Positions 1 to 57,211 of a stretch of 57,211 bases of DNA are shown here, one piece after another; positions within the stretch are counted from its first letter, which is position 1; each line of letters opens with the position of its first letter. The stretch spans positions 1 to 57,211 of the forward strand of contig JAZKXP010000068.1 in the NCBI GenBank assembly GCA_045611665.1, read 5' to 3'. Origin of the DNA: Alphaproteobacteria bacterium (GTDB lineage Bacteria; Pseudomonadota; Alphaproteobacteria; CAAHEQ01; UBA3637). The notes under the pieces are model-generated. The model was given only the letters and a program-made list of their open reading frames with translations. It was not told where the DNA came from and did no database searches. Made by a program: the position numbers and the translations under genes.

Positions 1-1
1 G

Positions 2-604
2 GATGCCGAATGTAATACAGGGTGGACCGGCACTTGTTCGTCATGTGATGCGAATTTAGGGTATTGTGTTGAAAAATATGATATGAATAATGCTGCTTGT
101 ACCTTATCTGACGGTACCACGGGTAAATGCGGAGCGGGCGAATGCTTGCCGACAGGCTGTACATACGATACCAACAAATGCGATGATAAAGAATATTGTG
201 CCAGTCCGAATAACAGTTGTACCGAAGCCTTCCAAAGTGGCGAAAGTGGGTCTTGTGTTTCATTTAACGCCCGTTTTTCACCGTTGACAATGGACGATGG
301 TACAACGTATTATGTTGCCAATGGCCCCTTGTCCTGGTGGGATGCGGATGCCGCGTGTAAATCTGTTAAAAAAGAGTTGTTGAGTGTATCTGACTTTGTC
401 ACAGAAACGTCTGGCACTCACAGCAAAACGGCTCTTGCCAATGAATTATATAGTAAAGGATGGAACAGTACAGGGCGTCCGTACATCTGGGCGGAAAAAT
501 TGGCAAATGATTCTTGCTACGCGTACCGCGTGGACCTGGTGGAGGGTGACGTCTACAACGACGATCGCAACACCACCGGCTACTTCTCCGCGGTCTGTAA
601 GTAG
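2..604 (+). CDS. Cys-rich surface protein with C-terminal C-type-lectin-like (CLec) domain; 5'-truncated by window edge; candidate DGR target
   Basis: Frame is open from nt 2 (DAECNTGWTGTCSSC...) into the 83..604 ORF. The C-terminus LSWWDADAAC...YIWAE...CYAYRVDL..GDVY...SAVCK has CLec-like motifs. The last 29 codons are NNC-rich. Confidence 0.75.
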   Translation, partial: DAECNTGWTGTCSSCDANLGYCVEKYDMNNAACTLSDGTTGKCGAGECLPTGCTYDTNKCDDKEYCASPNNSCTEAFQSGESGSCVSFNARFSPLTMDDGTTYYVANGPLSWWDADAACKSVKKELLSVSDFVTETSGTHSKTALANELYSKGWNSTGRPYIWAEKLANDSCYAYRVDLVEGDVYNDDRNTTGYFSAVCK

Positions 605-635
605 TTTTTCGGCTTTTTAATAGGGGGGACTTTTG

Positions 636-671
636 TCTATCGCCGATACTTCCTTCAGTGTCGGCGATAGA
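636..671. terminator. 15-bp stem / 6-nt loop hairpin (terminator and/or DGR target hairpin)
   Basis: TCTATCGCCGATACT-tccttc-AGTGTCGGCGATAGA, with one G-T pair; lies between the convergent ORF1 and tRNA-Thr. Confidence 0.6.
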
Positions 672-679
672 TGTATCTG

Positions 680-770
680 ATAAAGTAGTATAGATATAAA
701 AATGGTGCCGTTTAGAGGGACCGAACCCTCAGGCCCACGCATTACGAATGCGTTGCGTGGCAACGCCGGC
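680..770 (-). repeat. Degenerate tandem copy of tRNA-Thr 3' two-thirds plus 23-nt trailer (tRNA-like element)
   Basis: 680-756 is nearly identical to 771-846; it keeps the anticodon arm, a T-like hairpin and ACCA, but lacks the D-arm. Confidence 0.85.
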
Positions 771-793
771 ATAAAGTAGTATAGATACAAAAA

Positions 794-869
<76 letters not shown>

Positions 870-931
870 ACATGTGTTCTTTATACACGCTTTTTTTTAA
901 AAATGCAACATAAATTTTTATCCGTTATCTT

Positions 932-957
932 AAAAAAAAGACCCGCACAACGGCGGG
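932..957 (-). terminator. Intrinsic terminator of the small ORF 966-1139
   Basis: CCCGC-acaacg-GCGGG hairpin followed by a T-run on the minus strand. Confidence 0.6.
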
Positions 958-965
958 ATTTTAAC

Positions 966-1139
966 TTAGCGAGAACCCATTCCCGCATTTGGAATTATTT
1001 TTGTTTCACGTTGTGGTGTTGGCGCATTCAATTCTTGGATGGCGGCCGTTAACGTTGTTTGTTGAGGTTTTTCTTCATTGCGCTTAGGTGTCCCGCACGC
1101 AAAGGATATTCCCTCTTTAAAATCTGTACTTCCTGTCAT
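966..1139 (-). CDS. Small hypothetical protein, 57 aa (MTGSTDFKEGISFACGTPKRNEEKPQQ...GMGSR), below the ORF-track cutoff
   Basis: ATG with AGGAG RBS (1147-1151), a near-consensus promoter upstream and a terminator downstream. Confidence 0.65.
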   Translation of the reverse strand: MTGSTDFKEGISFACGTPKRNEEKPQQTTLTAAIQELNAPTPQRETKIIPNAGMGSR

Positions 1140-1183
1140 GGCTTTACTCCTTTCGTGAGTTTGTCAACATTTCTTATAATATA

Positions 1184-1212
1184 ATTCTAACAGATATTTC
1201 AAAAACTGTCAA
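1184..1212 (-). promoter_or_regulatory. Sigma70-type promoter TTGACA-17bp-TAGAAT with extended -10 TG
   Basis: Read directly on the minus strand upstream of 1139. Confidence 0.7.
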
Positions 1213-1264
1213 CCCCTAAAATAGTTTTTTGACACTTTTTTTGTCAACAAATGGTTAACGAGGT

Positions 1265-1846
1265 TTATTTGCTGACCACTACCATGGCTTCCCGTAAAAC
1301 ACGATCTCCGCCGATGGTGTATCCCGTCTGCATTTCTTGTACGATAACGCCGGCTTCGGTATCGGGAACTTCAATTTGACTGATAACTTGATGTAAGTTC
1401 GGATCAAATACTTTTCCTAACGAAATGATTTTTTCAATCCCTTGTTTTTTCAGGGCGTCTTCCAGTTGTTTTTGAACCATTTCAAGTCCCGTAATCATGT
1501 TACCCAAAAATGTTTGATCGGGGGATTTTTCTTTTTCTTTGCGGGCACACTCTAACGCATTTGATAAACAATCGGCTACCGGTAATAAATCTTTAGCGAA
1601 CTTTGAACAAGCGAATTTGAGATGATTTTCCATGTCAATAGCGGTGCGTTTACGCAAGTTTTCCATTTCTGCTTGCATCCGCATAGCTTTATCTTTCCAA
1701 GCGGCACATTCTTCCAATGATTTAATTAACTCGTCTTGAGGGGTATCGATTGGTTGAGATTGTTCATTTTTTGATGGTTTTTCAGGTGTTTTTTGTGTTT
1801 CGGTTGCTTTGGCTAAGTGTTCTTTGAGTGTGTTTTTTTTATTCAT
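1265..1846 (-). CDS. grpE: Nucleotide exchange factor GrpE
   Basis: AEMENLRKRT, FAKDLLPVAD, FDPNLHQ and GY..GDRVLREAMVVV motifs. Confidence 0.97.
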   Translation of the reverse strand: MNKKNTLKEHLAKATETQKTPEKPSKNEQSQPIDTPQDELIKSLEECAAWKDKAMRMQAEMENLRKRTAIDMENHLKFACSKFAKDLLPVADCLSNALECARKEKEKSPDQTFLGNMITGLEMVQKQLEDALKKQGIEKIISLGKVFDPNLHQVISQIEVPDTEAGVIVQEMQTGYTIGGDRVLREAMVVVSK

Positions 1847-1969
1847 TTTTTATCCTTTAATTGAAATCTGACTGACATAAATATAGATGTAGTTAATAAA
1901 AAAATCAAGTGTATTGATTTATGACGCAAAAAAAGGTATAAGTAATCGATAACAATGAAAGGATATGAA

Positions 1970-2686
1970 ATGACCAGACCATCTGACAGAATGAATGATG
2001 AACTCAGAAAAGTTGAAATTGAAATCAATGTCAATAAACATGCCGAAGGATCGTGTTCTATTAAATGTGGGGATACTCACGTTATTTGTTTGGCAACTAT
2101 CGAGGATAAAGTCCCTAAATGGATTAAAGACACCGGTGAAGGGTGGGTGACGGCAGAATACGGAATGTTGCCTCGTTCTACAGATATTCGTATGGATAGG
2201 GAATCCAAAAAAGGACAAGCCGGTCGCACTCATGAAATTCAACGCTTAATCGGTCGTGCGTTGCGAGGTGGTATGGATTTACGTGTTTTGGACGGTTTTC
2301 AAATTAAGATTGACTGTGATGTGATACAAGCCGATGGGGGGACTCGTACGGCTTCCATCACCGGTGGTTTTGTGGCGTTGTATTTAGCATGTCAAAAATT
2401 ATTGTCCGAAGGAAAAATCGCAAAAAATCCGGTTAAATCTTTTGTCGCTGCCGTTTCTTGCGGGGTTGTTCAAGGTGTTCCTGTGTTGGATTTGGATTAT
2501 GTAGAAGATTCCAATGCCGGGACAGATGCTAATTTCGTTATGGATGAAAAAGGAGGATTAATCGAAGTTCAGGCAACGGCTGAGCATGATACTTTTACCC
2601 GTCCAGAATTGTTGCAGTTGATGGATTTGGCTCAAAAAGGAATTTTTGAATTGATTGCTTTACAAAAAAAAGCATTAGGAATTTAA
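1970..2686 (+). CDS. rph: Ribonuclease PH
   Basis: [48 protein letters not shown]; start set at ATG 1970 after AAGGA. Confidence 0.97.
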
Positions 2687-2687
2687 T

Positions 2688-3275
2688 ATGAAAAAAATTA
2701 TTTTTGCAACACATAATGAACACAAATTATGGGAAGTGCGTTCCATTTTGGAACCTTTGGGATATAAGGTTTTAGGGGCCGGAGATTTGAATTTGCCCGA
2801 TGTGGAAGAAACGGGCAGTACATTTAAAGACAACACTTTGTTAAAGGCGTATGCCGGATATAAACATACGTCTGTACCGGTGTTGGCAGAAGATGCCGGA
2901 TTGTGTATTCATGGGTTGAATAACGAACCTGGTGTTTATACAAAGCGATATGCCGAACAAAACGGAGGATTTCCCAAGGTGTTTGAGGTGTTGGCAGACC
3001 GGATGAAAGACGTTCAAGATAAAACCGCTCATTTTAATTGTACGATGGCATTGGTTGTTGATGAAATGCAAGCCGAAGTGTTTGAGGGTATTATGGAGGG
3101 GATTATTGTTCCTGAGCCTCGGGGGCAAAACGGTTTTGGATATGATCCTGTCTTTGTGCCAAATGGATACGATAAAACGGTGGCCGAGTTGAGTGATGAT
3201 GAAAAAAATACTATTTCTCATCGGGCATTGGCATTACAAAAAGTAGCCACTTTTTTGGAAAACAACAAATTATAA
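2688..3275 (+). CDS. rdgB: dITP/XTP pyrophosphatase (HAM1 family)
   Basis: FATHNEHK, VEETG.TF, GFGYDPVF, KNTISHR; operonic with rph. Confidence 0.95.
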   Translation: MKKIIFATHNEHKLWEVRSILEPLGYKVLGAGDLNLPDVEETGSTFKDNTLLKAYAGYKHTSVPVLAEDAGLCIHGLNNEPGVYTKRYAEQNGGFPKVFEVLADRMKDVQDKTAHFNCTMALVVDEMQAEVFEGIMEGIIVPEPRGQNGFGYDPVFVPNGYDKTVAELSDDEKNTISHRALALQKVATFLENNKL

Positions 3276-3291
3276 AAAATTTTGAATTTAA

Positions 3292-3918
3292 ATGAAAACA
3301 AAGATATCTCTTGTAGTTTTTTTGATTGCATTTGTTCTTGTGTTTTGTGGCTATTTATATGTACATGAAAAAGAAAATGCCGATTATCTCCATTTAAATG
3401 CCGTAACAATTGATCCGCGTGACGGACATTTTGTTGTATCGTCTGCTTCTGCCTACAATCTTTTTAAACTCCATCGCAAGACCGGAGACCTTTTGTGGGT
3501 GTTGGGCGGTAAGAAAAATGACTTTAAGATGAACCACGATGATTTATTTGTGCGGCAGCATCATCCGCAAATCACCTCCGATGGTCAAATGTTGTTATTT
3601 GATAATGGGGTTTCCAGTTTAGATGAAGAAACAAGGGAGGTTTTTAATGTACCATCTCGTTTCGCTCGCATTATGTTATTTGATTTGGACGAGAAAAATA
3701 AAACCGTTGGGAAAGTAAGTGTAAAAGATTTGGGATTTTGGGTACCCTATATGGGGAGCGTACAACTGTTTAAAAATGGTGACTTGTTTGTCGGATGCGG
3801 TAGTTCCGATATTTGTTCGGCTAGATTATATAATAAAAAGATGGCGATTTTGTGGACCTTAATAGCAGAAGCTCCTTATAAAATGTATCGAGCCTATTTG
3901 GTTGATAAAATAGATTAG
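3292..3918 (+). CDS. Membrane-anchored C-terminal half of an arylsulfotransferase (ASST)-like beta-propeller
   Basis: N-terminal TM, then DYLHLNAV, TGDLLWVLGGK, FVRQHH, LLFDNG, YMGSVQ and YRAY; only 208 aa. Confidence 0.7.
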   Translation: MKTKISLVVFLIAFVLVFCGYLYVHEKENADYLHLNAVTIDPRDGHFVVSSASAYNLFKLHRKTGDLLWVLGGKKNDFKMNHDDLFVRQHHPQITSDGQMLLFDNGVSSLDEETREVFNVPSRFARIMLFDLDEKNKTVGKVSVKDLGFWVPYMGSVQLFKNGDLFVGCGSSDICSARLYNKKMAILWTLIAEAPYKMYRAYLVDKID

Positions 3919-3919
3919 C

Positions 3920-5152
3920 TTAATCGGTTTGTTCTGCAAAATATTTATTAACGGCTCGCACTAAAGCGCGGGCCAATTTTCGTCTATATGATTTCTTTTG
4001 CAATAATTTGTCTTCACGTGGATTGGATAAGTATCCCAACTCCAACAAAACAGATGGAATATTCGTCGATTTTAATACGGCAAATCCGGCAAAGCGATGT
4101 GCGTTTGGTAAAAGGGTTGTTTCTTGTTTCATTTCCTTGACCAACTGTTTGGCATAGGTGGCGGATTTGTTCATGGTGTCAATTTTGGCTAAATCAATTA
4201 AAATATTACTGACATCCGGATTGTAATCACTTAAATCCAATCCCAACAAAATATCGGCTTTGTTTTCTCGTTCGGCAAGTGCAGCCGCCTCTTTGTCGGA
4301 GGCTCGTTCGGAAATGGTGTAAACAGACAATCCGCGTGCCGATTTATTTTTAGCACTGTCTGCATGAATGGAAATAAATAAATCTCCGTCCGCTTCGTGA
4401 GCAATTTGATATCGCCGACGTAAGGGGATGGCTTTATCCGTGCTGCGCGTTAAAACAACCGTGTAGCCGGCATCTTCCAAATACTCACGTGTTTCTTTTG
4501 CCATGGCTAATGTGATGTGTTTTTCGTATTTACCCGAACGAGAAATGGCACCGGGGTCTTTTCCGCCGTGTCCGGGGTCCAGAACAACAATCTTTTTTGT
4601 TTTTTTCTTTAAAACCGTTGTTGCGGAGGGTGTCTGTATTTTTTGTGTAGAGGAGTGAGGTTTTAATGTGTTGATTTTGGGTTTTGGTGTGGGAGCTGGT
4701 GTTTTTTGGGCAGCACCAGAGTTTTTTTTGTTATTTTCGGATGTGGTTTTTGTTGTGTCTGTAATATCCATGACAAACCGCCATCCCGTTTTTTGGGATG
4801 GTTTTAAAGAAAAATGATTTTCCGACGTTTGGTTCTTGGGAATTTCTAAGACTAGGCGGGCTGTTTGTTTGTCCGGAACGCCTCGTCTGAGAGACTTGAC
4901 AAAATCTACTGCCGGAACTTTTGACGGAGCAGATTTGGAAAAGTAGGTGTTTTTGAAATCAATGACCAGTCGGTTTGGATTGGATAGGGTAAAAATTTTT
5001 GTGTCCGGTTTTGCATCTGTTTCTACAACCAGTCTGAGTACATTCGGTTGGTATTTCGCCAAGCGGATGTTTTTAATTTGAGCGGCGGAAACCTGTACCG
5101 TACCCAAAAGACAGTATAAAATCAAACAGGCAAAAGCACATATTTTTCTCAT
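3920..5152 (-). CDS. amiC: N-acetylmuramoyl-L-alanine amidase (AMIN + Amidase_3)
   Basis: Signal peptide from MRKIC; RLVIDF AMIN motif; LDPGHGGKDPGA, FISIHAD, SVLLELGYLSN; divergent from rne. Confidence 0.92.
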   Translation of the reverse strand: MRKICAFACLILYCLLGTVQVSAAQIKNIRLAKYQPNVLRLVVETDAKPDTKIFTLSNPNRLVIDFKNTYFSKSAPSKVPAVDFVKSLRRGVPDKQTARLVLEIPKNQTSENHFSLKPSQKTGWRFVMDITDTTKTTSENNKKNSGAAQKTPAPTPKPKINTLKPHSSTQKIQTPSATTVLKKKTKKIVVLDPGHGGKDPGAISRSGKYEKHITLAMAKETREYLEDAGYTVVLTRSTDKAIPLRRRYQIAHEADGDLFISIHADSAKNKSARGLSVYTISERASDKEAAALAERENKADILLGLDLSDYNPDVSNILIDLAKIDTMNKSATYAKQLVKEMKQETTLLPNAHRFAGFAVLKSTNIPSVLLELGYLSNPREDKLLQKKSYRRKLARALVRAVNKYFAEQTD

Positions 5153-5430
5153 CAGATAAAAAATTCCGCTCTTGGTGAATAAAAAACTTGTCTTTTTATT
5201 CATATACCGATATAATGAAAAATGCAATAGAAAAGTCACACATTCGGTTTTGTTAACTCTTGTGTCTTATTGCCCCAAAAATTTTTTTCAATCCGTGAAG
5301 GAAGAACCATGAAAAACAAAACGATTCTTTTATTTGGTGTCCCTTTGGCATGTGAAATGTCTGCCGGATTGATATGTGTAATGTTTTGGCGGTCTTTATA
5401 TGACTGCTCAACCTATGTATTGGAGAAATT

Positions 5431-7746
5431 ATGTCAAAGAAAATGCTTATTGATGCAACGCATGAGGAACAGACCCGCGTTGTGGTATTGGATAACGGAA
5501 GAGTGGAAGAATTAGATGTAGATACGTCCACTAAAAAACAAATTAAAGGAAATATTTATTTAGCTAAAATTGTGCGGGTTGAACCGTCGTTACAGGCTGC
5601 CTTTGTTGATTATGGCGGTAATAAACACGGCTTTTTGGCGTTCAGTGAAATTCATCCCGATTATTATCAAATCCCGACTGCGGATAAAGAAGCTTTAAAG
5701 GAACAAATGATGGAACGGATTGAGGAAGACCATCGTGAAGATGTGGCTTCTGAAGATGTTGATAATCAAGAGGTGGAAATTATCAGTGAAACCGATGCCG
5801 ATGAAACACGAGTGCACCGCCCATCCTTTTTTAAAAAATATAAAATTCAAGAAGTCATTCGCCAAGGTCAGGTGATGTTGGTTCAAGTGATTAAAGAAGA
5901 ACGTGGAAATAAGGGGGCTGCGCTTACAACGTATTTGTCTTTGGCCGGTCGGTTTAGTGTGTTGATGCCGAATAACGGAAAAGGTGGTGGCGTCTCTCGA
6001 AAAATCACAAATGCAAAAGAACGCAAATCTTTACGCACCATTGTGGATAAATTACCGATACCGGTGGGGATGAGTGTTATTATTCGTACGGCGGGTGCCG
6101 GTAAAACCAAAACGGAAATTAAACGTGATTTTGATTATTTAATTAAAACATGGATGAAAATTCGTGAAGAAACGTTGGAATCTTTGGCACCAAAATTAAT
6201 ACATCAGGAAGGGGATATTATTAAACGATCCTTGCGAGATGTTTTTACGGCGGATATCGAAGAGATTTGGATTGAAGGCGATACCGTATTTAAATCCACA
6301 AAGGCGTTTATGAAAACGTTGATGCCGAATCAAGCTAAAAAAATTAAACAATATAAAGGGGCCGAATCTTTATTCCAAGCTTATCAAGTTGAAAATCAGC
6401 TTGAAACAGTTCACAGTAATATCGTTCAACTGAAATCCGGCGGGTATTTAGTTATTGACCAAACAGAGGCTTTGGTGGCTGTAGATGTCAACTCCGGTCG
6501 TTCCACGAAGGAAAGAGATATTGAAGAAACAGCACTCAGAACCAATTTGGAAACATGTGATGAGCTTGCCCGTCAGCTAAAATTACGTGATTTAGCCGGG
6601 TTGATTGTGATTGACTTTATTGATATGGATGAACCGAAAAACAATGCCGCTGTTGAACGGCGTTTGAAAGAGGCCCTTAAAAAAGACAGAGCTCGTATTC
6701 AAGTCGGTAAAATTTCCGGATTTGGGTTGATGGAAATGTCGCGTCAACGGCTCCATTCCAGCTTTTTGGAAAGCTCATATAAAACATGCCCTCACTGTGG
6801 GGGGAAAGGTGTCGTGCGGTTGGTGGAATCTTGTGCAACACGAACAATGTCATTGTTGGAAGAAGCAGCCAGTCGCTTTGCCGGTCAAACAGTGATTATG
6901 ACCGTTTTGCCGGAAGTGGCCGAATATGTTTTGAATCATAAACGAACAAATTTAACGACATTGGAACAAAAATATGATGTTCAAATTCAAATCCATGCCG
7001 ATGCTTCGTTAGATAAAAATTCCGATTATCGTTTGGAACGTGTGCGCCATAATGGCGATAAGGTTTGTATTCAATTGCAACAACCACAACCACAACGTCC
7101 GGAACGCGCTAAGCCATCACCACGTAAAGAAGAAAAACAAGAGGTCGTGGTCGATAAAATAACGCCTGAAACAGAAGAAACTCAAGGGGAAAATGTTGAA
7201 AAAATCAGTGCTAAAACAGCCAGAAATCGTCGGCGCCGTGAATGGAAACGTAAAAAACACGCCGAACGGTTAGCCAGACAACAAGCCCGTCGTGAAGCAG
7301 AGGCTTTGGCAGCGATGGCAGCAGAGGGAGGCGATATGTCTCAGGCTGTTGTTGTGGTTGAAGACCATTTGCCTGTGGCGTTTGATGAAGACCATAAAGC
7401 TGTTGCCGTTTTAGGTGGAGAAGAACACTTTACCGTTGTAGAACAAGGACGGTTAGAGGCTGATGAAATACAGCCAACAGAACCTAAACGTCGGGGGCGT
7501 AGTAAAAAGAATCAACCAGTTGAGGTAACTTTGGAGGAAACGCCGAAACAAAAACAAGGTAAAGGCCATTTCCGTAATCGCAGACGTAAAAATATCGAGA
7601 CAGAAGCGGCAAATGATGTGATGCAAATGCCGGCCGCTGCCGAAGAGGTTCAACCTTCAGAGCCGGTTGTTGCCGATATGTCGGCAGCCGAAACAGCGAC
7701 ACCTAAAAATCGTCGAGGCGGTTGGTGGAATAGACTTGTCAAATAA
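5431..7746 (+). CDS. rne: Ribonuclease E
   Basis: GNIYLAKIVRVEPSLQAAFVDYG, DVNSG, GLIVIDFIDM, CPHC Zn-link, disordered Arg-rich C-terminus ending RRGGWWNR. Confidence 0.97.
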   Translation: MSKKMLIDATHEEQTRVVVLDNGRVEELDVDTSTKKQIKGNIYLAKIVRVEPSLQAAFVDYGGNKHGFLAFSEIHPDYYQIPTADKEALKEQMMERIEEDHREDVASEDVDNQEVEIISETDADETRVHRPSFFKKYKIQEVIRQGQVMLVQVIKEERGNKGAALTTYLSLAGRFSVLMPNNGKGGGVSRKITNAKERKSLRTIVDKLPIPVGMSVIIRTAGAGKTKTEIKRDFDYLIKTWMKIREETLESLAPKLIHQEGDIIKRSLRDVFTADIEEIWIEGDTVFKSTKAFMKTLMPNQAKKIKQYKGAESLFQAYQVENQLETVHSNIVQLKSGGYLVIDQTEALVAVDVNSGRSTKERDIEETALRTNLETCDELARQLKLRDLAGLIVIDFIDMDEPKNNAAVERRLKEALKKDRARIQVGKISGFGLMEMSRQRLHSSFLESSYKTCPHCGGKGVVRLVESCATRTMSLLEEAASRFAGQTVIMTVLPEVAEYVLNHKRTNLTTLEQKYDVQIQIHADASLDKNSDYRLERVRHNGDKVCIQLQQPQPQRPERAKPSPRKEEKQEVVVDKITPETEETQGENVEKISAKTARNRRRREWKRKKHAERLARQQARREAEALAAMAAEGGDMSQAVVVVEDHLPVAFDEDHKAVAVLGGEEHFTVVEQGRLEADEIQPTEPKRRGRSKKNQPVEVTLEETPKQKQGKGHFRNRRRKNIETEAANDVMQMPAAAEEVQPSEPVVADMSAAETATPKNRRGGWWNRLVK

Positions 7747-7754
7747 GAAAAAAT

Positions 7755-7780
7755 GTGGTAAGAGTTTTCTTACCACTTTT
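7755..7780 (+). terminator. Hairpin after rne
   Basis: GTGGTAAGA-gttt-TCTTACCAC followed by TTTT. Confidence 0.6.
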
Positions 7781-7855
7781 GACCCTATCATCTAGCGGTT
7801 AGGATACAGCCCTCTCAAGGCTGGTACACGGGTTCGATTCCCGTTAGGGTCGCCA
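7781..7855 (+). tRNA. tRNA-Glu(CUC)
   Basis: GACCCTA acceptor strand, CAGCC-CT-CTC-AA-GGCTG anticodon arm, GGTTCGATTCC, ends GCCA. Confidence 0.96.
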
Positions 7856-8070
7856 CTTAATCCCTGACGTGTGTCGGGGATTTTTCCTAACGGTCATCTC
7901 ACCCTACGGGTTCCAATTCCGACTATATTTCAATCTACGGACGGCGGGGCATCCTTGATTTCAATCAGTCTCATTGACTTCATTCAAGAAACTGTCCACC
8001 GGACACTTTCTTTTCATTCGTTCCGACGTTAGGGTCGCCACTTAATCCCTGACGTGTGTCGGGGATTAAG
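7842..8070 (+). repeat. 41-bp direct repeat (tRNA-Glu 3' end plus terminator hairpin) enclosing a structured 144-bp spacer
   Basis: 7842-7882 equals 8027-8067 (CGTTAGGGTCGCCACTTAATCCCTGACGTGTGTCGGGGATT); the spacer holds the hairpin AAGAAACTGTCC-ACC-GGACACTTTCTT. Confidence 0.9.
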
Positions 8071-8145
8071 TATTGTGTTCTGTATTTAACTGTGTTAAAA
8101 TCTTTTGCAAGAGGGTAAACGAGGCTTTCTAGGGGATATGTCTGC

Positions 8146-9021
8146 ATGTTAATTAAAGAATTTTATGGTTATATCAAAAAAAAATTGCATTCTCGTCGGC
8201 GTCAAATTGGAAAAAGTTTGTTTTATGAGGCTTTAACAAAACGAAAGGGATTGGAACAAAAAGAAACATCGCTTAAGGTTTTGGCTTTGGGATCGTCACA
8301 ATGTGCGCGTGGATTTTATGCCGACTTAATCCCTGATGCTTATAATTTAGGTAACTCCAGTCAAGATTTATATACCTCCTATTACCTGTTAAAAAAATAT
8401 TTACAAAAATTAGAAAATTTAGAACACGTTATTTTGTTTTATGCGGTATTTTCTCCTGGGTATGAACTGGCAAAAACAACCCAGATGAAACAAGTGGCTG
8501 TTAATCATTATGTTTTTGATATTCCATACTTAGTTCACGATTTGGCTTCATGGGCTAAATCAGTTAATCGTCGGTTGAAAAAATTTGATGATACACGGAT
8601 TGATTATAAAAAGTATTGTGGTTTTCTTCCTGGGGATACAGCTAATCCGATGCCATTGGTAGAAAGATGTACAAAGCATATTCGTGAAAATCAACGGCCA
8701 ACTCGTCAAACACAATATATAGAAATGATGGCTGAGTTACTTAAAACAAGAAATATTCAGTTTAGTATTGTTGTTTGTCCTTGTAGAAATGATTATACAA
8801 AATTCATTTTAAACAAGGTGTCTGATCCTTTTATAGAGCTAAAAAATTTCTTGCAAAACACTGATGATAGCGCAGTGTGTTTTTTAGACTGGACCGTTTG
8901 GAAAGATTTTGAAGATGCGGATTTTGCAGATATAGATCATTTAAATTCGCGCGGAGCCAAAAAATTTACATTGCAATTAGCACAAAAATTACAGTTGCCG
9001 ATACAAATAGAGAATGGATAA
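8146..9021 (+). CDS. SGNH-hydrolase-like (DUF1574/DltD-like) protein
   Basis: LALGSS, YNLGNSSQ and FADIDHLNSRGA motifs. Confidence 0.6.
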   Translation: MLIKEFYGYIKKKLHSRRRQIGKSLFYEALTKRKGLEQKETSLKVLALGSSQCARGFYADLIPDAYNLGNSSQDLYTSYYLLKKYLQKLENLEHVILFYAVFSPGYELAKTTQMKQVAVNHYVFDIPYLVHDLASWAKSVNRRLKKFDDTRIDYKKYCGFLPGDTANPMPLVERCTKHIRENQRPTRQTQYIEMMAELLKTRNIQFSIVVCPCRNDYTKFILNKVSDPFIELKNFLQNTDDSAVCFLDWTVWKDFEDADFADIDHLNSRGAKKFTLQLAQKLQLPIQIENG

Positions 9022-9185
9022 CGCAGATACGATTTTGCAACAATGTGCCGTCCATGTGAAATTTTATTATTATATGCGGGATTTTTATCGTTGTTCTTTA
9101 GATGAGAATATTTCTTATTGACATAAGGGGGTTCTGTTATATATAGTGATACCTGAAGAGGGTATATTATGTGGAAGGAGGTATT

Positions 9186-9467
9186 ATGCCTATAAAAGAA
9201 AATCCGTTGATTTATATGGAAAACATGCCACGATTGAATCGAATTTCTGGTCAAATTAACGGTATTAAAAAAATGATAGACGAGGGGCGTTCTTGTCAGG
9301 ATATTTTAGTCCAGTTGCGTGCCGTTGGTTCGGCGGTAAAGGCGATAGAGTCCAATTTGTTATTTGCTTATATTAATCAAGGTATTATACAATCCGGTAA
9401 AACGGAAAAAGAACGGGGGCAAACCGTGGACGAAATGAAGACGGTGTTTGATCGTTTTCGCGGATAA
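9186..9467 (+). CDS. CsoR/RcnR-family transcriptional repressor (degenerate ligand set)
   Basis: RLNRISGQINGIKKMIDEGRSCQDILVQLRAV; GGAGG RBS before ATG 9186. Confidence 0.85.
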   Translation: MPIKENPLIYMENMPRLNRISGQINGIKKMIDEGRSCQDILVQLRAVGSAVKAIESNLLFAYINQGIIQSGKTEKERGQTVDEMKTVFDRFRG

Positions 9468-9625
9468 TTCTGAACGGCTTTTGCTTGAAACCAAAAGCCG
9501 ACTTTCTTTATAATCGTTATAGTTGCTGCCACGGCAGTTATTTTTTTGTCGAAAAAGGGGACTATCACTTTTTTTTGGGCTTGACTTTCTGTTGTAAAAA
9601 TGATAAAGTACATACACCGTCTGTT

Positions 9626-9712
9626 GGAGCGTTGGCAGAGTGGTAATGCAGCGGATTGCTAATCCGTCATCCTTAACGGGATGCAGAGGTTCGAGTCCTC
9701 TACGCTCCGCCA
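9626..9712 (+). tRNA. tRNA-Ser(GCU)
   Basis: GGAGCGT acceptor strand, GCGGA-TT-GCT-AA-TCCGT anticodon arm, long variable arm, GGTTCGAGTCC, ends GCCA. Confidence 0.96.
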
Positions 9713-9721
9713 TAAGATACG

Positions 9722-9750
9722 AAGAGCCTTTTGTGGCTCTTTTTTCTTTT
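9722..9750 (+). terminator. Terminator after tRNA-Ser
   Basis: AAGAGCC-ttttgt-GGCTCTT followed by a T-run. Confidence 0.7.
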
Positions 9751-9962
9751 AAAATCAATAATTTATACGAGTTCGAGCTTGAAATCCAAAAAAAACATAT
9801 CAAAATCCAACCAGCTTGAACCATCAAAAAGAAAAACTTTTATTTTCTAAGCACTTATAAAAGTTCAAATCCTTTAGCCTTCCCAATATTCTTCCCGAAA
9901 ATTGATAATTCTTATTGTAATTTTTATGTATTTATTTTATGCTAAGAACAGTTTAAAATTTT

Positions 9963-11504
9963 ATGGGGGTATTTTGTGAAAAAAATTTTTTAGCTTCATT
10001 TTTGGTGCTTTTTTCACTGTCAACAAGAGCTGATTTTATAACAGCAGAGAAGGACTTTAATGACAGACGTTATCAAGAAGCTTTTAATGAATTTTTGTCA
10101 CTTTCAGAAACGGGTGATTTCCGAGTACAATACTACTTAGGGCACATGTATTTGACCGGTTTAGGGGTTACAAAAGATGAAAAAAAAGCATTAGAGTATA
10201 TCCAAAAATCGGCGGATCAAGGATATGATAAGGCAGAAACACTTCTGGGATTTTTGTATGATGAGGGACGATTAGTTCCACAGGATAAGAAAAAAGCTGT
10301 TTCCTATTATAAGAAAGCTGCAGACATGGGAAACACTTTTGCTTTATTAAATTTGGGAGTGGCCTATTATAAAGGTGAAGGTGTTGCAAAAAATGATCAG
10401 TTAGCCATCGAAATGTTAGAAAAGGTACCCTTGGATCAACAACCTTTAGCCGGACGTTACTTGGGTGAAATTTATTTATCAAATCCCGGTTTTCAAAACC
10501 ATTATCAAAAGGCAGAAAGTGCCTATTCATCCAGCGCAAAAAATGGGGATATTGGTTCTTTCTTTGCTTTGGGAAGAATTTATTCCAATCCTGAATCAGG
10601 TTTAATAAATGGTAAACGAGCCGTTAGTTTTTACGCTTATGCTGCATCACAAGGATATCCTCCTGCTCAATATCGGTTAGGAATGAGTTATGTTAATGGT
10701 GAAGGGGTTGAAAGGGATTTGGTTCAAGGACATGCATGGTTAGAAATGGCTGCTATTCAGAACTATGAACCAGCCATTTCAGCTTTGGCTCAATTAGATG
10801 AAGATATGACTATAAGGGAGTCTGAGAGTGCTCGAAATGAATTCAATCGCATTCAAAGAGAAGTGATTGGGAACCTTGAATCACCATTTGTGATTGAAGA
10901 ACAGAAAAGGCTCGAAATTGAAAATGAACATGTTGGATGTGGAAGACATTGTCGCCGTAAACCCATCATCTATCTTTATCCAGAAGAAATTACTGATGTG
11001 ACAGTGGCACTTGGGTATCCTGAAAATGCAACACATACATATCCAAAATACAATGAACCGTGGAAAGTTCAAGCTGAACCTAGTGGCGATTTAACGGATT
11101 TAAAAACAGGACGCCATTACTATGCGCTATATTGGGAAGGAAAAAATACTGTTTCTGTTCCTAATCCCAAAGAAGGTTTTGTGGTAGCGGGTAAAGATAC
11201 CATTTCTTTCTTGGAAGAAAAATTGGATCAATTGGGACTTACTGAACGTGAAGCCGAAGAATTTATTGTTTATTGGTTGCCCAAATTGGAAAGTGCCAAG
11301 TATAACCTCATCCGTTTTCAAACGTTGGCTGAACAAAACAAAAACATGCCACTCAATATTACACCAGCACCCAAAACGTTGATTCGTGTGATGATGGAAT
11401 ATAAAAATTTGGATAAACCGATTCAAGTTAAAGAGCAAGTTTTACCATCCAAACCACAGCGCAATGGTTTTACAGTTGTGGAATGGGGTGGAACAGAAAT
11501 ATAA
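9963..11504 (+). CDS. Sel1-like repeat protein fused to a KPIIYLYPE...VEWGG domain of unknown function
   Basis: Multiple LG.MY..G.GV..D...A..Y..KAA.QG repeats; the C-terminal ~190 aa domain begins KPIIYLYPEE and ends VVEWGGTEI; the start codon is uncertain. Confidence 0.8.
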   Translation: MGVFCEKNFLASFLVLFSLSTRADFITAEKDFNDRRYQEAFNEFLSLSETGDFRVQYYLGHMYLTGLGVTKDEKKALEYIQKSADQGYDKAETLLGFLYDEGRLVPQDKKKAVSYYKKAADMGNTFALLNLGVAYYKGEGVAKNDQLAIEMLEKVPLDQQPLAGRYLGEIYLSNPGFQNHYQKAESAYSSSAKNGDIGSFFALGRIYSNPESGLINGKRAVSFYAYAASQGYPPAQYRLGMSYVNGEGVERDLVQGHAWLEMAAIQNYEPAISALAQLDEDMTIRESESARNEFNRIQREVIGNLESPFVIEEQKRLEIENEHVGCGRHCRRKPIIYLYPEEITDVTVALGYPENATHTYPKYNEPWKVQAEPSGDLTDLKTGRHYYALYWEGKNTVSVPNPKEGFVVAGKDTISFLEEKLDQLGLTEREAEEFIVYWLPKLESAKYNLIRFQTLAEQNKNMPLNITPAPKTLIRVMMEYKNLDKPIQVKEQVLPSKPQRNGFTVVEWGGTEI

Positions 11505-11624
11505 CTTCATTCCTTCGGGAATAAAGTGGGACAAGTCAAAAAATTAAGCTAAAAACTGCAGAAATTGGCTCTAGCTTTAGACTCTACGCTCCGCCACTTA
11601 AAAAAACTATGGGATAAGTTGAGA

Positions 11625-12719
11625 TTATTTACCGGATGTTTTAACTTCATCAATAAATAAAATACTGCCTTTGGCGTATGGTATCATTAATCGTCGAACC
11701 AAACGTCCGTTTTCTAGATAAAAGAAGTCCTCAGCCGTTTTTGTAAGGCGCGCAAACAAATCTTTTTGAATTCGTTTGTATTGAGCAAAATCTTTGACTT
11801 GAGGGAGGTATCCTTTTTCTTGCATTTTATTTAAGAAATCATCATAAAGAGGTTCTTTTTTCAACCATGAGGTTTCTAATTTCCACAAATCTGAAAATGC
11901 TTTGTTATAAAAGACTAATTTTGTTCCGGCATCAAATACGCACACAGCGCAGGGAAGTTCTTTTAAAACCAATTTATGGGCTCGTTCGGCATCGCTTAAT
12001 AAAGCATTTAAACGTTCTTCCGTTGTTTTATCTTGACCATACCGTAATTTATATCCGTGGCCACTATTCGATTTAAATGGCAGAATTTCCCAATGCAGTT
12101 CCGATGAATCTTCGGTGTTGGTTGTAGCGGTATTTTCAAAAATTTTTTCACCGGCATTTTTATCGATAATGACGGGATGGGGCAGCGTGTTTAAAGCCTC
12201 CTCCAAAACACTTTTTTCATTTTGTAAGTGGCTATATTTAAGGGCGTTTTCCGAAAATTCGGCGGTTTGTTCTGAAATGTTATTAAACCACAAAATGTGT
12301 GCTTGCTGATTAGAATACGGCGTTTTTAGAGCAAAACCCCTTACCATAAAGTGCATTAAATTAAGGGAATTTTGTACGATTAACTCAAATGCTTCATCCG
12401 TTTGTAACAATGTGGTCCACGCGATGGATAATTCTTCAGCCGATTTATCCGATAAAGTACCCATCAGGGTTGCAAAGTCTGATGTTATATCCACTAAGTT
12501 TAACATTAAACATAGCCGTCTGGAACACAAACATTGCTTTTTGCTTTTTGAGGTGATTTCGTAATAAAATCCTTCAGGGGCAGACGATAAAACATCGTCT
12601 AAATGGTGAGCGCGCTCTTGTTCGATAACGGCGGCCCGTTTGTATTTTTCAACCACTAAAACAAATAAGGCGAAACCAATGATAACCAGTCCGTAAAACA
12701 AAACCAAAACCGTTTCCAT
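11625..12719 (-). CDS. Membrane-anchored PAS-domain protein, DivL-like sensor region without a kinase domain
   Basis: N-terminal TM; FYNKAFSDLWKLETSWL..EP...LPQVKDFAQYK...LENGRLVR resembles the DivL PAS region; ends without HisKA/HATPase. Confidence 0.65.
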   Translation of the reverse strand: METVLVLFYGLVIIGFALFVLVVEKYKRAAVIEQERAHHLDDVLSSAPEGFYYEITSKSKKQCLCSRRLCLMLNLVDITSDFATLMGTLSDKSAEELSIAWTTLLQTDEAFELIVQNSLNLMHFMVRGFALKTPYSNQQAHILWFNNISEQTAEFSENALKYSHLQNEKSVLEEALNTLPHPVIIDKNAGEKIFENTATTNTEDSSELHWEILPFKSNSGHGYKLRYGQDKTTEERLNALLSDAERAHKLVLKELPCAVCVFDAGTKLVFYNKAFSDLWKLETSWLKKEPLYDDFLNKMQEKGYLPQVKDFAQYKRIQKDLFARLTKTAEDFFYLENGRLVRRLMIPYAKGSILFIDEVKTSGK

Positions 12720-14230
12720 TACCCCTCCTTATGTCTGAGCGGTTTTCTAAACGATAAGGCTTCTGCTATATGTATTTTTCGCGTTGTTTCGGATTGTTCT
12801 AAGTCGGCAATTGTTCGGGCAACTCGCATAATGCGGTGATATCCCCGAGCAGATAACATTAATTCTTCTGCGGCAGAAATTAATAACGTCTTTGCGTTGT
12901 CTTCCAGACAGGCTATTTTTTCTAATACAGTTCCGTCGGCCTGAGCATTTTTACATATCGGTAACTCTTTAAATCTAGCGGCCGCAAAATCCACTGCTTT
13001 TTGTACACGGGCCCGAATAACGGCAGAGCTTTCCCCGCCCCCTTGACCTAATTCCCATGGTGCAACCGCCGGTACGTCAACATGCAAATCTATTCTGTCA
13101 AGCAGGGGGCCCGATATTTTTGATTGGTATTCTTCGGCACATCTGGGCGCTCTGGAACATTCGTGTCCTCGTACCCCCAAGTACCCACAACGGCAAGGAT
13201 TCATTGCAGCAATTAATTGAAACCTGGCCGGATATGTAATATGAACGTTTGCGCGAGCAACGGATACTTTTCCGGTTTCTAAAGGTTGGCGTAATGCCTC
13301 TAATGTCGTTCTGGCAAATTCGGGTAATTCGTCCAAAAACAAAATCCCGCCATGAGCTAAAGAAATTTCCCCCGGTCTGGCACGCAATCCTCCGCCGACT
13401 AATGCCGGTGTTGACGCAGAGTGATGAGGATCCCGAAATGGTCTGGTCGATACCAGATGACCGTCTTTCAATAATCCGGCTATGGAATGAATATTGCTGA
13501 TGTCCAAAATTTCCTGCATTGTCATTGGCGGCATAATAGAAGGTAATCGACTGGCCAACATCGATTTGCCGGATCCCGGAGGACCTATCATCAAGACATT
13601 ATGTCCGCCGGCGGCTGCAATTTCCATTGCGCGCTTAGCCGTTTCTTGACCTTTTATGTCTTTAAAATCCAATGTTGTTGAGTTTTCCGGTAAAGGATTG
13701 GCTTGCGGCGTTTGTAACAGTTGTGTTCCTTTAAAGTGATTAATTAATCCGATTAGAGAGGTTGGGGCAATAATTTTATCATTTCCGGACCAAGCGGCTT
13801 CTGCCCCTTGATCGGCCGGACAAACCAATCCCATTTGGTATCCGTTAGCGGCAATGGCAGCTGGTAAAACGCCGGAAACTGAGCGAATAGACCCATCCAG
13901 ACCTAACTCACCCATCATGACCCAATCTTCAATGGCAGTCGGCGCCAGAATACCCATGGCGGATAATAAGGCGGCAGTAATCGGCAAATCGTAGTGAGTG
14001 CCCTCTTTTATTAAATCAGCCGGTGCTAAATTCACGGTAATACGGGCCGCCGGCAGCGACAGGCCGACCGCGGTTAACGCAGCCCGTATGCGCTCTTTGC
14101 TTTCTGCAACGGCTTTATCTGCTAATCCTACAATAGAAAAAGCGGGCAGACCATCCATAATGCGAACTTCTGTCCCGACTTTTAAGACTTCTATTCCTTC
14201 AAAGGCAACAGTATATGTGCGCCCTAACAT
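12719..14230 (-). CDS. comM: YifB/ComM Mg-chelatase-like AAA+ ATPase
   Basis: VNLAPADL.KEGTHYDLP, GPPGSGKSMLA, RDPHHSAS, LFLDELPEF, AMNPCRCG. Confidence 0.95.
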   Translation of the reverse strand: MLGRTYTVAFEGIEVLKVGTEVRIMDGLPAFSIVGLADKAVAESKERIRAALTAVGLSLPAARITVNLAPADLIKEGTHYDLPITAALLSAMGILAPTAIEDWVMMGELGLDGSIRSVSGVLPAAIAANGYQMGLVCPADQGAEAAWSGNDKIIAPTSLIGLINHFKGTQLLQTPQANPLPENSTTLDFKDIKGQETAKRAMEIAAAGGHNVLMIGPPGSGKSMLASRLPSIMPPMTMQEILDISNIHSIAGLLKDGHLVSTRPFRDPHHSASTPALVGGGLRARPGEISLAHGGILFLDELPEFARTTLEALRQPLETGKVSVARANVHITYPARFQLIAAMNPCRCGYLGVRGHECSRAPRCAEEYQSKISGPLLDRIDLHVDVPAVAPWELGQGGGESSAVIRARVQKAVDFAAARFKELPICKNAQADGTVLEKIACLEDNAKTLLISAAEELMLSARGYHRIMRVARTIADLEQSETTRKIHIAEALSFRKPLRHKEG

Positions 14231-15016
14231 TTACCACCGAGGAATATTATTGTTGTTTTGCCACGTTCCGCCGACGGCATAATTAACGGTCGACATAGTG
14301 TTACCGTATGACGTTGCCGTGTTTTGCAACTGAATGTATCCTTGTGCTTCATAGGCAATCACGCAATTGACATCACCCAAAGGACATTTCACCAAATCAC
14401 GATTAATCGGGTGTTGTAAAATAACAACGGATGTTGCCTCTGTCGTATCGGACCCTTGTGTCGTCACCGGCGCAGACATTTGAAAAGGCATGCCTTGGGA
14501 GGTTACCGACAAAGCCGGTGTTTCATAAAGCATTTGTGTTTGCACCATTTGTGTCGGTATCGGCATTTGAGGTAAAGAAACCTGAATCGGCATTTGAATC
14601 GGTGTGGCAGATACAGCCATTGATTGTGCCGGCATATTCATAACATTACCGCCCAATGTGGCTGCTAAGTTTTGACCACACATAACTTGACCGCCACATC
14701 CGCCGGATTGATAAGCAATGTGTTGATGTGTTTGATAAACACCTTGAGGTTTGTTGTACGTTCCCGCAAAATACGTCGGAGCCGGTTGTAAACAGGGAGC
14801 CCCTCCGTTTGCAGCCGCTTGCTGACAAGGCGTTGTTGGAGTCGGTGCCAGTTGACTTTCCTGAGTGTTTTGGGTTGTAACCGATTGTTGCACCGCAACA
14901 CTTTCTTCGGTCTGAACCGTTACAGGACGAGATGTTTCCCGAATAATAGTGTATTCTTTTTGTGTCGGCACACAACCGGCCAACAACATCACTGAAAAAA
15001 GACCTAACCGTTTCAT
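14231..15016 (-). CDS. Putative lipoprotein, Gln/Thr/Pro-rich
   Basis: MKRLGLFSVMLLAGC lipobox; AAGGA upstream. Confidence 0.7.
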   Translation of the reverse strand: MKRLGLFSVMLLAGCVPTQKEYTIIRETSRPVTVQTEESVAVQQSVTTQNTQESQLAPTPTTPCQQAAANGGAPCLQPAPTYFAGTYNKPQGVYQTHQHIAYQSGGCGGQVMCGQNLAATLGGNVMNMPAQSMAVSATPIQMPIQVSLPQMPIPTQMVQTQMLYETPALSVTSQGMPFQMSAPVTTQGSDTTEATSVVILQHPINRDLVKCPLGDVNCVIAYEAQGYIQLQNTATSYGNTMSTVNYAVGGTWQNNNNIPRW

Positions 15017-15228
15017 GACATTTCCTTTTCTTTGTTTACTCGATAGGGACACTATAGCAAATATTTTTTCAAAAAAAAAGAAAAATTTTGTTTTTTTTGT
15101 GTTTTTTTTATCGGGGTATTTTTTTATGGATAGGATGTTTTTGTAACATATTAAAAAATATACATATTTTACAAAAAACGCCGCTCTTTTTTTTGTAAAG
15201 AGCGACGCTTAAGTGTGTTTTTAATTTT

Positions 15229-16029
15229 TTATTGAATTGGAAACACTTGTTTTAATGAAACGCGTGTGGATTTATCCAACTGTATTTCTGTTCCCAATCG
15301 AACCGGTTTGCACGGAGCTTTTTCTGTGTTTTTAACACATGTGACGGCGCCGACATAGTATGTTCCGGCCGGCAACTTTTCAATTGTGAAGTCACCGCCC
15401 TTTTTGACCGTTCCATGTTTGTTGTATTTTAAGGCGCGTTCATCTGTTTTGGAGATGCCGTTTGTTCCGGTCCAATGTTTCGTCCACCATTCTTCGGAGT
15501 ATGTTGTCTTTGGGTTGACAAAAACATCTATTTTTTCCGGGCAAACACTTCCTTTTGGTAAATCTGAACAAATATTTCCGGAAAGTGTAAGTGTGCCGGC
15601 TACATCGTAAGGGGCGTATTCTGTCGGATTAAATTGCGCTTGACGTTGCCATACCGGCGGGCATTTTACCGGACAATTTTTTTTGGTATGTTTTTGTGCC
15701 ATAGGACATTTTTTTTGACATCCGCATTTTGCTTGGCGAGCCCGAATTTGGTTGGTTAAGTAGGTGAGTTTTGCACGATGTGCGGACATGATAAGTGCTT
15801 TATTGGCTCGTTCCATTTCTATGTGATTACGTATTTGTAAATCAAGGACAAAAAAGCAAGCCATAACAATCATGCCTAAGCAAAAACTGAATAAAGATAT
15901 TTTATCTTCTCTGGGTGTTCCAACCGGAAAAAACGGCAAAGAAGTCTTTTTGGGGGCTACTTCTTTCGGGGTTGTTTCTTTTTGTGCTGTTTTTGTTTTG
16001 GGTGTTGGTGTTGTTTTTTTCTTAATCAT
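15229..16029 (-). CDS. Membrane-anchored protein with C-terminal carboxypeptidase-regulatory-like beta-sandwich
   Basis: AGGAGG RBS before ATG 16029; one TM; NPKTTYSEEWW...GDFTIEKLPAGTYYV. Confidence 0.55.
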   Translation of the reverse strand: MIKKKTTPTPKTKTAQKETTPKEVAPKKTSLPFFPVGTPREDKISLFSFCLGMIVMACFFVLDLQIRNHIEMERANKALIMSAHRAKLTYLTNQIRARQAKCGCQKKCPMAQKHTKKNCPVKCPPVWQRQAQFNPTEYAPYDVAGTLTLSGNICSDLPKGSVCPEKIDVFVNPKTTYSEEWWTKHWTGTNGISKTDERALKYNKHGTVKKGGDFTIEKLPAGTYYVGAVTCVKNTEKAPCKPVRLGTEIQLDKSTRVSLKQVFPIQ

Positions 16030-16192
16030 AAAAACCTCCTTTGAAAAAAATGTTTCTGTCGAAACTTTATACCGATGTTTAACGGTTGTCAAGTCTTCTT
16101 TGATAAAACACAACGAACAAACTTTTCGGCTTGCGATTTTTCGGGCTTTATGATATAGAAAGAATATCTTTGTATGACAACAGGAGAATAAT

Positions 16193-19100
16193 ATGTTAAA
16201 AAGTATGTTAAAAGATAAACGTTTTTTGCCGTTATTGATTCCGCATTTTTTGTCGGCTGTTAATGATGGTTTTATCCGCATTGTCTTTTTGTTTTTTGTG
16301 ACTTATAAAATGACGCAAAACAGTCCGGCACTGGTTATTTGTGCAGCATTGTTATATGCTTTATCTTTTTGTTTTGCTTCGGTTTTTGCCGGCCAAATTA
16401 CGGATAAATACTCTAAAACAAAGGTTTTGCAAGGTATTCGTATTGTTGAAATCGGTGTTATGTTGATGGCACTGGTGAGTTTGTCTTTGGATTCCAGATG
16501 GTTGTTGGTTTTTATTACTGCCTCTTTGGGATTTGTCAGTGCGTGTTTAAGGGTGGCTGATTATTCTTTGTTACCGGTATTGGTGGAAAATCCTAAGTTG
16601 AATAACGGGAATATACTGTTAAAAATGTCAACGGCAGTTGGCGGCATTTTTTCGGCTTTATTATTGACCAGTATCGTCAAATTTGACACAGCCTATTACG
16701 TGGTTTGTTCTGTTGCTTTTTTCTTGTCGGTTGTCAGTTTTTTGATTTCTTTAAGGTTGCCAAAAACGCAAGCAATAGATCCCGATTTAACGATTTTAAA
16801 ATCTCCGTTGTCTGTTTTTGGATTTGTAGCCGATAAAATAAAAAATAATTTTGATGTTTGGTCCTATTTATCCGGTGTAGCTTGGTTTTGGTTGTTGGCC
16901 TCTGTCGTTGTTGCTTTTTCGGCGGAATTCGGGCGATATGTTTTAAATGCCCGCTGGTCTGTTGTCTTATTTTTATCCGGCGTTTTTTCATTGGGATATA
17001 TCGGCGCATCTTTTTTGTATGCGCGTGTGTCTCGTAAAAATAATATGGGGGCTTGGACGGCATTTGTATCGTTGTTGATATCCTTGTTTTTGTTCGATCT
17101 GGTCGGGGCCAGCTCAGGTGTTCCGCAGACAGATAAAGCCATTACTGTTTCTCAGATGTTTACAACGGATTTAACGTATTTGCGCATTTTGTTTGATATC
17201 CTTGTGTTGGGTGGGTTGTCGGCGTTCTATATTGTTCCGTTTTATGCCTTGTTACAAATGAATGCTCCGTTTAGATATTTGGGGCGCGTTATGGCATTTT
17301 CTAACATGGTGAATGCGCTGGCTGTGTTAAGCGGATTTATTTTGGTTCTTGGATTACGCTTAATCGGATTTGAGTTGATGACGGTTGTTGCTTTGTTAGC
17401 CGTTGCCAATTTATTTATGGCGCTGTATATGATTCGGTTGATGCCACTGACTTCTCGTCGAGAATTGTTCCGTAAAGTTTTTCGTGCCGTATTTGATGCC
17501 AAAATTGAAGGGTTGGAGAACTTAGCTGTTGCCGGCCCGAGAGCATTGATTATGACGAACCATACGTCTTATTTGGATGTGTTATTAATTTCGGCTTTTG
17601 TTGATAAAAAAATCGTCTTCACGGTCAGTGATAAGTTGATGGATAAGCCAATTGTTAAGTTTATGACAAATTTGGTGGAAGTCAAACCGCTTGATCCGGT
17701 TAGTCCGTTCGCCGTTAAAGATATGGCCGAAGAATTACAACAAAATAAATTGTGTATGATTTTGACCGAAGGGTTTATTGATGGCGGTAACTCTCGCATG
17801 AAAATTTATGAAGGGCCCGCAATGATGGCGTTAAAGGGAAATGCCCCGATTTTACCAATTCGTATTGATGGTGCAAAACACGCCGTATTTTCCAGAGTAT
17901 TAGGGAAAAAAGCCGATTTCAGATGGTTCCCGAAAATTACCTTGACCATTTTGCCACCGGTTGATTTATCCGTGAAAGAGGGATTGCCGACGCGTGAGGT
18001 ACGTGAGCGGACCAGTTCTAAATTATATGATATTATGGCCGGCATGGTTTTTGATAGTTACGATAAATCACAACCGTTGTTTTCGGCGATTGCCCGCTCT
18101 ATGAAAATGGCCGGACGCTTTAAGGGGGTTGTGGAGGACACAGCCAGAAAACCGATGAAGTTTATGATGGTGTTTTTGAAATCCTTTGTGTTGGGGCGAT
18201 TATTAAATAAGGCGTTGCCGGATGAAAAATATGTGGGCTTAATGTTGCCGACGTCCGGTGCTTGTGCGTTAGCCTTTTTTGGGTTGCAAGCTTATGGCAA
18301 GGTACCGTGTATGATTAACTTTACTTCCGGACCCAAACAAGTATTGGCAACGTGTCAAACAGTTGGTTTGAAAACAATCGTCACCGCCAAAAAGGTAGTT
18401 CAATTAGCAAAATTAGATAATTTAATTGAGGAAATTAAAGCTGGCGGTGTTCGGGTTTTATATTTGGAAGAGTTAAAAGATTTATTGAAACCGGCAGATA
18501 AAGCTTTTGGTGTTTATGGGGCTTTGTGTCCGGAACGGGCTTATCAAAAAACATCCGGCGGTAAGATTACTGCCGATGATACGGCCGTTGTTTTGTTTAC
18601 TTCCGGATCTGAAGGAATGCCGAAAGCGGTGTTTTTATCTCACCGTAATATGTCGGCCAACAGTTATCAGATTTTATCTCGTTTCGATGTGTATCCGACG
18701 GACGTGTTGTTGAACTGTTTGCCTATGTTCCACTCTTTCGGATTGGGGGCCGGATTGATTTTGCCTTTGTTAGGCGGGTTAAAAACATTTTTGTATCCGA
18801 CGCCTCTGCACTATCGTATTATTCCCGAAATTTGTGCATCGACTAAAGCCACTATTTTCTTTGGAACGGATACGTTCTTGGCCGGGTATGCCAAATGCGC
18901 CAATCCGTACGATTTTAACAGCTTGCGTATTGTTGCAAGTGGTGCCGAAAAAGTTAAAGATGAAACGCGTCGTGTTTGGTCCGAAAAATTCGGTGTGCGT
19001 ATTTTTGAAGGATACGGCGCCACAGAATGTTCCCCGTTTATTGCGGTTAACAGTTTCTTACATCATTCCAAAGGGTCCGTCGGTCGTATTTTGGCCGGTA

Positions 19101-19609
19101 TGGAATATCAATTGCGTGAAGTAGATGGGATTAAAGAGGGTAAGGAATTGTTAGTGAAAGGCCCGAACATTATGCAAGGGTATATGCGTTATGATAAGCC
19201 GTTAGAATTAGATCCGCCTAAAGACGGATGGTATGATACCGGAGATATTGTATCTGTGGATGAAGATGGTTATATATACATTAAAGGGCGTAGTAAACGG
19301 TTTGCTAAAATTGGAGGGGAAATGGTTTCTCTTCTGAGTGTTGAGATGGTTATTGAGAAAAAATGGCCGGGGTACATTTGTGGTGCCGTTAATATACCGG
19401 ATGCGAAAAAAGGAGAACAGATTGTGTTAATTACAACCTGTAAGGATATTACAAAAGAGGAATTGATTTCGGTGTTTAAGGCCGCCGGAGTGACCGAACT
19501 CGGCATTCCAAGCCGCATTATTACGACAGATGAACCACCCTTGCTCGGAACGGGTAAGTTTAACTATGTGGCCGCTAAAGAATTGGCAATTAAAACCGTT
19601 AACGGATAA
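16193..19609 (+). CDS. aas: Acyl-ACP:lysophospholipid acyltransferase / acyl-ACP synthetase with N-terminal MFS domain
   Basis: MFS N-terminus, NHTSYLD acyltransferase motif, LFTSGSEGMPK and EGYGATE adenylation motifs. Confidence 0.93.
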   Translation: MLKSMLKDKRFLPLLIPHFLSAVNDGFIRIVFLFFVTYKMTQNSPALVICAALLYALSFCFASVFAGQITDKYSKTKVLQGIRIVEIGVMLMALVSLSLDSRWLLVFITASLGFVSACLRVADYSLLPVLVENPKLNNGNILLKMSTAVGGIFSALLLTSIVKFDTAYYVVCSVAFFLSVVSFLISLRLPKTQAIDPDLTILKSPLSVFGFVADKIKNNFDVWSYLSGVAWFWLLASVVVAFSAEFGRYVLNARWSVVLFLSGVFSLGYIGASFLYARVSRKNNMGAWTAFVSLLISLFLFDLVGASSGVPQTDKAITVSQMFTTDLTYLRILFDILVLGGLSAFYIVPFYALLQMNAPFRYLGRVMAFSNMVNALAVLSGFILVLGLRLIGFELMTVVALLAVANLFMALYMIRLMPLTSRRELFRKVFRAVFDAKIEGLENLAVAGPRALIMTNHTSYLDVLLISAFVDKKIVFTVSDKLMDKPIVKFMTNLVEVKPLDPVSPFAVKDMAEELQQNKLCMILTEGFIDGGNSRMKIYEGPAMMALKGNAPILPIRIDGAKHAVFSRVLGKKADFRWFPKITLTILPPVDLSVKEGLPTREVRERTSSKLYDIMAGMVFDSYDKSQPLFSAIARSMKMAGRFKGVVEDTARKPMKFMMVFLKSFVLGRLLNKALPDEKYVGLMLPTSGACALAFFGLQAYGKVPCMINFTSGPKQVLATCQTVGLKTIVTAKKVVQLAKLDNLIEEIKAGGVRVLYLEELKDLLKPADKAFGVYGALCPERAYQKTSGGKITADDTAVVLFTSGSEGMPKAVFLSHRNMSANSYQILSRFDVYPTDVLLNCLPMFHSFGLGAGLILPLLGGLKTFLYPTPLHYRIIPEICASTKATIFFGTDTFLAGYAKCANPYDFNSLRIVASGAEKVKDETRRVWSEKFGVRIFEGYGATECSPFIAVNSFLHHSKGSVGRILAGMEYQLREVDGIKEGKELLVKGPNIMQGYMRYDKPLELDPPKDGWYDTGDIVSVDEDGYIYIKGRSKRFAKIGGEMVSLLSVEMVIEKKWPGYICGAVNIPDAKKGEQIVLITTCKDITKEELISVFKAAGVTELGIPSRIITTDEPPLLGTGKFNYVAAKELAIKTVNG

Positions 19610-19618
19610 GGAGGATAA

Positions 19619-20617
19619 ATGACTAAAATTTCTGTTATCGGTGCGGGCGCATGGGGAACGGCCTTGGCTATAACAGCCGAGCGGGCCGGCAATGAGGTCT
19701 TGGTGTGGGCTCGGGAAGGCGATGTCGTTACTTCCATTAATACAGTTCATACAAATAAATTTTTACCGTCCGCTGTGTTATCTGATAAAATACAGGCGAC
19801 TGACGATTTGCAAAAAGCCATTGATTTTGCCGAGGTTGTATTGTTGGTTGCTCCTGCTCAATTTACACGGTCTGTTTTGGAACAAATCCGGCCGATGTGG
19901 CGAGATGATGTCCCATTGGTTTTGTGTGCTAAAGGTCTTGAGGTGAGCTCCGGGTTATTGTTGACGGAGGTTGCCAAAGACGTTTTACCGAATGCAACGA
20001 TTTGCGTCTTGTCGGGGCCCGGTTTTGCTGCCGAGGTGGCAAAAGGAAATCCAACTGCGACAACAATTGCAGCCGAGGACGGAAAATTGGCCGAACAATT
20101 GGTCAAAATGATGGGCTCGGCAATGTTCAGACCTTATTTTTCTACGGATATTGTAGCTCCGGAAGTGTGTGGCGCTCTTAAAAACGTTATTGCGATTGCT
20201 GCCGGTGTTGTGGATGGCTGTGGATTTGGGGATAATGGGCGCGCGGCTTTGATTACACGGGGGTTAAGTGAGATGGCTCGATTTGCCCGTGCTTTAGGCG
20301 GACACCGATCAACGGTATTGGGGATGTCCGGCGTCGGGGACTTAGTGTTGACGTGTTGTTCTGCCCAATCGCGTAATTATTCTTTCGGATATCAGCTCGG
20401 ATGTCATAAAAATGCCGCTCAAGTGTTGGCAGAGTCTACTGCAACGGTGGAAGGTGTGCCGACGGCAGCAGCCGTTATGAAACGGGCAAGGGCTTTAAAT
20501 GTGGACATGCCGATTTGCGAAGCTGTCGAAAATGTTCTATATCACAATCAATCCGTTCAGGATATTTTAAGAGGATTACTGAGCCGTCCGTATAAGTCGG
20601 AAATAGACCCTTTTTAA
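19619..20617 (+). CDS. gpsA: NAD(P)H-dependent glycerol-3-phosphate dehydrogenase
   Basis: IGAGAWGTALA, LSGP.FA, GALKNVIAIAAG, GDLVLTC, SRN. Confidence 0.97.
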   Translation: MTKISVIGAGAWGTALAITAERAGNEVLVWAREGDVVTSINTVHTNKFLPSAVLSDKIQATDDLQKAIDFAEVVLLVAPAQFTRSVLEQIRPMWRDDVPLVLCAKGLEVSSGLLLTEVAKDVLPNATICVLSGPGFAAEVAKGNPTATTIAAEDGKLAEQLVKMMGSAMFRPYFSTDIVAPEVCGALKNVIAIAAGVVDGCGFGDNGRAALITRGLSEMARFARALGGHRSTVLGMSGVGDLVLTCCSAQSRNYSFGYQLGCHKNAAQVLAESTATVEGVPTAAAVMKRARALNVDMPICEAVENVLYHNQSVQDILRGLLSRPYKSEIDPF

Positions 20618-20625
20618 AAAAATAC

Positions 20626-20654
20626 TTGACAAAGAATACTTTTTGTGTTATCTT
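20626..20654 (+). promoter_or_regulatory. Sigma70-type promoter TTGACA-17bp-TATCTT
   Basis: Upstream of the 20709 operon. Confidence 0.55.
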
Positions 20655-20708
20655 GTTTAAAACGAGATGACACAGAGGCTTCTCTTTTTTTGTTTTTGAG
20701 GATACAAG

Positions 20709-21023
20709 ATGACTTTTATGAGCAATATGTTTCGTAAATTGGTTTTTCGTTTTATGGGAACGGATATTCAACGGATGATTATCAGGTTGCAGGGCGGCCC
20801 GCAACCGAAGGTTTCTTCCGAAGATTACATTATGTTGGCTCCTAATCAAGTCAAGGCATTGGTGAGTATGCAAAAATATGCGCCGGCAACTCAGGTACAA
20901 GAGTTGTTGGAATTATATGAAAAAGTTAATAACGATTGCCCGATTAATCCCGCAACAGCTATTCGGGTTGCCAAAAAGAGTATTTTAGATACTCCGTTTC
21001 CTAAGAAAGAGTGGCATCGATGA
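20709..21023 (+). CDS. Hypothetical protein
   Basis: GAGGA RBS; the stop overlaps the next start (ATGA). Confidence 0.6.
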   Translation: MTFMSNMFRKLVFRFMGTDIQRMIIRLQGGPQPKVSSEDYIMLAPNQVKALVSMQKYAPATQVQELLELYEKVNNDCPINPATAIRVAKKSILDTPFPKKEWHR

Positions 21024-22705
21024 AGCTGGGCGTTTCTTTAACACAGGAAGTTATCAATGCCGGATTTTCCGATGCCGTGTTAAATGGAACAAAAGAAGAA
21101 GTTGCTTTTTATGTAGATTTTGTTTCCAATCCCAATATTCCCGATATTCGTTATGGACGGTTACCGATTTGGATGGCTATGGAGGGGGAAGATGCCTATG
21201 AAAAAACAAAAATCGTTTTATCTTTAAATCCCGATATTAATATTAAAAACATGAATGGCCAAACACCTGCCATGGTGGCACTTGAAAAGCGCATGCAAGG
21301 TATTGGTGTTTTATTTTTACGTCATCTTAATTTGGATACGACAGCAACGGATGTTCACGGAAATGATTTGATGAAATATGCCGTTTTGTCTCGTTCTCCG
21401 AAGGCTGTGATTGAAGCGGCCAAAAGGGGAATTGCGCCGGATAAAACAGATGCAGATGGTCATATGCCTGCTTATTATGCCGTTAAAAATAATGATATGG
21501 ATGTTTTTCGTGCACTGTGTGCCGTTGGGTTAAAACGGGATAAAAACAATCCGGCTTATCGGGAAGTTATTCGGGAGGCCGCTCAACAAGCAAAGGCGGC
21601 CGGTTCTTTGGATTGGATGCGAGCGGTATATCGGGGTGTATTTTCCGATGTAACAATGTATGTATTAAGCCAAGATAAAGAAACCTTATTAAATCGTGTT
21701 AAGCGTTTGTCGGTACCCAATCGATTTCGGGTTGGAAAAATGTTAGGGGTGGATTTTGATAGACTTTCTTTACTTTCGTCTTCTGTGTTGGAACACCCGG
21801 TTGAGCAAGTTTTAGGTGAGGCCTTAATTGAAAGATGTCGGTATGGCAGTCCGACAGATGTGGCGTTATTGTTGAGTGTTGGAGCCAATCCGAATATACG
21901 GGATAAAATGGGGCGAACACCGTTATTTTGTGCAACAGCCTATCATGGCCGGCCCGAAGATAAACAATCGTCGTCTCAGATTGCCGAAAGCGCCTATAGA
22001 AAAGTAAAAGTATTATTGGAAAGCGGGGCCAATCCGAATTTACCGAATTTAATCTTTGATGGGAAAAAGAGGGTGGCGGATAAAACACCATTGGAACAAT
22101 CTTTTTTTGAAAATCGTATCGGTATCAGTGTGTTGTTGATCAAAAACGGTGCAGATGTCAAGCATCCGGATGTTCAAGAACGTTTGGTTAAAATTGCGGC
22201 CATATATTCTAAATCGGCGGCCCTTGATGTGTTAGCTCGTGTCGGGGTGAATTTGGCTCAGCCGGATAAAGAGGGTGTGATACCGTTAGAGCATGCTATT
22301 TTAAATAACAATCCATATAATGTGTTGATGTTGCGGAAACACTTAATGGCGCAAGGGCATGAAGATTTATTTGACGAAACAACACCTCAAGGGAAAAAGG
22401 TGTATCAAATGGCTTTGGAAAAAGGGCCCCTTATGTGTGATGCGCTAACCGGTACCTTGGTGGATCCGTCCCAACCGGAACAAAAATCACAAGCTACGCC
22501 GTTGACTTTTGAGGAAAAAATTGCAGTATTGCCGCCTCAAAAACAGTTTTTGTTGGCTACCCTGTCTGGTGTAGATTTAACTTTCGATAAAACGTCGGAG
22601 GGGGCGTCGGATAATACAGCCGGGGTAGGCAAAGCACTCAATCGTCATACACCTTTTCGACAGGCTTTAGCTATGTTTAAAAGGGCTCAGCGTAAAAAAA
22701 GGTAA
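21020..22705 (+). CDS. Ankyrin-repeat protein with internal duplication and basic C-terminus
   Basis: GANPNIRDKMGRTPLF, LLESGANPN, GQTPAM and GVIPLEHA ankyrin motifs. Confidence 0.85.
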   Translation: MKLGVSLTQEVINAGFSDAVLNGTKEEVAFYVDFVSNPNIPDIRYGRLPIWMAMEGEDAYEKTKIVLSLNPDINIKNMNGQTPAMVALEKRMQGIGVLFLRHLNLDTTATDVHGNDLMKYAVLSRSPKAVIEAAKRGIAPDKTDADGHMPAYYAVKNNDMDVFRALCAVGLKRDKNNPAYREVIREAAQQAKAAGSLDWMRAVYRGVFSDVTMYVLSQDKETLLNRVKRLSVPNRFRVGKMLGVDFDRLSLLSSSVLEHPVEQVLGEALIERCRYGSPTDVALLLSVGANPNIRDKMGRTPLFCATAYHGRPEDKQSSSQIAESAYRKVKVLLESGANPNLPNLIFDGKKRVADKTPLEQSFFENRIGISVLLIKNGADVKHPDVQERLVKIAAIYSKSAALDVLARVGVNLAQPDKEGVIPLEHAILNNNPYNVLMLRKHLMAQGHEDLFDETTPQGKKVYQMALEKGPLMCDALTGTLVDPSQPEQKSQATPLTFEEKIAVLPPQKQFLLATLSGVDLTFDKTSEGASDNTAGVGKALNRHTPFRQALAMFKRAQRKKR

Positions 22706-22789
22706 AAAAGCCTGCATTGATTTTCTTGACTTTTGGGACCTGAAGGGGTAAGGTTGTCCTATAATTTTATGTCAGTAAGGGATTTTGTT

Positions 22790-23461
22790 ATGAAGAAAAT
22801 TGTATTACATCCGTTGTTTGCCGGTGCTTTTATTACTGTGTATATCGGTCTTTTTATGATATACTGCTTTGGGCATAATGCTGGTTTTATTAAAGGTTTT
22901 ACCGATCATGTAACGGAAGTGACAACGTATTTGGGATATGCGATATCGGCGTGTATCGTCTTGGGTTTTTATCGGGATTTTAATGGGCCGAAGTTACGCT
23001 ATTCCTATCTTGCGTTTTTGTTTTTACTTGTTTGTGCCGTTTTGCGTGAAATGGGCATTCAACATTGGATTCCGTCTAAAGATACAACGGCGTTTAAATT
23101 GCGCTTTTTTACGAATCCCGACAATCCGGTCGGAGAGAAAATTTTTGCAGCCATTATTCTGTGTATCGTTATCGGGGTTGTTATTTGGTTATTAATTAAA
23201 TATACACGACCTCTGATAAAGGGCTTTTTTCAGTTTAATCCGATTTGTTGGACGGTGGCGACAATGGGAGGGATTGGGATTGTCACAAAATTTGCCGATC
23301 GTTTTCCGGGGAATTACCGCAAAGCCGTTGGGGAATCTTTAGACCCGACGATGCAAGCTTGGATTGTATTATTTGAAGAAACCGGAGAGGCTACGTTGCC
23401 GTTGCTTTTTGCCATAGCCGTTATTCAATGGCATTTGATGAAGACAAGTATCAAGCAATAG
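22790..23461 (+). CDS. Multi-pass membrane protein of unknown function
   Basis: About 6 hydrophobic segments; LREMG and FEETGE motifs. Confidence 0.7.
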   Translation: MKKIVLHPLFAGAFITVYIGLFMIYCFGHNAGFIKGFTDHVTEVTTYLGYAISACIVLGFYRDFNGPKLRYSYLAFLFLLVCAVLREMGIQHWIPSKDTTAFKLRFFTNPDNPVGEKIFAAIILCIVIGVVIWLLIKYTRPLIKGFFQFNPICWTVATMGGIGIVTKFADRFPGNYRKAVGESLDPTMQAWIVLFEETGEATLPLLFAIAVIQWHLMKTSIKQ

Positions 23462-23466
23462 ATGGT

Positions 23467-23745
23467 TTATTGACAGTTAAAATAAGCAGTTGAGGGCGTT
23501 ATCAGACTGCATGAAAAGGGCTCTGTTTTATCATATACTGCTTTTTGGGATATTTTGGCACACTCCGCATCGGCGATTGTTTGTAAATCTGCCAGAGATG
23601 TGTCATCAAAGCAAATGGCTATTCGATGAGCCGTCGAACGCCTCAGCGAAGGGCCGTCTGCCCGACCGGCGTAAGAATCAACATAAGGGGTGTGTCCTCC
23701 GCAAGAAGTGAACATTAAGCACATTATTATCAGATATTTTTTCAT
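23467..23745 (-). CDS. Small Cys-containing lipoprotein
   Basis: MKKYLIIMCLMFTSC lipobox; GAGG RBS. Confidence 0.7.
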   Translation of the reverse strand: MKKYLIIMCLMFTSCGGHTPYVDSYAGRADGPSLRRSTAHRIAICFDDTSLADLQTIADAECAKISQKAVYDKTEPFSCSLITPSTAYFNCQ

Positions 23746-23863
23746 TGGGTACCTCTTTTTTTATATTGCCAAAAATGTGGTGAAAGTTCAAGTGAAAAAT
23801 TGGTGTTTTTTTTGCATAAAAAACGGCCGGAAATCCGACCGTTTGGGGTTGAAATTAGCTGAG

Positions 23864-26800
23864 TTATTTTTTCTGATCGCTTTTCCAGAAGTATTCTGCC
23901 ATTGTTTGGAATACCACATATAAAGACGGAACAAAGAAAATACCCACAAATGAAGCCATCGCCATTCCGCCAAAGATGGAGGACCCAATGGCTTGGCGAG
24001 CTATAGCCCCGGCGCCAACGGCCGTTACAAGCGGTAAGAAGCCTAATAAGGACGATACCGCCGTCATCATAATAGCACGGAAACGCATATAGGCTCCGTT
24101 CACGGCAGCCTCTTTGATGGATGTGCCGGCTGCATGTTGTTCTTTTGAAAACTCTACCAGTAAGATGGCGTTTTTGGCCGCCAGAGCAATCAGCACAATA
24201 ATGCCGGCTTGAGCATATAAATCGTTAGAAATATTGCGTACAAACAACATTAAAATCGCCCCAAAAATACCCACGATAATGGATACCATCACCGGCACCG
24301 GAATAATCCAACTTTCATACAAAGCCACTAAGAACAAATAGGCAAACAAGAACGCCATCGAGAAAACCAATAAGGTTTGGCTGCCGGCTTCTTGTTCTTG
24401 TAACGATGTTCCCGTCCATTGATATTGGTATCCGGTCGGTAAATCGGCGGACAATTTTTCCATAGCCTGCATGGCCGCCCCTGAGCCTAAACCGGCTGCC
24501 GGAGAGCCCATGATTTTAATGGCACGGTAGTTATTATACCGTTGAATATTTTGGGCGCCGATTGTTCTGTGAACCGTTACCAAAGAACGCAGCGGAACCA
24601 TTTCACCTTTATTGTTACGAATATTGATTTTAAAGATATCATCTAACGTACGACGTTCTTGAATATCTCCTTGGACATTTACTTCCCATGTGCGGCCATA
24701 CATATTGAAGTCGTTGACGTACGTCCCGCCTAACATCGTTTGCATGGTGGCAAAAATATCGGCAACGGATACGCCTAAGGCATACGCTTTTTGCCGGTCA
24801 ATTTCTAATCTGACACGTGGAGAGTCTGTTGTATACAGTGTATAAACTTGGAACAAATCCGGGTCTTTATTGGCTTTGGCAATTAATCCTTGGGCCACTT
24901 CTAACATTTTTTCCGGAGAAGCCCCTGTCGTACTTTGTAAAACGTATTCAAAGTTTGACGAAATGGATAATCCCATAATGGCCGGCATATTAAAGGCCAT
25001 AACTCGTGCTTCTTGAATACCGGCGGTTAATCCATAGACTTTCTTAATAATTGAATCGACATCTTGTCCTTTACCCATGCGATCTTCATACGGTTTTAAC
25101 CGAACGGCTAAGAACCCGCTGTTAGATGCTTGCGCACCCGACATCATACCATATCCGATAATGGCCAAAGAAGAATTGACTTCCGGAATGGTTTTTACAA
25201 TACCGGCAACTTTGTCCATAACATCCTTGGTTCTGTTCCAACTGGCACCGGAGGGTAATTGAACTTCCATTAAAAACACGCCTTGGTCTTCAGCAGGCAA
25301 AAAGCCGGTTGGTGTTTTTTCAAACAACCGATAGGCACCAAAGCCGAATAATCCCATTGCTAAAACGGCCATAAAGGAAACCGGAACCATTTTACGTACC
25401 GTAAACGCGTATCCGTCACGTAATTTATCGATAATGTTCATAAAGAATTGAACAATCCTAAACGGTTTTTGATTTGGACGCATAATCAATCGGGAAACAG
25501 CCGGACTTAAGGTTAAAGAGTTAATAGCCGAAATAACCATGGCGGCCGAAATAGCAATCGCAAATTGACGATATAAAAGACCCGAAATACCCGGAGTAAA
25601 GGCAACCGGTACAAATACCGCTAATAACACGGCCGTAATGGCGATAATGGGCGCCGTGATGCGGTCCATAGACTTTTTAACGGCATCGGCCGGATCCAGT
25701 TCAGGGTTTTCATGCATAACGGTTTCAACGTCTTCTACCACCACAATGGCGTCATCAACCACAACACCGATAGCCAATACTAAAGCTAACAGTGAAATGG
25801 TGTTAATAGATACACCAAACAAAGCCATACCGATAAAAGCACCGATTAAGGATACCGGAATGGCAAATGTTGGAATAATGGTTGCCCGCATTGTTCCCAA
25901 AAACAAATAACAAACCAACACAATTAAAACAAATGCTTCACCGATGGTGGTGCCGATTTCTTTTAATGAACTGCGCACAAAGGAGGCGTTATCAAACATC
26001 GTGTTGACAACCATACCTTCCGGGAAGTTCTTTTTCAATTCTTCGATTTTTTGTGCAACACCGGTGGCCACTTCAACAGCATTAGAGCCGGGGGCTTGCA
26101 TAATGGCAATACCGACAGCCGGCATACCGTTAAACATCGCTCGCATTGATTCATCACGGGCGCCCAGTTCAATTCTGGCAACATCTTTTAATAACAGATA
26201 AGACCCATCTTTGTTCGCCCGAATCACAATTTGTCCGAACTCTTCCGGTGTTGTTAAACGCCCTTGCGTTGTTAAAGAAAATTGAAATTGTTGATCATTT
26301 GTTGAGGGCATAGCGCCAATACGACCGACAGAGGCTTGCAGGTTTTGGCTTTTTATGGCACTTAAGACATCACCGGTTGTTAATTTTAAACTTTTTAGTT
26401 TGTCGTTGTCTAACCAGACACGCATACTGTAGTCCAAAGAGGAGAACATCATCACCTCGCCGACGCCTTTAGTACGAGCCAGTTCATCTTTAATGTTGAT
26501 TAAAGCATAGTTCGTCAGATAAGTATCGTCATATTTACCATTTTCAGACGTTAAGGCAAAAATTTGTAACATTGAGGTCATACGGGATTTAACCTCAACC
26601 CCTTGTTGAACAACCTCTTCAGGCAGGTTGGATTCGATTTGTTTGATACGGTTTTGAACGTTTACCTGAGCCATATTTGGGTCGGTTCCGACATTAAAAG
26701 TTACCGTCAGCATATAAGAGCCTTCATCCGTACTGGTTGAGGACATATATAACATATTTTCCACACCGTTAACGGCTGATTCAATCGGTTGAGCTACAGC

Positions 26801-26980
26801 GCTTTCAACAACATCCGAGCTGGCACCCGGGTAAACGGTGCGGACCATCACGGACGGTGGTGTAATATTCGGATACTGTTCAACGGGCATGCCCATAAAA
26901 CACAACATACCGGCTAACACAATTACAACCGAAATAACGGTGGCTAATCGCGGGCGTTTAATAAAAACATCTGCAATCAT
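23864..26980 (-). CDS. RND efflux permease (AcrB/HAE1 family)
   Basis: [48 protein letters not shown]. Confidence 0.96.
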
Positions 26981-26992
26981 GATTGTATCTCC

Positions 26993-28165
26993 TTATTCAG
27001 CGTTTGTTTCCGGTGCGACATTGGTTAAGCTTACGGTTGTTGGTGTGACGGGAATATTCGGTTGTATTTTTTGGAATCCTTCTATGACTACGCGTTCGCC
27101 TGCCTTTAATCCGCCCAAGATAACAATGTCAAAATTAGATAATTCACTGCCGGTTTTAACTTCCCGTTTTTGAACAACATCATCGGGCCCGACAACATAT
27201 ACAAAAGCGCCTAACATATCTCTTTGAACGGCGCGCATCGGAATAACCAAATCCGTTACCGTATTTTTACCGGTTAATACAATGCGTCCGTACTGACCGG
27301 AAATCAGTTGGCCGTTCGGATTAGGAAAGGAGGCTTTAACTTTTAATGTATTCATGTTTTCATCCAGACGATTGTCCACAAAACTAAGACGACCGGCTTC
27401 AGGATATTTAACGCCGTCCGATGTATAAAAATGAACTTTTACATCATCTAAATTCGTACTGGCACGTATTTGTTTGTTCAAACTGAGCATTTCATTTTCA
27501 CTGACCGAAAAGACGGCATCAATCGGATTGATTTTGACAATCGTGGCTAAAATACCGGAATCCGGTCCAATCAATTCTCCGACGGAAAATTTGGATTCAC
27601 CGATTTTACCGCTCATCGGAGCTTTAATAACCGTATATTCTAAATCTTTTTTAGCCAAATCTAAATTGGCTTTCATTTGAGAAATTGTTGCCGTTGCCGT
27701 ATCGTAAGCCGCTTTTGTTTCATCCAATCTGGCCTCTGAAACATCCTTTGTTTTAAACAATGTTTTTGTCCTCTCATATTGAGATTTGGCATTCACAGAT
27801 TGTGCTTCAGCTCGTGATACGTTCGCTTCCGCTTCACGAACCTTAGCTTCAAAATTTACTTTTTCAATAATAAATAAAGGTTGTCCCGCTTCAACAACAT
27901 CCCCTTCGTTGAATAAACGTTCTTGTAAAAATCCCGTTACCCGTGCTCTTAAACCAACGGTATCTTGAGATTCGATTTTAGCCACAAAGCTGACTTCCGG
28001 ATAAATGGCTTTGTTTTCTACGGTAAAAACAGATACAGCCGGAGCTGTCATTTGAGTGGTTGTTTTTGATTGGGTTGCCAAATAAGATGTATATCCATAG
28101 TATGCGCCTGAGGCAATCAAAAAAACAGCCGTCGTTGTTATCAATAACTTCATGGGTTTATTCAT
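26993..28165 (-). CDS. RND membrane fusion protein (AcrA-like)
   Basis: RARVTGFL, TVIKAPMSGKIG, GLKAGERVVIEG; upstream of the permease. Confidence 0.95.
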   Translation of the reverse strand: MNKPMKLLITTTAVFLIASGAYYGYTSYLATQSKTTTQMTAPAVSVFTVENKAIYPEVSFVAKIESQDTVGLRARVTGFLQERLFNEGDVVEAGQPLFIIEKVNFEAKVREAEANVSRAEAQSVNAKSQYERTKTLFKTKDVSEARLDETKAAYDTATATISQMKANLDLAKKDLEYTVIKAPMSGKIGESKFSVGELIGPDSGILATIVKINPIDAVFSVSENEMLSLNKQIRASTNLDDVKVHFYTSDGVKYPEAGRLSFVDNRLDENMNTLKVKASFPNPNGQLISGQYGRIVLTGKNTVTDLVIPMRAVQRDMLGAFVYVVGPDDVVQKREVKTGSELSNFDIVILGGLKAGERVVIEGFQKIQPNIPVTPTTVSLTNVAPETNAE

Positions 28166-28304
28166 TGTTGTTCTCCTTAAAAAAATGGTTTTGTTTTTTT
28201 ATAGCACCATTAATTTTATGATACCAGTAAAAAATGATAAAATTCATAAAAACTTAACCTTTTTCGTGGTAAAATCCTTGTAACGAAAACAAAAGGATAT
28301 ATCC

Positions 28305-29318
28305 ATGCAGGACAGTAAAAATATTTCCATTGAACGGGGCTCGGGATTGTTGCAGCGGGCAAAGGATGAAAATCCCAAAAATAGACAGTATCAACCCAGT
28401 AAATTGGCATCCGATTTTATTTCTCGAAACAAACAAGGATCTTTGCGTGTTTTTGTAGCGGGAGGGTCTCGTTCCGGAAATGAAGAGGTTTACGAAAATC
28501 AAGCCTTTAAATTGGGCGAAGTGATTGGTCACATGAATTATCGTCTTGATTTCGGTTTATCTTCAAAAGGAATTATGGGGGCTGTTGCCAAAGGGTTGAT
28601 TAAGTCTTGGTCCGATATGGGAAAGCAGGAAAAATCGCCCATTTACGGTATTACGACAAAAGAATATCTGGCTCTGTATAAAAGTGATGAAGTTTTAGAT
28701 GAGGTGTCTAAAATTATTGTTGCGAATACCTTGGAAGAACGCAAACAACAATTGTTGGCTGCAGACTTGGTTATTTTTACACCGGGTGGGGTGGGAACCT
28801 TAGACGAATTGGTATATGATTGTGTTGCGATGCAGGATGGGTTTTTAGACTTTAAACCTTTTGTTTTGTATAACATTAATGGATTTTTTCATCATTTATT
28901 GGAATACTTAAAAGAAATTCACGCGAAAGGTTTTTCCGATCCGATGCCGTTTGTGGTTGTGGATAATCACATTGAAGCAGGTATTGCTTTCAGAGTTTTG
29001 GAATACATGTTTTGTCGTCACATGGATAAACAGCAAGGTATTCAATTGATGGAACAAATTATTTATGAATTACCCTATGTTATTGAACAACACTATAAAC
29101 ATCCGCGCAAAAAGGTTAAAACGATATTAGATGAAAAAAATGCCGTTATGTCCGGTCCGTCAAACAGTGCGAAAGAAACATTGGCGCGAGAAATTGAAAA
29201 TGCTTATTTAAGTAAGGAAATAGAACGTATGTATGAACGTCTTGCCAAATCCGGACGGGATACGGCGACGGTCAGTAATAAATTACATGATTTAAAACAA
29301 CGTCATATAAAGGGGTAA
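28305..29318 (+). CDS. LOG-family (SLOG) nucleotide phosphoribohydrolase-like protein with C-terminal extension
   Basis: GIMGAVA, LEERKQQL, PGGVGTLDE, NINGFF. Confidence 0.8.
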   Translation: MQDSKNISIERGSGLLQRAKDENPKNRQYQPSKLASDFISRNKQGSLRVFVAGGSRSGNEEVYENQAFKLGEVIGHMNYRLDFGLSSKGIMGAVAKGLIKSWSDMGKQEKSPIYGITTKEYLALYKSDEVLDEVSKIIVANTLEERKQQLLAADLVIFTPGGVGTLDELVYDCVAMQDGFLDFKPFVLYNINGFFHHLLEYLKEIHAKGFSDPMPFVVVDNHIEAGIAFRVLEYMFCRHMDKQQGIQLMEQIIYELPYVIEQHYKHPRKKVKTILDEKNAVMSGPSNSAKETLAREIENAYLSKEIERMYERLAKSGRDTATVSNKLHDLKQRHIKG

Positions 29319-29319
29319 T

Positions 29320-31107
29320 ATGGATTTTATTAATCTGCCGATTTTGTTGTTCAGCGTTTTACTGGGCGTGAGCGTTTTAACCAGTTTGGTCAGTTTTCGT
29401 ATTGGTGTTCCTTTAATTTTATTATTTTTGTGCATCGGGTTATTGGCGGGGGAAGCCGGATTGTCTTTATTGGATGAAATGCGTAATCCGCGAGCAGCCT
29501 TTTTTATCGGATCTGTTGCCTTGGCTCTTATTTTGTTTGACAGCGGGTTTCATACGCGAACGACGGGATATAAACAGATTTTTTTGCCGTCATTTTTGTT
29601 GGCAACCGTTGGGGTTATATTGACGGCCGTTTTGTTGGCGCCGATTGCAAAAGAGGTTTTGTCTATCGGATGGTTGCCGGCGTTGTTGTTGGCATCAATT
29701 ATCAGCTCTACGGATTCTGCTGCTGTTTTCTTTTTGTTGAGATCTCAAGGCGTTTTCATTCGTGAAAAAGTTAAATCAACTTTAGAGGTTGAATCCGGCG
29801 CCAATGATCCTATGGCGATTTTTTTAACGTTATCCTTTATTACCTTGTTGGTTCAAATTCAAACAACACAACACGCCGATTATTTTGACCTTCTTCCGAC
29901 ATTTGCCAATCAATTGTTGGTTGGTCTTTTGGGAGGAATAGCCTTGGGCATCGGAATGAAAAAAGTGGTACAAAAAGTGTCTTTAGAGGCGGCATTGTAT
30001 CCTATTTTTATTTTGGCAGTGACGTTAGGCGGGTTTGCCGTGATTAATATGATGGGGGGGAGTGGTTTTTTGGCCGTTTATTTGGCCGGATTAATTTTGG
30101 GAAATGCAAAAATACAAGCTCATACACAAATATCTAAATTTCAACAAACATTGACTTGGTTGTCACAGATTACATTGTTTATTACTTTGGGATTATTTGT
30201 ATCCGGCGAAACCTTAATTTCGGCGTTTGTTCCCGGATTTTTGATTGGATTCGGTCTGATTTTTATTGCGCGCCCGATTGCTGTTTGGATGGTGCTGAGT
30301 TTCTTTAAAACATATACCGCCAGGGAAAAAATATTTATTTCGGCGGTTGGGCTGAGAGGGGCAACCTCTATTTTGTTGGCTTTAGCGCCGATCGTATATG
30401 GATTGGGATACGCAGAACATTTTTTTGATATTATTTTTGTGATGGTGTTATTTTCTTTGGCTTTCCAAGGCTTTTTAATTCCGTCTTTGGCAAAGTGGTG
30501 TAATTTGGTTGTCCCAAAACTGAGCCGACCTCCGGAAAAAATGCAAATTGATTTACCGGGGTTGCCGGACAGCTCTTTGATTGCTTATGAGTTGACGGAT
30601 GAAACCCCCGTTGTGTTAGGCAGAGAAATTCCAAAATGGGCAAAACCGGTTTTATTAATCAGAGATGGTATTACTTATACGGCATCTAATATTCGCAGTT
30701 TAAAGCCGAATGACAAAGTGTATGTGTTTTCTTATACCGATACACGCAGACACATGCTGGATACCTTATATGGCGGCGGACAAATGCCTGAGGCAGACGA
30801 AATTTTGGGTGATTTTCCGATTGAATCGACAACAACGTTTGGTGATTTGGAACGTATGTATGGTATTACGATAGATTCTTCTGTAAAAAACGAGTGTATT
30901 TTGGATGTTATGCGCAAGGGCGGTGAAGATTTTGAGGTCGGGGACAGATTGTCTTTAAATGGGATTGACATTGTTGTGCGGGCTGTAGAAGATTGTTGCC
31001 CAACCGAACTGGGATTAGATATTGATCCGGATAGAGCTCATGCTTTTACAACCCGAAAACGGTTATTACAAAAAATAATAAATAAAAAAAGGTTGACAAA
31101 GTTTTAA
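29320..31107 (+). CDS. cvrA: K+/H+ antiporter NhaP2/CvrA
   Basis: SSTDSAAVF, LEVESGANDPMA, ARP, GLRGA, C-terminal cytoplasmic domains. Confidence 0.9.
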   Translation: MDFINLPILLFSVLLGVSVLTSLVSFRIGVPLILLFLCIGLLAGEAGLSLLDEMRNPRAAFFIGSVALALILFDSGFHTRTTGYKQIFLPSFLLATVGVILTAVLLAPIAKEVLSIGWLPALLLASIISSTDSAAVFFLLRSQGVFIREKVKSTLEVESGANDPMAIFLTLSFITLLVQIQTTQHADYFDLLPTFANQLLVGLLGGIALGIGMKKVVQKVSLEAALYPIFILAVTLGGFAVINMMGGSGFLAVYLAGLILGNAKIQAHTQISKFQQTLTWLSQITLFITLGLFVSGETLISAFVPGFLIGFGLIFIARPIAVWMVLSFFKTYTAREKIFISAVGLRGATSILLALAPIVYGLGYAEHFFDIIFVMVLFSLAFQGFLIPSLAKWCNLVVPKLSRPPEKMQIDLPGLPDSSLIAYELTDETPVVLGREIPKWAKPVLLIRDGITYTASNIRSLKPNDKVYVFSYTDTRRHMLDTLYGGGQMPEADEILGDFPIESTTTFGDLERMYGITIDSSVKNECILDVMRKGGEDFEVGDRLSLNGIDIVVRAVEDCCPTELGLDIDPDRAHAFTTRKRLLQKIINKKRLTKF

Positions 31108-31150
31108 AATGTGATAAAATAAAGGTATAATCGTAAAAAAGGAGAGTATC

Positions 31151-32296
31151 ATGTCTAAAGAAACAGTTAATTCGGCTAATTCATCTACAACTTCTTCGCG
31201 TCACAAAAGAACGCCCAGACCGGAACAAACAACTGCGAGCACTCGTTCTGCGAATGTTCAGCAGAAACAATCCGGCGGCAAAGGAGTTCTTTATACATTG
31301 GCAGGATTGGCTATTGGGGCCGGTGCCGTTTACGGATATAATGAATGGCAAGAAGACAGAGGTGATAAAGGGGGTCCTCAAACCGAGCCAGCCGTTGTGC
31401 AACCGGTTGAAAAGCCGATGGTCTGTCCTCAATTTAATCCGACACAGATTAATGGTACGGCAGATGAATGGCGTTCTCATGCCGATGTAGCACGTGGATT
31501 AGGCAGTGTTCATTTTGGTTTTTCACGAGAATTAAACAAAGTTATTGCCAATGAAGCCCGTTCTTTTATGATTGAAACAGGGGATATCAGTAAAGCAGAA
31601 TGTTTAAGAGATACATGTAGTGCTTTGATTCAATCTTATAAATTTGATGCCGAACATCCTTGGATTGGACAAGATAACAATCAAACGCGGTTATCCAGTC
31701 GTTTTCCGAAAACAGTACGTGTTGCTACTCAGGATTTATATGGTTCCGCTTCTTTGAAAAAACAAGAAGTTCCATGCGGACGTATTGTTCATGCAACCAT
31801 TTTAAGAACAAAAGCTTTGGCCGCTAACTTGAATGGATATTCTAAAGACGAAGCAGCCCAGTTATTGGATACATTTGGTCCTTTGATGGTGGAGCCGGAT
31901 TTGGCTAAAAAAGCGGCAGAGGCGTCTTTAGACAATCCCGAGCAAACCGCTTTTAAATTGGCTGATGTTTACGATAGGACAGCCGATATTTTACAAAGCC
32001 GGTCGGATGTATCGGCGCATCAGGCCACATGTTTGGCGGTCAGAAAGGTTTTCGGGGAAACTGAAGCCAGAATCGATCCGCTGGCCTTTTATTCGTATTC
32101 ACAAACGATGAGTCAAATGAATGGGAAAACAAGATCGGCTGTGATTGGTTCTTTACAGGCAAATGCCAATACCATTAAAAGCGATGCCACATCTTGGTCG
32201 GATGTGATTGGTAAATATTCCGGCTGGTTGTTATTGGGTGGTGGCGCGTTGGCGGCTATGGCAGCAATTAAAATGACGAAAAAATCCGGAAAATAA
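31151..32296 (+). CDS. Hypothetical protein with N- and C-terminal membrane segments
   Basis: AGGAG RBS; TTGACA-16-TAAAAT at 31093-31120; hydrophobic segments near both ends. Confidence 0.7.
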   Translation: MSKETVNSANSSTTSSRHKRTPRPEQTTASTRSANVQQKQSGGKGVLYTLAGLAIGAGAVYGYNEWQEDRGDKGGPQTEPAVVQPVEKPMVCPQFNPTQINGTADEWRSHADVARGLGSVHFGFSRELNKVIANEARSFMIETGDISKAECLRDTCSALIQSYKFDAEHPWIGQDNNQTRLSSRFPKTVRVATQDLYGSASLKKQEVPCGRIVHATILRTKALAANLNGYSKDEAAQLLDTFGPLMVEPDLAKKAAEASLDNPEQTAFKLADVYDRTADILQSRSDVSAHQATCLAVRKVFGETEARIDPLAFYSYSQTMSQMNGKTRSAVIGSLQANANTIKSDATSWSDVIGKYSGWLLLGGGALAAMAAIKMTKKSGK

Positions 32297-32318
32297 AGGA
32301 AAAAAACATTGGATAAGA

Positions 32319-32350
32319 AAAAAGAGTAACTGATTTCGGTTACTCTTTTT
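32319..32350. terminator. Bidirectional terminator
   Basis: AAAAAGAGTAAC-tgatttcg-GTTACTCTTTTT between convergent genes. Confidence 0.75.
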
Positions 32351-32370
32351 GACATGTTAAAATAAACAGG

Positions 32371-33951
32371 CTATCCGTTTAATTCTTTAATACATTCGTC
32401 GTACATTTCCTGAACTGCTTGTTCAAAGGAGTGTGTGAATTTTTCTGTATTAAACAAAGGAGCTTTTTCAATTTTCTTGGTGACTTTTTCGCGTAGATTT
32501 TTTAAGGCCCCCGGTGTTGTACACAGTGTTACGACTTTTTCTTCGTATTCTTGAATATTTTTACAAATCAGTTCGGGCATTTCTAAGGCACTCAACAATG
32601 CGCCTCCTACACGGCTGGGATAAGTTGTACCGGGGCAAGTAATGACCGGACATCCCATAAACAAAGCCTCCATTCCGGTTGTATGCGCATTATAAATTTC
32701 TGTATCCAACAATAAATCCGCGATTTTATAGCGTGCTAAGTGTTCATCGTGCGGCACAAATTTCGAATGGACAATACGGTCTTTTTCAATACCGCGTTTT
32801 TCAAATTCTTTATCGATATTATCTTCCAAAATTTGAGAGTTACCATAGAACCATAAAACCGCCTTTGGTACCCGTTTTAAAATTCGAGCCCATAAATCGA
32901 AATAGGTCGGTGTGAACTTATAGGTATTATTAAAACAACACAAAACGATGGTGTCTGATTTAAATCCCATGTGTTTGCGCAGAGGTTTTCCTTGCGGTAA
33001 TTCAATATTGTGATCAATTAACCAACGAGCTGGTTCCAAATACTTTAATGTTTCGTGATAGTACTTTTCTTCACCGGGCAAAATGCTGAATTTATCCACA
33101 AAGTGATAATCAATGCCCGGCACTCCGCCCATTGTTCCGATATATCCTAAAAATGTTCCTTGAGCCGGTGCCGGTTGATATGTCATAATGCCCAATCGAT
33201 TAAAGCTGGTAAAGCCATTCATATCCACCAAAACATCGATTTTGTCTTCAAAAATTCTTTCGGCGGCGGCTTTATCGTTTAACTTGTCCAGTTGGACGAT
33301 TGTCATATCCTTAATGCTATAGATGCGTTTGCTGGGATAAGAGTCTAATTCCGGATGAATATCGTACAGATACACATCAAATTTATCCCGATTCAATCGT
33401 TCAAAAAATTCCCCAATGACAAAACCGGTCGGATGAGGGCGAATATCGGCGCACAAAAAGCCCAGCTTAATTTTTTTGGGATTTCGTTTTCTGTCATCAA
33501 AAGAAAACGGACATGGTTTTAAACGCAATTCGGGCGCTTCCGATACAAAAGCCCGTAACGCTTTGTACCGTTGTTCATTGCTCAGCGGTAAGTGAGCCCC
33601 GATAAAAAACGGATTGACTTGCCCGCTGTTCAACACATCCGGACGCATAAAATAATTCGTGTCACGTTCCAAAGTATCCCAAAAAACAAAGTTTTTTTCC
33701 AATTCAAATAAACGCGACCGAATATCCATGGGCGTGTCCTCACCATATAATTCAACGATGCGGTTTAATGCCCGATAAGCATTGACTTTTTTACCCATGT
33801 ATCCATAGATTGCAGACACAGCATTTAACGCCTTTAATGTTTTTGGGGCGATTTCCAATACTTTTTGATATTCGGCCAGCGCCTCAACTAACATTCGTCG
33901 GCGCAAATAAATGCCGGCTTGTTCCATATGTTGATCAAATTTACTTGCCAT
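32371..33951 (-). CDS. GT41 protein glycosyltransferase (OGT/SPINDLY-like) with short TPR region
   Basis: TPR-like N-terminus; KLGFLCADIRPHP, DVLVDMNGFT, PAPAQGTFLGY, CFNNTYK, DTEIYNAHTTGMEALFMG.PVIT, SRVG. Confidence 0.9.
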   Translation of the reverse strand: MASKFDQHMEQAGIYLRRRMLVEALAEYQKVLEIAPKTLKALNAVSAIYGYMGKKVNAYRALNRIVELYGEDTPMDIRSRLFELEKNFVFWDTLERDTNYFMRPDVLNSGQVNPFFIGAHLPLSNEQRYKALRAFVSEAPELRLKPCPFSFDDRKRNPKKIKLGFLCADIRPHPTGFVIGEFFERLNRDKFDVYLYDIHPELDSYPSKRIYSIKDMTIVQLDKLNDKAAAERIFEDKIDVLVDMNGFTSFNRLGIMTYQPAPAQGTFLGYIGTMGGVPGIDYHFVDKFSILPGEEKYYHETLKYLEPARWLIDHNIELPQGKPLRKHMGFKSDTIVLCCFNNTYKFTPTYFDLWARILKRVPKAVLWFYGNSQILEDNIDKEFEKRGIEKDRIVHSKFVPHDEHLARYKIADLLLDTEIYNAHTTGMEALFMGCPVITCPGTTYPSRVGGALLSALEMPELICKNIQEYEEKVVTLCTTPGALKNLREKVTKKIEKAPLFNTEKFTHSFEQAVQEMYDECIKELNG

Positions 33952-33960
33952 ATTTTTCTC

Positions 33961-36378
33961 CTATTTTTTACAAACGGCGGCAATTGCTTCTTCATCTGAT
34001 TCATAATAATAGAACGAACCATAGTTACAACCACAATCGGCATATACAGTGCCATAAGGTGCATCTAATCTATGCAGTTGTTCGCCTGTACAACCATAGT
34101 TTGGTGTGTAACACATTGCGGCAATTGCTTCATCATCAGAAGAATATCTGCCCGATGCCTTTTTACAGAAACATTCTTCTTTTACAATCCATAATGAGTC
34201 ATTTGATAAAGCGCGCGCTAATTGATTGTTCGTATCCGCACAGAAATAGTCACCACCTTTTTGACATAAGGCGTCAATTGCTTGGCTATCTGATGAGAAG
34301 TAGCCTCCAGTTGTACAAGAACAAGAGCTTACATAGCTGTTACCTGGTCTGTATATGAAGTTCCCAGTAGAACAGATATAGTGTATACCACCTGTACACA
34401 TTGCTGCAATAGCTTCATCATCAGATGAATAATAGCCGCCGTTTGTGCACAGACAACTTGTTACATGCTCACCATTATTTTTGTATATGAAAGCATTTGT
34501 GGAGCAACCATAATGTTGATTTTGACACATAGCCTCGATGGCCTCTTCATTGGAATCATAATAAGTCGTTGAACCGCTACAATTACAAGTGGTAACATGA
34601 TACCATCCTCCAGTGCTGTCATAAACCTGTAGGTTGTTATTATAACATTGGTATAAAGGCCCACCTGCTTCCTCACACATCGCTGCAATGGCTTCTTCGT
34701 CTGAGCCGTAATAACCCTCCTTATTCGTATCGCATTGACAATTAATTAAATTTGTACTGTTATTTTTAACAATAAAATCACTTCCATGACCTCCATCAAA
34801 ACCAGAGCATGTATACATATCCCTGGATGTTGGTGTTACAGTTTGTGTTTGAGTCACTGTTTCGAATTGACTCATCGCTTCAATCGCTTCTTGGTCTGAG
34901 TTAAAAATTGCAGATGTTGTTGCACAGTTATATGTACCGTAGAATATGTAATAATCCTGACCCCAAGCGTCTCTGTATATACCATTTTCAGAACAAAAAT
35001 AATATGTACTTGAACACATTTGGGCAATAGCATCTTCATCGGAGGCGTAGTAAGAATCGTAGTTGTTGTTGCTACAGAAACAATTGTAATGAAAATCTTG
35101 GTTATTAGTGTCTAAACCATATATAAAACCACCTGCAGAACATGTATAATGTTTTGGAGTGTTTTGACACATTGCGGCGATGGCCTCTTCGTCGGAATCA
35201 TAATAAGCCGTTGAACCACTGACACAAGCGCAAGAGCTAACATACGCAGATTGTCCATTATTAAGTGCTTTTCTTAGTTCAGATGGATTACAATAATAGT
35301 ATGAGGGATCCTCTGGATTTGGCGTTGTAGCATCTTCCTCTTCTTCACACATTGCCGCAATAGCCTCTGCATCGGCATAGAAAACACCTGTTGATCCAGC
35401 AACAATACAATCACAAACGGTAACACCCGTCCATACAGAACCATTTAATACAAGTAGATTATCAGATGTGCATTTATATTCCATGCTAGAACACATCGCC
35501 GCAATGGCTTCTTCATCCGAGTCATAAAAACTTGTTGCACCAGAACAATTACACCACTCTCGCACCCATCCCCCATCGGTTCCCAATCCGATTCCATCTG
35601 TGTTCCCACTACAAAAATAATAAGGCCTATTCGTACACATTTCGTTAATTGCCTCTTCATCAGAATCATAATAAGCTGTTTTAGTTACACAAAAACACTC
35701 ACTATTATGATATATCGTCGGACCAATATAATCTCCCCTCTTTATTGTATGTACAGAGCAATAATACTCTCTTTCTGTACACATCGCGGCGATGGCCTCT
35801 TCGTCTGAATCGTAATAAAACTCTTCATCAGATTCGCTACAATTGCAAGTCGCTACCTTTCCCGATTTGTTTTGAATAGTACCATTCTCACACCAATAAA
35901 AGCCGCCCTCGTCAAGCGCATCCGACAAAACGTTTGTGTCAAAAATAAAGGAAATGGCATTTTCGTCATCGGAAGTACAGCTGACACTGCCCGGTGTGCA
36001 GTCGGTTCCGATAAACAATTTTAATTCGTCGATATAGTGATTATCATCGGCCATGTCTGTAAAGTTTTCACACACACCTTTGGGTAAGCCGGCCATATTA
36101 ACCGCATAACCCGATGAACACATAACGGCTGTGGCCAGATAAGAGCTGTTTAATTGATCAATGGTATCTTGTACACTGGCTAAGGTTAAGTTGTTATTTA
36201 GCAATAACGCTTGAGTCAAAACTGTCGTCCGGTTTAAAAAATCGGTAATGTCGTTGGTTCTGTGTTTGGTTATTGCGGTATTAAATCCCGCGATACCGCC
36301 AACAGACAACACGCCAATAATGGCAAGCGTTCCCAGCATTTCAATCATAGACCGACCGGTTTGTGTGTTTTTCTTCAT
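33961..36378 (-). CDS. Type IV pilin/pseudopilin-like protein with 13 tandem Cys-rich repeats (805 aa)
   Basis: AGGAG RBS before ATG 36378; class III-like leader MKKNTQTG|RSMIEMLGTLAIIGVLSVGG; repeats ending YYxSDEEAIAAMC. Confidence 0.85.
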   Translation of the reverse strand: MKKNTQTGRSMIEMLGTLAIIGVLSVGGIAGFNTAITKHRTNDITDFLNRTTVLTQALLLNNNLTLASVQDTIDQLNSSYLATAVMCSSGYAVNMAGLPKGVCENFTDMADDNHYIDELKLFIGTDCTPGSVSCTSDDENAISFIFDTNVLSDALDEGGFYWCENGTIQNKSGKVATCNCSESDEEFYYDSDEEAIAAMCTEREYYCSVHTIKRGDYIGPTIYHNSECFCVTKTAYYDSDEEAINEMCTNRPYYFCSGNTDGIGLGTDGGWVREWCNCSGATSFYDSDEEAIAAMCSSMEYKCTSDNLLVLNGSVWTGVTVCDCIVAGSTGVFYADAEAIAAMCEEEEDATTPNPEDPSYYYCNPSELRKALNNGQSAYVSSCACVSGSTAYYDSDEEAIAAMCQNTPKHYTCSAGGFIYGLDTNNQDFHYNCFCSNNNYDSYYASDEDAIAQMCSSTYYFCSENGIYRDAWGQDYYIFYGTYNCATTSAIFNSDQEAIEAMSQFETVTQTQTVTPTSRDMYTCSGFDGGHGSDFIVKNNSTNLINCQCDTNKEGYYGSDEEAIAAMCEEAGGPLYQCYNNNLQVYDSTGGWYHVTTCNCSGSTTYYDSNEEAIEAMCQNQHYGCSTNAFIYKNNGEHVTSCLCTNGGYYSSDDEAIAAMCTGGIHYICSTGNFIYRPGNSYVSSCSCTTGGYFSSDSQAIDALCQKGGDYFCADTNNQLARALSNDSLWIVKEECFCKKASGRYSSDDEAIAAMCYTPNYGCTGEQLHRLDAPYGTVYADCGCNYGSFYYYESDEEAIAAVCKK
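33964..35901 (-). repeat. 13 intragenic 41-65 aa repeats: YxC-variable-CxC-x-YYxSDEEAIAAMC
   Basis: Counted directly in the translation. Confidence 0.9.
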
Positions 36379-36423
36379 CAGCAAGCTCCTTGGTAAGGTA
36401 TAAATTTTTTTACAATCTAAGCA

Positions 36424-36581
36424 TAAACCAACGTTTAAATCAACCACTTTTTTTATAACTTTCATATTTTTCTTTTTTTACACACAAATGATTAAAATCG
36501 TAATAAAATCAAATAATTCAAGATTGATATAAAATTAGTACGTTTTTGGGTAAAATCAATGTGGGCATAAACGTTCCTTTA
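36424..36581. promoter_or_regulatory. Imperfect inverted repeats resembling Mpi recombination cores, flanking 130 bp of divergent promoter DNA
   Basis: TAAACCAACGTTTA (36424-36437) and TAAACGTTCCTTTA (36568-36581) are 12/14 complementary. Confidence 0.35.
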
Positions 36582-36617
36582 AATAAACCGTTTTTCCATA
36601 AAATTAGGAGGTTATAA

Positions 36618-37220
36618 ATGGCAATTATCGGTTATATCAGAGTTTCAACAGACAAACAAACCTGTGAACATCAAAAATATGAAATTAAACAATTCGCAAA
36701 AGCTCAAAAAGTCAAAATTACGTATTGGTTAGAAGAAACTATTTCATCCAGAAAATCTTTAGATAAAAGAAAATTAGGAAAATTACTTCAAAGTATGAAA
36801 GCCGGAGATATCCTGATTTCTTGTGAAATATCTCGTCTGGGGCGTTCTATGTTGGAAGTGATGCGGATATTGGAAACTTGTTTAAACAAAGAATGTCAAG
36901 TATGGACAATCAAGGAAAATTTCAGATTGGGAGCGGATATCAGTTCGAAAGTCATGGCTTTTGCTTTTGGTATATCAGCCGAAATCGAACGCAGTTTAAT
37001 ATCTCAACGCACAAAATCATCACTGGCAAATATAAAAGCCAGCGGTAAAAAGCTCGGTCGGCCATTTTCCGCAACCAGTAAGAAGTTGAAACTGTCCAAA
37101 AATACAAAACGGGTCAAAAAGTTGTTAGATAAAGGCCTCTCAAAGGCTCAAATCGCCAGAATTATGGAGGTCGAACGCACAACTTTACGACGTTTTATGT
37201 TCAGACAGGGGTGGTGTTAA
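36618..37220 (+). CDS. mpi: Serine recombinase, Mpi (multiple promoter invertase) family
   Basis: GYIRVSTDKQT, W.EETIS, SRLGRS, KECQVWTIKENFRLG.DI.SKV.AFAFG.SAEIERSLISQRTK, LGRP, C-terminal HTH; matches the Bacteroides Mpi pattern as recalled. Confidence 0.8.
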   Translation: MAIIGYIRVSTDKQTCEHQKYEIKQFAKAQKVKITYWLEETISSRKSLDKRKLGKLLQSMKAGDILISCEISRLGRSMLEVMRILETCLNKECQVWTIKENFRLGADISSKVMAFAFGISAEIERSLISQRTKSSLANIKASGKKLGRPFSATSKKLKLSKNTKRVKKLLDKGLSKAQIARIMEVERTTLRRFMFRQGWC

Positions 37221-37268
37221 GTGAGCCATTGTCTTAAAACAGGCAAAACGGGCCGAGCTATTAGTTTT

Positions 37269-38591
37269 CTAGTCATTCTCATGCACTAAAATAACATGAT
37301 GACCAGAGGCGGAGATTTTTTCCGCCAGCATTTGGGCTTTACTGATACACTCTTCCGACGTGATACCGAAAATGAGTTTAAGATCATCTAAATTAATCAC
37401 AATCGGAGTAATACAAAATAATGAACTCACGCGTTTTAAATCCTCACCGGATTTGACCCAATGAATACTGCCTAAAGGTATATTTGTCGTAGTTGTTTGT
37501 CCGTTTCCGGTAAAGACAAGGCACCCAATCGTTTTTTTTGAAAGACCGTCAATTAATATGCCAAAGCCATTCGATTTTATGTCTTCTATATTGTTAAAGA
37601 AAATAGGTTCGTTTAACTCTAAAATATGTTCAGACATTTTGTTCACTCGAACAATATTCGTTCCGTGTTTTAACCACATTTCCTGTGTCGGAGCATCAAA
37701 CCATATTGTTTTGTGCTTAATAATATGAGAGGAAATCAGCGGGATATTTGAAATGCAAAAACCGGTCCCAATATCGATATTTTCTTTTATTTGCACACAT
37801 CCGTATGACACAATATCCGAAACCGTTATTTTTAAATGGTTGGGATACACCGTGTAAACGGAGCCTTTTTCCGGTTCGGTTGTCGTCAGTATTTTACCAT
37901 AATAATATCGTTTGTCTTGGTGTAATCGAGCCGAAGAAATGTGCATAATCATATGTTGTTCTATCTTTTTTTCCGACAGTGATATTTTGGCATTTTCAAC
38001 TAATACAGACAAAACTTTATCAATATTATATCCGGTAACGGCAGAAACCGGAATAATCGTATAATCAAAAGTATAATGCGCCAATAATTCTTGAACTTGA
38101 TGCGTTAAATCCTCTATTTTTTGTAAGGCTCGAACGACATCCGATAAAATTAAATCACATTTTGTCAAACAGACACAAATTCTTTTTAATTGAAATAAAG
38201 AGCAAATGCGAATATGTTCCTTTGTTTGTTCCGAAATCCCTTTTTGACAATCAATAACAACGATTGCCATATCTGTTTCAGCCGCTGCAATCGCCATATT
38301 TTTTGTATATTGTACATGGCCGGGGCAATCCAATATATGAAAACGAATGTCCGAATAATCAAAATACCGATGAGCTACATCAATGGTGATTTGTTGTTGT
38401 CTTTCTTCTATTAACCCATCCAAAAGAGCAGACAATTCTAATCTGTTCTCTCCCGTTTGTTTGGAAAAACGTTCGGCTTCTTCTAACTGATCTTTTTTGA
38501 CGTTACCAGTGTCTAATAATAAACGTCCGATTAGTGTGGACTTACCGTCATCTACATTTCCACAACAAATGAATTTAAAAATTCCGTCCAT
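37269..38591 (-). CDS. cysN: Sulfate adenylyltransferase subunit 1 with a short degenerate C-terminal (CysC-like) tail
   Basis: CGNVDDGKSTLIGRLL, ERQQQITIDVAHRYF, DCPGH.QYT.NM, TKCD, PVSA..G.NI. Confidence 0.88.
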   Translation of the reverse strand: MDGIFKFICCGNVDDGKSTLIGRLLLDTGNVKKDQLEEAERFSKQTGENRLELSALLDGLIEERQQQITIDVAHRYFDYSDIRFHILDCPGHVQYTKNMAIAAAETDMAIVVIDCQKGISEQTKEHIRICSLFQLKRICVCLTKCDLILSDVVRALQKIEDLTHQVQELLAHYTFDYTIIPVSAVTGYNIDKVLSVLVENAKISLSEKKIEQHMIMHISSARLHQDKRYYYGKILTTTEPEKGSVYTVYPNHLKITVSDIVSYGCVQIKENIDIGTGFCISNIPLISSHIIKHKTIWFDAPTQEMWLKHGTNIVRVNKMSEHILELNEPIFFNNIEDIKSNGFGILIDGLSKKTIGCLVFTGNGQTTTTNIPLGSIHWVKSGEDLKRVSSLFCITPIVINLDDLKLIFGITSEECISKAQMLAEKISASGHHVILVHEND

Positions 38592-39451
38592 TAAAAATAC
38601 CCATCCTTTTTCTTTTTTTCCATAGCCCCTTCTGTATCGTAATCAATGGCACGTGTAATACGTTCGGTGTACTCGGCTTTTTTTAATTCAGCGATAATAT
38701 CATCAACCGTTGTGGCATCTGACATAACTGCTCCCGTCAACGGATAGCACCCCAGCGTTCTGAAACGAACCATTTTTAACTCGCCGGTGTTGTCCTGAGT
38801 CGCAATATATAACCCGTTTTGAGATTGAGTCAGCCGCCTTTTTTTTGCAAAATACAGCGGAACCACTTCAATATTTTCTTTTTTTATATATTCCCAGATA
38901 TCCAATTCTGTCCAATTGGACAGCGGGAATACTCTCAAACTGGTCGTATCTGTATAAAACGGATTGTACAAAGGGGGTATTTCGGCATTTTGACTTCTGG
39001 GATCCCATTTGTGGTACTCGTTTCTGACCGATACCATTCGTTCTTTGGCTCGAGATTTTTCTTCGTCTCGTCTGGCCCCACCAAATGCGATTTTAATATC
39101 ATATTTTTCAATGGCATTTTTCAACGCTTGCGTTTTCATGATGTCCGTATATCTGCTGCCATCCGTAAATGGATTTAATTTGTCCGGATGTTGATATACC
39201 AACAAATTGATTTCTTTAGCAATTTTGTCCCGAAATTCGTACATTTCCTTAAATTTCCAACCCGTATCAATATGCAAAAAACGGATGGGAACAGGGAATG
39301 GATAAAATGCTTTTTTAAACAAATGTAACAAAACGGATGAATCTTTACCGATACTGTAAAAACAAACTATTTTGGAACAATCGTTTTTAAAACAAATATC
39401 CCGAATTAATTCTATGGCTTCGTGTTCTAATTGGTCTAAGTGCCCGCTCAT
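38591..39451 (-). CDS. cysD: Sulfate adenylyltransferase subunit 2
   Basis: YSIGKDSSV, HIDTGWKF, GGARRDEEKSRAKER, RFRTLGCYPLTGA, MEKKKKDGYF. Confidence 0.97.
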   Translation of the reverse strand: MSGHLDQLEHEAIELIRDICFKNDCSKIVCFYSIGKDSSVLLHLFKKAFYPFPVPIRFLHIDTGWKFKEMYEFRDKIAKEINLLVYQHPDKLNPFTDGSRYTDIMKTQALKNAIEKYDIKIAFGGARRDEEKSRAKERMVSVRNEYHKWDPRSQNAEIPPLYNPFYTDTTSLRVFPLSNWTELDIWEYIKKENIEVVPLYFAKKRRLTQSQNGLYIATQDNTGELKMVRFRTLGCYPLTGAVMSDATTVDDIIAELKKAEYTERITRAIDYDTEGAMEKKKKDGYF

Positions 39452-40971
39452 TTGACATCCTTTGTATTTTTCGGATAAAAACTAAATTCATCAGATGAAT
39501 ATCCCCATGCTGTTCCGCCACGATAAATAACAGCATGAAACAGCTCTTGATGCGTATCAAAATCATATCTGATTAAATCAGCGTACGCCATATTGGATTG
39601 ATTTTTATCAAACACCTGAGAAATAAAAACCGTTACATCATTTTGTTCGGCATTGTAAGATACAGAGGATCCGGTATCTGAACGTACGCCCAAAGGTTGT
39701 ATCCAATATTGTTGTACCGTCCGTTTTTTACCATCTACCTTGAATAAGGAGGCATAAGAGTCATCTGTTGTAAAAACCGTTTTGTCATGTATCGGTCCGG
39801 AATTATCAAATAATCCAAAAACACCATCTTCAAATACTTTTGCATTATGATTTTTGGTCGGCCATTTAAAAGCAGAAATGGCTTTTTCACCTTGCTGAAC
39901 GGCACGATCATACGCACGCCCTTTGGCATTCACAGCCGTTAATACTTTATGGTGAATATCGGGACCTTGTCCTTGCCGGCCGGATACTTCAAATCCTTTG
40001 TTAGGTGTAATCATCCATACGAGTTCCTTTGTTTTTTCATCCACTTTAATCATTCCCGAATGACGGCAAGATACAACGATACCACCATCTGTTTTGTCAT
40101 AATCAATGCCATTGATATGACACCAATCATTCATGCCATAATCAACGTGTCCTTTTTCAACAATAACAGAACGATTTGGGTTTAATAATTCGGCTAAATC
40201 TATTTTATTAAGTACTTCCCCCGTTTGATAATCAATTTCAAGAATCCAATCACGATGCGTTTTTTGTTGTTTGCCATCAACCAACACAACACTACCCGCA
40301 AATGACCCGATGACTAAAAAATTTTTGTTTGTTTTTTGTCCCATACCATGAGTAAACGAAGAAAAGCCTTTAGGGTATTTGTAATATTGCAATAACTTTC
40401 CGGCCGGAGAATATCTATAGATACCACGATTGCGATATTCTACAATTACCTCATGATTAAACCAATAACATAAACCACCGCCTTTTGCCTGAAAAGAAAA
40501 TCTCATCCATCCGTTTTCATCGAATACCATTCCGTCAGATAGCCAATGATATCTGGTTTGTGTGTCGTTTTTTTGCGTTACAACGAATAAGTTTCGTTTT
40601 TGAACCTTAGGCACGGAAATAATTGTTGTACTTTTTTCGGTTTTATTTGGATAAATCGCCGTTAAGACAACGGTGTTTTTATAATTGGGATATAACCCTA
40701 AAACCTCAATACTATGCTGTGTTGTTTCCTCTGAACCGGTATATGAAATATCTTGCGCTCCTTCACGCCCTTTAACTGTCACCTGAATCTTAGCCGGTGC
40801 AAGAGTTTCAAAATGAACCAAGGCTGCTAATTCATTATTGCCATATGGATTTAACCGAACATTAAAACCATTTAATGTTTTAATTTCGGCTGTTTTTTCT
40901 GAAGGATAGATAAAATATCCCACAACAAAACAGAATAAAAAAACAGTAAGTCCGGTTAAAATATTTTTCAT
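39448..40971 (-). CDS. Exported arylsulfotransferase (ASST family)
   Basis: N-terminal TM; Ig-like LNPYG..LAALV/VLGLYP domain; FTHG, DWCHINGIDY..VSCRH, NHNA and FDN motifs. Confidence 0.88.
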   Translation of the reverse strand: MKNILTGLTVFLFCFVVGYFIYPSEKTAEIKTLNGFNVRLNPYGNNELAALVHFETLAPAKIQVTVKGREGAQDISYTGSEETTQHSIEVLGLYPNYKNTVVLTAIYPNKTEKSTTIISVPKVQKRNLFVVTQKNDTQTRYHWLSDGMVFDENGWMRFSFQAKGGGLCYWFNHEVIVEYRNRGIYRYSPAGKLLQYYKYPKGFSSFTHGMGQKTNKNFLVIGSFAGSVVLVDGKQQKTHRDWILEIDYQTGEVLNKIDLAELLNPNRSVIVEKGHVDYGMNDWCHINGIDYDKTDGGIVVSCRHSGMIKVDEKTKELVWMITPNKGFEVSGRQGQGPDIHHKVLTAVNAKGRAYDRAVQQGEKAISAFKWPTKNHNAKVFEDGVFGLFDNSGPIHDKTVFTTDDSYASLFKVDGKKRTVQQYWIQPLGVRSDTGSSVSYNAEQNDVTVFISQVFDKNQSNMAYADLIRYDFDTHQELFHAVIYRGGTAWGYSSDEFSFYPKNTKDVK

Positions 40972-40974
40972 TTT

Positions 40975-41571
40975 TTAGTCCTTTTTAATGCATAATGCCT
41001 GTAGTGTTTTAAAGTTTTGTTTTGAGGTTTCATAAACAGTACCATCATTAATGTCTGCATAGTAAGCCGCTACCTTATCTTTTGACTCTAACCAAAAGAA
41101 ACCTCTGGATCCGAAAGCATCTTGTAAAGCAATTATTGTCTCGGTGTCCAAACAGGCCGGTCCGATACCGTCACACATGAAATCAGAACGTGTCGCTTGG
41201 CGATACTTTTTTCCTAAAGCACTACAAAAATTTGTGGCAGATTGATAATTTAACAACATTTCCGATAAAACGAATTCTGACGCATTAATTTGTATCGGCG
41301 TGTGTTTTGTTGCTGAGGCGCAAGCCCCTTCTGTGTCCGATTGCACACAAAAATATCCTTTTTTGCAATTTTTATTAACAGAACAGGCCCCGTCTGTATG
41401 AATATCACAATATCTGCCCGTATAAATCGTTGGATTATCGCAAATACATGCTCCAATCCAGGGTGCGCCATATCCGTTTTTACAAAAATCCGTATCTAAC
41501 ATGTCAAGAGAAAATGCAGGCAAGGCGTGCAAAACAAAAAAATAAAAAATAAATGCAATGTGTTTCTTCAT
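40975..41571 (-). CDS. Secreted EGF-like + CLec-like Cys-rich protein
   Basis: Signal peptide MKKHIAF; CICD..YTGRYC EGF-like motif; C-terminus homologous by eye to ORF1 (FFWLE...AYYADINDG.VY...QALC). Confidence 0.7.
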   Translation of the reverse strand: MKKHIAFIFYFFVLHALPAFSLDMLDTDFCKNGYGAPWIGACICDNPTIYTGRYCDIHTDGACSVNKNCKKGYFCVQSDTEGACASATKHTPIQINASEFVLSEMLLNYQSATNFCSALGKKYRQATRSDFMCDGIGPACLDTETIIALQDAFGSRGFFWLESKDKVAAYYADINDGTVYETSKQNFKTLQALCIKKD

Positions 41572-41681
41572 AATTAAAATAAAATACAAAAAAATAAACT
41601 TAATTGAGATTGTTTTTTTTGTAATACCATATTATCTTATTTATTTCAACCTTCTTTTATAAAAGACCAGTAACCTTTATC

Positions 41682-42410
41682 CTATAAAAATAAGTTTAAT
41701 AAGTTGATTGAAATAACAACCAGTGCTACAGCAAACATTAACTGCTTTGCTTTCATTTTACAACATCCGTATGCTGATAATGGAGAAGCCATAATCCCGC
41801 CGATAATGAGGCCTAAAATGATTTTCCAATGGTATACACCAATTAACGAAAAAAACATTATAGATTGAGCGGCCGTTACAAAAAATTCCGCAATATTGGC
41901 CGTTCCAATAACATATTTAGGGGAATTACCCCGAGCAATTAATGTGGTGTTAACAATAGGGCCCCAACCTCCACCGCCTAAAGCATCCAAAAATCCCCCG
42001 CAAAAACCCAAAAACGGTATAGATTTAGGGTGTCGAGGTTGTTTTTTAGGGCGCCATATCAATACCAAAATTCGAACGCCTAAAATCAATAAGTATATTG
42101 CAACCAAACTTTTTAGCAACTCTGAATTAAATGAGCATAAAAAATAAGCGCCGATAATCCCGCCGATAACCCCAGGGATAGCCAACTTCTTTAACAATGT
42201 TATATCGGCATTTTTAAATTTTATATGAGCAATTCCAGAGGCGCATGTTGTAAATATTTCACTAAAATGCACACTGGCGCTGGCTGCGGGTAATGGAATA
42301 CCCATTGTAATCAGTGTACTGGTGGAAAAAACGCCATACGCCATTCCTAAACATCCGTCTATCAGTTGGGCCACGAAACCTATGCCGATAAAAAATAATA
42401 AGTCTTCCAT
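41682..42410 (-). CDS. TauE/SafE (TSUP) sulfur-compound transporter
   Basis: AQLIDGCLGMAYGV, ASASVHFSE, DALGGGGWGP, GTANIAEFFV. Confidence 0.92.
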   Translation of the reverse strand: MEDLLFFIGIGFVAQLIDGCLGMAYGVFSTSTLITMGIPLPAASASVHFSEIFTTCASGIAHIKFKNADITLLKKLAIPGVIGGIIGAYFLCSFNSELLKSLVAIYLLILGVRILVLIWRPKKQPRHPKSIPFLGFCGGFLDALGGGGWGPIVNTTLIARGNSPKYVIGTANIAEFFVTAAQSIMFFSLIGVYHWKIILGLIIGGIMASPLSAYGCCKMKAKQLMFAVALVVISINLLNLFL

Positions 42411-42412
42411 AA

Positions 42413-42988
42413 TTAGCCTAAATAACTAACACCTAAACCGATAAGAGCCGATAAAATCAACAGTGCCATCATCGGAAATTGGCACCGATATAAAAAAATA
42501 GTCAGTATGCAAATATACAATTGTGGATAATTGACCATATTTTTTAATATATCAAACGAAGTTAAGCTTGCTAAAGGGCGAGAAAAAACGGAAATGTTTG
42601 CAAACAAAATAACGGCATACGCCAACATAACCAAAGAGGCATACTTGGCTCCTTTAAAAAATCCACGTACACACCACGTGTCTTTATGTCGACTGATTAT
42701 ATTTAAACTAAAACTTGCCAAAATAAATGTCGGTAAAACCAATCCGATACTACAGATAATGGCCCCTAAAACACCGTTTTTAACATAGCCGACATAGGTG
42801 GCCGTATTAATACTGACCGCCCCCGGTGTCATTTGAGATATCGCCAATAAATTACCGAATTCATAAGGCGTAAAAACAGACCCGAGCTCGACATAATCAT
42901 GAAACAACATCGGAATAATCATATACCCGCCACCAAAACACAATATGCCGTATTTTATAAATTGAAAAAGTAACAGCGTATTAAGCAT
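42413..42988 (-). CDS. chrA: Short-chain chromate/sulfate transporter (CHR family), second subunit
   Basis: FGGGY, AISQMTPG, NTATYVG. Confidence 0.9.
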   Translation of the reverse strand: MLNTLLLFQFIKYGILCFGGGYMIIPMLFHDYVELGSVFTPYEFGNLLAISQMTPGAVSINTATYVGYVKNGVLGAIICSIGLVLPTFILASFSLNIISRHKDTWCVRGFFKGAKYASLVMLAYAVILFANISVFSRPLASLTSFDILKNMVNYPQLYICILTIFLYRCQFPMMALLILSALIGLGVSYLG

Positions 42989-43538
42989 GGTTTTGACCTT
43001 TTTTTACTTTATGAACTTGTGCGTAAATCGTCATCACACACCCTACGATAATCCCGGTGGCAATAATCCACAAGATGTGCAATCCTAAAATGAGTCCCAC
43101 CCCAAGACACCCGACAATAACAACGTCTAACCAATGTTTAAACACTTGTTTACCTAAACGAGAGGTCATACAAATAAACACACCGACAACACATGCACGA
43201 ATATACGAAAAAGCCTCTAATAAATGGGGATTATCCAAGGAATTAAGTGGGAAAAAGGCGGCTATTAAACTCAAAATAAGAATGGATGGAATTAAAACGC
43301 CTAAAACAGCGACCAAGGCCCCCTTTAATCCGGCCAATTTTGTGCCCACAAAAATAGCGCAGTTAACGGCAATCAGTCCGGGGATGGTTTGAGAAACAGC
43401 CAACATATCCAAAATATCTTGTTCCTTTAACAACTTGTGCTTTTTTACAAAAATGTCCTCTATGGCCGGAATCATAGCCAATCCCCCACCAATAACAAAT
43501 AGTGCAATTTTAAAAAAAGAAAAAAATATTAATAGCAA
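42981..43538 (-). CDS. chrA: Short-chain chromate/sulfate transporter (CHR family), first subunit
   Basis: FFKIALFVIGGG, SQTIPG, N.AIFVG; the start is approximate. Confidence 0.9.
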   Translation of the reverse strand: MLLIFFSFFKIALFVIGGGLAMIPAIEDIFVKKHKLLKEQDILDMLAVSQTIPGLIAVNCAIFVGTKLAGLKGALVAVLGVLIPSILILSLIAAFFPLNSLDNPHLLEAFSYIRACVVGVFICMTSRLGKQVFKHWLDVVIVGCLGVGLILGLHILWIIATGIIVGCVMTIYAQVHKVKKGQNHA

Positions 43539-43886
43539 TAGACGGCCCTTTCAAATAGTCAAAAAACAGAAAAAAGGATTAATGGGGTCCTTTTTTAATT
43601 CTTTAAGTATTCCTCTTTTGTATATTAAAACACGCTTGAGTTGTCAATAAAAACCACATAGGGGGCGGCTCTTTTATTGGCGGGCTGTGATATATGGACG
43701 AAACGATGGTATTTTGCCGTAACGAAAGCTCTATAACAACAAAGGTATAAATTTTGTTGGCAAACATCAATGTTGTTTAATCCCCAAAATCATTCAATAG
43801 ATTATTTCTTTTCTCCTTGTTTTTTTATTGTATATTTTTTATACTATGTTATATTGAAATATCGTTTAAGATAAGAGGTATTGACC

Positions 43887-46800
43887 ATGAAAAAAATATT
43901 TTGTTTTCTTGTTTGTATGATGATTAATTTGTCTGTCGATGCACAATGGTTTCCGTATATTCGTGTGCCGGATAAACAAAAACAAATGGAGTTGCAAGAT
44001 TTAACTATTGACGTTCAAATTATGGGTAATATTGCAACAACCACTTATGATATGGTTTTCTTTAATCCTAACAACAAAATATTAGAAGGGGAAATGATTT
44101 TTCCCATGACACAAAATCAAACCGTTGTGGCTATGGCATTGGATATCAATGGGAAAATGCGAGGTGCATCTGCGGTTGATAAGGATGAAGCCCGTCGCAT
44201 TTTTGAAAAACAAGTACGACGAAACATTGACCCTGCTTTAATTGAAAAAGTATCCGGTAATCAATATAAAATGCGCATTTATCCTTTTAACCCTAAGGGA
44301 ACGCGTCGTATTCAAATTACAACTGAAGACAGTTTAATTGTTAAAAATAATGAAATGTCCTTATCTATTCCTTTAACATACAATAAGAAAATCAATCATT
44401 TTGGTGTTAAGGTGAACGTGGTGCAGGATGGCTCTGAGATGCCAAAAGTAAAAACGGATTTGGAAAATTTTACCTTTACTCAAAAAAATCAACACTTAAC
44501 AGCGTCCTTTGAAAAACAAGATTATTTGCTTAATAATTCATTGGAATTTACATTTCCGGCCCCAAAAACAGAGATTGTTTATACGGGGGATGAGGCAGGT
44601 AAAAATTATTTTTATTCCAATATCAATGTTAAAAAATCTCAAAAAAGAAAAGGGTTACCTAAAAAAATAGCTGTTGTTTGGGATATTTCTTTTTCCGGTG
44701 AAACGCGCGATTTGAAAAAGGAAAAAGAAGTGTTAATCGGTTATTTGAAGAAAATTAAAAACATAGATGTTGATTTGATTGCTTTTAATATTAAGCAGAA
44801 CAAAAAATCTTCCTTTAAAATTCAACAGGGCAATACAACGGCTTTATTGCAGGCCATTAATGCATTGGTTTATGATGGAGGAACCCGTTTGGATAAAGTG
44901 GATTTGTCCGCCATTAAAGCAGATGAAATTTTGTTGTTCACGGATGGTGTTGCAACAATCGGAGATAGTGTGATTAAACCGATTAGAACGCCGGTTTATG
45001 TCATTACATCATCAGATAAAAGTGAATTTTCAATGTTATCCAATATGGCCAATAAAACATTGGCTCGTTTAATTAATTTGACAACGACTTCTGTGGAAGA
45101 AGCGTTAAAACAATTAACACATAAACCGTTACGTTTAATCGGTTATAAAACAACATCCGCCAAAGAGATTTATCCCTTGCCTTCTGCGGTTGTTGGCGAA
45201 GATTTTACTTTTACAGGTCTCTATGATGGTAAATCGGCCGAAATTGAATTGCAATTCGGTTATGATACCCAAAACATTACAGAGCGGAAAACGATTAAGG
45301 TTGGAGCAAATCAAAAAAACACTCTGGTTCCAAGGCAGTGGGCCTCCCATAAAGCGCGTGAGTTGGAATTAGATGCTAAAAATAATCGGGCGGCCATTGT
45401 GCAATTAGGTAAAGATTTTTCAATTTTAACAGAATATACTTCTTTATTGGTATTGGATAGTTTAAATGATTATTTGACCTATAAAGTGGCGCCGAAAGAT
45501 GCCGATTTATTGGAAAAATATAATCGCCATGTCTCCTTTAAGAAACAAAAAAGTAAGTATGCGGAACTCAAAGAAAAGCGGCGAGCACTTGTTGATACCT
45601 TACGTATGGTGAATCAAGTTAAAAAATGGTGGGAAAAGGACTTTATGCCAGAACCACCCGAAGCGCCTGATGAACCATGGGGTTTTGCTAAAAATCCGGA
45701 AGATTTGGATAAACAATATGGGGTTATTGTAGATCAAGAAGAAAGAATGTATGGTATAAGTCCTACTGGTACAGGGATACATGATATGGCTGTCAATGTC
45801 ATTGGAAGAGTGGTATCTGATAAGGATGAGATTTTATTAGATGCTCAAGAAAGTGAAAAGCCACAAAAAGAAGCTAAAATCAAATTGAAAGAATGGTCGC
45901 CTAATACACCCTATATTAAGGAGTTGCGTAAAGTAAAAAATGCTGATTTATATCGTGTGTATTTGGTGCAAAAGAAAAAGTATCGGGATATGCCGGCTTT
46001 TTATTTCGATGTGGCGGAAGAATTTGCAAAACGAAATATGACCGAACAAGCAACTTTGATTTTAACTAATTTGTTGGAAATGAAAACGGATAATGTAGAA
46101 TTATTGCGTGTAACCGCTCATAAATTGCAAGCTTACAAACACTATCAAATAGCTGAGTTCTTATTCAAAAAAATCATTGAAATGTATTCAGAAGAACCGC
46201 AAGGATATCGTGATTTAGCTAAATTATATGAAGCCTCAAATCAAAATCAAAAAGCATTAGAACAATATCTATTTATTCTGACTAAAAAATGGAGTGATTT
46301 TAATGAGATTAAAAAAGAAGTGTTTGTTGATATGAATGGGTTGATTGCACGGGATAAGTCGCTTAATACCCGTGATATCAATTCGAACCTGATTTTCAAT
46401 ATGCCACTTGATTTGCGTATAACTTTAGGGTGGAGTGCCAGAGATAAAAGCGTTGGTTTGGATGTATTTGATCCTTATCATCAAAATGCATATCGTGGTG
46501 AAAACGACAATGGAGCCAAACACATATATTCCGGTTGGGGCTGGGGTCCTGAAAGCTATATGATTAAAAAAGCTATCGAAGGAAACTACAAAATCAGGGC
46601 CTATGATTATCATGGTGATAGTCGTCAAGGAGTGGTTTTGCCGGTTTTTGCTTGGATTGATGTCTATACCCATTTCGGACAAAAAAATCAAAAACAGGAA
46701 CGTATGTTGATTCGTATGGATGAAATTAAAAATCAAGAGATGGGAAGTGTTGATTTTAAAACAAAAAGTTGTTCAAAAGAAACGCCCATTTGGTATATAG

Positions 46801-48821
46801 ATACTTGTACCTCTTGTGATGATACACGCAAATTGTTTGTATCTAAAAAACAATGCGATTTATGTCCCGGTAGAAAAATGTTTGGTGATTTTTGTATCCA
46901 AACGTGCACAGCGGATAAACCAATGCAAAGCTCTGTTGGAAATTGTTATGAATGTAATAATAACAAGGCTCTGAAATTATCTGAGGAAGAATGTAAAAAA
47001 TGTCCAAATCGTGAAATGAAGTTCGGCTATTGTGTTTTAAATAATTATACTTGCCCTGACGATAAACCGCTTCGTGAAGGGGTTGTGACCTGTCAATCTT
47101 GCGATTATGAAAAATCTATGATTGTGTCGCCTGAAGATTGTGTCAAATGTCCGAACCGTGAAATGATTGGCAAGTTCTGCGCTTTAAAACAATGTCCTGC
47201 CGATAAACCGTTGCAAGGGAAAAACGGTATGTGTTATCGTTATGATTGCGATGCAGTATCTGCAGATATTATTAATCCCGATGATTGTGCTAAGTGTCCG
47301 AACCGAAAAATGCAGGGAAAATATTGTATCAGAAAATCCTGTTCTCCAAAGAATCCGATTGAAGGTAAAAATGGTGAATGTTACGCCTGTGATGCTATAT
47401 TCTCTGTCACAACTGAAAAAACAGAATGTGACAAGTGTTCGAATAGAACATTATTCGGTAATCAGTGTAAATTAAATTGTTCGGGTAATAGACCGCTTCA
47501 AGACAAAACAGGGGACTGTTATTCTTGTGATGAAGATATCTCTGTGGAAACAACAAAGGAACAGTGTGCAATATGTCCAAATCGTGAATTTAACGAAGGA
47601 AAATGTGTTAAAAAAACTTGTTTCAGTGATAAGGATATTGAAGGGAAAGACGGTCGTTGTTATTCTTGTGATTACAAAGGGAGTGTTCATACATATAAGG
47701 AAGAATGTGCAAAATGTTCTAATCGTTATATGATGAAAGAATATTGTATAAAATCATGTGAAAAGGAAAATCAAATCCAAGATACAAATGGCCGGTGTTA
47801 TGATTGCGATACAAGACGTTCTATCGATGTAGATGAAAAAACATGTAAAAAATGTCCAAATCGTGTCTATAAAGATAATTTGTGTGTTATCCCCTGTCCA
47901 AAAGACAGACCTATCAGGGATAAATGGGGAGAGTGTCATACGTGTGATGATGAAGATAGCATTCAAACAGATGCAATGGAATGCAAAAAATGTTCTAACC
48001 GTACGCAATTTGGTGAATATTGTAAAATGGCCTGTGATAAGTATGAACCAATGCAACGCGTTGAAGGTGATGGGCATTGTTATGATTGTGATGCTGAAGG
48101 TGGCTTAAGTATTCCGCAAGAAGAATGTAATAAGTGTCCAAATCGTGAAATGGTGAATGATTTGTGTTTTGAAAAGTGTCCGGATTATGCCCCATTGGTC
48201 GATGAAGAAGGTACCTGTTATACGTGTGATATGGATGAACATATTACACGTCGGGATTCATATATCCGGGCAGTGACGGAGTCTGTCGGGTATCACATAG
48301 GATCTGGTATTTCAATGCAAGCGGTTAAAACAAGTAAAGAAAATTGCTTAAAATGTCCTAATCGAATTTATCGGGATGGATATTGTATTAATAAAGCTCC
48401 TCAAGGTATTTTTATGGCGGATCTGAAAAGAGGACAATACTATGCCTGTTCGCTTGAAAGATCTTTAGACATTCCAAAAGAAGAATGCGATAAATGTTCT
48501 AATCGTGTCATGATAGGAAATGTTTGTGTTGTTAAGGATTGTCCTGAAAATACACCCATTCGATTATCAGAAGGGGAATGTTCTTCTTGCGAAAATGATA
48601 CAATGTTATCCGTTTCAAAAGAACAATGTGATAGATGTCCGAATAGAATGATGCAGGGGCCCTTTTGCACATTAAAGGAATGCCCGACAGATACCCCAAT
48701 GATTGGAAATAATGGTCGGTGTATCAGTTGCCAAACAGATATCTTATTGTCCATTTCACCAAAGGAATGTGCTAAATGTCCGAACCGTGAAATAAAGGGT
48801 AATTATTGTGTTTTGAAGTAG
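43887..48821 (+). CDS. Secreted VIT + vWA-like + TPR + DUF2135-like protein with 14 C-terminal 6-Cys repeats
   Basis: Signal peptide; F.NPN.KILEGE..FP and RRNIDPALIE (VIT); VWDIS.S...FTDG (vWA-like); DLRITLGW..GWGPESY (DUF2135-like); GAGG RBS before ATG 43887. Confidence 0.82.
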   Translation: MKKIFCFLVCMMINLSVDAQWFPYIRVPDKQKQMELQDLTIDVQIMGNIATTTYDMVFFNPNNKILEGEMIFPMTQNQTVVAMALDINGKMRGASAVDKDEARRIFEKQVRRNIDPALIEKVSGNQYKMRIYPFNPKGTRRIQITTEDSLIVKNNEMSLSIPLTYNKKINHFGVKVNVVQDGSEMPKVKTDLENFTFTQKNQHLTASFEKQDYLLNNSLEFTFPAPKTEIVYTGDEAGKNYFYSNINVKKSQKRKGLPKKIAVVWDISFSGETRDLKKEKEVLIGYLKKIKNIDVDLIAFNIKQNKKSSFKIQQGNTTALLQAINALVYDGGTRLDKVDLSAIKADEILLFTDGVATIGDSVIKPIRTPVYVITSSDKSEFSMLSNMANKTLARLINLTTTSVEEALKQLTHKPLRLIGYKTTSAKEIYPLPSAVVGEDFTFTGLYDGKSAEIELQFGYDTQNITERKTIKVGANQKNTLVPRQWASHKARELELDAKNNRAAIVQLGKDFSILTEYTSLLVLDSLNDYLTYKVAPKDADLLEKYNRHVSFKKQKSKYAELKEKRRALVDTLRMVNQVKKWWEKDFMPEPPEAPDEPWGFAKNPEDLDKQYGVIVDQEERMYGISPTGTGIHDMAVNVIGRVVSDKDEILLDAQESEKPQKEAKIKLKEWSPNTPYIKELRKVKNADLYRVYLVQKKKYRDMPAFYFDVAEEFAKRNMTEQATLILTNLLEMKTDNVELLRVTAHKLQAYKHYQIAEFLFKKIIEMYSEEPQGYRDLAKLYEASNQNQKALEQYLFILTKKWSDFNEIKKEVFVDMNGLIARDKSLNTRDINSNLIFNMPLDLRITLGWSARDKSVGLDVFDPYHQNAYRGENDNGAKHIYSGWGWGPESYMIKKAIEGNYKIRAYDYHGDSRQGVVLPVFAWIDVYTHFGQKNQKQERMLIRMDEIKNQEMGSVDFKTKSCSKETPIWYIDTCTSCDDTRKLFVSKKQCDLCPGRKMFGDFCIQTCTADKPMQSSVGNCYECNNNKALKLSEEECKKCPNREMKFGYCVLNNYTCPDDKPLREGVVTCQSCDYEKSMIVSPEDCVKCPNREMIGKFCALKQCPADKPLQGKNGMCYRYDCDAVSADIINPDDCAKCPNRKMQGKYCIRKSCSPKNPIEGKNGECYACDAIFSVTTEKTECDKCSNRTLFGNQCKLNCSGNRPLQDKTGDCYSCDEDISVETTKEQCAICPNREFNEGKCVKKTCFSDKDIEGKDGRCYSCDYKGSVHTYKEECAKCSNRYMMKEYCIKSCEKENQIQDTNGRCYDCDTRRSIDVDEKTCKKCPNRVYKDNLCVIPCPKDRPIRDKWGECHTCDDEDSIQTDAMECKKCSNRTQFGEYCKMACDKYEPMQRVEGDGHCYDCDAEGGLSIPQEECNKCPNREMVNDLCFEKCPDYAPLVDEEGTCYTCDMDEHITRRDSYIRAVTESVGYHIGSGISMQAVKTSKENCLKCPNRIYRDGYCINKAPQGIFMADLKRGQYYACSLERSLDIPKEECDKCSNRVMIGNVCVVKDCPENTPIRLSEGECSSCENDTMLSVSKEQCDRCPNRMMQGPFCTLKECPTDTPMIGNNGRCISCQTDILLSISPKECAKCPNREIKGNYCVLK
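46770..48818 (+). repeat. 14 tandem ~46-aa Cys repeats (C..DKP....G.C..C...........C.KC.NR......C), furin-like spacing
   Basis: Counted in the translation. Confidence 0.88.
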
Positions 48822-49114
48822 CTTTTTATGAAAAATACTAACATCGGTTTTGATGAAATCGAGGTTGGCTAAAGTAAAAAACAACCCATTAAAATCAACT
48901 CTTACCCCAGTGTGCCATTTTGGGCAATACACGAGTTTTGCAGGGGTATTCTAAAAAACTCTCTCTAAAAGGCGCTTTTTTATTATAAATTGACTCTATC
49001 AGTAGTAACAAGTCAAAATAAATATTTAAATTATCCCACCTCTATTGATTTTAATTTTTGAGGGGTATACCATATACATATCAATTTATGGATATACAAT
49101 GAAAGGAAAAAATC

Positions 49115-51895
49115 GTGAAATACACAAAAACAACTTTACGGGAATTATCTCATAAATATGCCACCGTCTTAAAAAAATGTGCTTTATTGAATATGGGGAT
49201 TTTATTGGTTTCTACATCAGTGTCCGCTTCAACGTCAATCCCTTCAACACCTTCCGCCATTTCAATAGATGGAACAACTGTCAGCGGAACATATGCCGAC
49301 CAAATAACCAATGATAATGGTCAGTTATCATTAACGGATGAAAACCTCTTAGGTTTTACCGGCGATATTACTGTACAAAAAGCCGATTTAACCATTAAAG
49401 ATAGCGAACTGACTGCAGGCGGAAAACATAACGTTACATTTAAAAATGCCACTGTAGCCATTACAGAGTCTGATTTAGAAACAAATGGTGATATAACAAT
49501 CACAAATGCCAATTTAAAAGTTTCATGCATTGATTGTTACAGTGTGGAAGAAGGGGAAGAAGATTTTTCGCATATGGTAATGGGCGAAAATGTCACCATT
49601 AAAAACAGCAATATTATTTTAGGAGATACCTCAAGATTATCCGAAACACAAAAAGATTATGCCTATTTAGGCGGTAATGCCGATTTTATTATCGGGGATA
49701 ACGAAAAAGACACAATAGATACAACCGTTACCTTAAATGGTCATTCCGTGTTGGCTTATGAAGGCACGATTGCCGACAATGGCAGTGGTAGTGTTCAAAT
49801 TTATAACACCCACCTAACATTAAATAATAATTCCTCTTTGTTATTAGGAACACCACCCGATGATGCAGATGAAACAGAGTCAGAACAAGAAAGTGGTAAT
49901 GCCGGTATCCAAACACTGTCCAGCACTTCAGACGAAACAACGCCAACCGTCAGCGCACCACTTACCATTAAAAATTCAATAATTGATTTAAATGGTGATT
50001 CAAAAGTAGAATTTTTGGTTTCAAATGCCGATAACACAACTATTTCCAAGACAACAATCAATATGAATCAACAAGATGACAGCACCGCTTCCGCTTCAAT
50101 GACATTAAATGATGTTACTATTGAAAACAATTCCGTCATCAATATGGCATCTGGCAGTTCTATTACTGCCAAAAATGTTACATTAGATGGGTCTTCAATC
50201 CACATGAAAGATAATTCTATTTTAAATGTGTATGATGTTATATACAAGGACGGTTTAATCAGTGTTGATGGAGATAACGCAAAAATTATGCTGAATAAAA
50301 AAACAGATGTGGCCGATGGTGAATCTACCGTTAACACTTTAACATTACAGGGTACATTACCTGGCGGCACAACGATTAATACGTCCATCTTATCAGATGA
50401 TGTTGGTAATATTGTTAATTTCTTAGGCAATGTTACTTTTGCCGGCCTGTTTGACCCGGCCACAGCCAATGTTGGTGACGGAACAACAGAAACCGTTTTA
50501 ACGAAAAATGCCTATGATGACGCAATTACATATAATTTAAATGCCAAAGGGACATTAAAATATACAGATGATAAGTATTTATATGATGATACAAAACATA
50601 CCGGCACATATGCCAAAAACTCAGTTGTATTTAAAGGTGGGACTTTGGATTTACGAAATAACACGGCAACGGCTATTAAATTGGCTTCTATGGCATTAGA
50701 ATCCGATTCAAATATCTTTGTTGATGCCGATTTGGCAAATAAAACCATGGATACAGTGTCTGCCGATAATGTTACGGGAAATGCTAAATTAAATGTGGCA
50801 GGTATTAACTTACTGTCTGATGCGACAGAAAACAAAACAACCATTAACTTTGCAGATGATACGTTAAAAGGGCAAGTCGCTTACACAGGTGAACAAGAAT
50901 TAACCGCTTTATCCCCTGTTTATAAATACACAGTTGCCTATGATGACCAAACGGGTGATTTTGAATTCACACGCCAAGGCGGAACAGGACAATCCAGTGC
51001 CGCCTATAACCCGGCCGTTTATTCAACCTCAACCGTTGGACAAAGTATCGGCTTATTGCAATCCGCCATTTCCGGTGTTGCCTTTAACGAAATGGGTGGA
51101 AGCGGTATCGGTCGTTCCGGTGGTGATACCCCGACAATGGCTAATGCTTGGGTAAAAATGGTTGGATTTGATGATAATGTAGATTTTGATTCTTTCCAAA
51201 CGGTTGAGGCTGATACGACTTCGGTTTTAGCCGGTGTCAATACAGCCGTTATCAAAGCCGGTTCCATTGATACTCAATATGGTTTATATGCCGGATACTT
51301 GAATGGGAAACAAGAATACGAAGGCAATGAAATTGATCAAGATGGTGGCTACATCGGTTTGACATCCTCAGTACAAAAAGGAAATCTCTTTGCTCAAGGA
51401 ACCTTAAACGGCGGTTTTGTTCATAATAAAGCATCTCATTCTTTCGGTGCCGATAAGTACAACTCTTTCTTCAGTGGTGTTGGGTTAAAAACGGGATATA
51501 ACTGGACAATCGGAGGCGCTCAAATTACTCCCAGCATTTATGGTGGGTATACCTTTGTTCGCACGGAAGATTACACATCTAAATCCGGTGCCAAAATTGA
51601 AAATGACCATTTGAAAGTTTGGGAATTAACACCTGCATTAAAAGTCAGCAAAGACTTTAATGATGGTTGGAATGGATTTGCCCAAGTCAAATACACCTTT
51701 GTTGGAGACAACAAAGCCGATGTTTCGGCCAACGATATCGTTTTACCGAATATCAGCTTAAAAGACTATGTTGAATACGGTATCGGCGCCTCCAGAGGGT
51801 TATCAGACGATTGGACAGCTTCCTTTACTTTGAACCGTCGTGATGGCGGTCGCCAAGGTTGGAACGGATCGGTCAGTTTAGAATATAATTTCTAA
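49115..51895 (+). CDS. Autotransporter (type Va): acidic beta-helix passenger and C-terminal beta-barrel
   Basis: Long leader, Thr/Asn/Asp-rich passenger, GRSGGD linker, amphipathic strands ending in YNF. Confidence 0.85.
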   Translation: MKYTKTTLRELSHKYATVLKKCALLNMGILLVSTSVSASTSIPSTPSAISIDGTTVSGTYADQITNDNGQLSLTDENLLGFTGDITVQKADLTIKDSELTAGGKHNVTFKNATVAITESDLETNGDITITNANLKVSCIDCYSVEEGEEDFSHMVMGENVTIKNSNIILGDTSRLSETQKDYAYLGGNADFIIGDNEKDTIDTTVTLNGHSVLAYEGTIADNGSGSVQIYNTHLTLNNNSSLLLGTPPDDADETESEQESGNAGIQTLSSTSDETTPTVSAPLTIKNSIIDLNGDSKVEFLVSNADNTTISKTTINMNQQDDSTASASMTLNDVTIENNSVINMASGSSITAKNVTLDGSSIHMKDNSILNVYDVIYKDGLISVDGDNAKIMLNKKTDVADGESTVNTLTLQGTLPGGTTINTSILSDDVGNIVNFLGNVTFAGLFDPATANVGDGTTETVLTKNAYDDAITYNLNAKGTLKYTDDKYLYDDTKHTGTYAKNSVVFKGGTLDLRNNTATAIKLASMALESDSNIFVDADLANKTMDTVSADNVTGNAKLNVAGINLLSDATENKTTINFADDTLKGQVAYTGEQELTALSPVYKYTVAYDDQTGDFEFTRQGGTGQSSAAYNPAVYSTSTVGQSIGLLQSAISGVAFNEMGGSGIGRSGGDTPTMANAWVKMVGFDDNVDFDSFQTVEADTTSVLAGVNTAVIKAGSIDTQYGLYAGYLNGKQEYEGNEIDQDGGYIGLTSSVQKGNLFAQGTLNGGFVHNKASHSFGADKYNSFFSGVGLKTGYNWTIGGAQITPSIYGGYTFVRTEDYTSKSGAKIENDHLKVWELTPALKVSKDFNDGWNGFAQVKYTFVGDNKADVSANDIVLPNISLKDYVEYGIGASRGLSDDWTASFTLNRRDGGRQGWNGSVSLEYNF

Positions 51896-51909
51896 ATTCT
51901 GATATATCT

Positions 51910-51951
51910 TATTCCCTTCTTGATTTGCGTCAAGAAGGGAATATTTTTTTT
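51910..51951 (+). terminator. Intrinsic terminator
   Basis: TATTCCCTTCTTGA-tttgcg-TCAAGAAGGGAATA followed by a T-run. Confidence 0.85.
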
Positions 51952-52047
51952 GCGTAGTGGCTGGAGAAGTCTGGTAATACACGGAATGATTTTAATATTG
52001 AAACCATTTAAAAATAATGCTAAAGTTTAACACAAAGGAGTTTAAAA

Positions 52048-52476
52048 ATGGCATATGAAGTAAAAAAAGTTTCTGTTGTTTGTGTTATTGAAAAAGATGG
52101 AAAGTATCTTTTTTTAAAAAGAAGCAACACGGGAAAAGGTGATGGTTTTTATATGTTGCCAGGAGGACATGTGGAAGCAGGGGAATCTGTTTTGCATGCT
52201 GCAGTTAGAGAGTTAAAAGAAGAATTGGGAATTGATGTAAAAGAATCTGATTTAGAGTTTAAGCTTGTTGAACCAATTAAAACATATATCACATTTTTCT
52301 TTCGTGTTAAAAAATTTGATGGGATACTTCAAAATATGGAACCAGAAAAACATGGAGAAATGGTTTATTTGCCTATAGATGCGAAAGACATTCATCCTTT
52401 TTCCAAGCGGGAGTTAGAGTTAATAAAAAATGGTGTTTCTTTTTTGCCAAATGATGATGTGGATTTATCATCTTAA
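52048..52476 (+). CDS. Nudix hydrolase
   Basis: Nudix box PGGHVEAGESVLHAAVRELKEELGI. Confidence 0.95.
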   Translation: MAYEVKKVSVVCVIEKDGKYLFLKRSNTGKGDGFYMLPGGHVEAGESVLHAAVRELKEELGIDVKESDLEFKLVEPIKTYITFFFRVKKFDGILQNMEPEKHGEMVYLPIDAKDIHPFSKRELELIKNGVSFLPNDDVDLSS

Positions 52477-52547
52477 ATGCATTATGCTTGCTTATTAAAG
52501 GAATAACATATTCTGTTTGTTACTCAAATTCCCTTAGTTTAGTCAAC

Positions 52548-52571
52548 AAAAAAACCTCCATAAGGGAGGTT
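52548..52571. terminator. Hairpin terminator
   Basis: AACCTCC-ataag-GGAGGTT flanked by A/T runs. Confidence 0.6.
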
Positions 52572-52606
52572 CTTTTATTGGCTGGAGAAGTTTGGTAATA
52601 CACGGA

Positions 52607-53644
52607 CTAATCTTCATTCTCCATAGATATTTTTTCCACATTTGTCATGCTTATTTCATTTAGCAATAAAATAATGTTTAAAAGCTCCGCCATATTTTCA
52701 TAAAATTTCAGAAATAACCGTTCATCCAGAAAAGAATATTCTATCTTCAAAAATTGAAAAAATTTTACATCAGTATGCATAGCAAGCAACACCTTATTTT
52801 CAAAAAAAGAAACATCAATTCTAGGAGTATTAAATTGTTTTTTTAATCTATTAAGGAACATTAACAAACAAATTAAATTTTCTTTATCCTCTAAATCCGG
52901 TTGCGTTGAAAAAATTTTAAAATAATGATTAAAAGAATCATCCTCTAAACTCAGTTGATAAAAATCACCTTCCAATATTTGGGGTGCCTCCATATTACAA
53001 ATGCTAGAGTTTTGAAGCATATGATAAAACATATTTTGTTGATTTAAAATAAGAGTATGTTTTTCAAAACTTTTATTTAACTCACAGTAAATAAATATTC
53101 CTTTAAAATGGCATTGATAACAATATCGATATTTGCGCAAGCATTGCGGAGTTATAGAACTCCATCTAGGTCCCATCTTATTAATAATAACACTTTCTTG
53201 CACCAAACAATTCATCGCTTCATGTTTAAAACAAAAACCAAAAGGGGTTCTAACATGATCAGCATATCGAAATAATCCACTTTTTAATATTATATCCTTT
53301 GTAATAAATGAATTAGTTACCACGCCTTCTTTAAAAAAATTAAAAATAAGTGGAATAATTTCAAAGTGAACCCTTTTAAGAAATAAATTGACTTTAAAGC
53401 GATAGATTACATAAGGAATAACGCCCAAAAAAACAGCGAAAAATAAAAAAATGCCATTATCATAAACAGCTATAAGCTTAAAAGATAACAGTGTTAATAT
53501 GAATGTTAACAAAAAACAGATTTTTTTTATTTTCTTACCTAAAGAAATATACAGTTTTCTTTGAGTTTCCAAAGGCTCAAAAATGGAAAATTTTGATTTT
53601 ATAAAAGACAAAAAACGCTCGTTTTTTTCAAAATTATTTTGCAT
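52607..53644 (-). CDS. DUF3137-like membrane protein
   Basis: Two N-terminal TMs; FKGIF...NKSF..HTLI and LED..FN.YF.IFS motifs; very AT-rich. Confidence 0.6.
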   Translation of the reverse strand: MQNNFEKNERFLSFIKSKFSIFEPLETQRKLYISLGKKIKKICFLLTFILTLLSFKLIAVYDNGIFLFFAVFLGVIPYVIYRFKVNLFLKRVHFEIIPLIFNFFKEGVVTNSFITKDIILKSGLFRYADHVRTPFGFCFKHEAMNCLVQESVIINKMGPRWSSITPQCLRKYRYCYQCHFKGIFIYCELNKSFEKHTLILNQQNMFYHMLQNSSICNMEAPQILEGDFYQLSLEDDSFNHYFKIFSTQPDLEDKENLICLLMFLNRLKKQFNTPRIDVSFFENKVLLAMHTDVKFFQFLKIEYSFLDERLFLKFYENMAELLNIILLLNEISMTNVEKISMENED

Positions 53645-54036
53645 TAAATATTATCTCCAAATTTCATATTTTTATACATACAATTATAATGCTTTGAAAA
53701 AATAAAATCAAATAAAATTGTAGTTTTTTCAAAAAGATGTATTTCATAACATCAATATCACCTAATTAAAAGTTTGAAGTATTTCTTTTTGTGTTTTAAA
53801 AATGCTAACCTTGATTTTCAAAAAATCGAAGTCAGAACTTCATTAGGAAACATCAATATTAGTTAATCGCAAAGAGGATTTATATAATGAACCTTAATAT
53901 ACGTTTAAGTAAAAATTAAAATTTGATCAAATACAAATTCCCTCCTTGAGGACAAGTTTAAATAGTTCTTTAAATTTTTTGAAAGGAGGGAGTTTAAACA
54001 TAAATTTGAATAAGTCATTACCATTTGATGAAAACA

Positions 54037-54513
54037 TTATGATATTCTATCGCTATTTAAAAAATCACCAATAGAATCATCCATAAATTCATAAAACAAT
54101 TTTTGTTGATTATAATAATCCGAATGATATACAGATTCTAAACGGCATAAAATGGATTTTCTAGTTCGGGATAAAATTAATAACGTTCCCAAATCATTTG
54201 AGCAATGATATTCCACATTCATGCGATAAAAATCAATTAGTTTTTTAATATTTTTTCGAGAAAAGCCTTTCTTTTTTTGGGGAGCATAAATAACCATAAC
54301 CTTATTCTTGTCATTAAAAACATTAATCACCCCAACAAAAAAATCTTTTTCTTTACAATAAAAAACCTTATTTCTTTTTGACAATGGTTCACAAAATATT
54401 TGAAACCGACGAAAAAAAAGATTATTCATTTTAAAAAAATGAGCAGGTTTCAACGGCATGCATCTGCTTGTTATTATATCGCCTAATTTAAAAGGCAAAC
54501 AAAACGTAATCAA
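54037..54513 (-). CDS. Hypothetical protein
   Basis: ORF only; AT-rich; start uncertain. Confidence 0.4.
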   Translation of the reverse strand: MITFCLPFKLGDIITSRCMPLKPAHFFKMNNLFFRRFQIFCEPLSKRNKVFYCKEKDFFVGVINVFNDKNKVMVIYAPQKKKGFSRKNIKKLIDFYRMNVEYHCSNDLGTLLILSRTRKSILCRLESVYHSDYYNQQKLFYEFMDDSIGDFLNSDRIS

Positions 54514-54643
54514 GATAAAAAGACAATTGCTTTTACAAAAGTGTTAAAGGGAAGGAATACTAATGCAATTATTGTCAACAAACCATAAAGCTGATTTAAA
54601 TCTTTTTTTCGTTTAAATTTTTTTTCTGATATCATTGGCATTT

Positions 54644-57211
54644 TTAGCTCCATTTATTAGACGATAATGTTTTTTGACGTGCCTCATTTGAAAAGGCATA
54701 CTTCCTTGTTTTTAGAAGGAGTTGACGCCCCTGTTCCGATCTGGTATATATTAATTGACACTTACCTATTTTTTGTTCCCATTTCTTTTTAAAATAAAGA
54801 ACATATCTTTTTTGAACGGCAATAATACTTGGAATTGTGTGATAATCTTTTTGCGAAAAGTAAGGTATAGATAATCCCTTACGCACTAAAATATATCTAG
54901 GGTTTTCAATCGGATTCAAAAATTCCTGAAGGGATTTTAATAACAAGTTTAATTCAGCCGGCAATAATCCTTCAACAGAGCAAAAAACCTGACCGTTCAG
55001 TTGTTTTTTTACCAAAACAGCTGTATTATCCAACGGTGTTTGAATATCCCCCATCCAATACAATGTTTCCATAATGATTTGAATAACGGATTTTAACGAA
55101 CCGACAACCGAACCGTTTCGGATAAATTTAAATAAAGACCTGCCCATAAAATACAACATAAAAGCACCCGTTAATGGCATAGAATACATCGGGTTAACAC
55201 GATTTAAGATTGAATAAAGTTCAAAACTGATACCGGCATAAAAAGCCATTAAAAATGTAAAACTGCCCTTATAAACAAAAGTTCTTGTATAATTGGGGGG
55301 TGTGTCCATACCGACACGCATGCGACCTCCATTACCACCCAAATAAAGCGATTTTTGCCATGCTTCTTTAATGACATTCCGATTACCTGATAAGGCCAAT
55401 GTGTTTTGATTTATCGAATCAATGTTTTTTTCATCAATCAAATCCAAATTCAATCGTGCTAAACCGTTTTGAATTTGATAAGGCTCTTGAACGGTAGGGG
55501 CCTCATATCCCTGAAAGCGCCTTTCAATTTGTCTTAAATCATATCCATAATCGTTTTTAATATTTGAAAAGTTGCCTTGATTAAAGATATTTAAATCCCA
55601 TAGATTTAACTTTTTAAATGAAACCAAGTGCCAAATATTGGATATTTTATCAGGATTATTTTTATCTTTTCTGATAGCACGTCCCCGCATTTGATTAGAA
55701 GACACATATGAGGCAATCGTGCTGGACAAAATCAACGAATTAATTGAAGGGGCATCCCAACCTTCACCCAGCAAAGCCTGTGTTCCAATAACAATGTTAA
55801 AAACACCTTGATTAAACAAATCCGTGATAATTTTAACAATTTTTGATTTGCCGGAAACGGAAAAACTAACCTTCAAATAATCCGCATTATGTTTAAACGC
55901 GCTAAATTTTAAATCATTAATGTGCAATTTTTCCCGTTGCATTTGTTTTAAAACATCCTGTTTTTTATCTTTAGGAATCACAATCAATGTACCGGTTAAA
56001 ATAGCCATCGGAATTTTGGAAAATTTTTGGGATAGTTTTAAAAAGATTGGTACAACTCCTAAAGAATTTGCAATTTCGGCTGACATTTCTTCACGAATAT
56101 AATCGGCCAAAACAACCATACGTAAATCTGTTTTTAGGCTATTGTATTCACTGTTTGTAATATCTACAATAGAGTCCAATTTACCCACCGAAGAAGCAAC
56201 TTCTTTTTGTAAGGTTGGATTAGAAGAAATACAAACTTTTTTCCTAAAAATAATACTGGATTTATGGGCTTTTGTTTCCAATTCTTTAATATCTTTTTCC
56301 AACGGGGCCCAAAACGAACGATAAGCATAAAACAACCCGTTTAAAAATGTTTCTGCCCAACCTTCATCAAAGGCAGGTAAATCTTTTTCAGACATATCAA
56401 ATAGTTTTAAGAATGGTTTCGGAACAATTTTGTTCGTTGCGTGTAAGTAGGCAGCAATACTAATAAAGAAATCAGGATTATCGTATATTTGTTCTATATA
56501 TTTTTTGGGGTTATCAAAAATATCCAACCCCAAGAAATGGTCCCCGATTATAGTCTCATTCATCAAATAATCCATGAATGAATGAACCTTATCTTCAAAT
56601 TCTTGAATTTTTTGGCTTTCGTTTTGCCGTAAGTTTGAAAAATAAATAAAATCCTGATGTGGACACAAATCACCGTTTTTAACAAGTTCCGGTATAGAAA
56701 TTAAATCATCAATCGGACCGCATAACTGCTCATACCTTTTCCATTCGTTATAGGTGACATCATAGGGCGGTGTTGCCGTTAAAGACAAGGTTTGTTTTGG
56801 TGATAATTTTTCCATCAAGACATCCAAGGCTTTCCACCACTCATTACGTAAATGATGCGCTTCATCAAAGCAAAGTAATGATACCTTTTGTTTTTTTAAT
56901 TTTTTGACAATCTCATCCGCAAGCGAATTAACAATTTTTCCGGATGAAGTTATATATTCTTCGTCGGGTAATTCTTTTTTATTTGAAAAAACAGACCATA
57001 AAGACTGATATGTTGTAATTGTAATTTGTTTCGGATTTTTTATGTCCAGCGAGATTATATCACGTTCCGTATTATCCATAAAGGATTCAATAATTCGTTC
57101 TTTCCATTGGTTACGAATAGTTAAAGTTGGGGCAAAAATCAAAACAGGTTTCTTCAAACGGACAATCACTTCAATCCCCAAGATTGTTTTACCGGCACCG
57201 GGGGCGGCTAC
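54644..57211 (-). CDS. Superfamily-2 (ResIII-like DEAH) helicase with C-terminal membrane segments; 5'-truncated by window edge
   Basis: The frame continues to 57211 with Walker A VAAPGAGKT; DEAHH, LTATP, LGEGWD and QMRGRAIR motifs. Confidence 0.88.
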   Translation of the reverse strand, partial: VAAPGAGKTILGIEVIVRLKKPVLIFAPTLTIRNQWKERIIESFMDNTERDIISLDIKNPKQITITTYQSLWSVFSNKKELPDEEYITSSGKIVNSLADEIVKKLKKQKVSLLCFDEAHHLRNEWWKALDVLMEKLSPKQTLSLTATPPYDVTYNEWKRYEQLCGPIDDLISIPELVKNGDLCPHQDFIYFSNLRQNESQKIQEFEDKVHSFMDYLMNETIIGDHFLGLDIFDNPKKYIEQIYDNPDFFISIAAYLHATNKIVPKPFLKLFDMSEKDLPAFDEGWAETFLNGLFYAYRSFWAPLEKDIKELETKAHKSSIIFRKKVCISSNPTLQKEVASSVGKLDSIVDITNSEYNSLKTDLRMVVLADYIREEMSAEIANSLGVVPIFLKLSQKFSKIPMAILTGTLIVIPKDKKQDVLKQMQREKLHINDLKFSAFKHNADYLKVSFSVSGKSKIVKIITDLFNQGVFNIVIGTQALLGEGWDAPSINSLILSSTIASYVSSNQMRGRAIRKDKNNPDKISNIWHLVSFKKLNLWDLNIFNQGNFSNIKNDYGYDLRQIERRFQGYEAPTVQEPYQIQNGLARLNLDLIDEKNIDSINQNTLALSGNRNVIKEAWQKSLYLGGNGGRMRVGMDTPPNYTRTFVYKGSFTFLMAFYAGISFELYSILNRVNPMYSMPLTGAFMLYFMGRSLFKFIRNGSVVGSLKSVIQIIMETLYWMGDIQTPLDNTAVLVKKQLNGQVFCSVEGLLPAELNLLLKSLQEFLNPIENPRYILVRKGLSIPYFSQKDYHTIPSIIAVQKRYVLYFKKKWEQKIGKCQLIYTRSEQGRQLLLKTRKYAFSNEARQKTLSSNKWS

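Follow-up and report, generated by a model that had tools for sequence, protein, structure and literature searches.

The window analysed in this work is a whole contig of 57,211 nt (C68) from genome G000, an assembly of 1.14 Mb in 81 contigs with 40% GC and a completeness of 77.8%. It opens with the 3' part of a gene on the forward strand (positions 2–604), which the ORF listing gives as 200 codons and a TAG stop. Because the contig begins inside this ORF, the 5' part of the gene is absent. The translated product, which ends in SCYAYRVDLVEGDVYNDDRNTTGYFSAVCK immediately before the stop, comprises a Cys-rich spacer (2–259, +), delimited by translation and by invariant Cys columns, and a predicted C-terminal C-type-lectin-like domain of 114 aa (260–601, +), assigned from an AlphaFold2 model, VIA-align and Foldseek; the spacer would connect this domain to a pilin module lying off the contig. 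The ORF closes, next to its stop codon at 602–604, with a variable region (VR) that lies at its very 3' end. In the wide sense, as the stretch homologous to a template repeat (TR) from the same genus, it covers positions 510–619 (+), as determined by blastn and a base-class alignment, and within it the variable NNC-type codons occupy 518–588 (+). The gene had been proposed, in a sequence-only reading of the window, to be the target of a retroelement of the DGR type, with a region starting at position 470, which is approximately 40 nt too early.

That proposal was founded on codon endings, and the list of codons for 515–601 together with the tally of their third positions (19 C, 7 G, 3 T and 0 A in 29 codons) was reproduced exactly. 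Of the 171 codons upstream in the same ORF, 65 end in T, 37 in A, 37 in C and 32 in G, and genome-wide, in long ORFs of at least 300 codons, 16.3% of third positions are C and 28.4% are A. The binomial chance of finding 19 or more C in 29 codons was 4e-9, and 19 C were reached in 3 of 22,551 windows of 29 codons drawn from the long ORFs of the genome. The GC content was 0.61 at 515–601 as compared with 0.45 in the preceding portion of the ORF.

Sequences like the final ~100 nt of the window gene recur elsewhere in G000. Scanning its gene ends for the pattern GC[GA]GTCTGT-NNN-TAG-TTTTTC, with up to two mismatches allowed, returned 12 ORF ends, and a GC-rich stretch of NNC codons was present in 10 of them, the window's included. 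The ends on contigs C13 and C46 have AT-rich codons of the ordinary kind in the corresponding stretch and were used as internal control paralogs. The scan thus added nine genes with the same type of VR, and the idea that the window gene is a dispersed target belonging to a family was confirmed, with at least 10 dispersed genes of G000 carrying such a VR. A downstream spacer and hairpin are common to seven copies. Since many copies are found at the ends of short contigs, the family might be suspected of arising from assembly or binning, either because the VR pieces are foreign or because strain variants of one locus were split into several contigs. We find this scarcely credible: the window copy is on a 57-kb contig beside tRNA-Thr, grpE and rph, C66, C13 and C46 lie inside contigs of 18–40 kb, the downstream flanks of the copies differ from one another, and the estimated contamination of the assembly is 0.99%.

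A search of related genomes for reverse transcriptases gave RVT_1 matches in 12 of 40 relatives, including two of the five same-genus genomes. In one of the latter, G004, contig C69 begins this series with an Avd gene, continues with ~290 nt of non-coding DNA containing a TR, and ends it with the RT gene. The Avd product scored 60.6 bits with Pfam bAvd (cut-off 40) and 54.6 bits with NCBIfam DivGenRetAVD, under its cut-off of 80, while the RT (RVT_1, ~380 aa) has its frame broken by one in-frame TAA. The TR is a 105-nt, AAC-rich, non-coding repeat sited between avd and RT, and reads TCTTGC AAC GCG TAC AAC GTG AAC CTG AAC AAT GGT AAC GTC AAC AAC AAC AAT CGC AAC AAC AAC AAC TAC GCG GTT TGT CGG TAG TTTTTCGGCTTTTTAG. 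All the codons given for the template predicted from the window agree with this repeat, save for GTT, where GTC had been written; codon endings alone had sufficed to call a DGR target and a nearly exact template. By blastn, positions 510–619 of the window are 76% identical to the G004 TR (L018:841–944). The grpE–rph flank of G004 is only ~78% identical to that of the window, so that the TR tested here is the TR of another species.

Homologous TRs were also found directly upstream of uninterrupted RT frames of 396–432 aa in G006, G022 and G012, which belong to three other genera of the family. Each of these genomes has an Avd-like ORF, the neighbourhoods of the cassette vary between genera, and the cassette of G006 is immediately preceded by a target gene whose end matches. 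TR/VR-like DNA was detected in 14 of 60 sampled genomes of the family, G000 being left out of the count. The sequence-only reading had called for a non-coding, A-rich copy beside an RT and Avd; this copy exists in the same-genus G004, but blastn and tblastn returned none from the window's own assembly. A second DGR-like locus, unrelated and with a different repeat, was observed in G003 (contig C10) and is not the source of window-type VRs. A phage-borne cassette is disfavoured, as the G004 cassette sits between a target gene and argS/dnaX/groEL and the exact TR pattern was not found in viral contigs. Exact TR patterns gave no matches in JGI metagenome contigs (two scans) or in IMG/VR (one scan), results that say little because the patterns were exact.

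To determine at which template bases the copies differ, we aligned the VR-like ends to the G004 TR, which comes from the same genus and not from G000, and tallied the mismatches per TR base. In the window VR, 15 of 32 A sites and 6 of 71 non-A sites were mismatched to the TR, and the ten GC-rich VRs pooled differed at 159 of 319 A sites and at 48 of 705 non-A sites. The non-A mismatches of the pooled set comprised 10 of 249 C, 16 of 198 G and 22 of 258 T sites; when the alignments were read by eye, 10 of the G mismatches were attributed to an alignment artefact at the very end of the string, and 10 of the T mismatches corresponded to a constant difference between GTT in the TR and GTC in the VRs. 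In contrast, both controls differed from the TR at all four bases, C13 at 13 of 32 A and 22 of 71 non-A sites and C46 at 16 of 32 A and 22 of 71 non-A sites. The VRs of G004 compared with their own TR gave, for example, 18/32 A against 3/71 non-A sites and 14/32 A against 2/71 non-A sites; two further copies of this genome (L067 and L068) are decayed. Differences between VRs and TR are thus almost confined to TR adenines, as expected from the adenine-specific mutagenesis that had been postulated. The exceptions in the window VR include GTG GAG where NNC NNT would be expected, and AAG in place of CGG.

Paralogs and orthologues were also compared directly. The paralogs C33 and C58 share 96.1% identity across the 205 nt upstream of the VR, and over the initial 57 nt of the VR 16 of 21 TR-A sites are different between the two, as is 1 of 36 others. 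In the database, the five orthologues nearest to the window protein are 87–90% identical to it outside the VR and 42–52% inside. Taken together, the adenine specificity, the C33/C58 pair and the divergence of the orthologues speak against codon bias or the usual divergence of paralogs, and on these sequence comparisons we regard the DGR origin of positions 518–588 as very secure. A different account would dispense with the retroelement and treat the region as a loop of a paralog family under diversifying selection, in which gene conversion or local compositional bias maintains the C-ending codons and the conserved 3' end; the copies do differ in length, a few non-A changes are present, and an RT was not found in G000. 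However, the columns that vary are those at which a real TR, located between avd and RT in relatives, has adenines; the non-A columns, silent third-position C's included, are almost invariant despite the genome's 16% C at third positions; and the signature-less paralogs C13 and C46 carry ordinary codons there. This account is consequently very improbable and, in our judgement, close to refuted.

Returning to the DGR reading, the elements downstream of the variable codons were compared among copies. Identity between VRs and TR extends ~30 nt past the last variable codon, defining by alignment an IMH-like 3' block (590–619, +) that VR-type copies have in common with the TR and that includes the stop codon. 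The exception is GTC in the VRs for GTT in the TR, and the window copy also has AAG where the TR has CGG; the whole block is kept in seven G000 copies. Past this point the TR diverges, and the VRs run on with ATAGGGG..ACTTTTG and an inverted repeat. The flank comparison assigned the first part to a spacer, ATAGGGGGGACTTTTG (620–635, +), conserved after seven G000 VRs and absent from the TR. The inverted repeat follows at 636–671 (+), with arms at 636–650 and 657–671 that are 93% complementary. Folded as DNA, this hairpin gave −14.5 kcal/mol (z −3.65), and its 11-bp stem is kept across 12 copies from G000 and G004, with compensatory changes at four pairs. By analogy with the Bordetella phage element, the block at 590–619 would correspond to the IMH, and the hairpin may be a target-recognition structure. 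Some copies have a T-run after the hairpin and family members devoid of it have ordinary terminators at the same place, suggesting that the hairpin may also, or only, be a terminator; the 636–671 element could accordingly act as a DGR target-recognition cruciform, as a transcription terminator, or as both.

The copies also vary in length. The window VR exceeds the G004 TR by 6 nt, the extra bases being located in the AAC tract, and the length differences between G000 VRs and this TR range from −6 to +24 nt. They invariably comprise whole codons and fall mostly in the AAC tract after CGC, and the extra codons are nearly all of the NNC type. Whole-codon differences are likewise seen among close orthologues, and the VRs of G004 exceed their own TR by 3, 6, 3 and 21 nt. 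A single homing round templated by one TR does not predict such differences, which occur even within G004. The cassette might generate diversity in codon number besides substitutions, through slippage of the RT on the AAC repeat, although we consider this unlikely; if true, one retroelement would both resize and recode the binding loop of more than 10 pilus-borne lectins in a genome of ~1.1–1.4 Mb. It is also possible that the TR tract drifted over time, with VRs frozen at different moments, or that further TRs exist.

To evaluate the fold in which the variable codons are displayed, we modelled the 114-aa domain with AlphaFold2 from a 37-sequence alignment, obtaining a mean pLDDT of 94.1 and a pTM of 0.85. 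The VR corresponds to the last 29 residues of the domain (model residues 86–114), which form its final strands. The best structural match in VIA-align, which is independent of Foldseek, was 8oks_B (Z 11.3, rmsd 2.4, 92 aligned residues); 44 chains reached a Z of at least 8, and the 50 matches listed were all C-type-lectin-like domains or proteins containing them, such as intimin and invasin. The best matches in Foldseek were snake-venom C-type lectins, Bd2740, the C-terminal domain of Legionella Lcl and intimin, with 1c3a_B at an E value of 7.5e-4. The model therefore supports the CLec fold that the codon pattern had led one to expect, since the predicted domain matches solved C-type-lectin-like domains. 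Neither the window protein nor the full-length C66 protein had a Pfam match at E ≤ 1 to DUF1566, Lectin_C or FGE-sulfatase, the domains commonly found in DGR targets. A HMMER search with the last 114 residues against 1.84 billion cluster representatives retrieved 53 relatives of the domain at E ≤ 1e-3; in the 31 of these that were scanned none of the three families was found, and NCBIfam gave 0 families. A distant multi-domain relative, P0001, had a weak Xlink score (30.8 bits, with no single stretch passing), which is consistent with a lectin-like fold.

As the 5' part of the window gene is off the contig, we infer its pilin module from orthologues. The closest full-length relatives have 405–407 aa and are 80–81% identical to the window protein, and full-length relatives in general have 350–410 aa and start with an invariant GRSMVEMLGTLAIIGVLS motif, a candidate for the prepilin signature of G, five residues ending in E, and a hydrophobic helix. 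Pilin HMMs scored this start below their cut-offs (N_methyl E 0.044, 13.8 bits against a cut-off of 21.2; TIGR02532 E 0.19). The model of the G004 orthologue had a pLDDT of 78.5, with values under 50 in the first 29 residues, and its residues 22–146 matched type IVb pilins, namely 9iuf_A (Z 10.1, rmsd 2.7, 124 aligned residues), 6t8s (Z 9.0) and 8uhf_A (Z 8.6). Foldseek placed the same pilins on top, yet above an E value of 0.001. The suggestion of a pilin-like family thus agrees with a predicted pilin fold, an alpha-1 helix on a beta-sheet, at the N-terminus of the full-length relatives, and in the orthologue's model the segments of the Cys-rich spacer are rich in beta-hairpins. G000 further encodes a T2SSE ATPase (C3:1701–2933, 214.6 bits), a secretin (C3:6079–6654) and an A24 prepilin peptidase (C12:6259–6579). 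One relative is named 'type II secretion system protein' in a public source, and the records of the relatives ('MAG: Alphaproteobacteria bacterium') come from the gut of deer, buffalo and sheep.

In G000 itself, a family search gave no RVT_1 match, a six-frame regular expression with upstream RT motifs found no YxDD-type RT frame, and tblastn with the Avd and RT of G004 produced no match (best E values of 0.5 and 2.4, respectively). Likewise, no A-rich copy of the TR was found in this assembly, where blastn with the TR matched VRs only. Given a completeness of 77.8%, the absence of RT, Avd and TR is unproven. The locus syntenic to the G004 cassette is on contig C23, where a target gene with its VR and hairpin is followed by a 33-nt stretch shared without change with the beginning of the G004 contig, then by a MazG-like ORF in place of avd–TR–RT, and then by argS and dnaX as in G004. 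With this site occupied and no cassette found, the cassette either lies in an unassembled part of the genome or has been lost.

The VRs themselves bear on how long ago they were written. Those of C23, C26, C33, C56 and C81 have 2–3 non-A mismatches of 71 each with the constant columns included, and about two in total when two constant columns are removed by eye. The housekeeping DNA of G000 is ~22% different from that of the G004 species, and against this divergence the near-perfect non-A match of the five VRs suggests very recent homing. The earlier statement that the gene is hypermutated in trans by a DGR stands as regards an adenine-templated origin, while hypermutation in the present is only a possibility, TR and RT not having been found in the 78%-complete assembly.

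Within a DGR origin, the window VR may be a frozen relic that no longer diversifies, the cassette having been lost from the strain. The failure to find RT, Avd or TR anywhere in the G000 assembly, the MazG-like ORF at the syntenic C23 site and the in-frame stop of the G004 RT are in line with this, as are G005 (96% complete), which has one VR-type gene and no RT, the clearly decayed former VRs C13 and C46 in G000 and L067 and L068 in G004, and the window VR itself, with 6/71 non-A changes as compared with 2–3/71 in the cleanest copies. However, the assembly is incomplete and divided into 81 contigs, cassette neighbourhoods vary by genus, so that the cassette could sit elsewhere, five VRs are near-identical to a foreign TR at non-A sites, and the 3' block and hairpin are intact at the window copy. 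We judge the chances of such a relic to be evenly balanced, and those of the G000 strain still owning a working cassette to be slightly lower than that.

Public sequencing runs were also compared with the locus. Parts of positions 1–1300 of the window are covered by 20 entries from 11 studies, all of them animal gut or faeces metagenomes, with a best word share of 0.31. Run X1 contains the flank 836–1726 with five differences in 891 nt, and among the public-run contigs listed, which are assembled contigs from the four runs compared, none crosses the VR. In run X4, positions 1–614 match a diverged relative that shows 59 differences and 27 gaps; among the changes listed, those at 527, 528, 534 and 539 fall on TR-A sites, but its differences are gene-wide. 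The protein database contained no near-identical strain variant of the window protein, the best full-length entry being 80–81% identical and the best of similar length 77%.

Weighing these results, we consider it very probable that positions 510–619 are a bona fide DGR VR, written by retrohoming and belonging to a set of at least 10 putative pilus-adhesin targets served in trans. With at least 10 dispersed VR genes in G000, the cassette would serve its targets, putative adhesins borne on pili, in trans. In the mechanism that we envisage, an RNA copy of the TR, rich in AAC codons, would be reverse-transcribed by an RT–Avd complex that misreads adenines, so that AAC would become NNC codon by codon while template G, C and T would be copied faithfully. 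The resulting cDNA would take the place of the VR, with the conserved 3' block, and perhaps also the hairpin beyond it, as its guide. The steps of retrohoming, the display on a pilus and the binding of ligands are those that we infer for this family. At least 10 targets in a genome of ~1.1–1.4 Mb suggest that variable attachment, be it to the host, mucus, food particles or microbes, is central to the lifestyle of the organism, and small-genome, uncultured gut Alphaproteobacteria would join the lineages that invest heavily in DGR-driven surface variation.

[quoted passage not shown] In its adenine rule, the position of the VR in the ORF, the fold and the cassette of its relatives, the window locus works as a canonical DGR does. 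It shares with these systems an avd–TR–RT core, found here in relatives, an AAC-rich TR, differences at adenines, a VR formed by the last ~30 codons of a C-type-lectin-like domain, and a 3' block with a downstream hairpin, and, as in the Treponema DGR, several VRs are served by one TR. Unlike them, it has a domain with no match to Pfam DUF1566, FGE-sulfatase or Lectin_C and belonging to a small family (53 representatives), at least 10 targets dispersed over a genome of ~1.1–1.4 Mb, whole-codon differences in length between VR and TR, and no core cassette found in its own assembly.

The architecture recalls that of the type IVb minor pilins CofB of ETEC and TcpB of Vibrio cholerae, whose C-terminal tip domain is lectin-like and which likewise combine a pilin module, a linker and a C-terminal binding domain in one chain. 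The best structural matches to residues 22–146 of the G004 orthologue were major type IVb pilins, and CofB itself was a weak match (5ypz_A, E 0.028, probability 0.08). The family described here also differs from CofB and TcpB in that its C-terminal domain is C-type-lectin-like and its location at a tip is putative.

[quoted passage not shown] The two domains nevertheless share 12% sequence identity, and the Bd2740 tip is borne by a trimeric fibre and not by a pilin; in the parts of that article consulted, no DGR diversification of Bd2740 is described (PMC10769870).

Among DGR surveys, 'putative pilin structures' are cited among DUF1566-domain targets in the parts of PMC6642488 consulted, and pilin-type targets are mentioned in those of PMC11661182. 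A pilin-like N-terminus had thus already been noted, in what appear there as list entries without anatomy. Among the papers listed on DGRs and pilins or type IV pili, no title or abstract opening describes a pilin–lectin family of this kind, which survey supplements may list. As far as these sources go, the combination of a type IV pilin module, a Cys-rich spacer and a compact lectin-like domain has hitherto received only passing mentions in surveys.

A parallel is offered by gut Bacteroides, in which, according to the portion of the preprint seen, a DGR diversifies the pilus adhesins of type V pili (bioRxiv 10.1101/2024.11.15.621889). On that description, both systems concern a gut bacterium with a DGR-diversified adhesin, putatively pilus-borne in the present case, and they differ in that the adhesin described here is built on a type IV(b)-like pilin module and belongs to a small-genome alphaproteobacterium that is uncultured.

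Within the genus, the only diversity-generating retroelement (DGR) cassette found was that of the relative G004 (contig C69, locus L018), in which avd, the template repeat (TR) and the reverse transcriptase (RT) gene lie together. Its RT is interrupted by one in-frame TAA (L018:1476-1478), leaving one ORF of 163 aa and another of 217 aa; the stop may mark a real pseudogene or stem from a consensus error in the MAG. At the corresponding site in the window's own genome (C23:1230-1640, minus strand, locus L020), we found an ORF of 111 aa, named MazG-like by eye from its sequence, with the target-gene hairpin on one side and argS on the other, where G004 carries avd-TR-RT.

A second DGR-like locus, judged by eye to be unrelated, was observed in genome G003 (contig C10, approximately 3700-6400, L017). 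As read by eye, it contains an RT of 372 aa together with an Avd-like ORF, and a ...WSASAN.D.DVFCVG... segment occurs in it twice; phage-like genes and masked stretches are present on the same contig.

In the window, a tRNA-Thr (CGT) gene (794-869, minus strand) follows a degenerate tandem copy (680-770) comprising the 3' two-thirds of the tRNA and 23 nt of flank, with a period of about 91 nt and 90-92% identity over the repeat (680-869). Both copies were matched in same-genus genomes, and the degenerate one could be the scar of an old integration event, or else a second tRNA that has decayed. As for the window protein itself, alignment with its five closest orthologues revealed that an 8-residue segment (SDGSAWKG-like) present in all five is missing (window 406-430, alignment columns 343-350), a gap that maps to a loop within the lectin-like domain and not to the variable region (VR).

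Four further family members, two in the window's genome (C13:14916-14940 and C46:3474-3490) and two in G004 (L067 and L068), retain the conserved last codons, and the G004 members also retain the hairpin, while their VR-equivalent stretches show drift at all four bases. All four look like ex-targets, and could serve for dating the loss of homing.

Follow-up and report, generated by a model that had tools for sequence, protein, structure and literature searches.

Does the locus at positions 32371..43538 of a 57,211 nt stretch of DNA from an uncultured gut alphaproteobacterium (GCA_045611665.1 JAZKXP010000068.1; the whole stretch is called the window hereafter) encode one surface-modifying system or several neighbors with separate roles? 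An initial annotation had joined all of its genes into a single system, but the evidence instead divides them into two transcription units. Open reading frames lie at exactly the coordinates that had been claimed, and Pfam or NCBIfam matches back eight of the ten gene labels, while those of "pilin" and "CLec" (for a secreted Cys-rich protein) turned out to be weaker. The features are as follows.

32371..33951, minus strand: OGT/SPINDLY-type GT41 glycosyltransferase, cytoplasmic, with a short TPR N-terminus (PF13844, 4.3e-71, 240 bits)
33961..36378, minus strand: pilin-like protein of 805 aa with an N-terminal class-III-like signal, a hydrophobic helix, a head domain of ~160 aa and 13 repeats
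36424..36437, no strand: pilin-proximal candidate site TAAACCAACGTTTA, quasi-palindromic, 14 bp, central AA
36438..36567, no strand: putative invertible segment of 130 bp between the two candidate sites, directly upstream of the pilin-like gene
36568..36581, no strand: invertase-proximal candidate site TAAACGTTCCTTTA, central TT, polarity opposite to the other site
36618..37220, plus strand: Mpi-family serine DNA invertase of 200 aa (PF00239, 1.5e-32; HTH_7, 6.6e-5; NF009949, 1e-80)
37269-38591, minus strand: cysN, 440 aa, without an APS-kinase domain (TIGR02034, 2.5e-58)
38591-39451, minus strand: cysD (TIGR02039, 1.7e-109)
39448..40971, minus strand: arylsulfate sulfotransferase, ASST (PF05935, 1e-44; PF17425, 2.5e-17)
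40975..41589, minus strand: secreted Cys-rich protein of 198-204 aa ("CLec"), 3 bases upstream of the ASST gene
41682-42410, minus strand: tauE/TSUP permease (PF01925, 2e-38)
42413-42988, minus strand: half-size chrA (PF02417, 2.7e-34)
42981-43538, minus strand: half-size chrA (PF02417, 5.7e-38)

The first unit consists of the invertase gene facing the pilin-like gene and the GT41 gene on the opposite strand. The second runs chrA-chrA-tauE-secreted Cys-rich protein-ASST-cysD-cysN, with the two chrA halves and tauE as its first and cysD and cysN as its last genes, and all of them overlap or are closely spaced. The cysN stop codon lies 48 bases from that of the convergent invertase gene, and the second unit thus ends against the invertase; its genes look like a separate, independently transcribed sulfur-handling operon. 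We favor, with reasonable though far from complete confidence, a locus of two such units, i.e., a phase-variable pilin-like/GT41 operon under an Mpi-type inverton and a sulfur-handling operon that would be transcribed independently of the invertible element. Apart from these genes, Rfam found three tRNAs and no further family in the window.

The invertase has the architecture of a serine recombinase with an N-terminal active-site Ser and a C-terminal HTH, i.e., the catalytic motif YIRVSTDKQ, a serine-recombinase domain over residues 3-145 and a C-terminal HTH_7. Its score for the Mpi family (NF009949) of 270.3 bits is 1.7 below the cutoff of 272, with the next family at 44 bits. Among the 166 members of its 90%-identity cluster, 2 of the 40 that were read carry the NCBI name Mpi family. 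The two candidate recombination sites are 144 bp apart and lie between the ATG of the pilin-like gene, 45 bases off, and that of the invertase gene. Their flanks are also alike as direct repeats (GCATAAAC...TTTAAAT). As given in the source, the published Mpi repeat consensus is ARACGTTCGTN and the Bacteroides intestinalis repeat is GTTCGTTTAA (PMC8375218), and both are contained among the sites of the window and its related loci. In the window, the reverse complement AAACGTTGGT of the pilin-proximal site and the invertase-proximal AAACGTTCCT each agree with ARACGTTCGT at 9 of 10 bases. Finding the site pattern twice in the window alone is unremarkable, as 23 of 100 shuffles reached this number.

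The same site architecture is also found upstream of pilin-like genes in three other loci from alphaproteobacterial metagenome-assembled genomes (MAGs), L008, L029 and L069. These belong to a set of 78 loci that had been chosen by N-terminal peptide patterns only, with matches confined to the N-terminus (at most 197 query residues), and that leaves out the neighborhoods of P0007, P0008, P0009, P0196 and P0199. A pattern built on the window and L069 alone also matched L008 and L029. Across 1,142,540 bases (the 78 loci and the window), four pairs of opposite cores with a spacing of 124-144 bp were found, each with an outward-reading pilin-like N-terminal motif at a distance of 67-151 bases, compared to one pair in 30 runs of shuffled sequence, with the final site pattern for this count written after eight sites had been seen. 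L008 has both sites and an inner block of ~50 bases in common with the window, with near-identity over the pilin-proximal site and these inner bases and the same core at the invertase-proximal site. L069 shares the divergent invertase-pilin layout, and its invertase is 59% identical to that of the window. L029 carries a perfect 14-bp inverted repeat, TAAACGTTCGTTTA, which matches ARACGTTCGTN exactly and lies between two divergent pilin-like genes. While an Mpi-family invertase adjoins the sites in two of the four loci, no invertase match was found in ~20 kb of L008 and of L029, which is the expectation for a trans-acting master invertase as the literature describes it (PMC4747536).

In an alignment of the four loci, a block of an A-tract and TTGAYT adjoins the pilin-proximal site in every case, and this end always faces the pilin-like gene; the opposite orientation of the segment was not seen among them. 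Such a single orientation would also be expected if the 14-bp sites were operators or chance palindromes, with an invertase that acts elsewhere or is inactive and with pilin-like and GT41 genes that are constitutive or conventionally regulated. The resemblance of the site flanks to direct repeats, the insignificant site count of the window alone and the AT-richness of both the sites and the intergenic DNA around them fit this alternative as well. However, it has to contend with opposite cores, similar spacing and a pilin-like neighbor in all four pairs as opposed to a single pair in 30 shuffles, with the fit of the sites to the published Mpi repeat consensus as quoted in PMC8375218, with an Mpi-family invertase adjoining two of the loci and with the perfect inverted repeat of L029, and we consider it rather improbable. 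Invertase control of the pilin, originally proposed from bare adjacency, has with the inverted Mpi-type sites of three further loci obtained good comparative support, and inverton control of the pilin-like gene appears well supported in silico.

How would the inverton work? The invertase would act on the sites at 36424-36437 and 36568-36581 and flip the 130-bp segment between them, an event that we infer from this arrangement. On the minus strand, an A-tract and TTGATT (36443-36438) abut the pilin-proximal site within the segment, and a candidate -10 element, TAGATT (36419-36414), lies outside of it. The promoter may hence be split across the site, with a -35-like element inside the segment and the -10 element outside; a promoter scan of the segment gave no full sigma-70 match. 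The promoter-bearing end with its A-tract and -35-like TTGATT would read into the pilin-like gene and the coupled GT41 gene. With the switch in its ON state, the 805-aa type-IVb-pilin-like protein would be made and its 13 disulfide-rich repeats would fold outside the cytoplasm.

The ATG at 36378 is likely the true start of the pilin-like gene, because the database copy P0005 begins there and AAGGAG is found upstream. The N-terminus reads G/RSMIEMLGTLAIIGVLSVGG and has the features of a class III signal, i.e., TG/RSMIEMLGTLAIIGVLSVGGIAGF with Gly at -1, Glu at +5 and a subsequent hydrophobic helix of ~20 residues. This N-terminal motif is common to at least 610 genes in alphaproteobacterial MAGs. 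The gathering cutoff of Pfam N_methyl (PF07963; 21.2 bits) was not reached (14.4 bits, E 0.028), Atlas neighbors carry PilS, N_methyl or Bundlin with scores of 0.90-0.91, and genes for a prepilin peptidase or pilus assembly were neither found in the window nor recurrent in the 78 neighborhoods. The identity as a pilin is suggested by several partial lines of sequence evidence, and we use the weaker label "pilin-like" and infer a pilus-type display of the repeat protein.

The Tyr-rich acidic repeats that had been described for this protein are indeed present. There are 13 units of 43-65 aa that follow the pattern Y-x-C ... C-x-C ... YY-x-S-D-E-E-A-I-A-A-M-C and end in ...YY(D/S)SDEEAIAAMC; 63 Tyr (7.8%) and 54 Cys are found among 806 residues, and no tandem repeat was found in the gene at the DNA level. 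Confidence in the structure models is low to moderate, with a mean pLDDT of 50 for the whole protein (a helix over residues 11-61 followed by strands) and of 67 for a single repeat. The repeat module is unassigned: Pfam at E <= 10 offered no credible family, Foldseek with the single-repeat model found 0 matches in the PDB at E <= 0.001, a tblastn query with the repeats only matched 0 of the 78 loci, and merely six proteins among 1.84 billion representatives bear it. Another match of the repeat profile, P0198, was treated as false because it has Big_2-like repeats and covers only profile positions 41-57.

The ATG of the GT41 gene lies 9 bases past the stop codon of the pilin-like gene, inside TAGGAGAAAAATATG, i.e., the two genes are translationally coupled. 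The encoded enzyme matches human OGT at 3.9e-64 and XcOGT at 3e-54, and in the alignment to human OGT it retains FNxxYK, EH and NxHTTGM of the GT41 catalytic domain, which we take to be the UDP-sugar-binding Lys and His/Thr motifs. Its TPR region gives one weak TPR_2 match (20.7 bits compared to a cutoff of 27), and TPR families are matched in homologues of equal length. In a second MAG, a homologue of the pilin repeat protein (P0006; MBR5130595.1, IKV03_05165) and a GT41 orthologue (P0217; MBR5130596.1, IKV03_05170) are encoded consecutively on one 438,511-bp contig. The two GT41 enzymes are 90% identical, so the second genome is a close relative and the adjacency may be simple descent. The pilin-like proteins, by contrast, are only 39% identical, and this much faster divergence is the expectation for an exposed surface under selection. 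Glycosylation of the pilin-like protein by GT41 is plausible given the translational coupling, the consecutive genes in the second MAG and the UDP-sugar-binding motifs aligned with human OGT. The enzyme would probably glycosylate Ser/Thr residues of the repeat protein in the cytoplasm prior to export, a step for which cytoplasmic glycosyltransferases acting on some adhesins provide precedent.

Alternatively, GT41 could be a general O-glycosyltransferase with many cytoplasmic or envelope targets that do not include the repeat protein. Its 526-aa architecture is common in alphaproteobacterial MAGs, with relatives at 48-89% identity (20 clusters, P0017-P0036) far outnumbering the very rare repeat proteins, and it is 90% conserved where the adjoining pilin-like protein is not. 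Moreover, fusions to GT8 or pyruvyl-transferase domains occur among the homologues (P0033, P0035 and P0036), and a bacterial GT41 with many targets has been reported for Yersinia in the account of PMC11329713. This general role would leave unexplained why the GT41 start is coupled to the pilin stop and why the two adjoin again in the only other genome with readable context; in addition, proteins are the substrates of TPR-bearing GT41 enzymes, and the literature describes pairs of adhesin and GT41 genes. We regard a general role that spares the repeat protein as unlikely, albeit deserving of appreciable weight. Against a link between pilin-like genes and GT41, such a gene was detected in the flanks of only 1 of the 78 pilin-like loci (L016). 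We did not count it as support because it encodes a distant paralogue (28% identical) and is convergent to a small pilin-like gene, with ATP-synthase-like neighbors as judged by ORF starts.

As for conservation of the neighborhood in relatives, the pilin-repeat/GT41 pair recurs in the second MAG. Of the sulfur unit, an ASST gene is near 1 of the 78 loci, there without cysDN, and tauE, chrA, cysD and the 204-aa Cys-rich protein are each found beside none of the 78. Within the sulfur unit, cysD and cysN encode an APS-making ATP sulfurylase. The ASST combines a beta-propeller with an N-terminal Ig-like domain and is probably periplasmic because of its N-terminal membrane anchor or signal. It conserves the His aligned with His436 of the E. 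coli enzyme, the catalytic, sulfohistidine-forming residue as described in PMC13426309. For the Cys-rich protein encoded upstream, there was no credible family in Pfam (E <= 10) or NCBIfam, and its sole lead is an Atlas neighbor cluster with PF07603 Lcl_C at a score of 0.83. It also weakly resembles the C-terminus of the pilin-fused protein P0010 (E 0.013).

Could the ASST nevertheless modify the pilin-like protein? According to the initial annotation, an ASST fed by cysDN, tauE and chrA would O-sulfate the acidic Tyr residues and GT41 would glycosylate the same protein, which would result in a host-mimicking, phase-variable appendage. In caprazamycin biosynthesis, the literature describes Cpz4 as an ASST-type enzyme supplied by another sulfation reaction; sulfation there proceeds in two steps. 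In our locus, the ASST is encoded within 3.1 kb of the pilin-like gene and has its catalytic His, Tyr residues are abundant in the repeat protein, and sulfation is topologically possible, since the anchor or signal of the ASST and the Cys-rich nature of the repeats indicate that both should be extracytoplasmic. Furthermore, bacterial enzymes of this kind accept Tyr-containing peptides and proteins for sulfation in vitro, and according to PMC13426309 few of their acceptors in nature are known.

However, other observations argue against this proposal. The literature describes the donors of these enzymes as aryl sulfates rather than PAPS or APS, so cysDN cannot feed the ASST directly, and neither an APS kinase nor a PAPS-dependent sulfotransferase was found among the 34 ORFs of the window that were scanned with Pfam at the E-value limits used. 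The sulfur operon is separate and not under the invertible element. In the models, a predicted helix begins at the S-D-E-E segment of each repeat. In P0009, a distant relative, only 1.5 of 6 positions around the motif are acidic as compared to 3.1, and the aromatic residue at -12 is kept. An acidic Tyr context is in any case a criterion for TPST/RaxST-type enzymes and not for ASSTs. Finally, relatives of the ASST form 49 clusters (42 of them at least 42% identical) compared to the six repeat proteins, and no contig as large as the 438,511 bp of the P0006/GT41 pair is listed among those of the 49 clusters, though this pair could sit at a contig end. Tyrosine sulfation of the pilin is thus not supported and remains speculative, and we consider the joint system highly improbable. 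More likely acceptors of the sulfur unit are small phenols or its own secreted partner.

The most far-reaching version would have a periplasmic ASST use host- or diet-derived aryl sulfates to sulfate Tyr residues exposed on a pilin-like adhesin that is both glycosylated and phase-variable, while in parallel an Mpi-type master invertase toggles a pilin-like family hundreds strong, including divergent pairs with one common invertible promoter end. We give this very little credence, but if true, an ASST would for the first time have a natural protein substrate, and bacteria a new route to sulfotyrosine. Little is known of the physiological acceptors of bacterial ASSTs, and the locus provides two testable candidates, of which the evidence does not favor the pilin. 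Returning to the two-unit reading, phase variation through Mpi-type invertons typifies the gut Bacteroidales, and the presence of their recombinase family and site core in uncultured Alphaproteobacteria of the gut suggests a common or transferred strategy of surface variation in this habitat.

Comparison with known systems sets these conclusions in context. Like E. coli AssT (PDB 3elq), the ASST of the window has the same Pfam families, the aligned His436 and a signal for periplasmic location. The similarity between the two amounts only to E 4.2e-28. The neighbors of E. coli AssT are dsbL/dsbI, unlike those in the window with its cysDN, TSUP permease, ChrA halves and secreted Cys-rich protein. 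Tyrosine sulfation by RaxX/RaxST of Xanthomonas oryzae depends on raxPQ, a pair of cysDN-type genes for sulfate activation. RaxST works in the cytoplasm on a small peptide and is PAPS-dependent and TPST-like, whereas the only sulfotransferase of the window is a PAPS-independent, periplasmic ASST, and the Pfam scan of 34 ORFs found neither the PAPS-dependent sulfotransferase nor the APS kinase that characterize TPST/RaxST-type systems. RaxX/RaxST is described as the one well-studied bacterial system of protein Tyr sulfation (PMC4892823 and PMC6637879).

For the pilin-like/GT41 pair, the closest parallel is HMW1/HMW1C of Haemophilus influenzae, described as an adhesin and a cytoplasmic GT41 that modifies it before export (PMC3012730 and PMC3983070). 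Judged from the genes alone, our locus likewise encodes a large secreted adhesin-like protein beside a cytoplasmic GT41. However, this GT41 most resembles the TPR-containing O-GlcNAc transferase/SPINDLY type, and no HMW1C-like chain was found among the 19 PDB sequences that match it at E <= 1e-5. Furthermore, the repeat protein has only 13 N-x-S/T sequons that are not conserved across repeats, and its export would be pilin-type instead of two-partner secretion.

DNA inversion selects a type IV pilin or pilin-tip variant in Moraxella Piv (tfpQ/tfpI) and the R64 PilV shufflon. Both systems invert coding segments, with a DEDD-type recombinase in the case of Piv and a tyrosine recombinase, Rci, for R64, whereas here the recombinase would be a serine invertase and the flipped DNA a non-coding promoter segment. 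L029 resembles them with its single candidate invertible segment between two divergent pilin-like genes. Mpi of Bacteroides fragilis differs in its host, as ours is a gut alphaproteobacterium and not one of the Bacteroidales, and in its targets, which are capsule loci rather than pilin-like genes. The inversion proposed here is putative, the -35 element may lie inside and the -10 element outside the segment, and the 130 bp of this segment compare to 183-186 bp in B. intestinalis as given in PMC8375218. What our locus shares with the B. fragilis system is the recombinase family (1e-80 in NCBIfam), the site core ARACGTTCGTN / GTTCGTTTAA and a short promoter segment flanked by inverted repeats upstream of genes for surface structures.

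An ORF check of the window placed ten genes exactly where the initial annotation had put them when it proposed a phase-variable, pilin-like adhesin modified by glycosylation and tyrosine sulfation:

42981-43538, minus strand, ChrA, first half-size gene (Pfam/NCBIfam)
42413-42988, minus strand, ChrA, second half-size gene (Pfam/NCBIfam)
41682-42410, minus strand, TauE/TSUP permease (Pfam/NCBIfam)
40975-41589, minus strand, 204-aa ORF labeled "CLec" (without family match)
39448-40971, minus strand, arylsulfate sulfotransferase, ASST (Pfam/NCBIfam)
38591-39451, minus strand, cysD (Pfam/NCBIfam)
37269-38591, minus strand, cysN (Pfam/NCBIfam)
36618-37220, plus strand, serine invertase (Pfam/NCBIfam)
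33961-36465 as listed, likely start ATG 36378, minus strand, long repeat protein, pilin-like (partial pilin evidence)
32371-33951, minus strand, GT41 gene (Pfam/NCBIfam)

Eight of the ten labels are strongly backed by Pfam and NCBIfam, whereas "CLec" has no family behind it and "pilin" holds only in part. Searches of Pfam and NCBIfam returned no family for the 204-aa protein, which has a signal peptide and numerous cysteines; its sole lead is an Atlas neighbor cluster with Lcl_C (score 0.83). P0010 (479 aa) combines a pilin-like N-terminus with Cys-rich modules and, at its C-terminus, a domain with weak similarity to the 204-aa protein (E 0.013); a module of this kind may, judging from sequence, also be displayed on pilin-like scaffolds.

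The invertase carries the active-site motif YIRVSTDKQ and matches the NCBIfam Mpi family at 1e-80 (270.3 bits for a cutoff of 272; next family 44 bits). Between its ATG and that of the pilin-like gene lie two candidate recombination sites, 144 bp apart:

36424-36437, TAAACCAACGTTTA, 14-bp quasi-palindrome with central AA
36568-36581, TAAACGTTCCTTTA, 14-bp quasi-palindrome with central TT

At Hin-type serine-invertase sites, inverted polarity comes from opposite central dinucleotides. Each of the two sites matches 9 of the 10 specified bases of ARACGTTCGTN, given for the Bacteroides fragilis Mpi repeats in a passage of PMC8375218 that also lists a B. intestinalis repeat, GTTCGTTTAA. For the window by itself, a count of two is unremarkable, since 23 of 100 shuffles gave at least two. 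The layout recurs, though, among 78 alphaproteobacterial MAG loci fetched around pilin-like N-terminal matches. In L069, an invertase 59% identical to that of the window and a pilin-like gene are arranged divergently, and two sites of this type are spaced by 124 bp; a pattern made from the window and L069 alone also matched L008 and L029. L008 has both sites with cores identical to those of the window and no invertase match in its ca. 20-kb locus, while in L029 the perfect 14-bp inverted repeat TAAACGTTCGTTTA flanks a 132-bp segment between two small divergent pilin-like genes (5501-6890). A symmetric pattern, composed only after these eight sites had been seen, found 23 single sites and four opposite-core pairs in 1,142,540 bases, against 5-19 single sites and one pair in all over 30 block-shuffles. 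Each of the four pairs is 67-151 bases away from a pilin-like N-terminal motif that reads outward.

In all four loci, an A-tract followed by TTGAYT adjoins the pilin-proximal site from within the segment, and in the window TAGATT follows 18 bases beyond this block, outside the segment. A promoter reading toward the pilin-like gene would thus have its -35 end borne by invertible DNA, a split arrangement that we only infer because a promoter scanner returned no full sigma-70 match within the segment of the window. The control of the pilin-like gene by an Mpi invertase that the initial annotation had proposed is well supported computationally by the sites, their match to the Mpi consensus, and their recurrence in three other loci, but a single orientation was seen, the other being absent from all sequences examined (four loci). 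On balance, we consider inverton control of this gene likely.

In L029, one flip could swap expression between the divergent pair, which is followed by a third pilin-like gene (7696-9282; 528 aa). The 90%-identity cluster of the invertase has 166 members, compared with eight for the GT41 and three for the ASST, which marks the recombinase as exceptionally conserved or broadly distributed across these MAGs.

ATG 36378 is the most probable start of the repeat protein, which then has 805 aa: The database copy P0005 begins there, and AAGGAG precedes this codon. Its N-terminus, TG|RSMIEMLGTLAIIGVLSVGG, reads like a prepilin signal with Gly at -1 and Glu at +5. Pfam N_methyl stayed below threshold (14.4 versus 21.2 bits), PilS, Bundlin, or N_methyl are carried by relatives and Atlas neighbors, and a low-confidence model (pLDDT 50) has a helix at 11-61 followed by strands; together, this partially supports a pilin identity. 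Alphaproteobacterial MAGs from gut and rumen contain a very large family defined by the N-terminal motif GRSM[VI]E[MT]LG: A genome scan matched at least 626 stretches, at least 610 of them confirmed, and 75 of the 78 loci kept contain a total of 109 pilin-like ORFs with the motif (median 220 aa). These are dispersed amid housekeeping genes, and the ORF cluster that ranks second in spread is present in 7/78 loci. Six loci come from records titled Ruminococcus gnavus, Bacteroidaceae, Lactobacillales, or Lachnospiraceae (L024, L027, L028, L054, L057, and L068) and are probably mis-binned contigs.

Behind a head domain of ca. 160 aa, the protein of the window has 13 units of 43-65 aa with the pattern Y-x-C ... 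C-x-C ... YY-x-S-D-E-E-A-I-A-A-M-C (63 Tyr and 54 Cys in 806 residues), with no tandem repeat at the DNA level. A profile of the unit matched six of 1.84 billion representative proteins, one of which (P0198) was a false, Big_2-like match. A word-based search found seven proteins, including P0006 (897 aa, 39% identity, from an Alphaproteobacteria MAG) and the less closely related P0009, and every full-length member of the group opens with the pilin-like N-terminus. In the model of a single unit (pLDDT 67), four short strands are accompanied by a helix that spans D-E-A-I-A-A-M, and Foldseek found no match to it in the PDB at E <= 0.001.

The GT41 enzyme lacks a signal peptide. Among solved structures, it is closest to human OGT (3.9e-64), Xanthomonas OGT (3e-54), and plant SPINDLY, with no HMW1C-type enzyme among the 19 matches, and in the OGT alignment it retains FNxxYK, EH, and NxHTTGM, the motifs with which OGT binds the UDP-sugar. 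Its ATG lies 9 bases past the pilin stop, inside TAGGAGAAAAATATG. P0006 (MBR5130595.1, IKV03_05165) and P0217 (MBR5130596.1, IKV03_05170), a GT41 90% identical to that of the window, are each listed on a contig of 438,511 bp, and their locus tags therefore make the two genes consecutive in a second genome. The contrast between 39% identity for the pilin and 90% for the GT41 fits rapid evolution of an exposed protein whose modifier is conserved, but simple synteny of closely related genomes could account for the adjacency as well. Moreover, three points speak against a dedicated pairing with the pilin-like protein: GT41 relatives that share this architecture are frequent (20 clusters, 48-89% identity), some are fused to GT8 or pyruvyl-transferase domains, and only 1/78 pilin-like loci has a GT41 nearby, a convergent 28% paralogue. 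We thus retain glycosylation of the repeat protein by this enzyme as a plausible proposal, somewhat less likely than not. The fused homologues P0033, P0035, and P0036 (48-50% identity; GT8 or polysaccharide pyruvyl-transferase domain) hint that some relatives may extend or pyruvylate the glycan.

From chrA to cysN, genes overlap or nearly adjoin, with at most 3 bases at each junction except for tauE and the 204-aa ORF (92 bases), and the cysN and invertase stops face each other across 48 bases. This tight spacing and the convergent stops place the sulfur genes in a transcription unit of their own, not covered by the invertible element. A 100,451-bp contig is listed both for a cluster 71% identical to the ASST and for a member of a CysD cluster, which hints that ASST and cysD travel together.

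In the ASST, the position aligned to E. coli His436 is conserved, His436 being the sulfohistidine according to passages of PMC13426309. The enzyme has an N-terminal anchor, so it should meet exported proteins. The same passages describe in vitro sulfation of tyrosine peptides and proteins by such enzymes, whose natural acceptors are mostly unknown, so sulfation of the pilin is topologically and chemically possible; they also name aryl sulfates, not PAPS or APS, as donors. The CysN lacks a kinase domain (NCBIfam), and the 34 window ORFs scanned with Pfam include neither an APS kinase nor a PAPS-dependent sulfotransferase. The acidic-context rule for tyrosine sulfation belongs to TPST-type enzymes, and in our models S-D-E-E is the start of a predicted helix. 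The six positions that precede A-I of the repeat hold, on average, 3.1 acidic residues in the window and 3.2, 2.5, 2.3, and 1.5 in its relatives P0006, P0007, P0008, and P0009, while the aromatic residue at -12 is kept as acidity falls. ASST relatives form 49 clusters (42/49 at >=42% identity), none of which lists a contig as long as that with P0006 and its GT41; ASST is therefore absent from that contig, with the caveat that the pair might be located at a contig end. Across the 78 loci, ASST is near a pilin-like gene in one, without cysDN, and CysD, tauE, chrA, and the 204-aa protein are each beside pilin-like genes in none. On this evidence, we consider sulfation of the pilin by this enzyme very improbable.

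A second ASST-like ORF (3292-3918, plus strand; 208 aa; PF05935 4.4e-17, PF14269 1.1e-16) aligns with the middle of the family model and may be a fragment or short paralogue. The gene at 43881-48821 (plus strand) diverges from the sulfur operon at its chrA end and encodes a 1646-aa protein with an N-terminal VIT domain, DUF2135, and internal repeats matching similar proteins in L014, L061, and L065. Positions 52000-55000, with a DUF3137 protein, a 158-aa ORF without family match, and the start of a SNF2/ResIII helicase-like gene, have 27% G+C versus 35-44% elsewhere and may be foreign DNA. At 21011-22705 (plus strand), this gut alphaproteobacterium encodes a 564-aa protein with ankyrin repeats, a type of domain that is eukaryote-like.

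RaxX/RaxST is the known bacterial tyrosine-sulfation system (PMC4892823 and PMC6637879), none of whose defining parts is present in the window. For an adhesin encoded beside a cytoplasmic GT41, the closest precedent is HMW1/HMW1C (PMC3012730 and PMC3983070), though the GT41 of the window is of the OGT type. The closest known system to the invertase, pilin-like gene, and GT41 is the B. fragilis Mpi master invertase with its invertible promoters, from which the unit described here differs by its phylum, its pilin-like targets, and possibly a split promoter.

Follow-up and report, generated by a model that had tools for sequence, protein, structure and literature searches.

In the R64 PilV shufflon and the Neisseria pilE/pilS system, the C-terminal part of a pilin or pilus adhesin is varied by DNA rearrangement. 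TcpB of Vibrio cholerae is a large type IVb minor pilin in which the pilin domain is followed by beta-rich C-terminal domains, and a tip location has been proposed for it. A tip location and a ligand-binding role have likewise been proposed for CofB of ETEC (PMC8179133). Modular pilins are described there as widespread and probably tip-located, with one 860-aa case that carries 12 copies of a single motif. They are a recognised route to new type IV filament functions, and surveys of them rely on known domain signatures. A second relevant system comes from cyanobacteria, in which an Ogt with TPR and GT41 domains is encoded next to pilin genes, attaches sugar to PilA and is required for piliation. 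Of 201 cyanobacterial genomes, 77 have ogt adjacent to pilin genes. The Ogt of Synechococcus elongatus is cytoplasmic, and both the GlcNAc on PilA and normal piliation depend on it (PMC9306852).

We analysed a stretch of 57,211 nt (the window) from an uncultured gut alphaproteobacterium. A gene on its (-) strand (33961..36378, stop codon included, no internal stop) encodes a modular pilin-like protein of 805 aa, P0001. The protein is most likely an adhesin or surface fibre that evolves fast. Similar to PilB, PilC and other modular pilins of the kind described in Streptococcus sanguinis (Raynaud et al. 2021, PMC8179133), P0001 has a class III signal peptide, a small pilin module and C-terminal grafts; it is modular in the sense of that paper, with a 155-aa pilin module and 13 units predicted to fold independently. 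It differs from the surveyed modular pilins in that the graft lies outside the described domain families, the head is IVb-like, the mature N-terminus is Arg, and its incorporation into a filament is a prediction. Because the grafted module belongs to no described domain family, proteins of this type would be invisible to an InterPro-based survey. In our view the gene product is probably a modular type IV (IVb-like) pilin, composed of a pilin head and 13 modules outside the described families, with an OGT-type glycosyltransferase as its operon partner.

The pilin ORF shares an open frame with an upstream ATG at 36465, but we prefer the ATG at 36378 as the start, because AAGGAG lies 7 nt before it and because the closest homologue, P0002, starts at the equivalent place and has an 8-aa leader as well. 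Read from the sequence, the leader peptide MKKNTQTG (36355..36378, (-)) ends with Gly before a putative prepilin-peptidase cleavage site; the N-terminus, MKKNTQTG/RSMIEMLGTLAIIGVLSVGG, has Glu at +5 and corresponds to a class III (prepilin) signal peptide, in which some 20 hydrophobic residues come after a short hydrophilic leader. Such a leader of 8 aa is below the usual length of type IVb pilin leaders, and the Pfam N_methyl profile scored P0001 below threshold (E=0.19, 11.8 bits against a cut-off of 21.2). The original prediction had read the leader as G/RSMIE and had singled out Arg at +1, in place of the usual Phe. The leader is confirmed, but the Arg is not peculiar to P0001: in 42 aligned relatives, taken from a family of 3615 proteins, G8, R9, S10, M11 and E13 are at least 90% conserved. 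Judged from this alignment, Arg at +1 is a hallmark of the 3615-protein family, in which G-R-S-M-x-E is kept. The mature protein has 797 residues and a calculated mass of ∼85 kDa.

The AF2 model, Foldseek and the relatives define a pilin module over residues 9-155 (35914..36354, (-)), with a hydrophobic alpha-1 helix, an alpha/beta head and four Cys. In the AF2 model (pLDDT 77.7), a helix spans residues 11-60 and is followed by a further helix and four strands. Foldseek with this model returned no match at E≤0.001 (best E 0.11), but its first four ranks are occupied by the ETEC type IVb pilus and V. cholerae TCP (probability 0.72-0.96, E 0.11-0.18), with 9iuf at rank 1 (probability 0.96, E=0.11) and 8uhf next; S. 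typhi PilS (3fhu) is at rank 11. Similarly, many of the 3615 relatives of the head have PF05307 (Bundlin) or PF08805 (PilS_N) as precomputed domains, and the ESM Atlas neighbours of the head are PilS/Bundlin clusters. P0001 itself matches neither PF05307 nor PF08805 at E≤1 and thus falls outside type IVb as Pfam would assign it. That the protein is pilin-like, as originally proposed, is nevertheless borne out by the leader, the modelled head and the type IVb pilins at the top Foldseek ranks. Like CofB, in which beta-rich domains follow on a linker (PMC8179133), P0001 joins a pilin domain to a C-terminal part in a type IVb context; in place of the beta-repeat and beta-sandwich of CofB and TcpB, however, its tail consists of 13 small disulfide modules with no PDB sequence or fold match at E≤0.001.

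The 13 tandem Cys-stapled units of 43-65 aa occupy residues 156-803 (33970..35913, (-)), as delimited by unit parsing, alignments, a DNA core and AF2, and the protein ends with the last Cys and two Lys. Each unit follows the frame Y-x-C...C-x-C...YY-x-SDEEAIAAMC, and a motif of the SDEEAIAAMC type ends exactly 13 units. At the DNA level, a 36-nt core occurs 13 times at a spacing of 129-195 nt, with 64-92% identity to the reference copy; Tandem Repeats Finder reported 0 arrays in the gene because the units are too diverged at the DNA level. Across 55 units from six proteins, the frame is nearly invariant (Y 100%, C1 100%, C2 98%, C3 100%, A 100%, C4 98%), while C1 and C2 are separated by a loop of 14-26 residues in which Gly, Asn, Ser, Thr and Tyr abound. 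Unit parsing and column conservation therefore uphold the proposed constant frame with variable loops. Both junction similarities that had been pointed out were also found: the tails of units 5 and 9 (SGST.YYDS.EEAI.AMC followed by QN) are 88% identical over 59 nt, and EE comes after both unit 4 and unit 8.

Twelve of the 13 P0001 units have four Cys; unit 7 (34870..35013, (-)) has two, C2 being TAT (Tyr) and C4 AGT (Ser), each codon one base from TGT. The joint loss of these two cysteines, which the original prediction had reported, is thus real, and since C2 and C4 vanish together, the most economical reading of the sequence is that each unit forms C1-C3 and C2-C4 disulfides. Among the 55 units, 49 have four Cys, three have six, two have five and one (P0001 unit 7) has two. 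Both units with five Cys stand first in fragments whose N-terminus is truncated.

An AF2 model of two units, made from a 26-row alignment, had a pLDDT of 85.4. The first unit has strands at 3-7, 12-15, 20-24 and 30-32 and a helix at 35-42, and the second unit repeats the pattern; the unit is confidently predicted to be a small sheet of four strands with a C-terminal helix packed onto it. In the model, Tyr-x-Cys lies in strand 1, Cys-x-Cys ends strand 3, and Tyr-Tyr lies in strand 4; a Ser/Thr-x-x-Glu helix cap, Ala-Ile-Ala-Ala-Met and the final Cys follow. Free variation in sequence and length falls in the predicted strand 1-2 turn, strand 2 and the strand 2-3 hairpin. A role as the helix N-cap accounts well enough for the conserved Ser of SDEE without any modification at this residue.

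We found no described family that contains this unit. Pfam searches with whole P0001 and with single-unit and two-unit pieces gave nothing to cut-off, the noise consisting of MAAL_N, DUF2188, DIPSY and SH3_16, and NCBIfam returned 0 families. A PDB sequence profile search with the unit gave one match (E=1.4), Foldseek with the two-unit model gave none at E≤0.001 (best E 1.4 in PDB and 1.1 in BFVD), and ESM Atlas gave no usable match for residues 569-705. DUF2188 (PF09954), a small strand-plus-helix family, reached 18.2 bits (E=0.0027, residues 726-755) in the whole protein, under its 22-bit cut-off; when pieces were searched, one of the 13 single units and two of the 26 two-unit pieces matched it, with E≥0.22, and it was dropped. 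P0001 thus shows a weak local likeness to DUF2188 in one unit and is not a member on present evidence. In the literature, neither repeat motif string was found in the publications searched, and nothing relevant to cysteine-rich repeat pilins of gut Alphaproteobacteria was among the matches listed. These sequence and model searches support the view that the ∼45-aa unit lies outside all described repeat and domain families, and they agree with the earlier remark that the repeat family could not be recognised. Signature surveys would thus miss a module whose fold is confidently predicted and for which neither sequence nor structure reveals a relative.

Very few proteins carry the repeat. An HMM of the 13 units, the database check that had been proposed, gave seven matches among 1.84 billion representatives, three of which were rejected; because so few representatives are picked out, the repeat is not a chance pattern. 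The rejected proteins were P0010 and P0012, Big_2-type repeat proteins in which the match is confined to the SD.EAIA stretch, and P0013, a Cys-free repeat protein matched at profile positions 32-47 alone. Besides four full-length proteins, the repeat family comprises two fragments and one distant relative. Scans of genome contigs gave 30 pattern matches and 0 relatives with the whole protein, and 69 pattern matches and one locus (L001) with the unit alignment. The family is very small and known from metagenomes only, and its general importance is therefore uncertain.

Arrays differ among relatives, as had been anticipated: the four full-length proteins have 13, 15, 10 and 9 units, and the order has changed too. 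Units 4, 5 and 6 of P0003 correspond to units 6, 7 and 8 of P0004 (88%, 94% and 55%), and P0004 carries two additional units. P0001 unit 5 pairs with P0009 unit 3 (79%) and P0001 unit 6 with P0009 unit 2 (42%), which indicates that the order is swapped in P0009; P0001 unit 6 is 55% identical to P0002 unit 4. Within P0002, units 9 and 15 are 90% alike. The exact P0002 sequence recurs on five contigs, so that arrays can be stable within a lineage.

The original prediction had explained the similar junctions by block duplication through the conserved DNA. Such duplication is not an ongoing process in this gene: where residues of the conserved tail are identical between P0001 units, 50.4% of codons are identical versus 45.3% expected, and no two units share an exact stretch of more than 20 nt. 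In the history of the family it holds, since units have been duplicated, inserted and reordered among relatives. The nearly randomised synonymous sites of the conserved tail are the pattern of purifying selection on the frame, as far as codon comparisons can tell. Between the window and L001, dN was lowest for the GT41 gene that follows the pilin gene (0.06), higher for the pilin head (0.30) and highest for the array (0.53), at identities of 90%, 60% and about 46%, respectively. The one pair of units that is clearly orthologous had a dN/dS of 0.22 with dS saturated. Positive selection is thus not in evidence, and plain relaxed constraint in old repeats could account for the loop divergence.

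The locus resembles R64 PilV and Neisseria pilE/pilS in its variable C-terminal part and in the site-specific recombinase gene next to the pilin gene. Unlike those systems, it has no silent repeat cassettes in the window and no segments inside the gene that are flanked by inverted repeats, and the recombinase is not conserved in L001. No repeat-like coding sequence or second pilin gene was found elsewhere in the window, inverted repeats within the pilin gene are weak (14-24 nt, 71-94%) with none flanking gene segments, and no reverse transcriptase family was found among the scanned ORFs. Diversification by cassettes, a shufflon or a DGR was rejected on these three counts.

If the loop differences are neutral drift in ancient repeats and do not reflect distinct binding specificities, the array might be an inert glycosylated acidic spacer or an antigenic shield, with the modules as rigid beads. 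Several features fit such a reading: the repeats are old, given the nearly saturated synonymous differences between units; the dN/dS of the orthologous pair is low; the 650-aa array has 93 Asp and Glu versus 27 Lys and Arg; and Thr/Pro/Glu-rich linkers separate some units. However, the array changes ∼9 times faster than the adjacent GT41 gene at non-synonymous sites and the unit content differs among relatives, and homogenised repeats would be expected to be tolerable in a spacer, yet every unit is distinct. The loops also have the composition rich in Gly, Asn, Ser, Thr and Tyr that is common in binding loops. We regard the inert spacer as somewhat unlikely, and from the sequence it is plausible that the array consists of binder modules.

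The pilin gene is followed by a gene for a 526-aa OGT-type GT41 glycosyltransferase (32371..33951, (-)), identified by Pfam (PF13844, E=4e-71, 240 bits versus a cut-off of 25) and by PDB sequence matches to human OGT (4e-64), XcOGT (3e-54) and SPINDLY (2e-42); TPR_2 is weak (20.7 bits versus 27). The two genes form a tight operon: 9 nt separate the pilin stop from the GT41 start, the AGGAG of the GT41 gene overlaps the pilin stop codon, and GT41 directly follows the pilin gene in both loci available (the window and L001). As in Synechococcus elongatus, an OGT-type GT41 gene thus lies next to a pilin gene (PMC9306852), although the present pair comes from an alphaproteobacterium, involves a modular pilin of 805 aa and has translationally close-coupled genes. 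By analogy, the GT41 enzyme would glycosylate the adjacent modular pilin. The enzyme is predicted to be cytoplasmic whereas the repeats would fold outside the cytoplasm, a point that was counted against the glycosylation and pilin reading. The pair offers a testable second example, beyond cyanobacteria, of cytoplasmic OGT-type pilin glycosylation.

If the protein is a modular pilin, the prepilin would insert into the inner membrane, be cut after Gly8 and be held in a type IV filament by its alpha-1 helix, most likely as a minor or tip subunit because of its 650-aa tail. As for cyanobacterial PilA, the OGT-like enzyme would put GlcNAc-type sugars on Ser/Thr in the cytoplasm before export, and the tail would fold once in the oxidising periplasm, where every module would acquire two disulfides (C1-C3 and C2-C4), to give a strongly acidic beads-on-a-string stalk. 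The variable hairpins would be an exposed, fast-evolving surface that serves adhesion, antigenic or phage-receptor variation, or both. Diversity would arise by point divergence with occasional gain, loss, duplication and reordering of whole modules. A disulfide-stapled frame of ∼45 residues that tolerates 14-26 unrelated loop residues would be of interest as a small binding scaffold, and the module could help to explain host attachment and phage or immune evasion by uncultured gut Alphaproteobacteria.

Another reading takes the pilin-type leader as an export signal or membrane anchor only: outside any filament, the protein would stay tethered to the inner membrane or be released, and the array would act in the periplasm or as a surface stalk independent of pili. 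In its favour, the 39 main ORFs of the 57-kb window and the 10 ORFs scanned in the 20 kb of L001 yielded neither a prepilin peptidase nor an assembly ATPase, a platform protein or a secretin. Moreover, L001 has three genes of the pilin leader type within 11 kb, each with a different large Cys-rich C-terminal part, and these look less like a pilus operon than like a family of exported surface proteins. On the other side, the head has a full pilin architecture whose nearest folds are assembled type IVb pilins, hundreds of its relatives are short (150-230 aa) with the Bundlin and PilS domains typical of filament subunits, and the known large modular pilins are filament-borne (PMC8179133). These observations favour the modular pilin, and we judge the anchor-only reading unlikely.

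The modular pilin might, in a bolder version that we consider distinctly unlikely, be a combinatorial, multi-specific tip adhesin: the unit would be a natural binding scaffold of a kind not seen before, in which a frame of four strands, a helix and two disulfides displays a single hypervariable hairpin. Each pilus subunit would carry 9-15 different units and would be O-GlcNAc-modified in the cytoplasm by a dedicated OGT before export. If true, the cyanobacterial pilin-Ogt route would extend to a large modular adhesin, and the adhesin repertoire would shift by gain, loss and reordering of modules.

An AT-rich intergenic region of 239 bp (36379..36617), in which the promoter presumably lies, separates the pilin gene from a divergent gene for an Mpi-family serine DNA invertase (36618..37220, (+); Pfam Resolvase and HTH_7). 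If the invertase caused phase variation, it would flip a promoter-bearing segment of this region between 14-nt imperfect inverted repeats (36424-36437 and 36568-36581). The enzyme scored 270.3 bits with NCBIfam NF009949, just under the Mpi-family cut-off of 272, and its gene lies divergently right beside the pilin gene; the repeat pair is the sole exact pair of its pattern in the window, and it encloses ∼130 bp, as is typical of invertible promoters. However, an inverted repeat as good turned up in 38% of dinucleotide shuffles of the region, so that the pair does not exceed chance, the segment showed no sigma-70-like promoter, and L001 has neither an invertase gene beside the homologue nor such a repeat upstream of it. 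An invertible-promoter switch of the Mpi type was thus rejected and appears very unlikely, and from the comparison of the loci the invertase is probably not part of a conserved module. A presumed Mpi target consensus was not found as a string in the literature searched, nor is it given in the available parts of PMC4747536 and PMC10403206. A 24-nt imperfect inverted repeat links the pilin leader codons to the invertase gene, where both encode G-R-S-M-(I/L)-E, and we took it as a coincidence.

It is extremely improbable that P0001 is a polyprotein precursor, cut between units into 13 different disulfide-rich peptides of ∼45 aa (bacteriocin-like or signalling, for example) with the conserved tail as recognition or processing element, for although multi-core peptide precursors show the same alternation of conserved and hypervariable segments and every family member ends right after the last Cys and 1-2 charged residues, the conserved and variable parts are modelled as a single compact domain, neither locus has a protease, maturase or exporter gene with the pilin gene, the unit junctions are mostly 2-5 residues and share no cleavage motif, and what stands at the N-terminus is not a leader peptide but a full pilin module.

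Near the pilin gene, the window also has a gene for a periplasmic arylsulfotransferase (39448-40971) and CysD and CysN-like genes. Sulfation of the Tyr-Tyr-acidic motif by such an arylsulfotransferase was rejected as unlikely, because the sulfation genes are missing from L001 and the Tyr residues lie in strand 4 of the model.

The interval 33961..36378 on the minus strand holds a single uninterrupted reading frame, 805 codons long before its stop, and the encoded protein (P0001) begins MKKNTQTG-RSMIEMLGTLAIIGVLSVGG: a short, hydrophilic leader that ends in Gly is followed by a hydrophobic stretch, and the putative mature protein has Glu at its position +5. Upstream, the frame is still open as far as a second in-frame ATG at 36465, but we favor the ATG at 36378, because AAGGAG lies 7 nt upstream of it, no comparable ribosome-binding site precedes the ATG at 36465, and the closest homologue has its start codon at the position equivalent to 36378.

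The head of the protein resembles a pilin. P0001 matches Pfam N_methyl below threshold (E=0.19), and with residues 1-155 as the query, 3615 of 4024 candidate proteins reach E≤0.001; many of the head relatives of 150-240 aa have precomputed matches to PF05307 (Bundlin) and/or PF08805 (PilS N-terminal), and several are named as from Alphaproteobacteria MAGs. In an alignment of 42 head relatives, conservation is 90% or more at G8, R9, S10, M11 and E13, and complete at C103. Thus, the Arg at +1, which the original prediction had pointed out as a departure from the usual Phe, is no peculiarity of this gene but a hallmark of a large G-R-S-M-x-E pilin family; a literature search with the leader motif string found no paper on this family, which we consider new. 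The AF2 model of the head, built from a shallow alignment of these 42 rows, has a pLDDT of 77.7 and shows a helix over residues 11-60, then an alpha/beta head. Foldseek against the PDB ranked the ETEC type IVb pilus subunit 9iuf first (probability 0.96, E=0.11), V. cholerae TCP chains at 2-4 and S. typhi PilS at 11, with nothing at E≤0.001, and in the ESM Atlas the whole protein has PilS/Bundlin clusters as neighbours. We therefore take the head to be a type IVb-like pilin module, with the reservation that the structural E-values are weak.

The prepilin would be cut after Gly8 and displayed on a type IV filament, most likely as a minor or tip subunit given its 650-aa tail, by the argument made for modular pilins in PMC8179133; the architecture of P0001 is of that known kind. 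Export without filament assembly is a competing explanation, to be weighed against the pilin-like head and the precedent of the modular pilins.

The array that follows the head has a constant frame and variable loops. Cutting P0001 at every A-I-x-x-M-C motif yields exactly 13 units of 43-65 residues, with the frame Y-x-C...C-x-C...YY-x-SDEEAIAAMC. Four cysteines (C1-C4) are present in 12 of the 13 units and two in unit 7 (34870-35013), in which C2 is TAT (Tyr) and C4 is AGT (Ser), each a single base from TGT. The original prediction had described the 13 units, these losses and likenesses between unit junctions, and these observations were borne out in every detail: units 5 and 9 are 88% identical over 59 nt, and EE follows both units 4 and 8. 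Across 55 units from six family proteins, there are four cysteines in 49 units, six in three, five in two and two in one; both five-Cys units stand first in fragments truncated at the N-terminus and open with the last Cys of the lost unit. Cysteines thus always occur in pairs, which fits an oxidised protein outside the cytoplasm. That unit 7 has lost C2 together with C4 most simply suggests disulfides C2-C4 and C1-C3, and the two disulfides of each unit would be made in the periplasm.

Column conservation is 100% for the Tyr two before C1, for C1 and for C3, and 98% for C2; in the unit tail it is 78% for Tyr, 80% for Ser, 82% for Asp, 75% and 80% for the two Glu, 100% for Ala, 89% for Ile, 84% for Met and 98% for C4. 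The C1-C2 spacing is 14-26 residues, with a segment composed to 51% of Gly, Asn, Ser, Thr and Tyr; C2 and C3 are separated by one residue in 45 of 49 units, and C3 and C4 by 16-22 residues.

The repeat, which the original prediction did not recognise, is a new module, as we found no described family in Pfam, NCBIfam, the PDB, BFVD or the ESM Atlas. Pfam gave only sub-threshold matches for P0001 and its units, NCBIfam none, and a profile search of PDB sequences one match (E=1.4); Foldseek with the two-unit model found none at E≤0.001 in the PDB or in BFVD, the ESM Atlas had no usable neighbour for residues 569-705, and a string search of the literature found neither motif string. DUF2188 was rejected: its whole-protein match (E=0.0027) is below cut-off, and it recurs in just one of the 13 units taken singly and in two of the 26 two-unit pieces.

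To AF2 we gave units 10-11 with a shallow alignment of 26 rows, each a two-unit piece (12 taken from the window, 14 from locus L001); these are paralogous units of only two proteins. The model has a pLDDT of 85.4, with every residue at 50 or above. Each unit is predicted to form four short strands and a C-terminal helix, with C1 at the end of strand 1, C2 at the end of strand 3, the Tyr-Tyr pair as strand 4 and the conserved Ser immediately N-terminal to the helix. Ser/Thr-x-x-Glu is a helix capping box, which accounts for the conservation of SDEE with no need for modification. Only about three residues separate the last Cys of one unit from the first strand of the next, so on this model the array should be a beads-on-a-string rod.

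At the DNA level, a 36-nt core occurs 13 times in the gene at a spacing of 129-195 nt; Tandem Repeats Finder reported no array in the gene, because the copies are too diverged. Among 627 same-residue pairs in the 13-residue conserved tail, the codon is identical in 50.4%, where the codon usage of the gene itself predicts 45.3%, and the longest exact match between two units is 20 nt, with every other pair at 14 nt or less. The frame is therefore kept by purifying selection on the protein rather than by recent gene conversion, and homologous recombination has little to work on in the present-day unit DNA. Block duplication by way of conserved DNA, as the original prediction proposed, fits the family history described below but is not an active mechanism in this gene.

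An HMM built from the 13 units of this single protein found seven proteins at E≤0.001 among 1.84 billion representative proteins, of which four truly belong to the family, namely P0003 (661 aa), P0004 (629 aa) and two fragments, P0009 (314 aa) and P0011 (96 aa). The remaining three, the Big_2-type repeat proteins P0010 and P0012 and the Cys-free P0013, are unrelated and matched only in a helix-like stretch. Word-indexed searches, each scoring ∼8000 candidates, added solely P0002 (897 aa, Alphaproteobacteria MAG). P0006 (965 aa), a distant relative, has the same leader and a looser unit, Y-x-C...C...C...A..A..L-C, one copy of which matches the unit profile with an hhalign probability of 83% (E=9e-6). 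About a dozen looser units (Y-Y-C...C...C...A..A..L-C) with several residues between C2 and C3 are visible in P0006, a hint that pilin-borne Cys-stapled repeats make up a wider superfamily.

Modules have been rearranged among these relatives. The arrays vary in number, with 13 units in the window, 15 in P0002, 10 in P0003 and 9 in P0004, and in order, rather than being invariant. Comparing only the variable part (the last 13 residues of each unit left out), units 4, 5 and 6 of P0003 correspond to units 6, 7 and 8 of P0004 at 88%, 94% and 55%, with two extra units in P0004. In P0009, unit 3 corresponds to window unit 5 (79%) and unit 2 to window unit 6 (42%), which also resembles P0002 unit 4 (55%); the order of these two modules is thus inverted in P0009. 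Units 9 and 15 of P0002 are 90% alike, indicating duplication inside that array. Eleven of the 13 window units have no counterpart anywhere that reaches 50%. The exact P0002 sequence occurs on five contigs, which shows that within one lineage an array can remain stable.

The pilin gene forms an operon with an OGT-type enzyme: a 526-aa GT41 gene starts 9 nt after the pilin stop, which its AGGAG overlaps. The product matches PF13844 (GT41 glycosyltransferase, E=4e-71), with a weak TPR match, and its solved-structure relatives are human OGT (4e-64), Xanthomonas XcOGT (3e-54) and SPINDLY. The only related locus from the genome collection, L001 (contig JAFYRI010000011.1, by title a water-buffalo caecum Alphaproteobacteria MAG), has P0002 followed by the same GT41 gene; the pair is thus found in 2/2 loci, with no further synteny in the neighbourhood. 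Between these loci, the GT41 protein is 90% identical (dN 0.06, dN/dS 0.04), compared to 60% for the pilin head (dN 0.30) and about 46% for the array, where alignment is uncertain (dN 0.53); dN/dS is not computable for head or array, as dS is saturated. The single clear orthologous unit pair has a dN/dS of 0.22.

In cyanobacteria, an Ogt (TPR+GT41) encoded beside pilin genes is required for GlcNAc on PilA and for piliation, according to PMC9306852; the OGT pairing outside cyanobacteria is new. By analogy, the GT41 enzyme may O-glycosylate P0001 in the cytoplasm, ahead of export. The variable hairpins would be an exposed, fast-evolving surface serving adhesion, antigenic or phage-receptor variation, or both. 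An inert, acidic, glycosylated spacer is another alternative: the array is strongly acidic (93 Asp+Glu versus 27 Lys+Arg in 650 residues), and on the other side stand its fast evolution and the distinctness of each unit.

Invertase-driven phase variation fares less well. A Mpi-family serine DNA invertase gene (36618-37220, plus strand; 270.3 bits versus a cut-off of 272) lies upstream of the pilin gene and divergent from it, and an imperfect 14-nt inverted repeat (36424-36437/36568-36581) encloses ∼130 bp of the intergenic region 36379-36617. The repeat is no better than chance, being equalled or exceeded in 38% of shuffles, and L001 has neither invertase nor intergenic inverted repeat. The last rival, that the 13-unit protein is a polyprotein precursor, we place below these. 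A 24-nt inverted repeat (75% complementary) between the pilin leader codons (36334-36357) and the invertase gene (36840-36863) stems from both genes encoding G-R-S-M-(I/L)-E on opposite strands and is probably a coincidence.

Adjoining the invertase is a sulfur-related cluster (37269-42410, minus strand) encoding a CysN-like GTPase (440 aa, family match over only ∼260 residues), CysD, a periplasmic-type arylsulfotransferase of 507 aa, a 204-aa protein without a family and a TauE sulfite exporter; a second, shorter arylsulfotransferase-like ORF lies at 3292-3918 (plus strand). The sulfate genes (CysN-like, CysD, arylsulfotransferase, TauE) are not conserved in L001, and a connection of the cluster to the Tyr-Tyr-acidic motif of the units was considered and found no support. 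Other large genes of surface or host-interaction type, all on the plus strand and encoding a 1646-aa VIT-domain protein (43881-48821), a Sel1-repeat protein (9963-11504) and an ankyrin-repeat protein (21011-22705), are consistent with a host-associated lifestyle.

In L001, the repeat-pilin/GT41 pair is flanked by genes for P0134 (557 aa, 6482-8155, minus strand) and P0136 (549 aa, 17283-18932, plus strand), both with a G-R-S-M-V-E pilin leader and each with a different Cys-rich, internally duplicated C-terminal part without Pfam match, which ends in Cys and then one or two charged residues, as in the repeat pilins. A DUF3137 gene region (window 52578-53835, L001 4464-5719) is 97.5% identical in DNA over 1259 nt, compared to 82% for the GT41 gene, which points to recent transfer or to an element that is either mobile or strongly conserved. 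It is flanked by short stretches (window 51955-51992, 52544-52606 and 52578-52609) that match L001 elsewhere over 32-64 nt at 81-94% identity.
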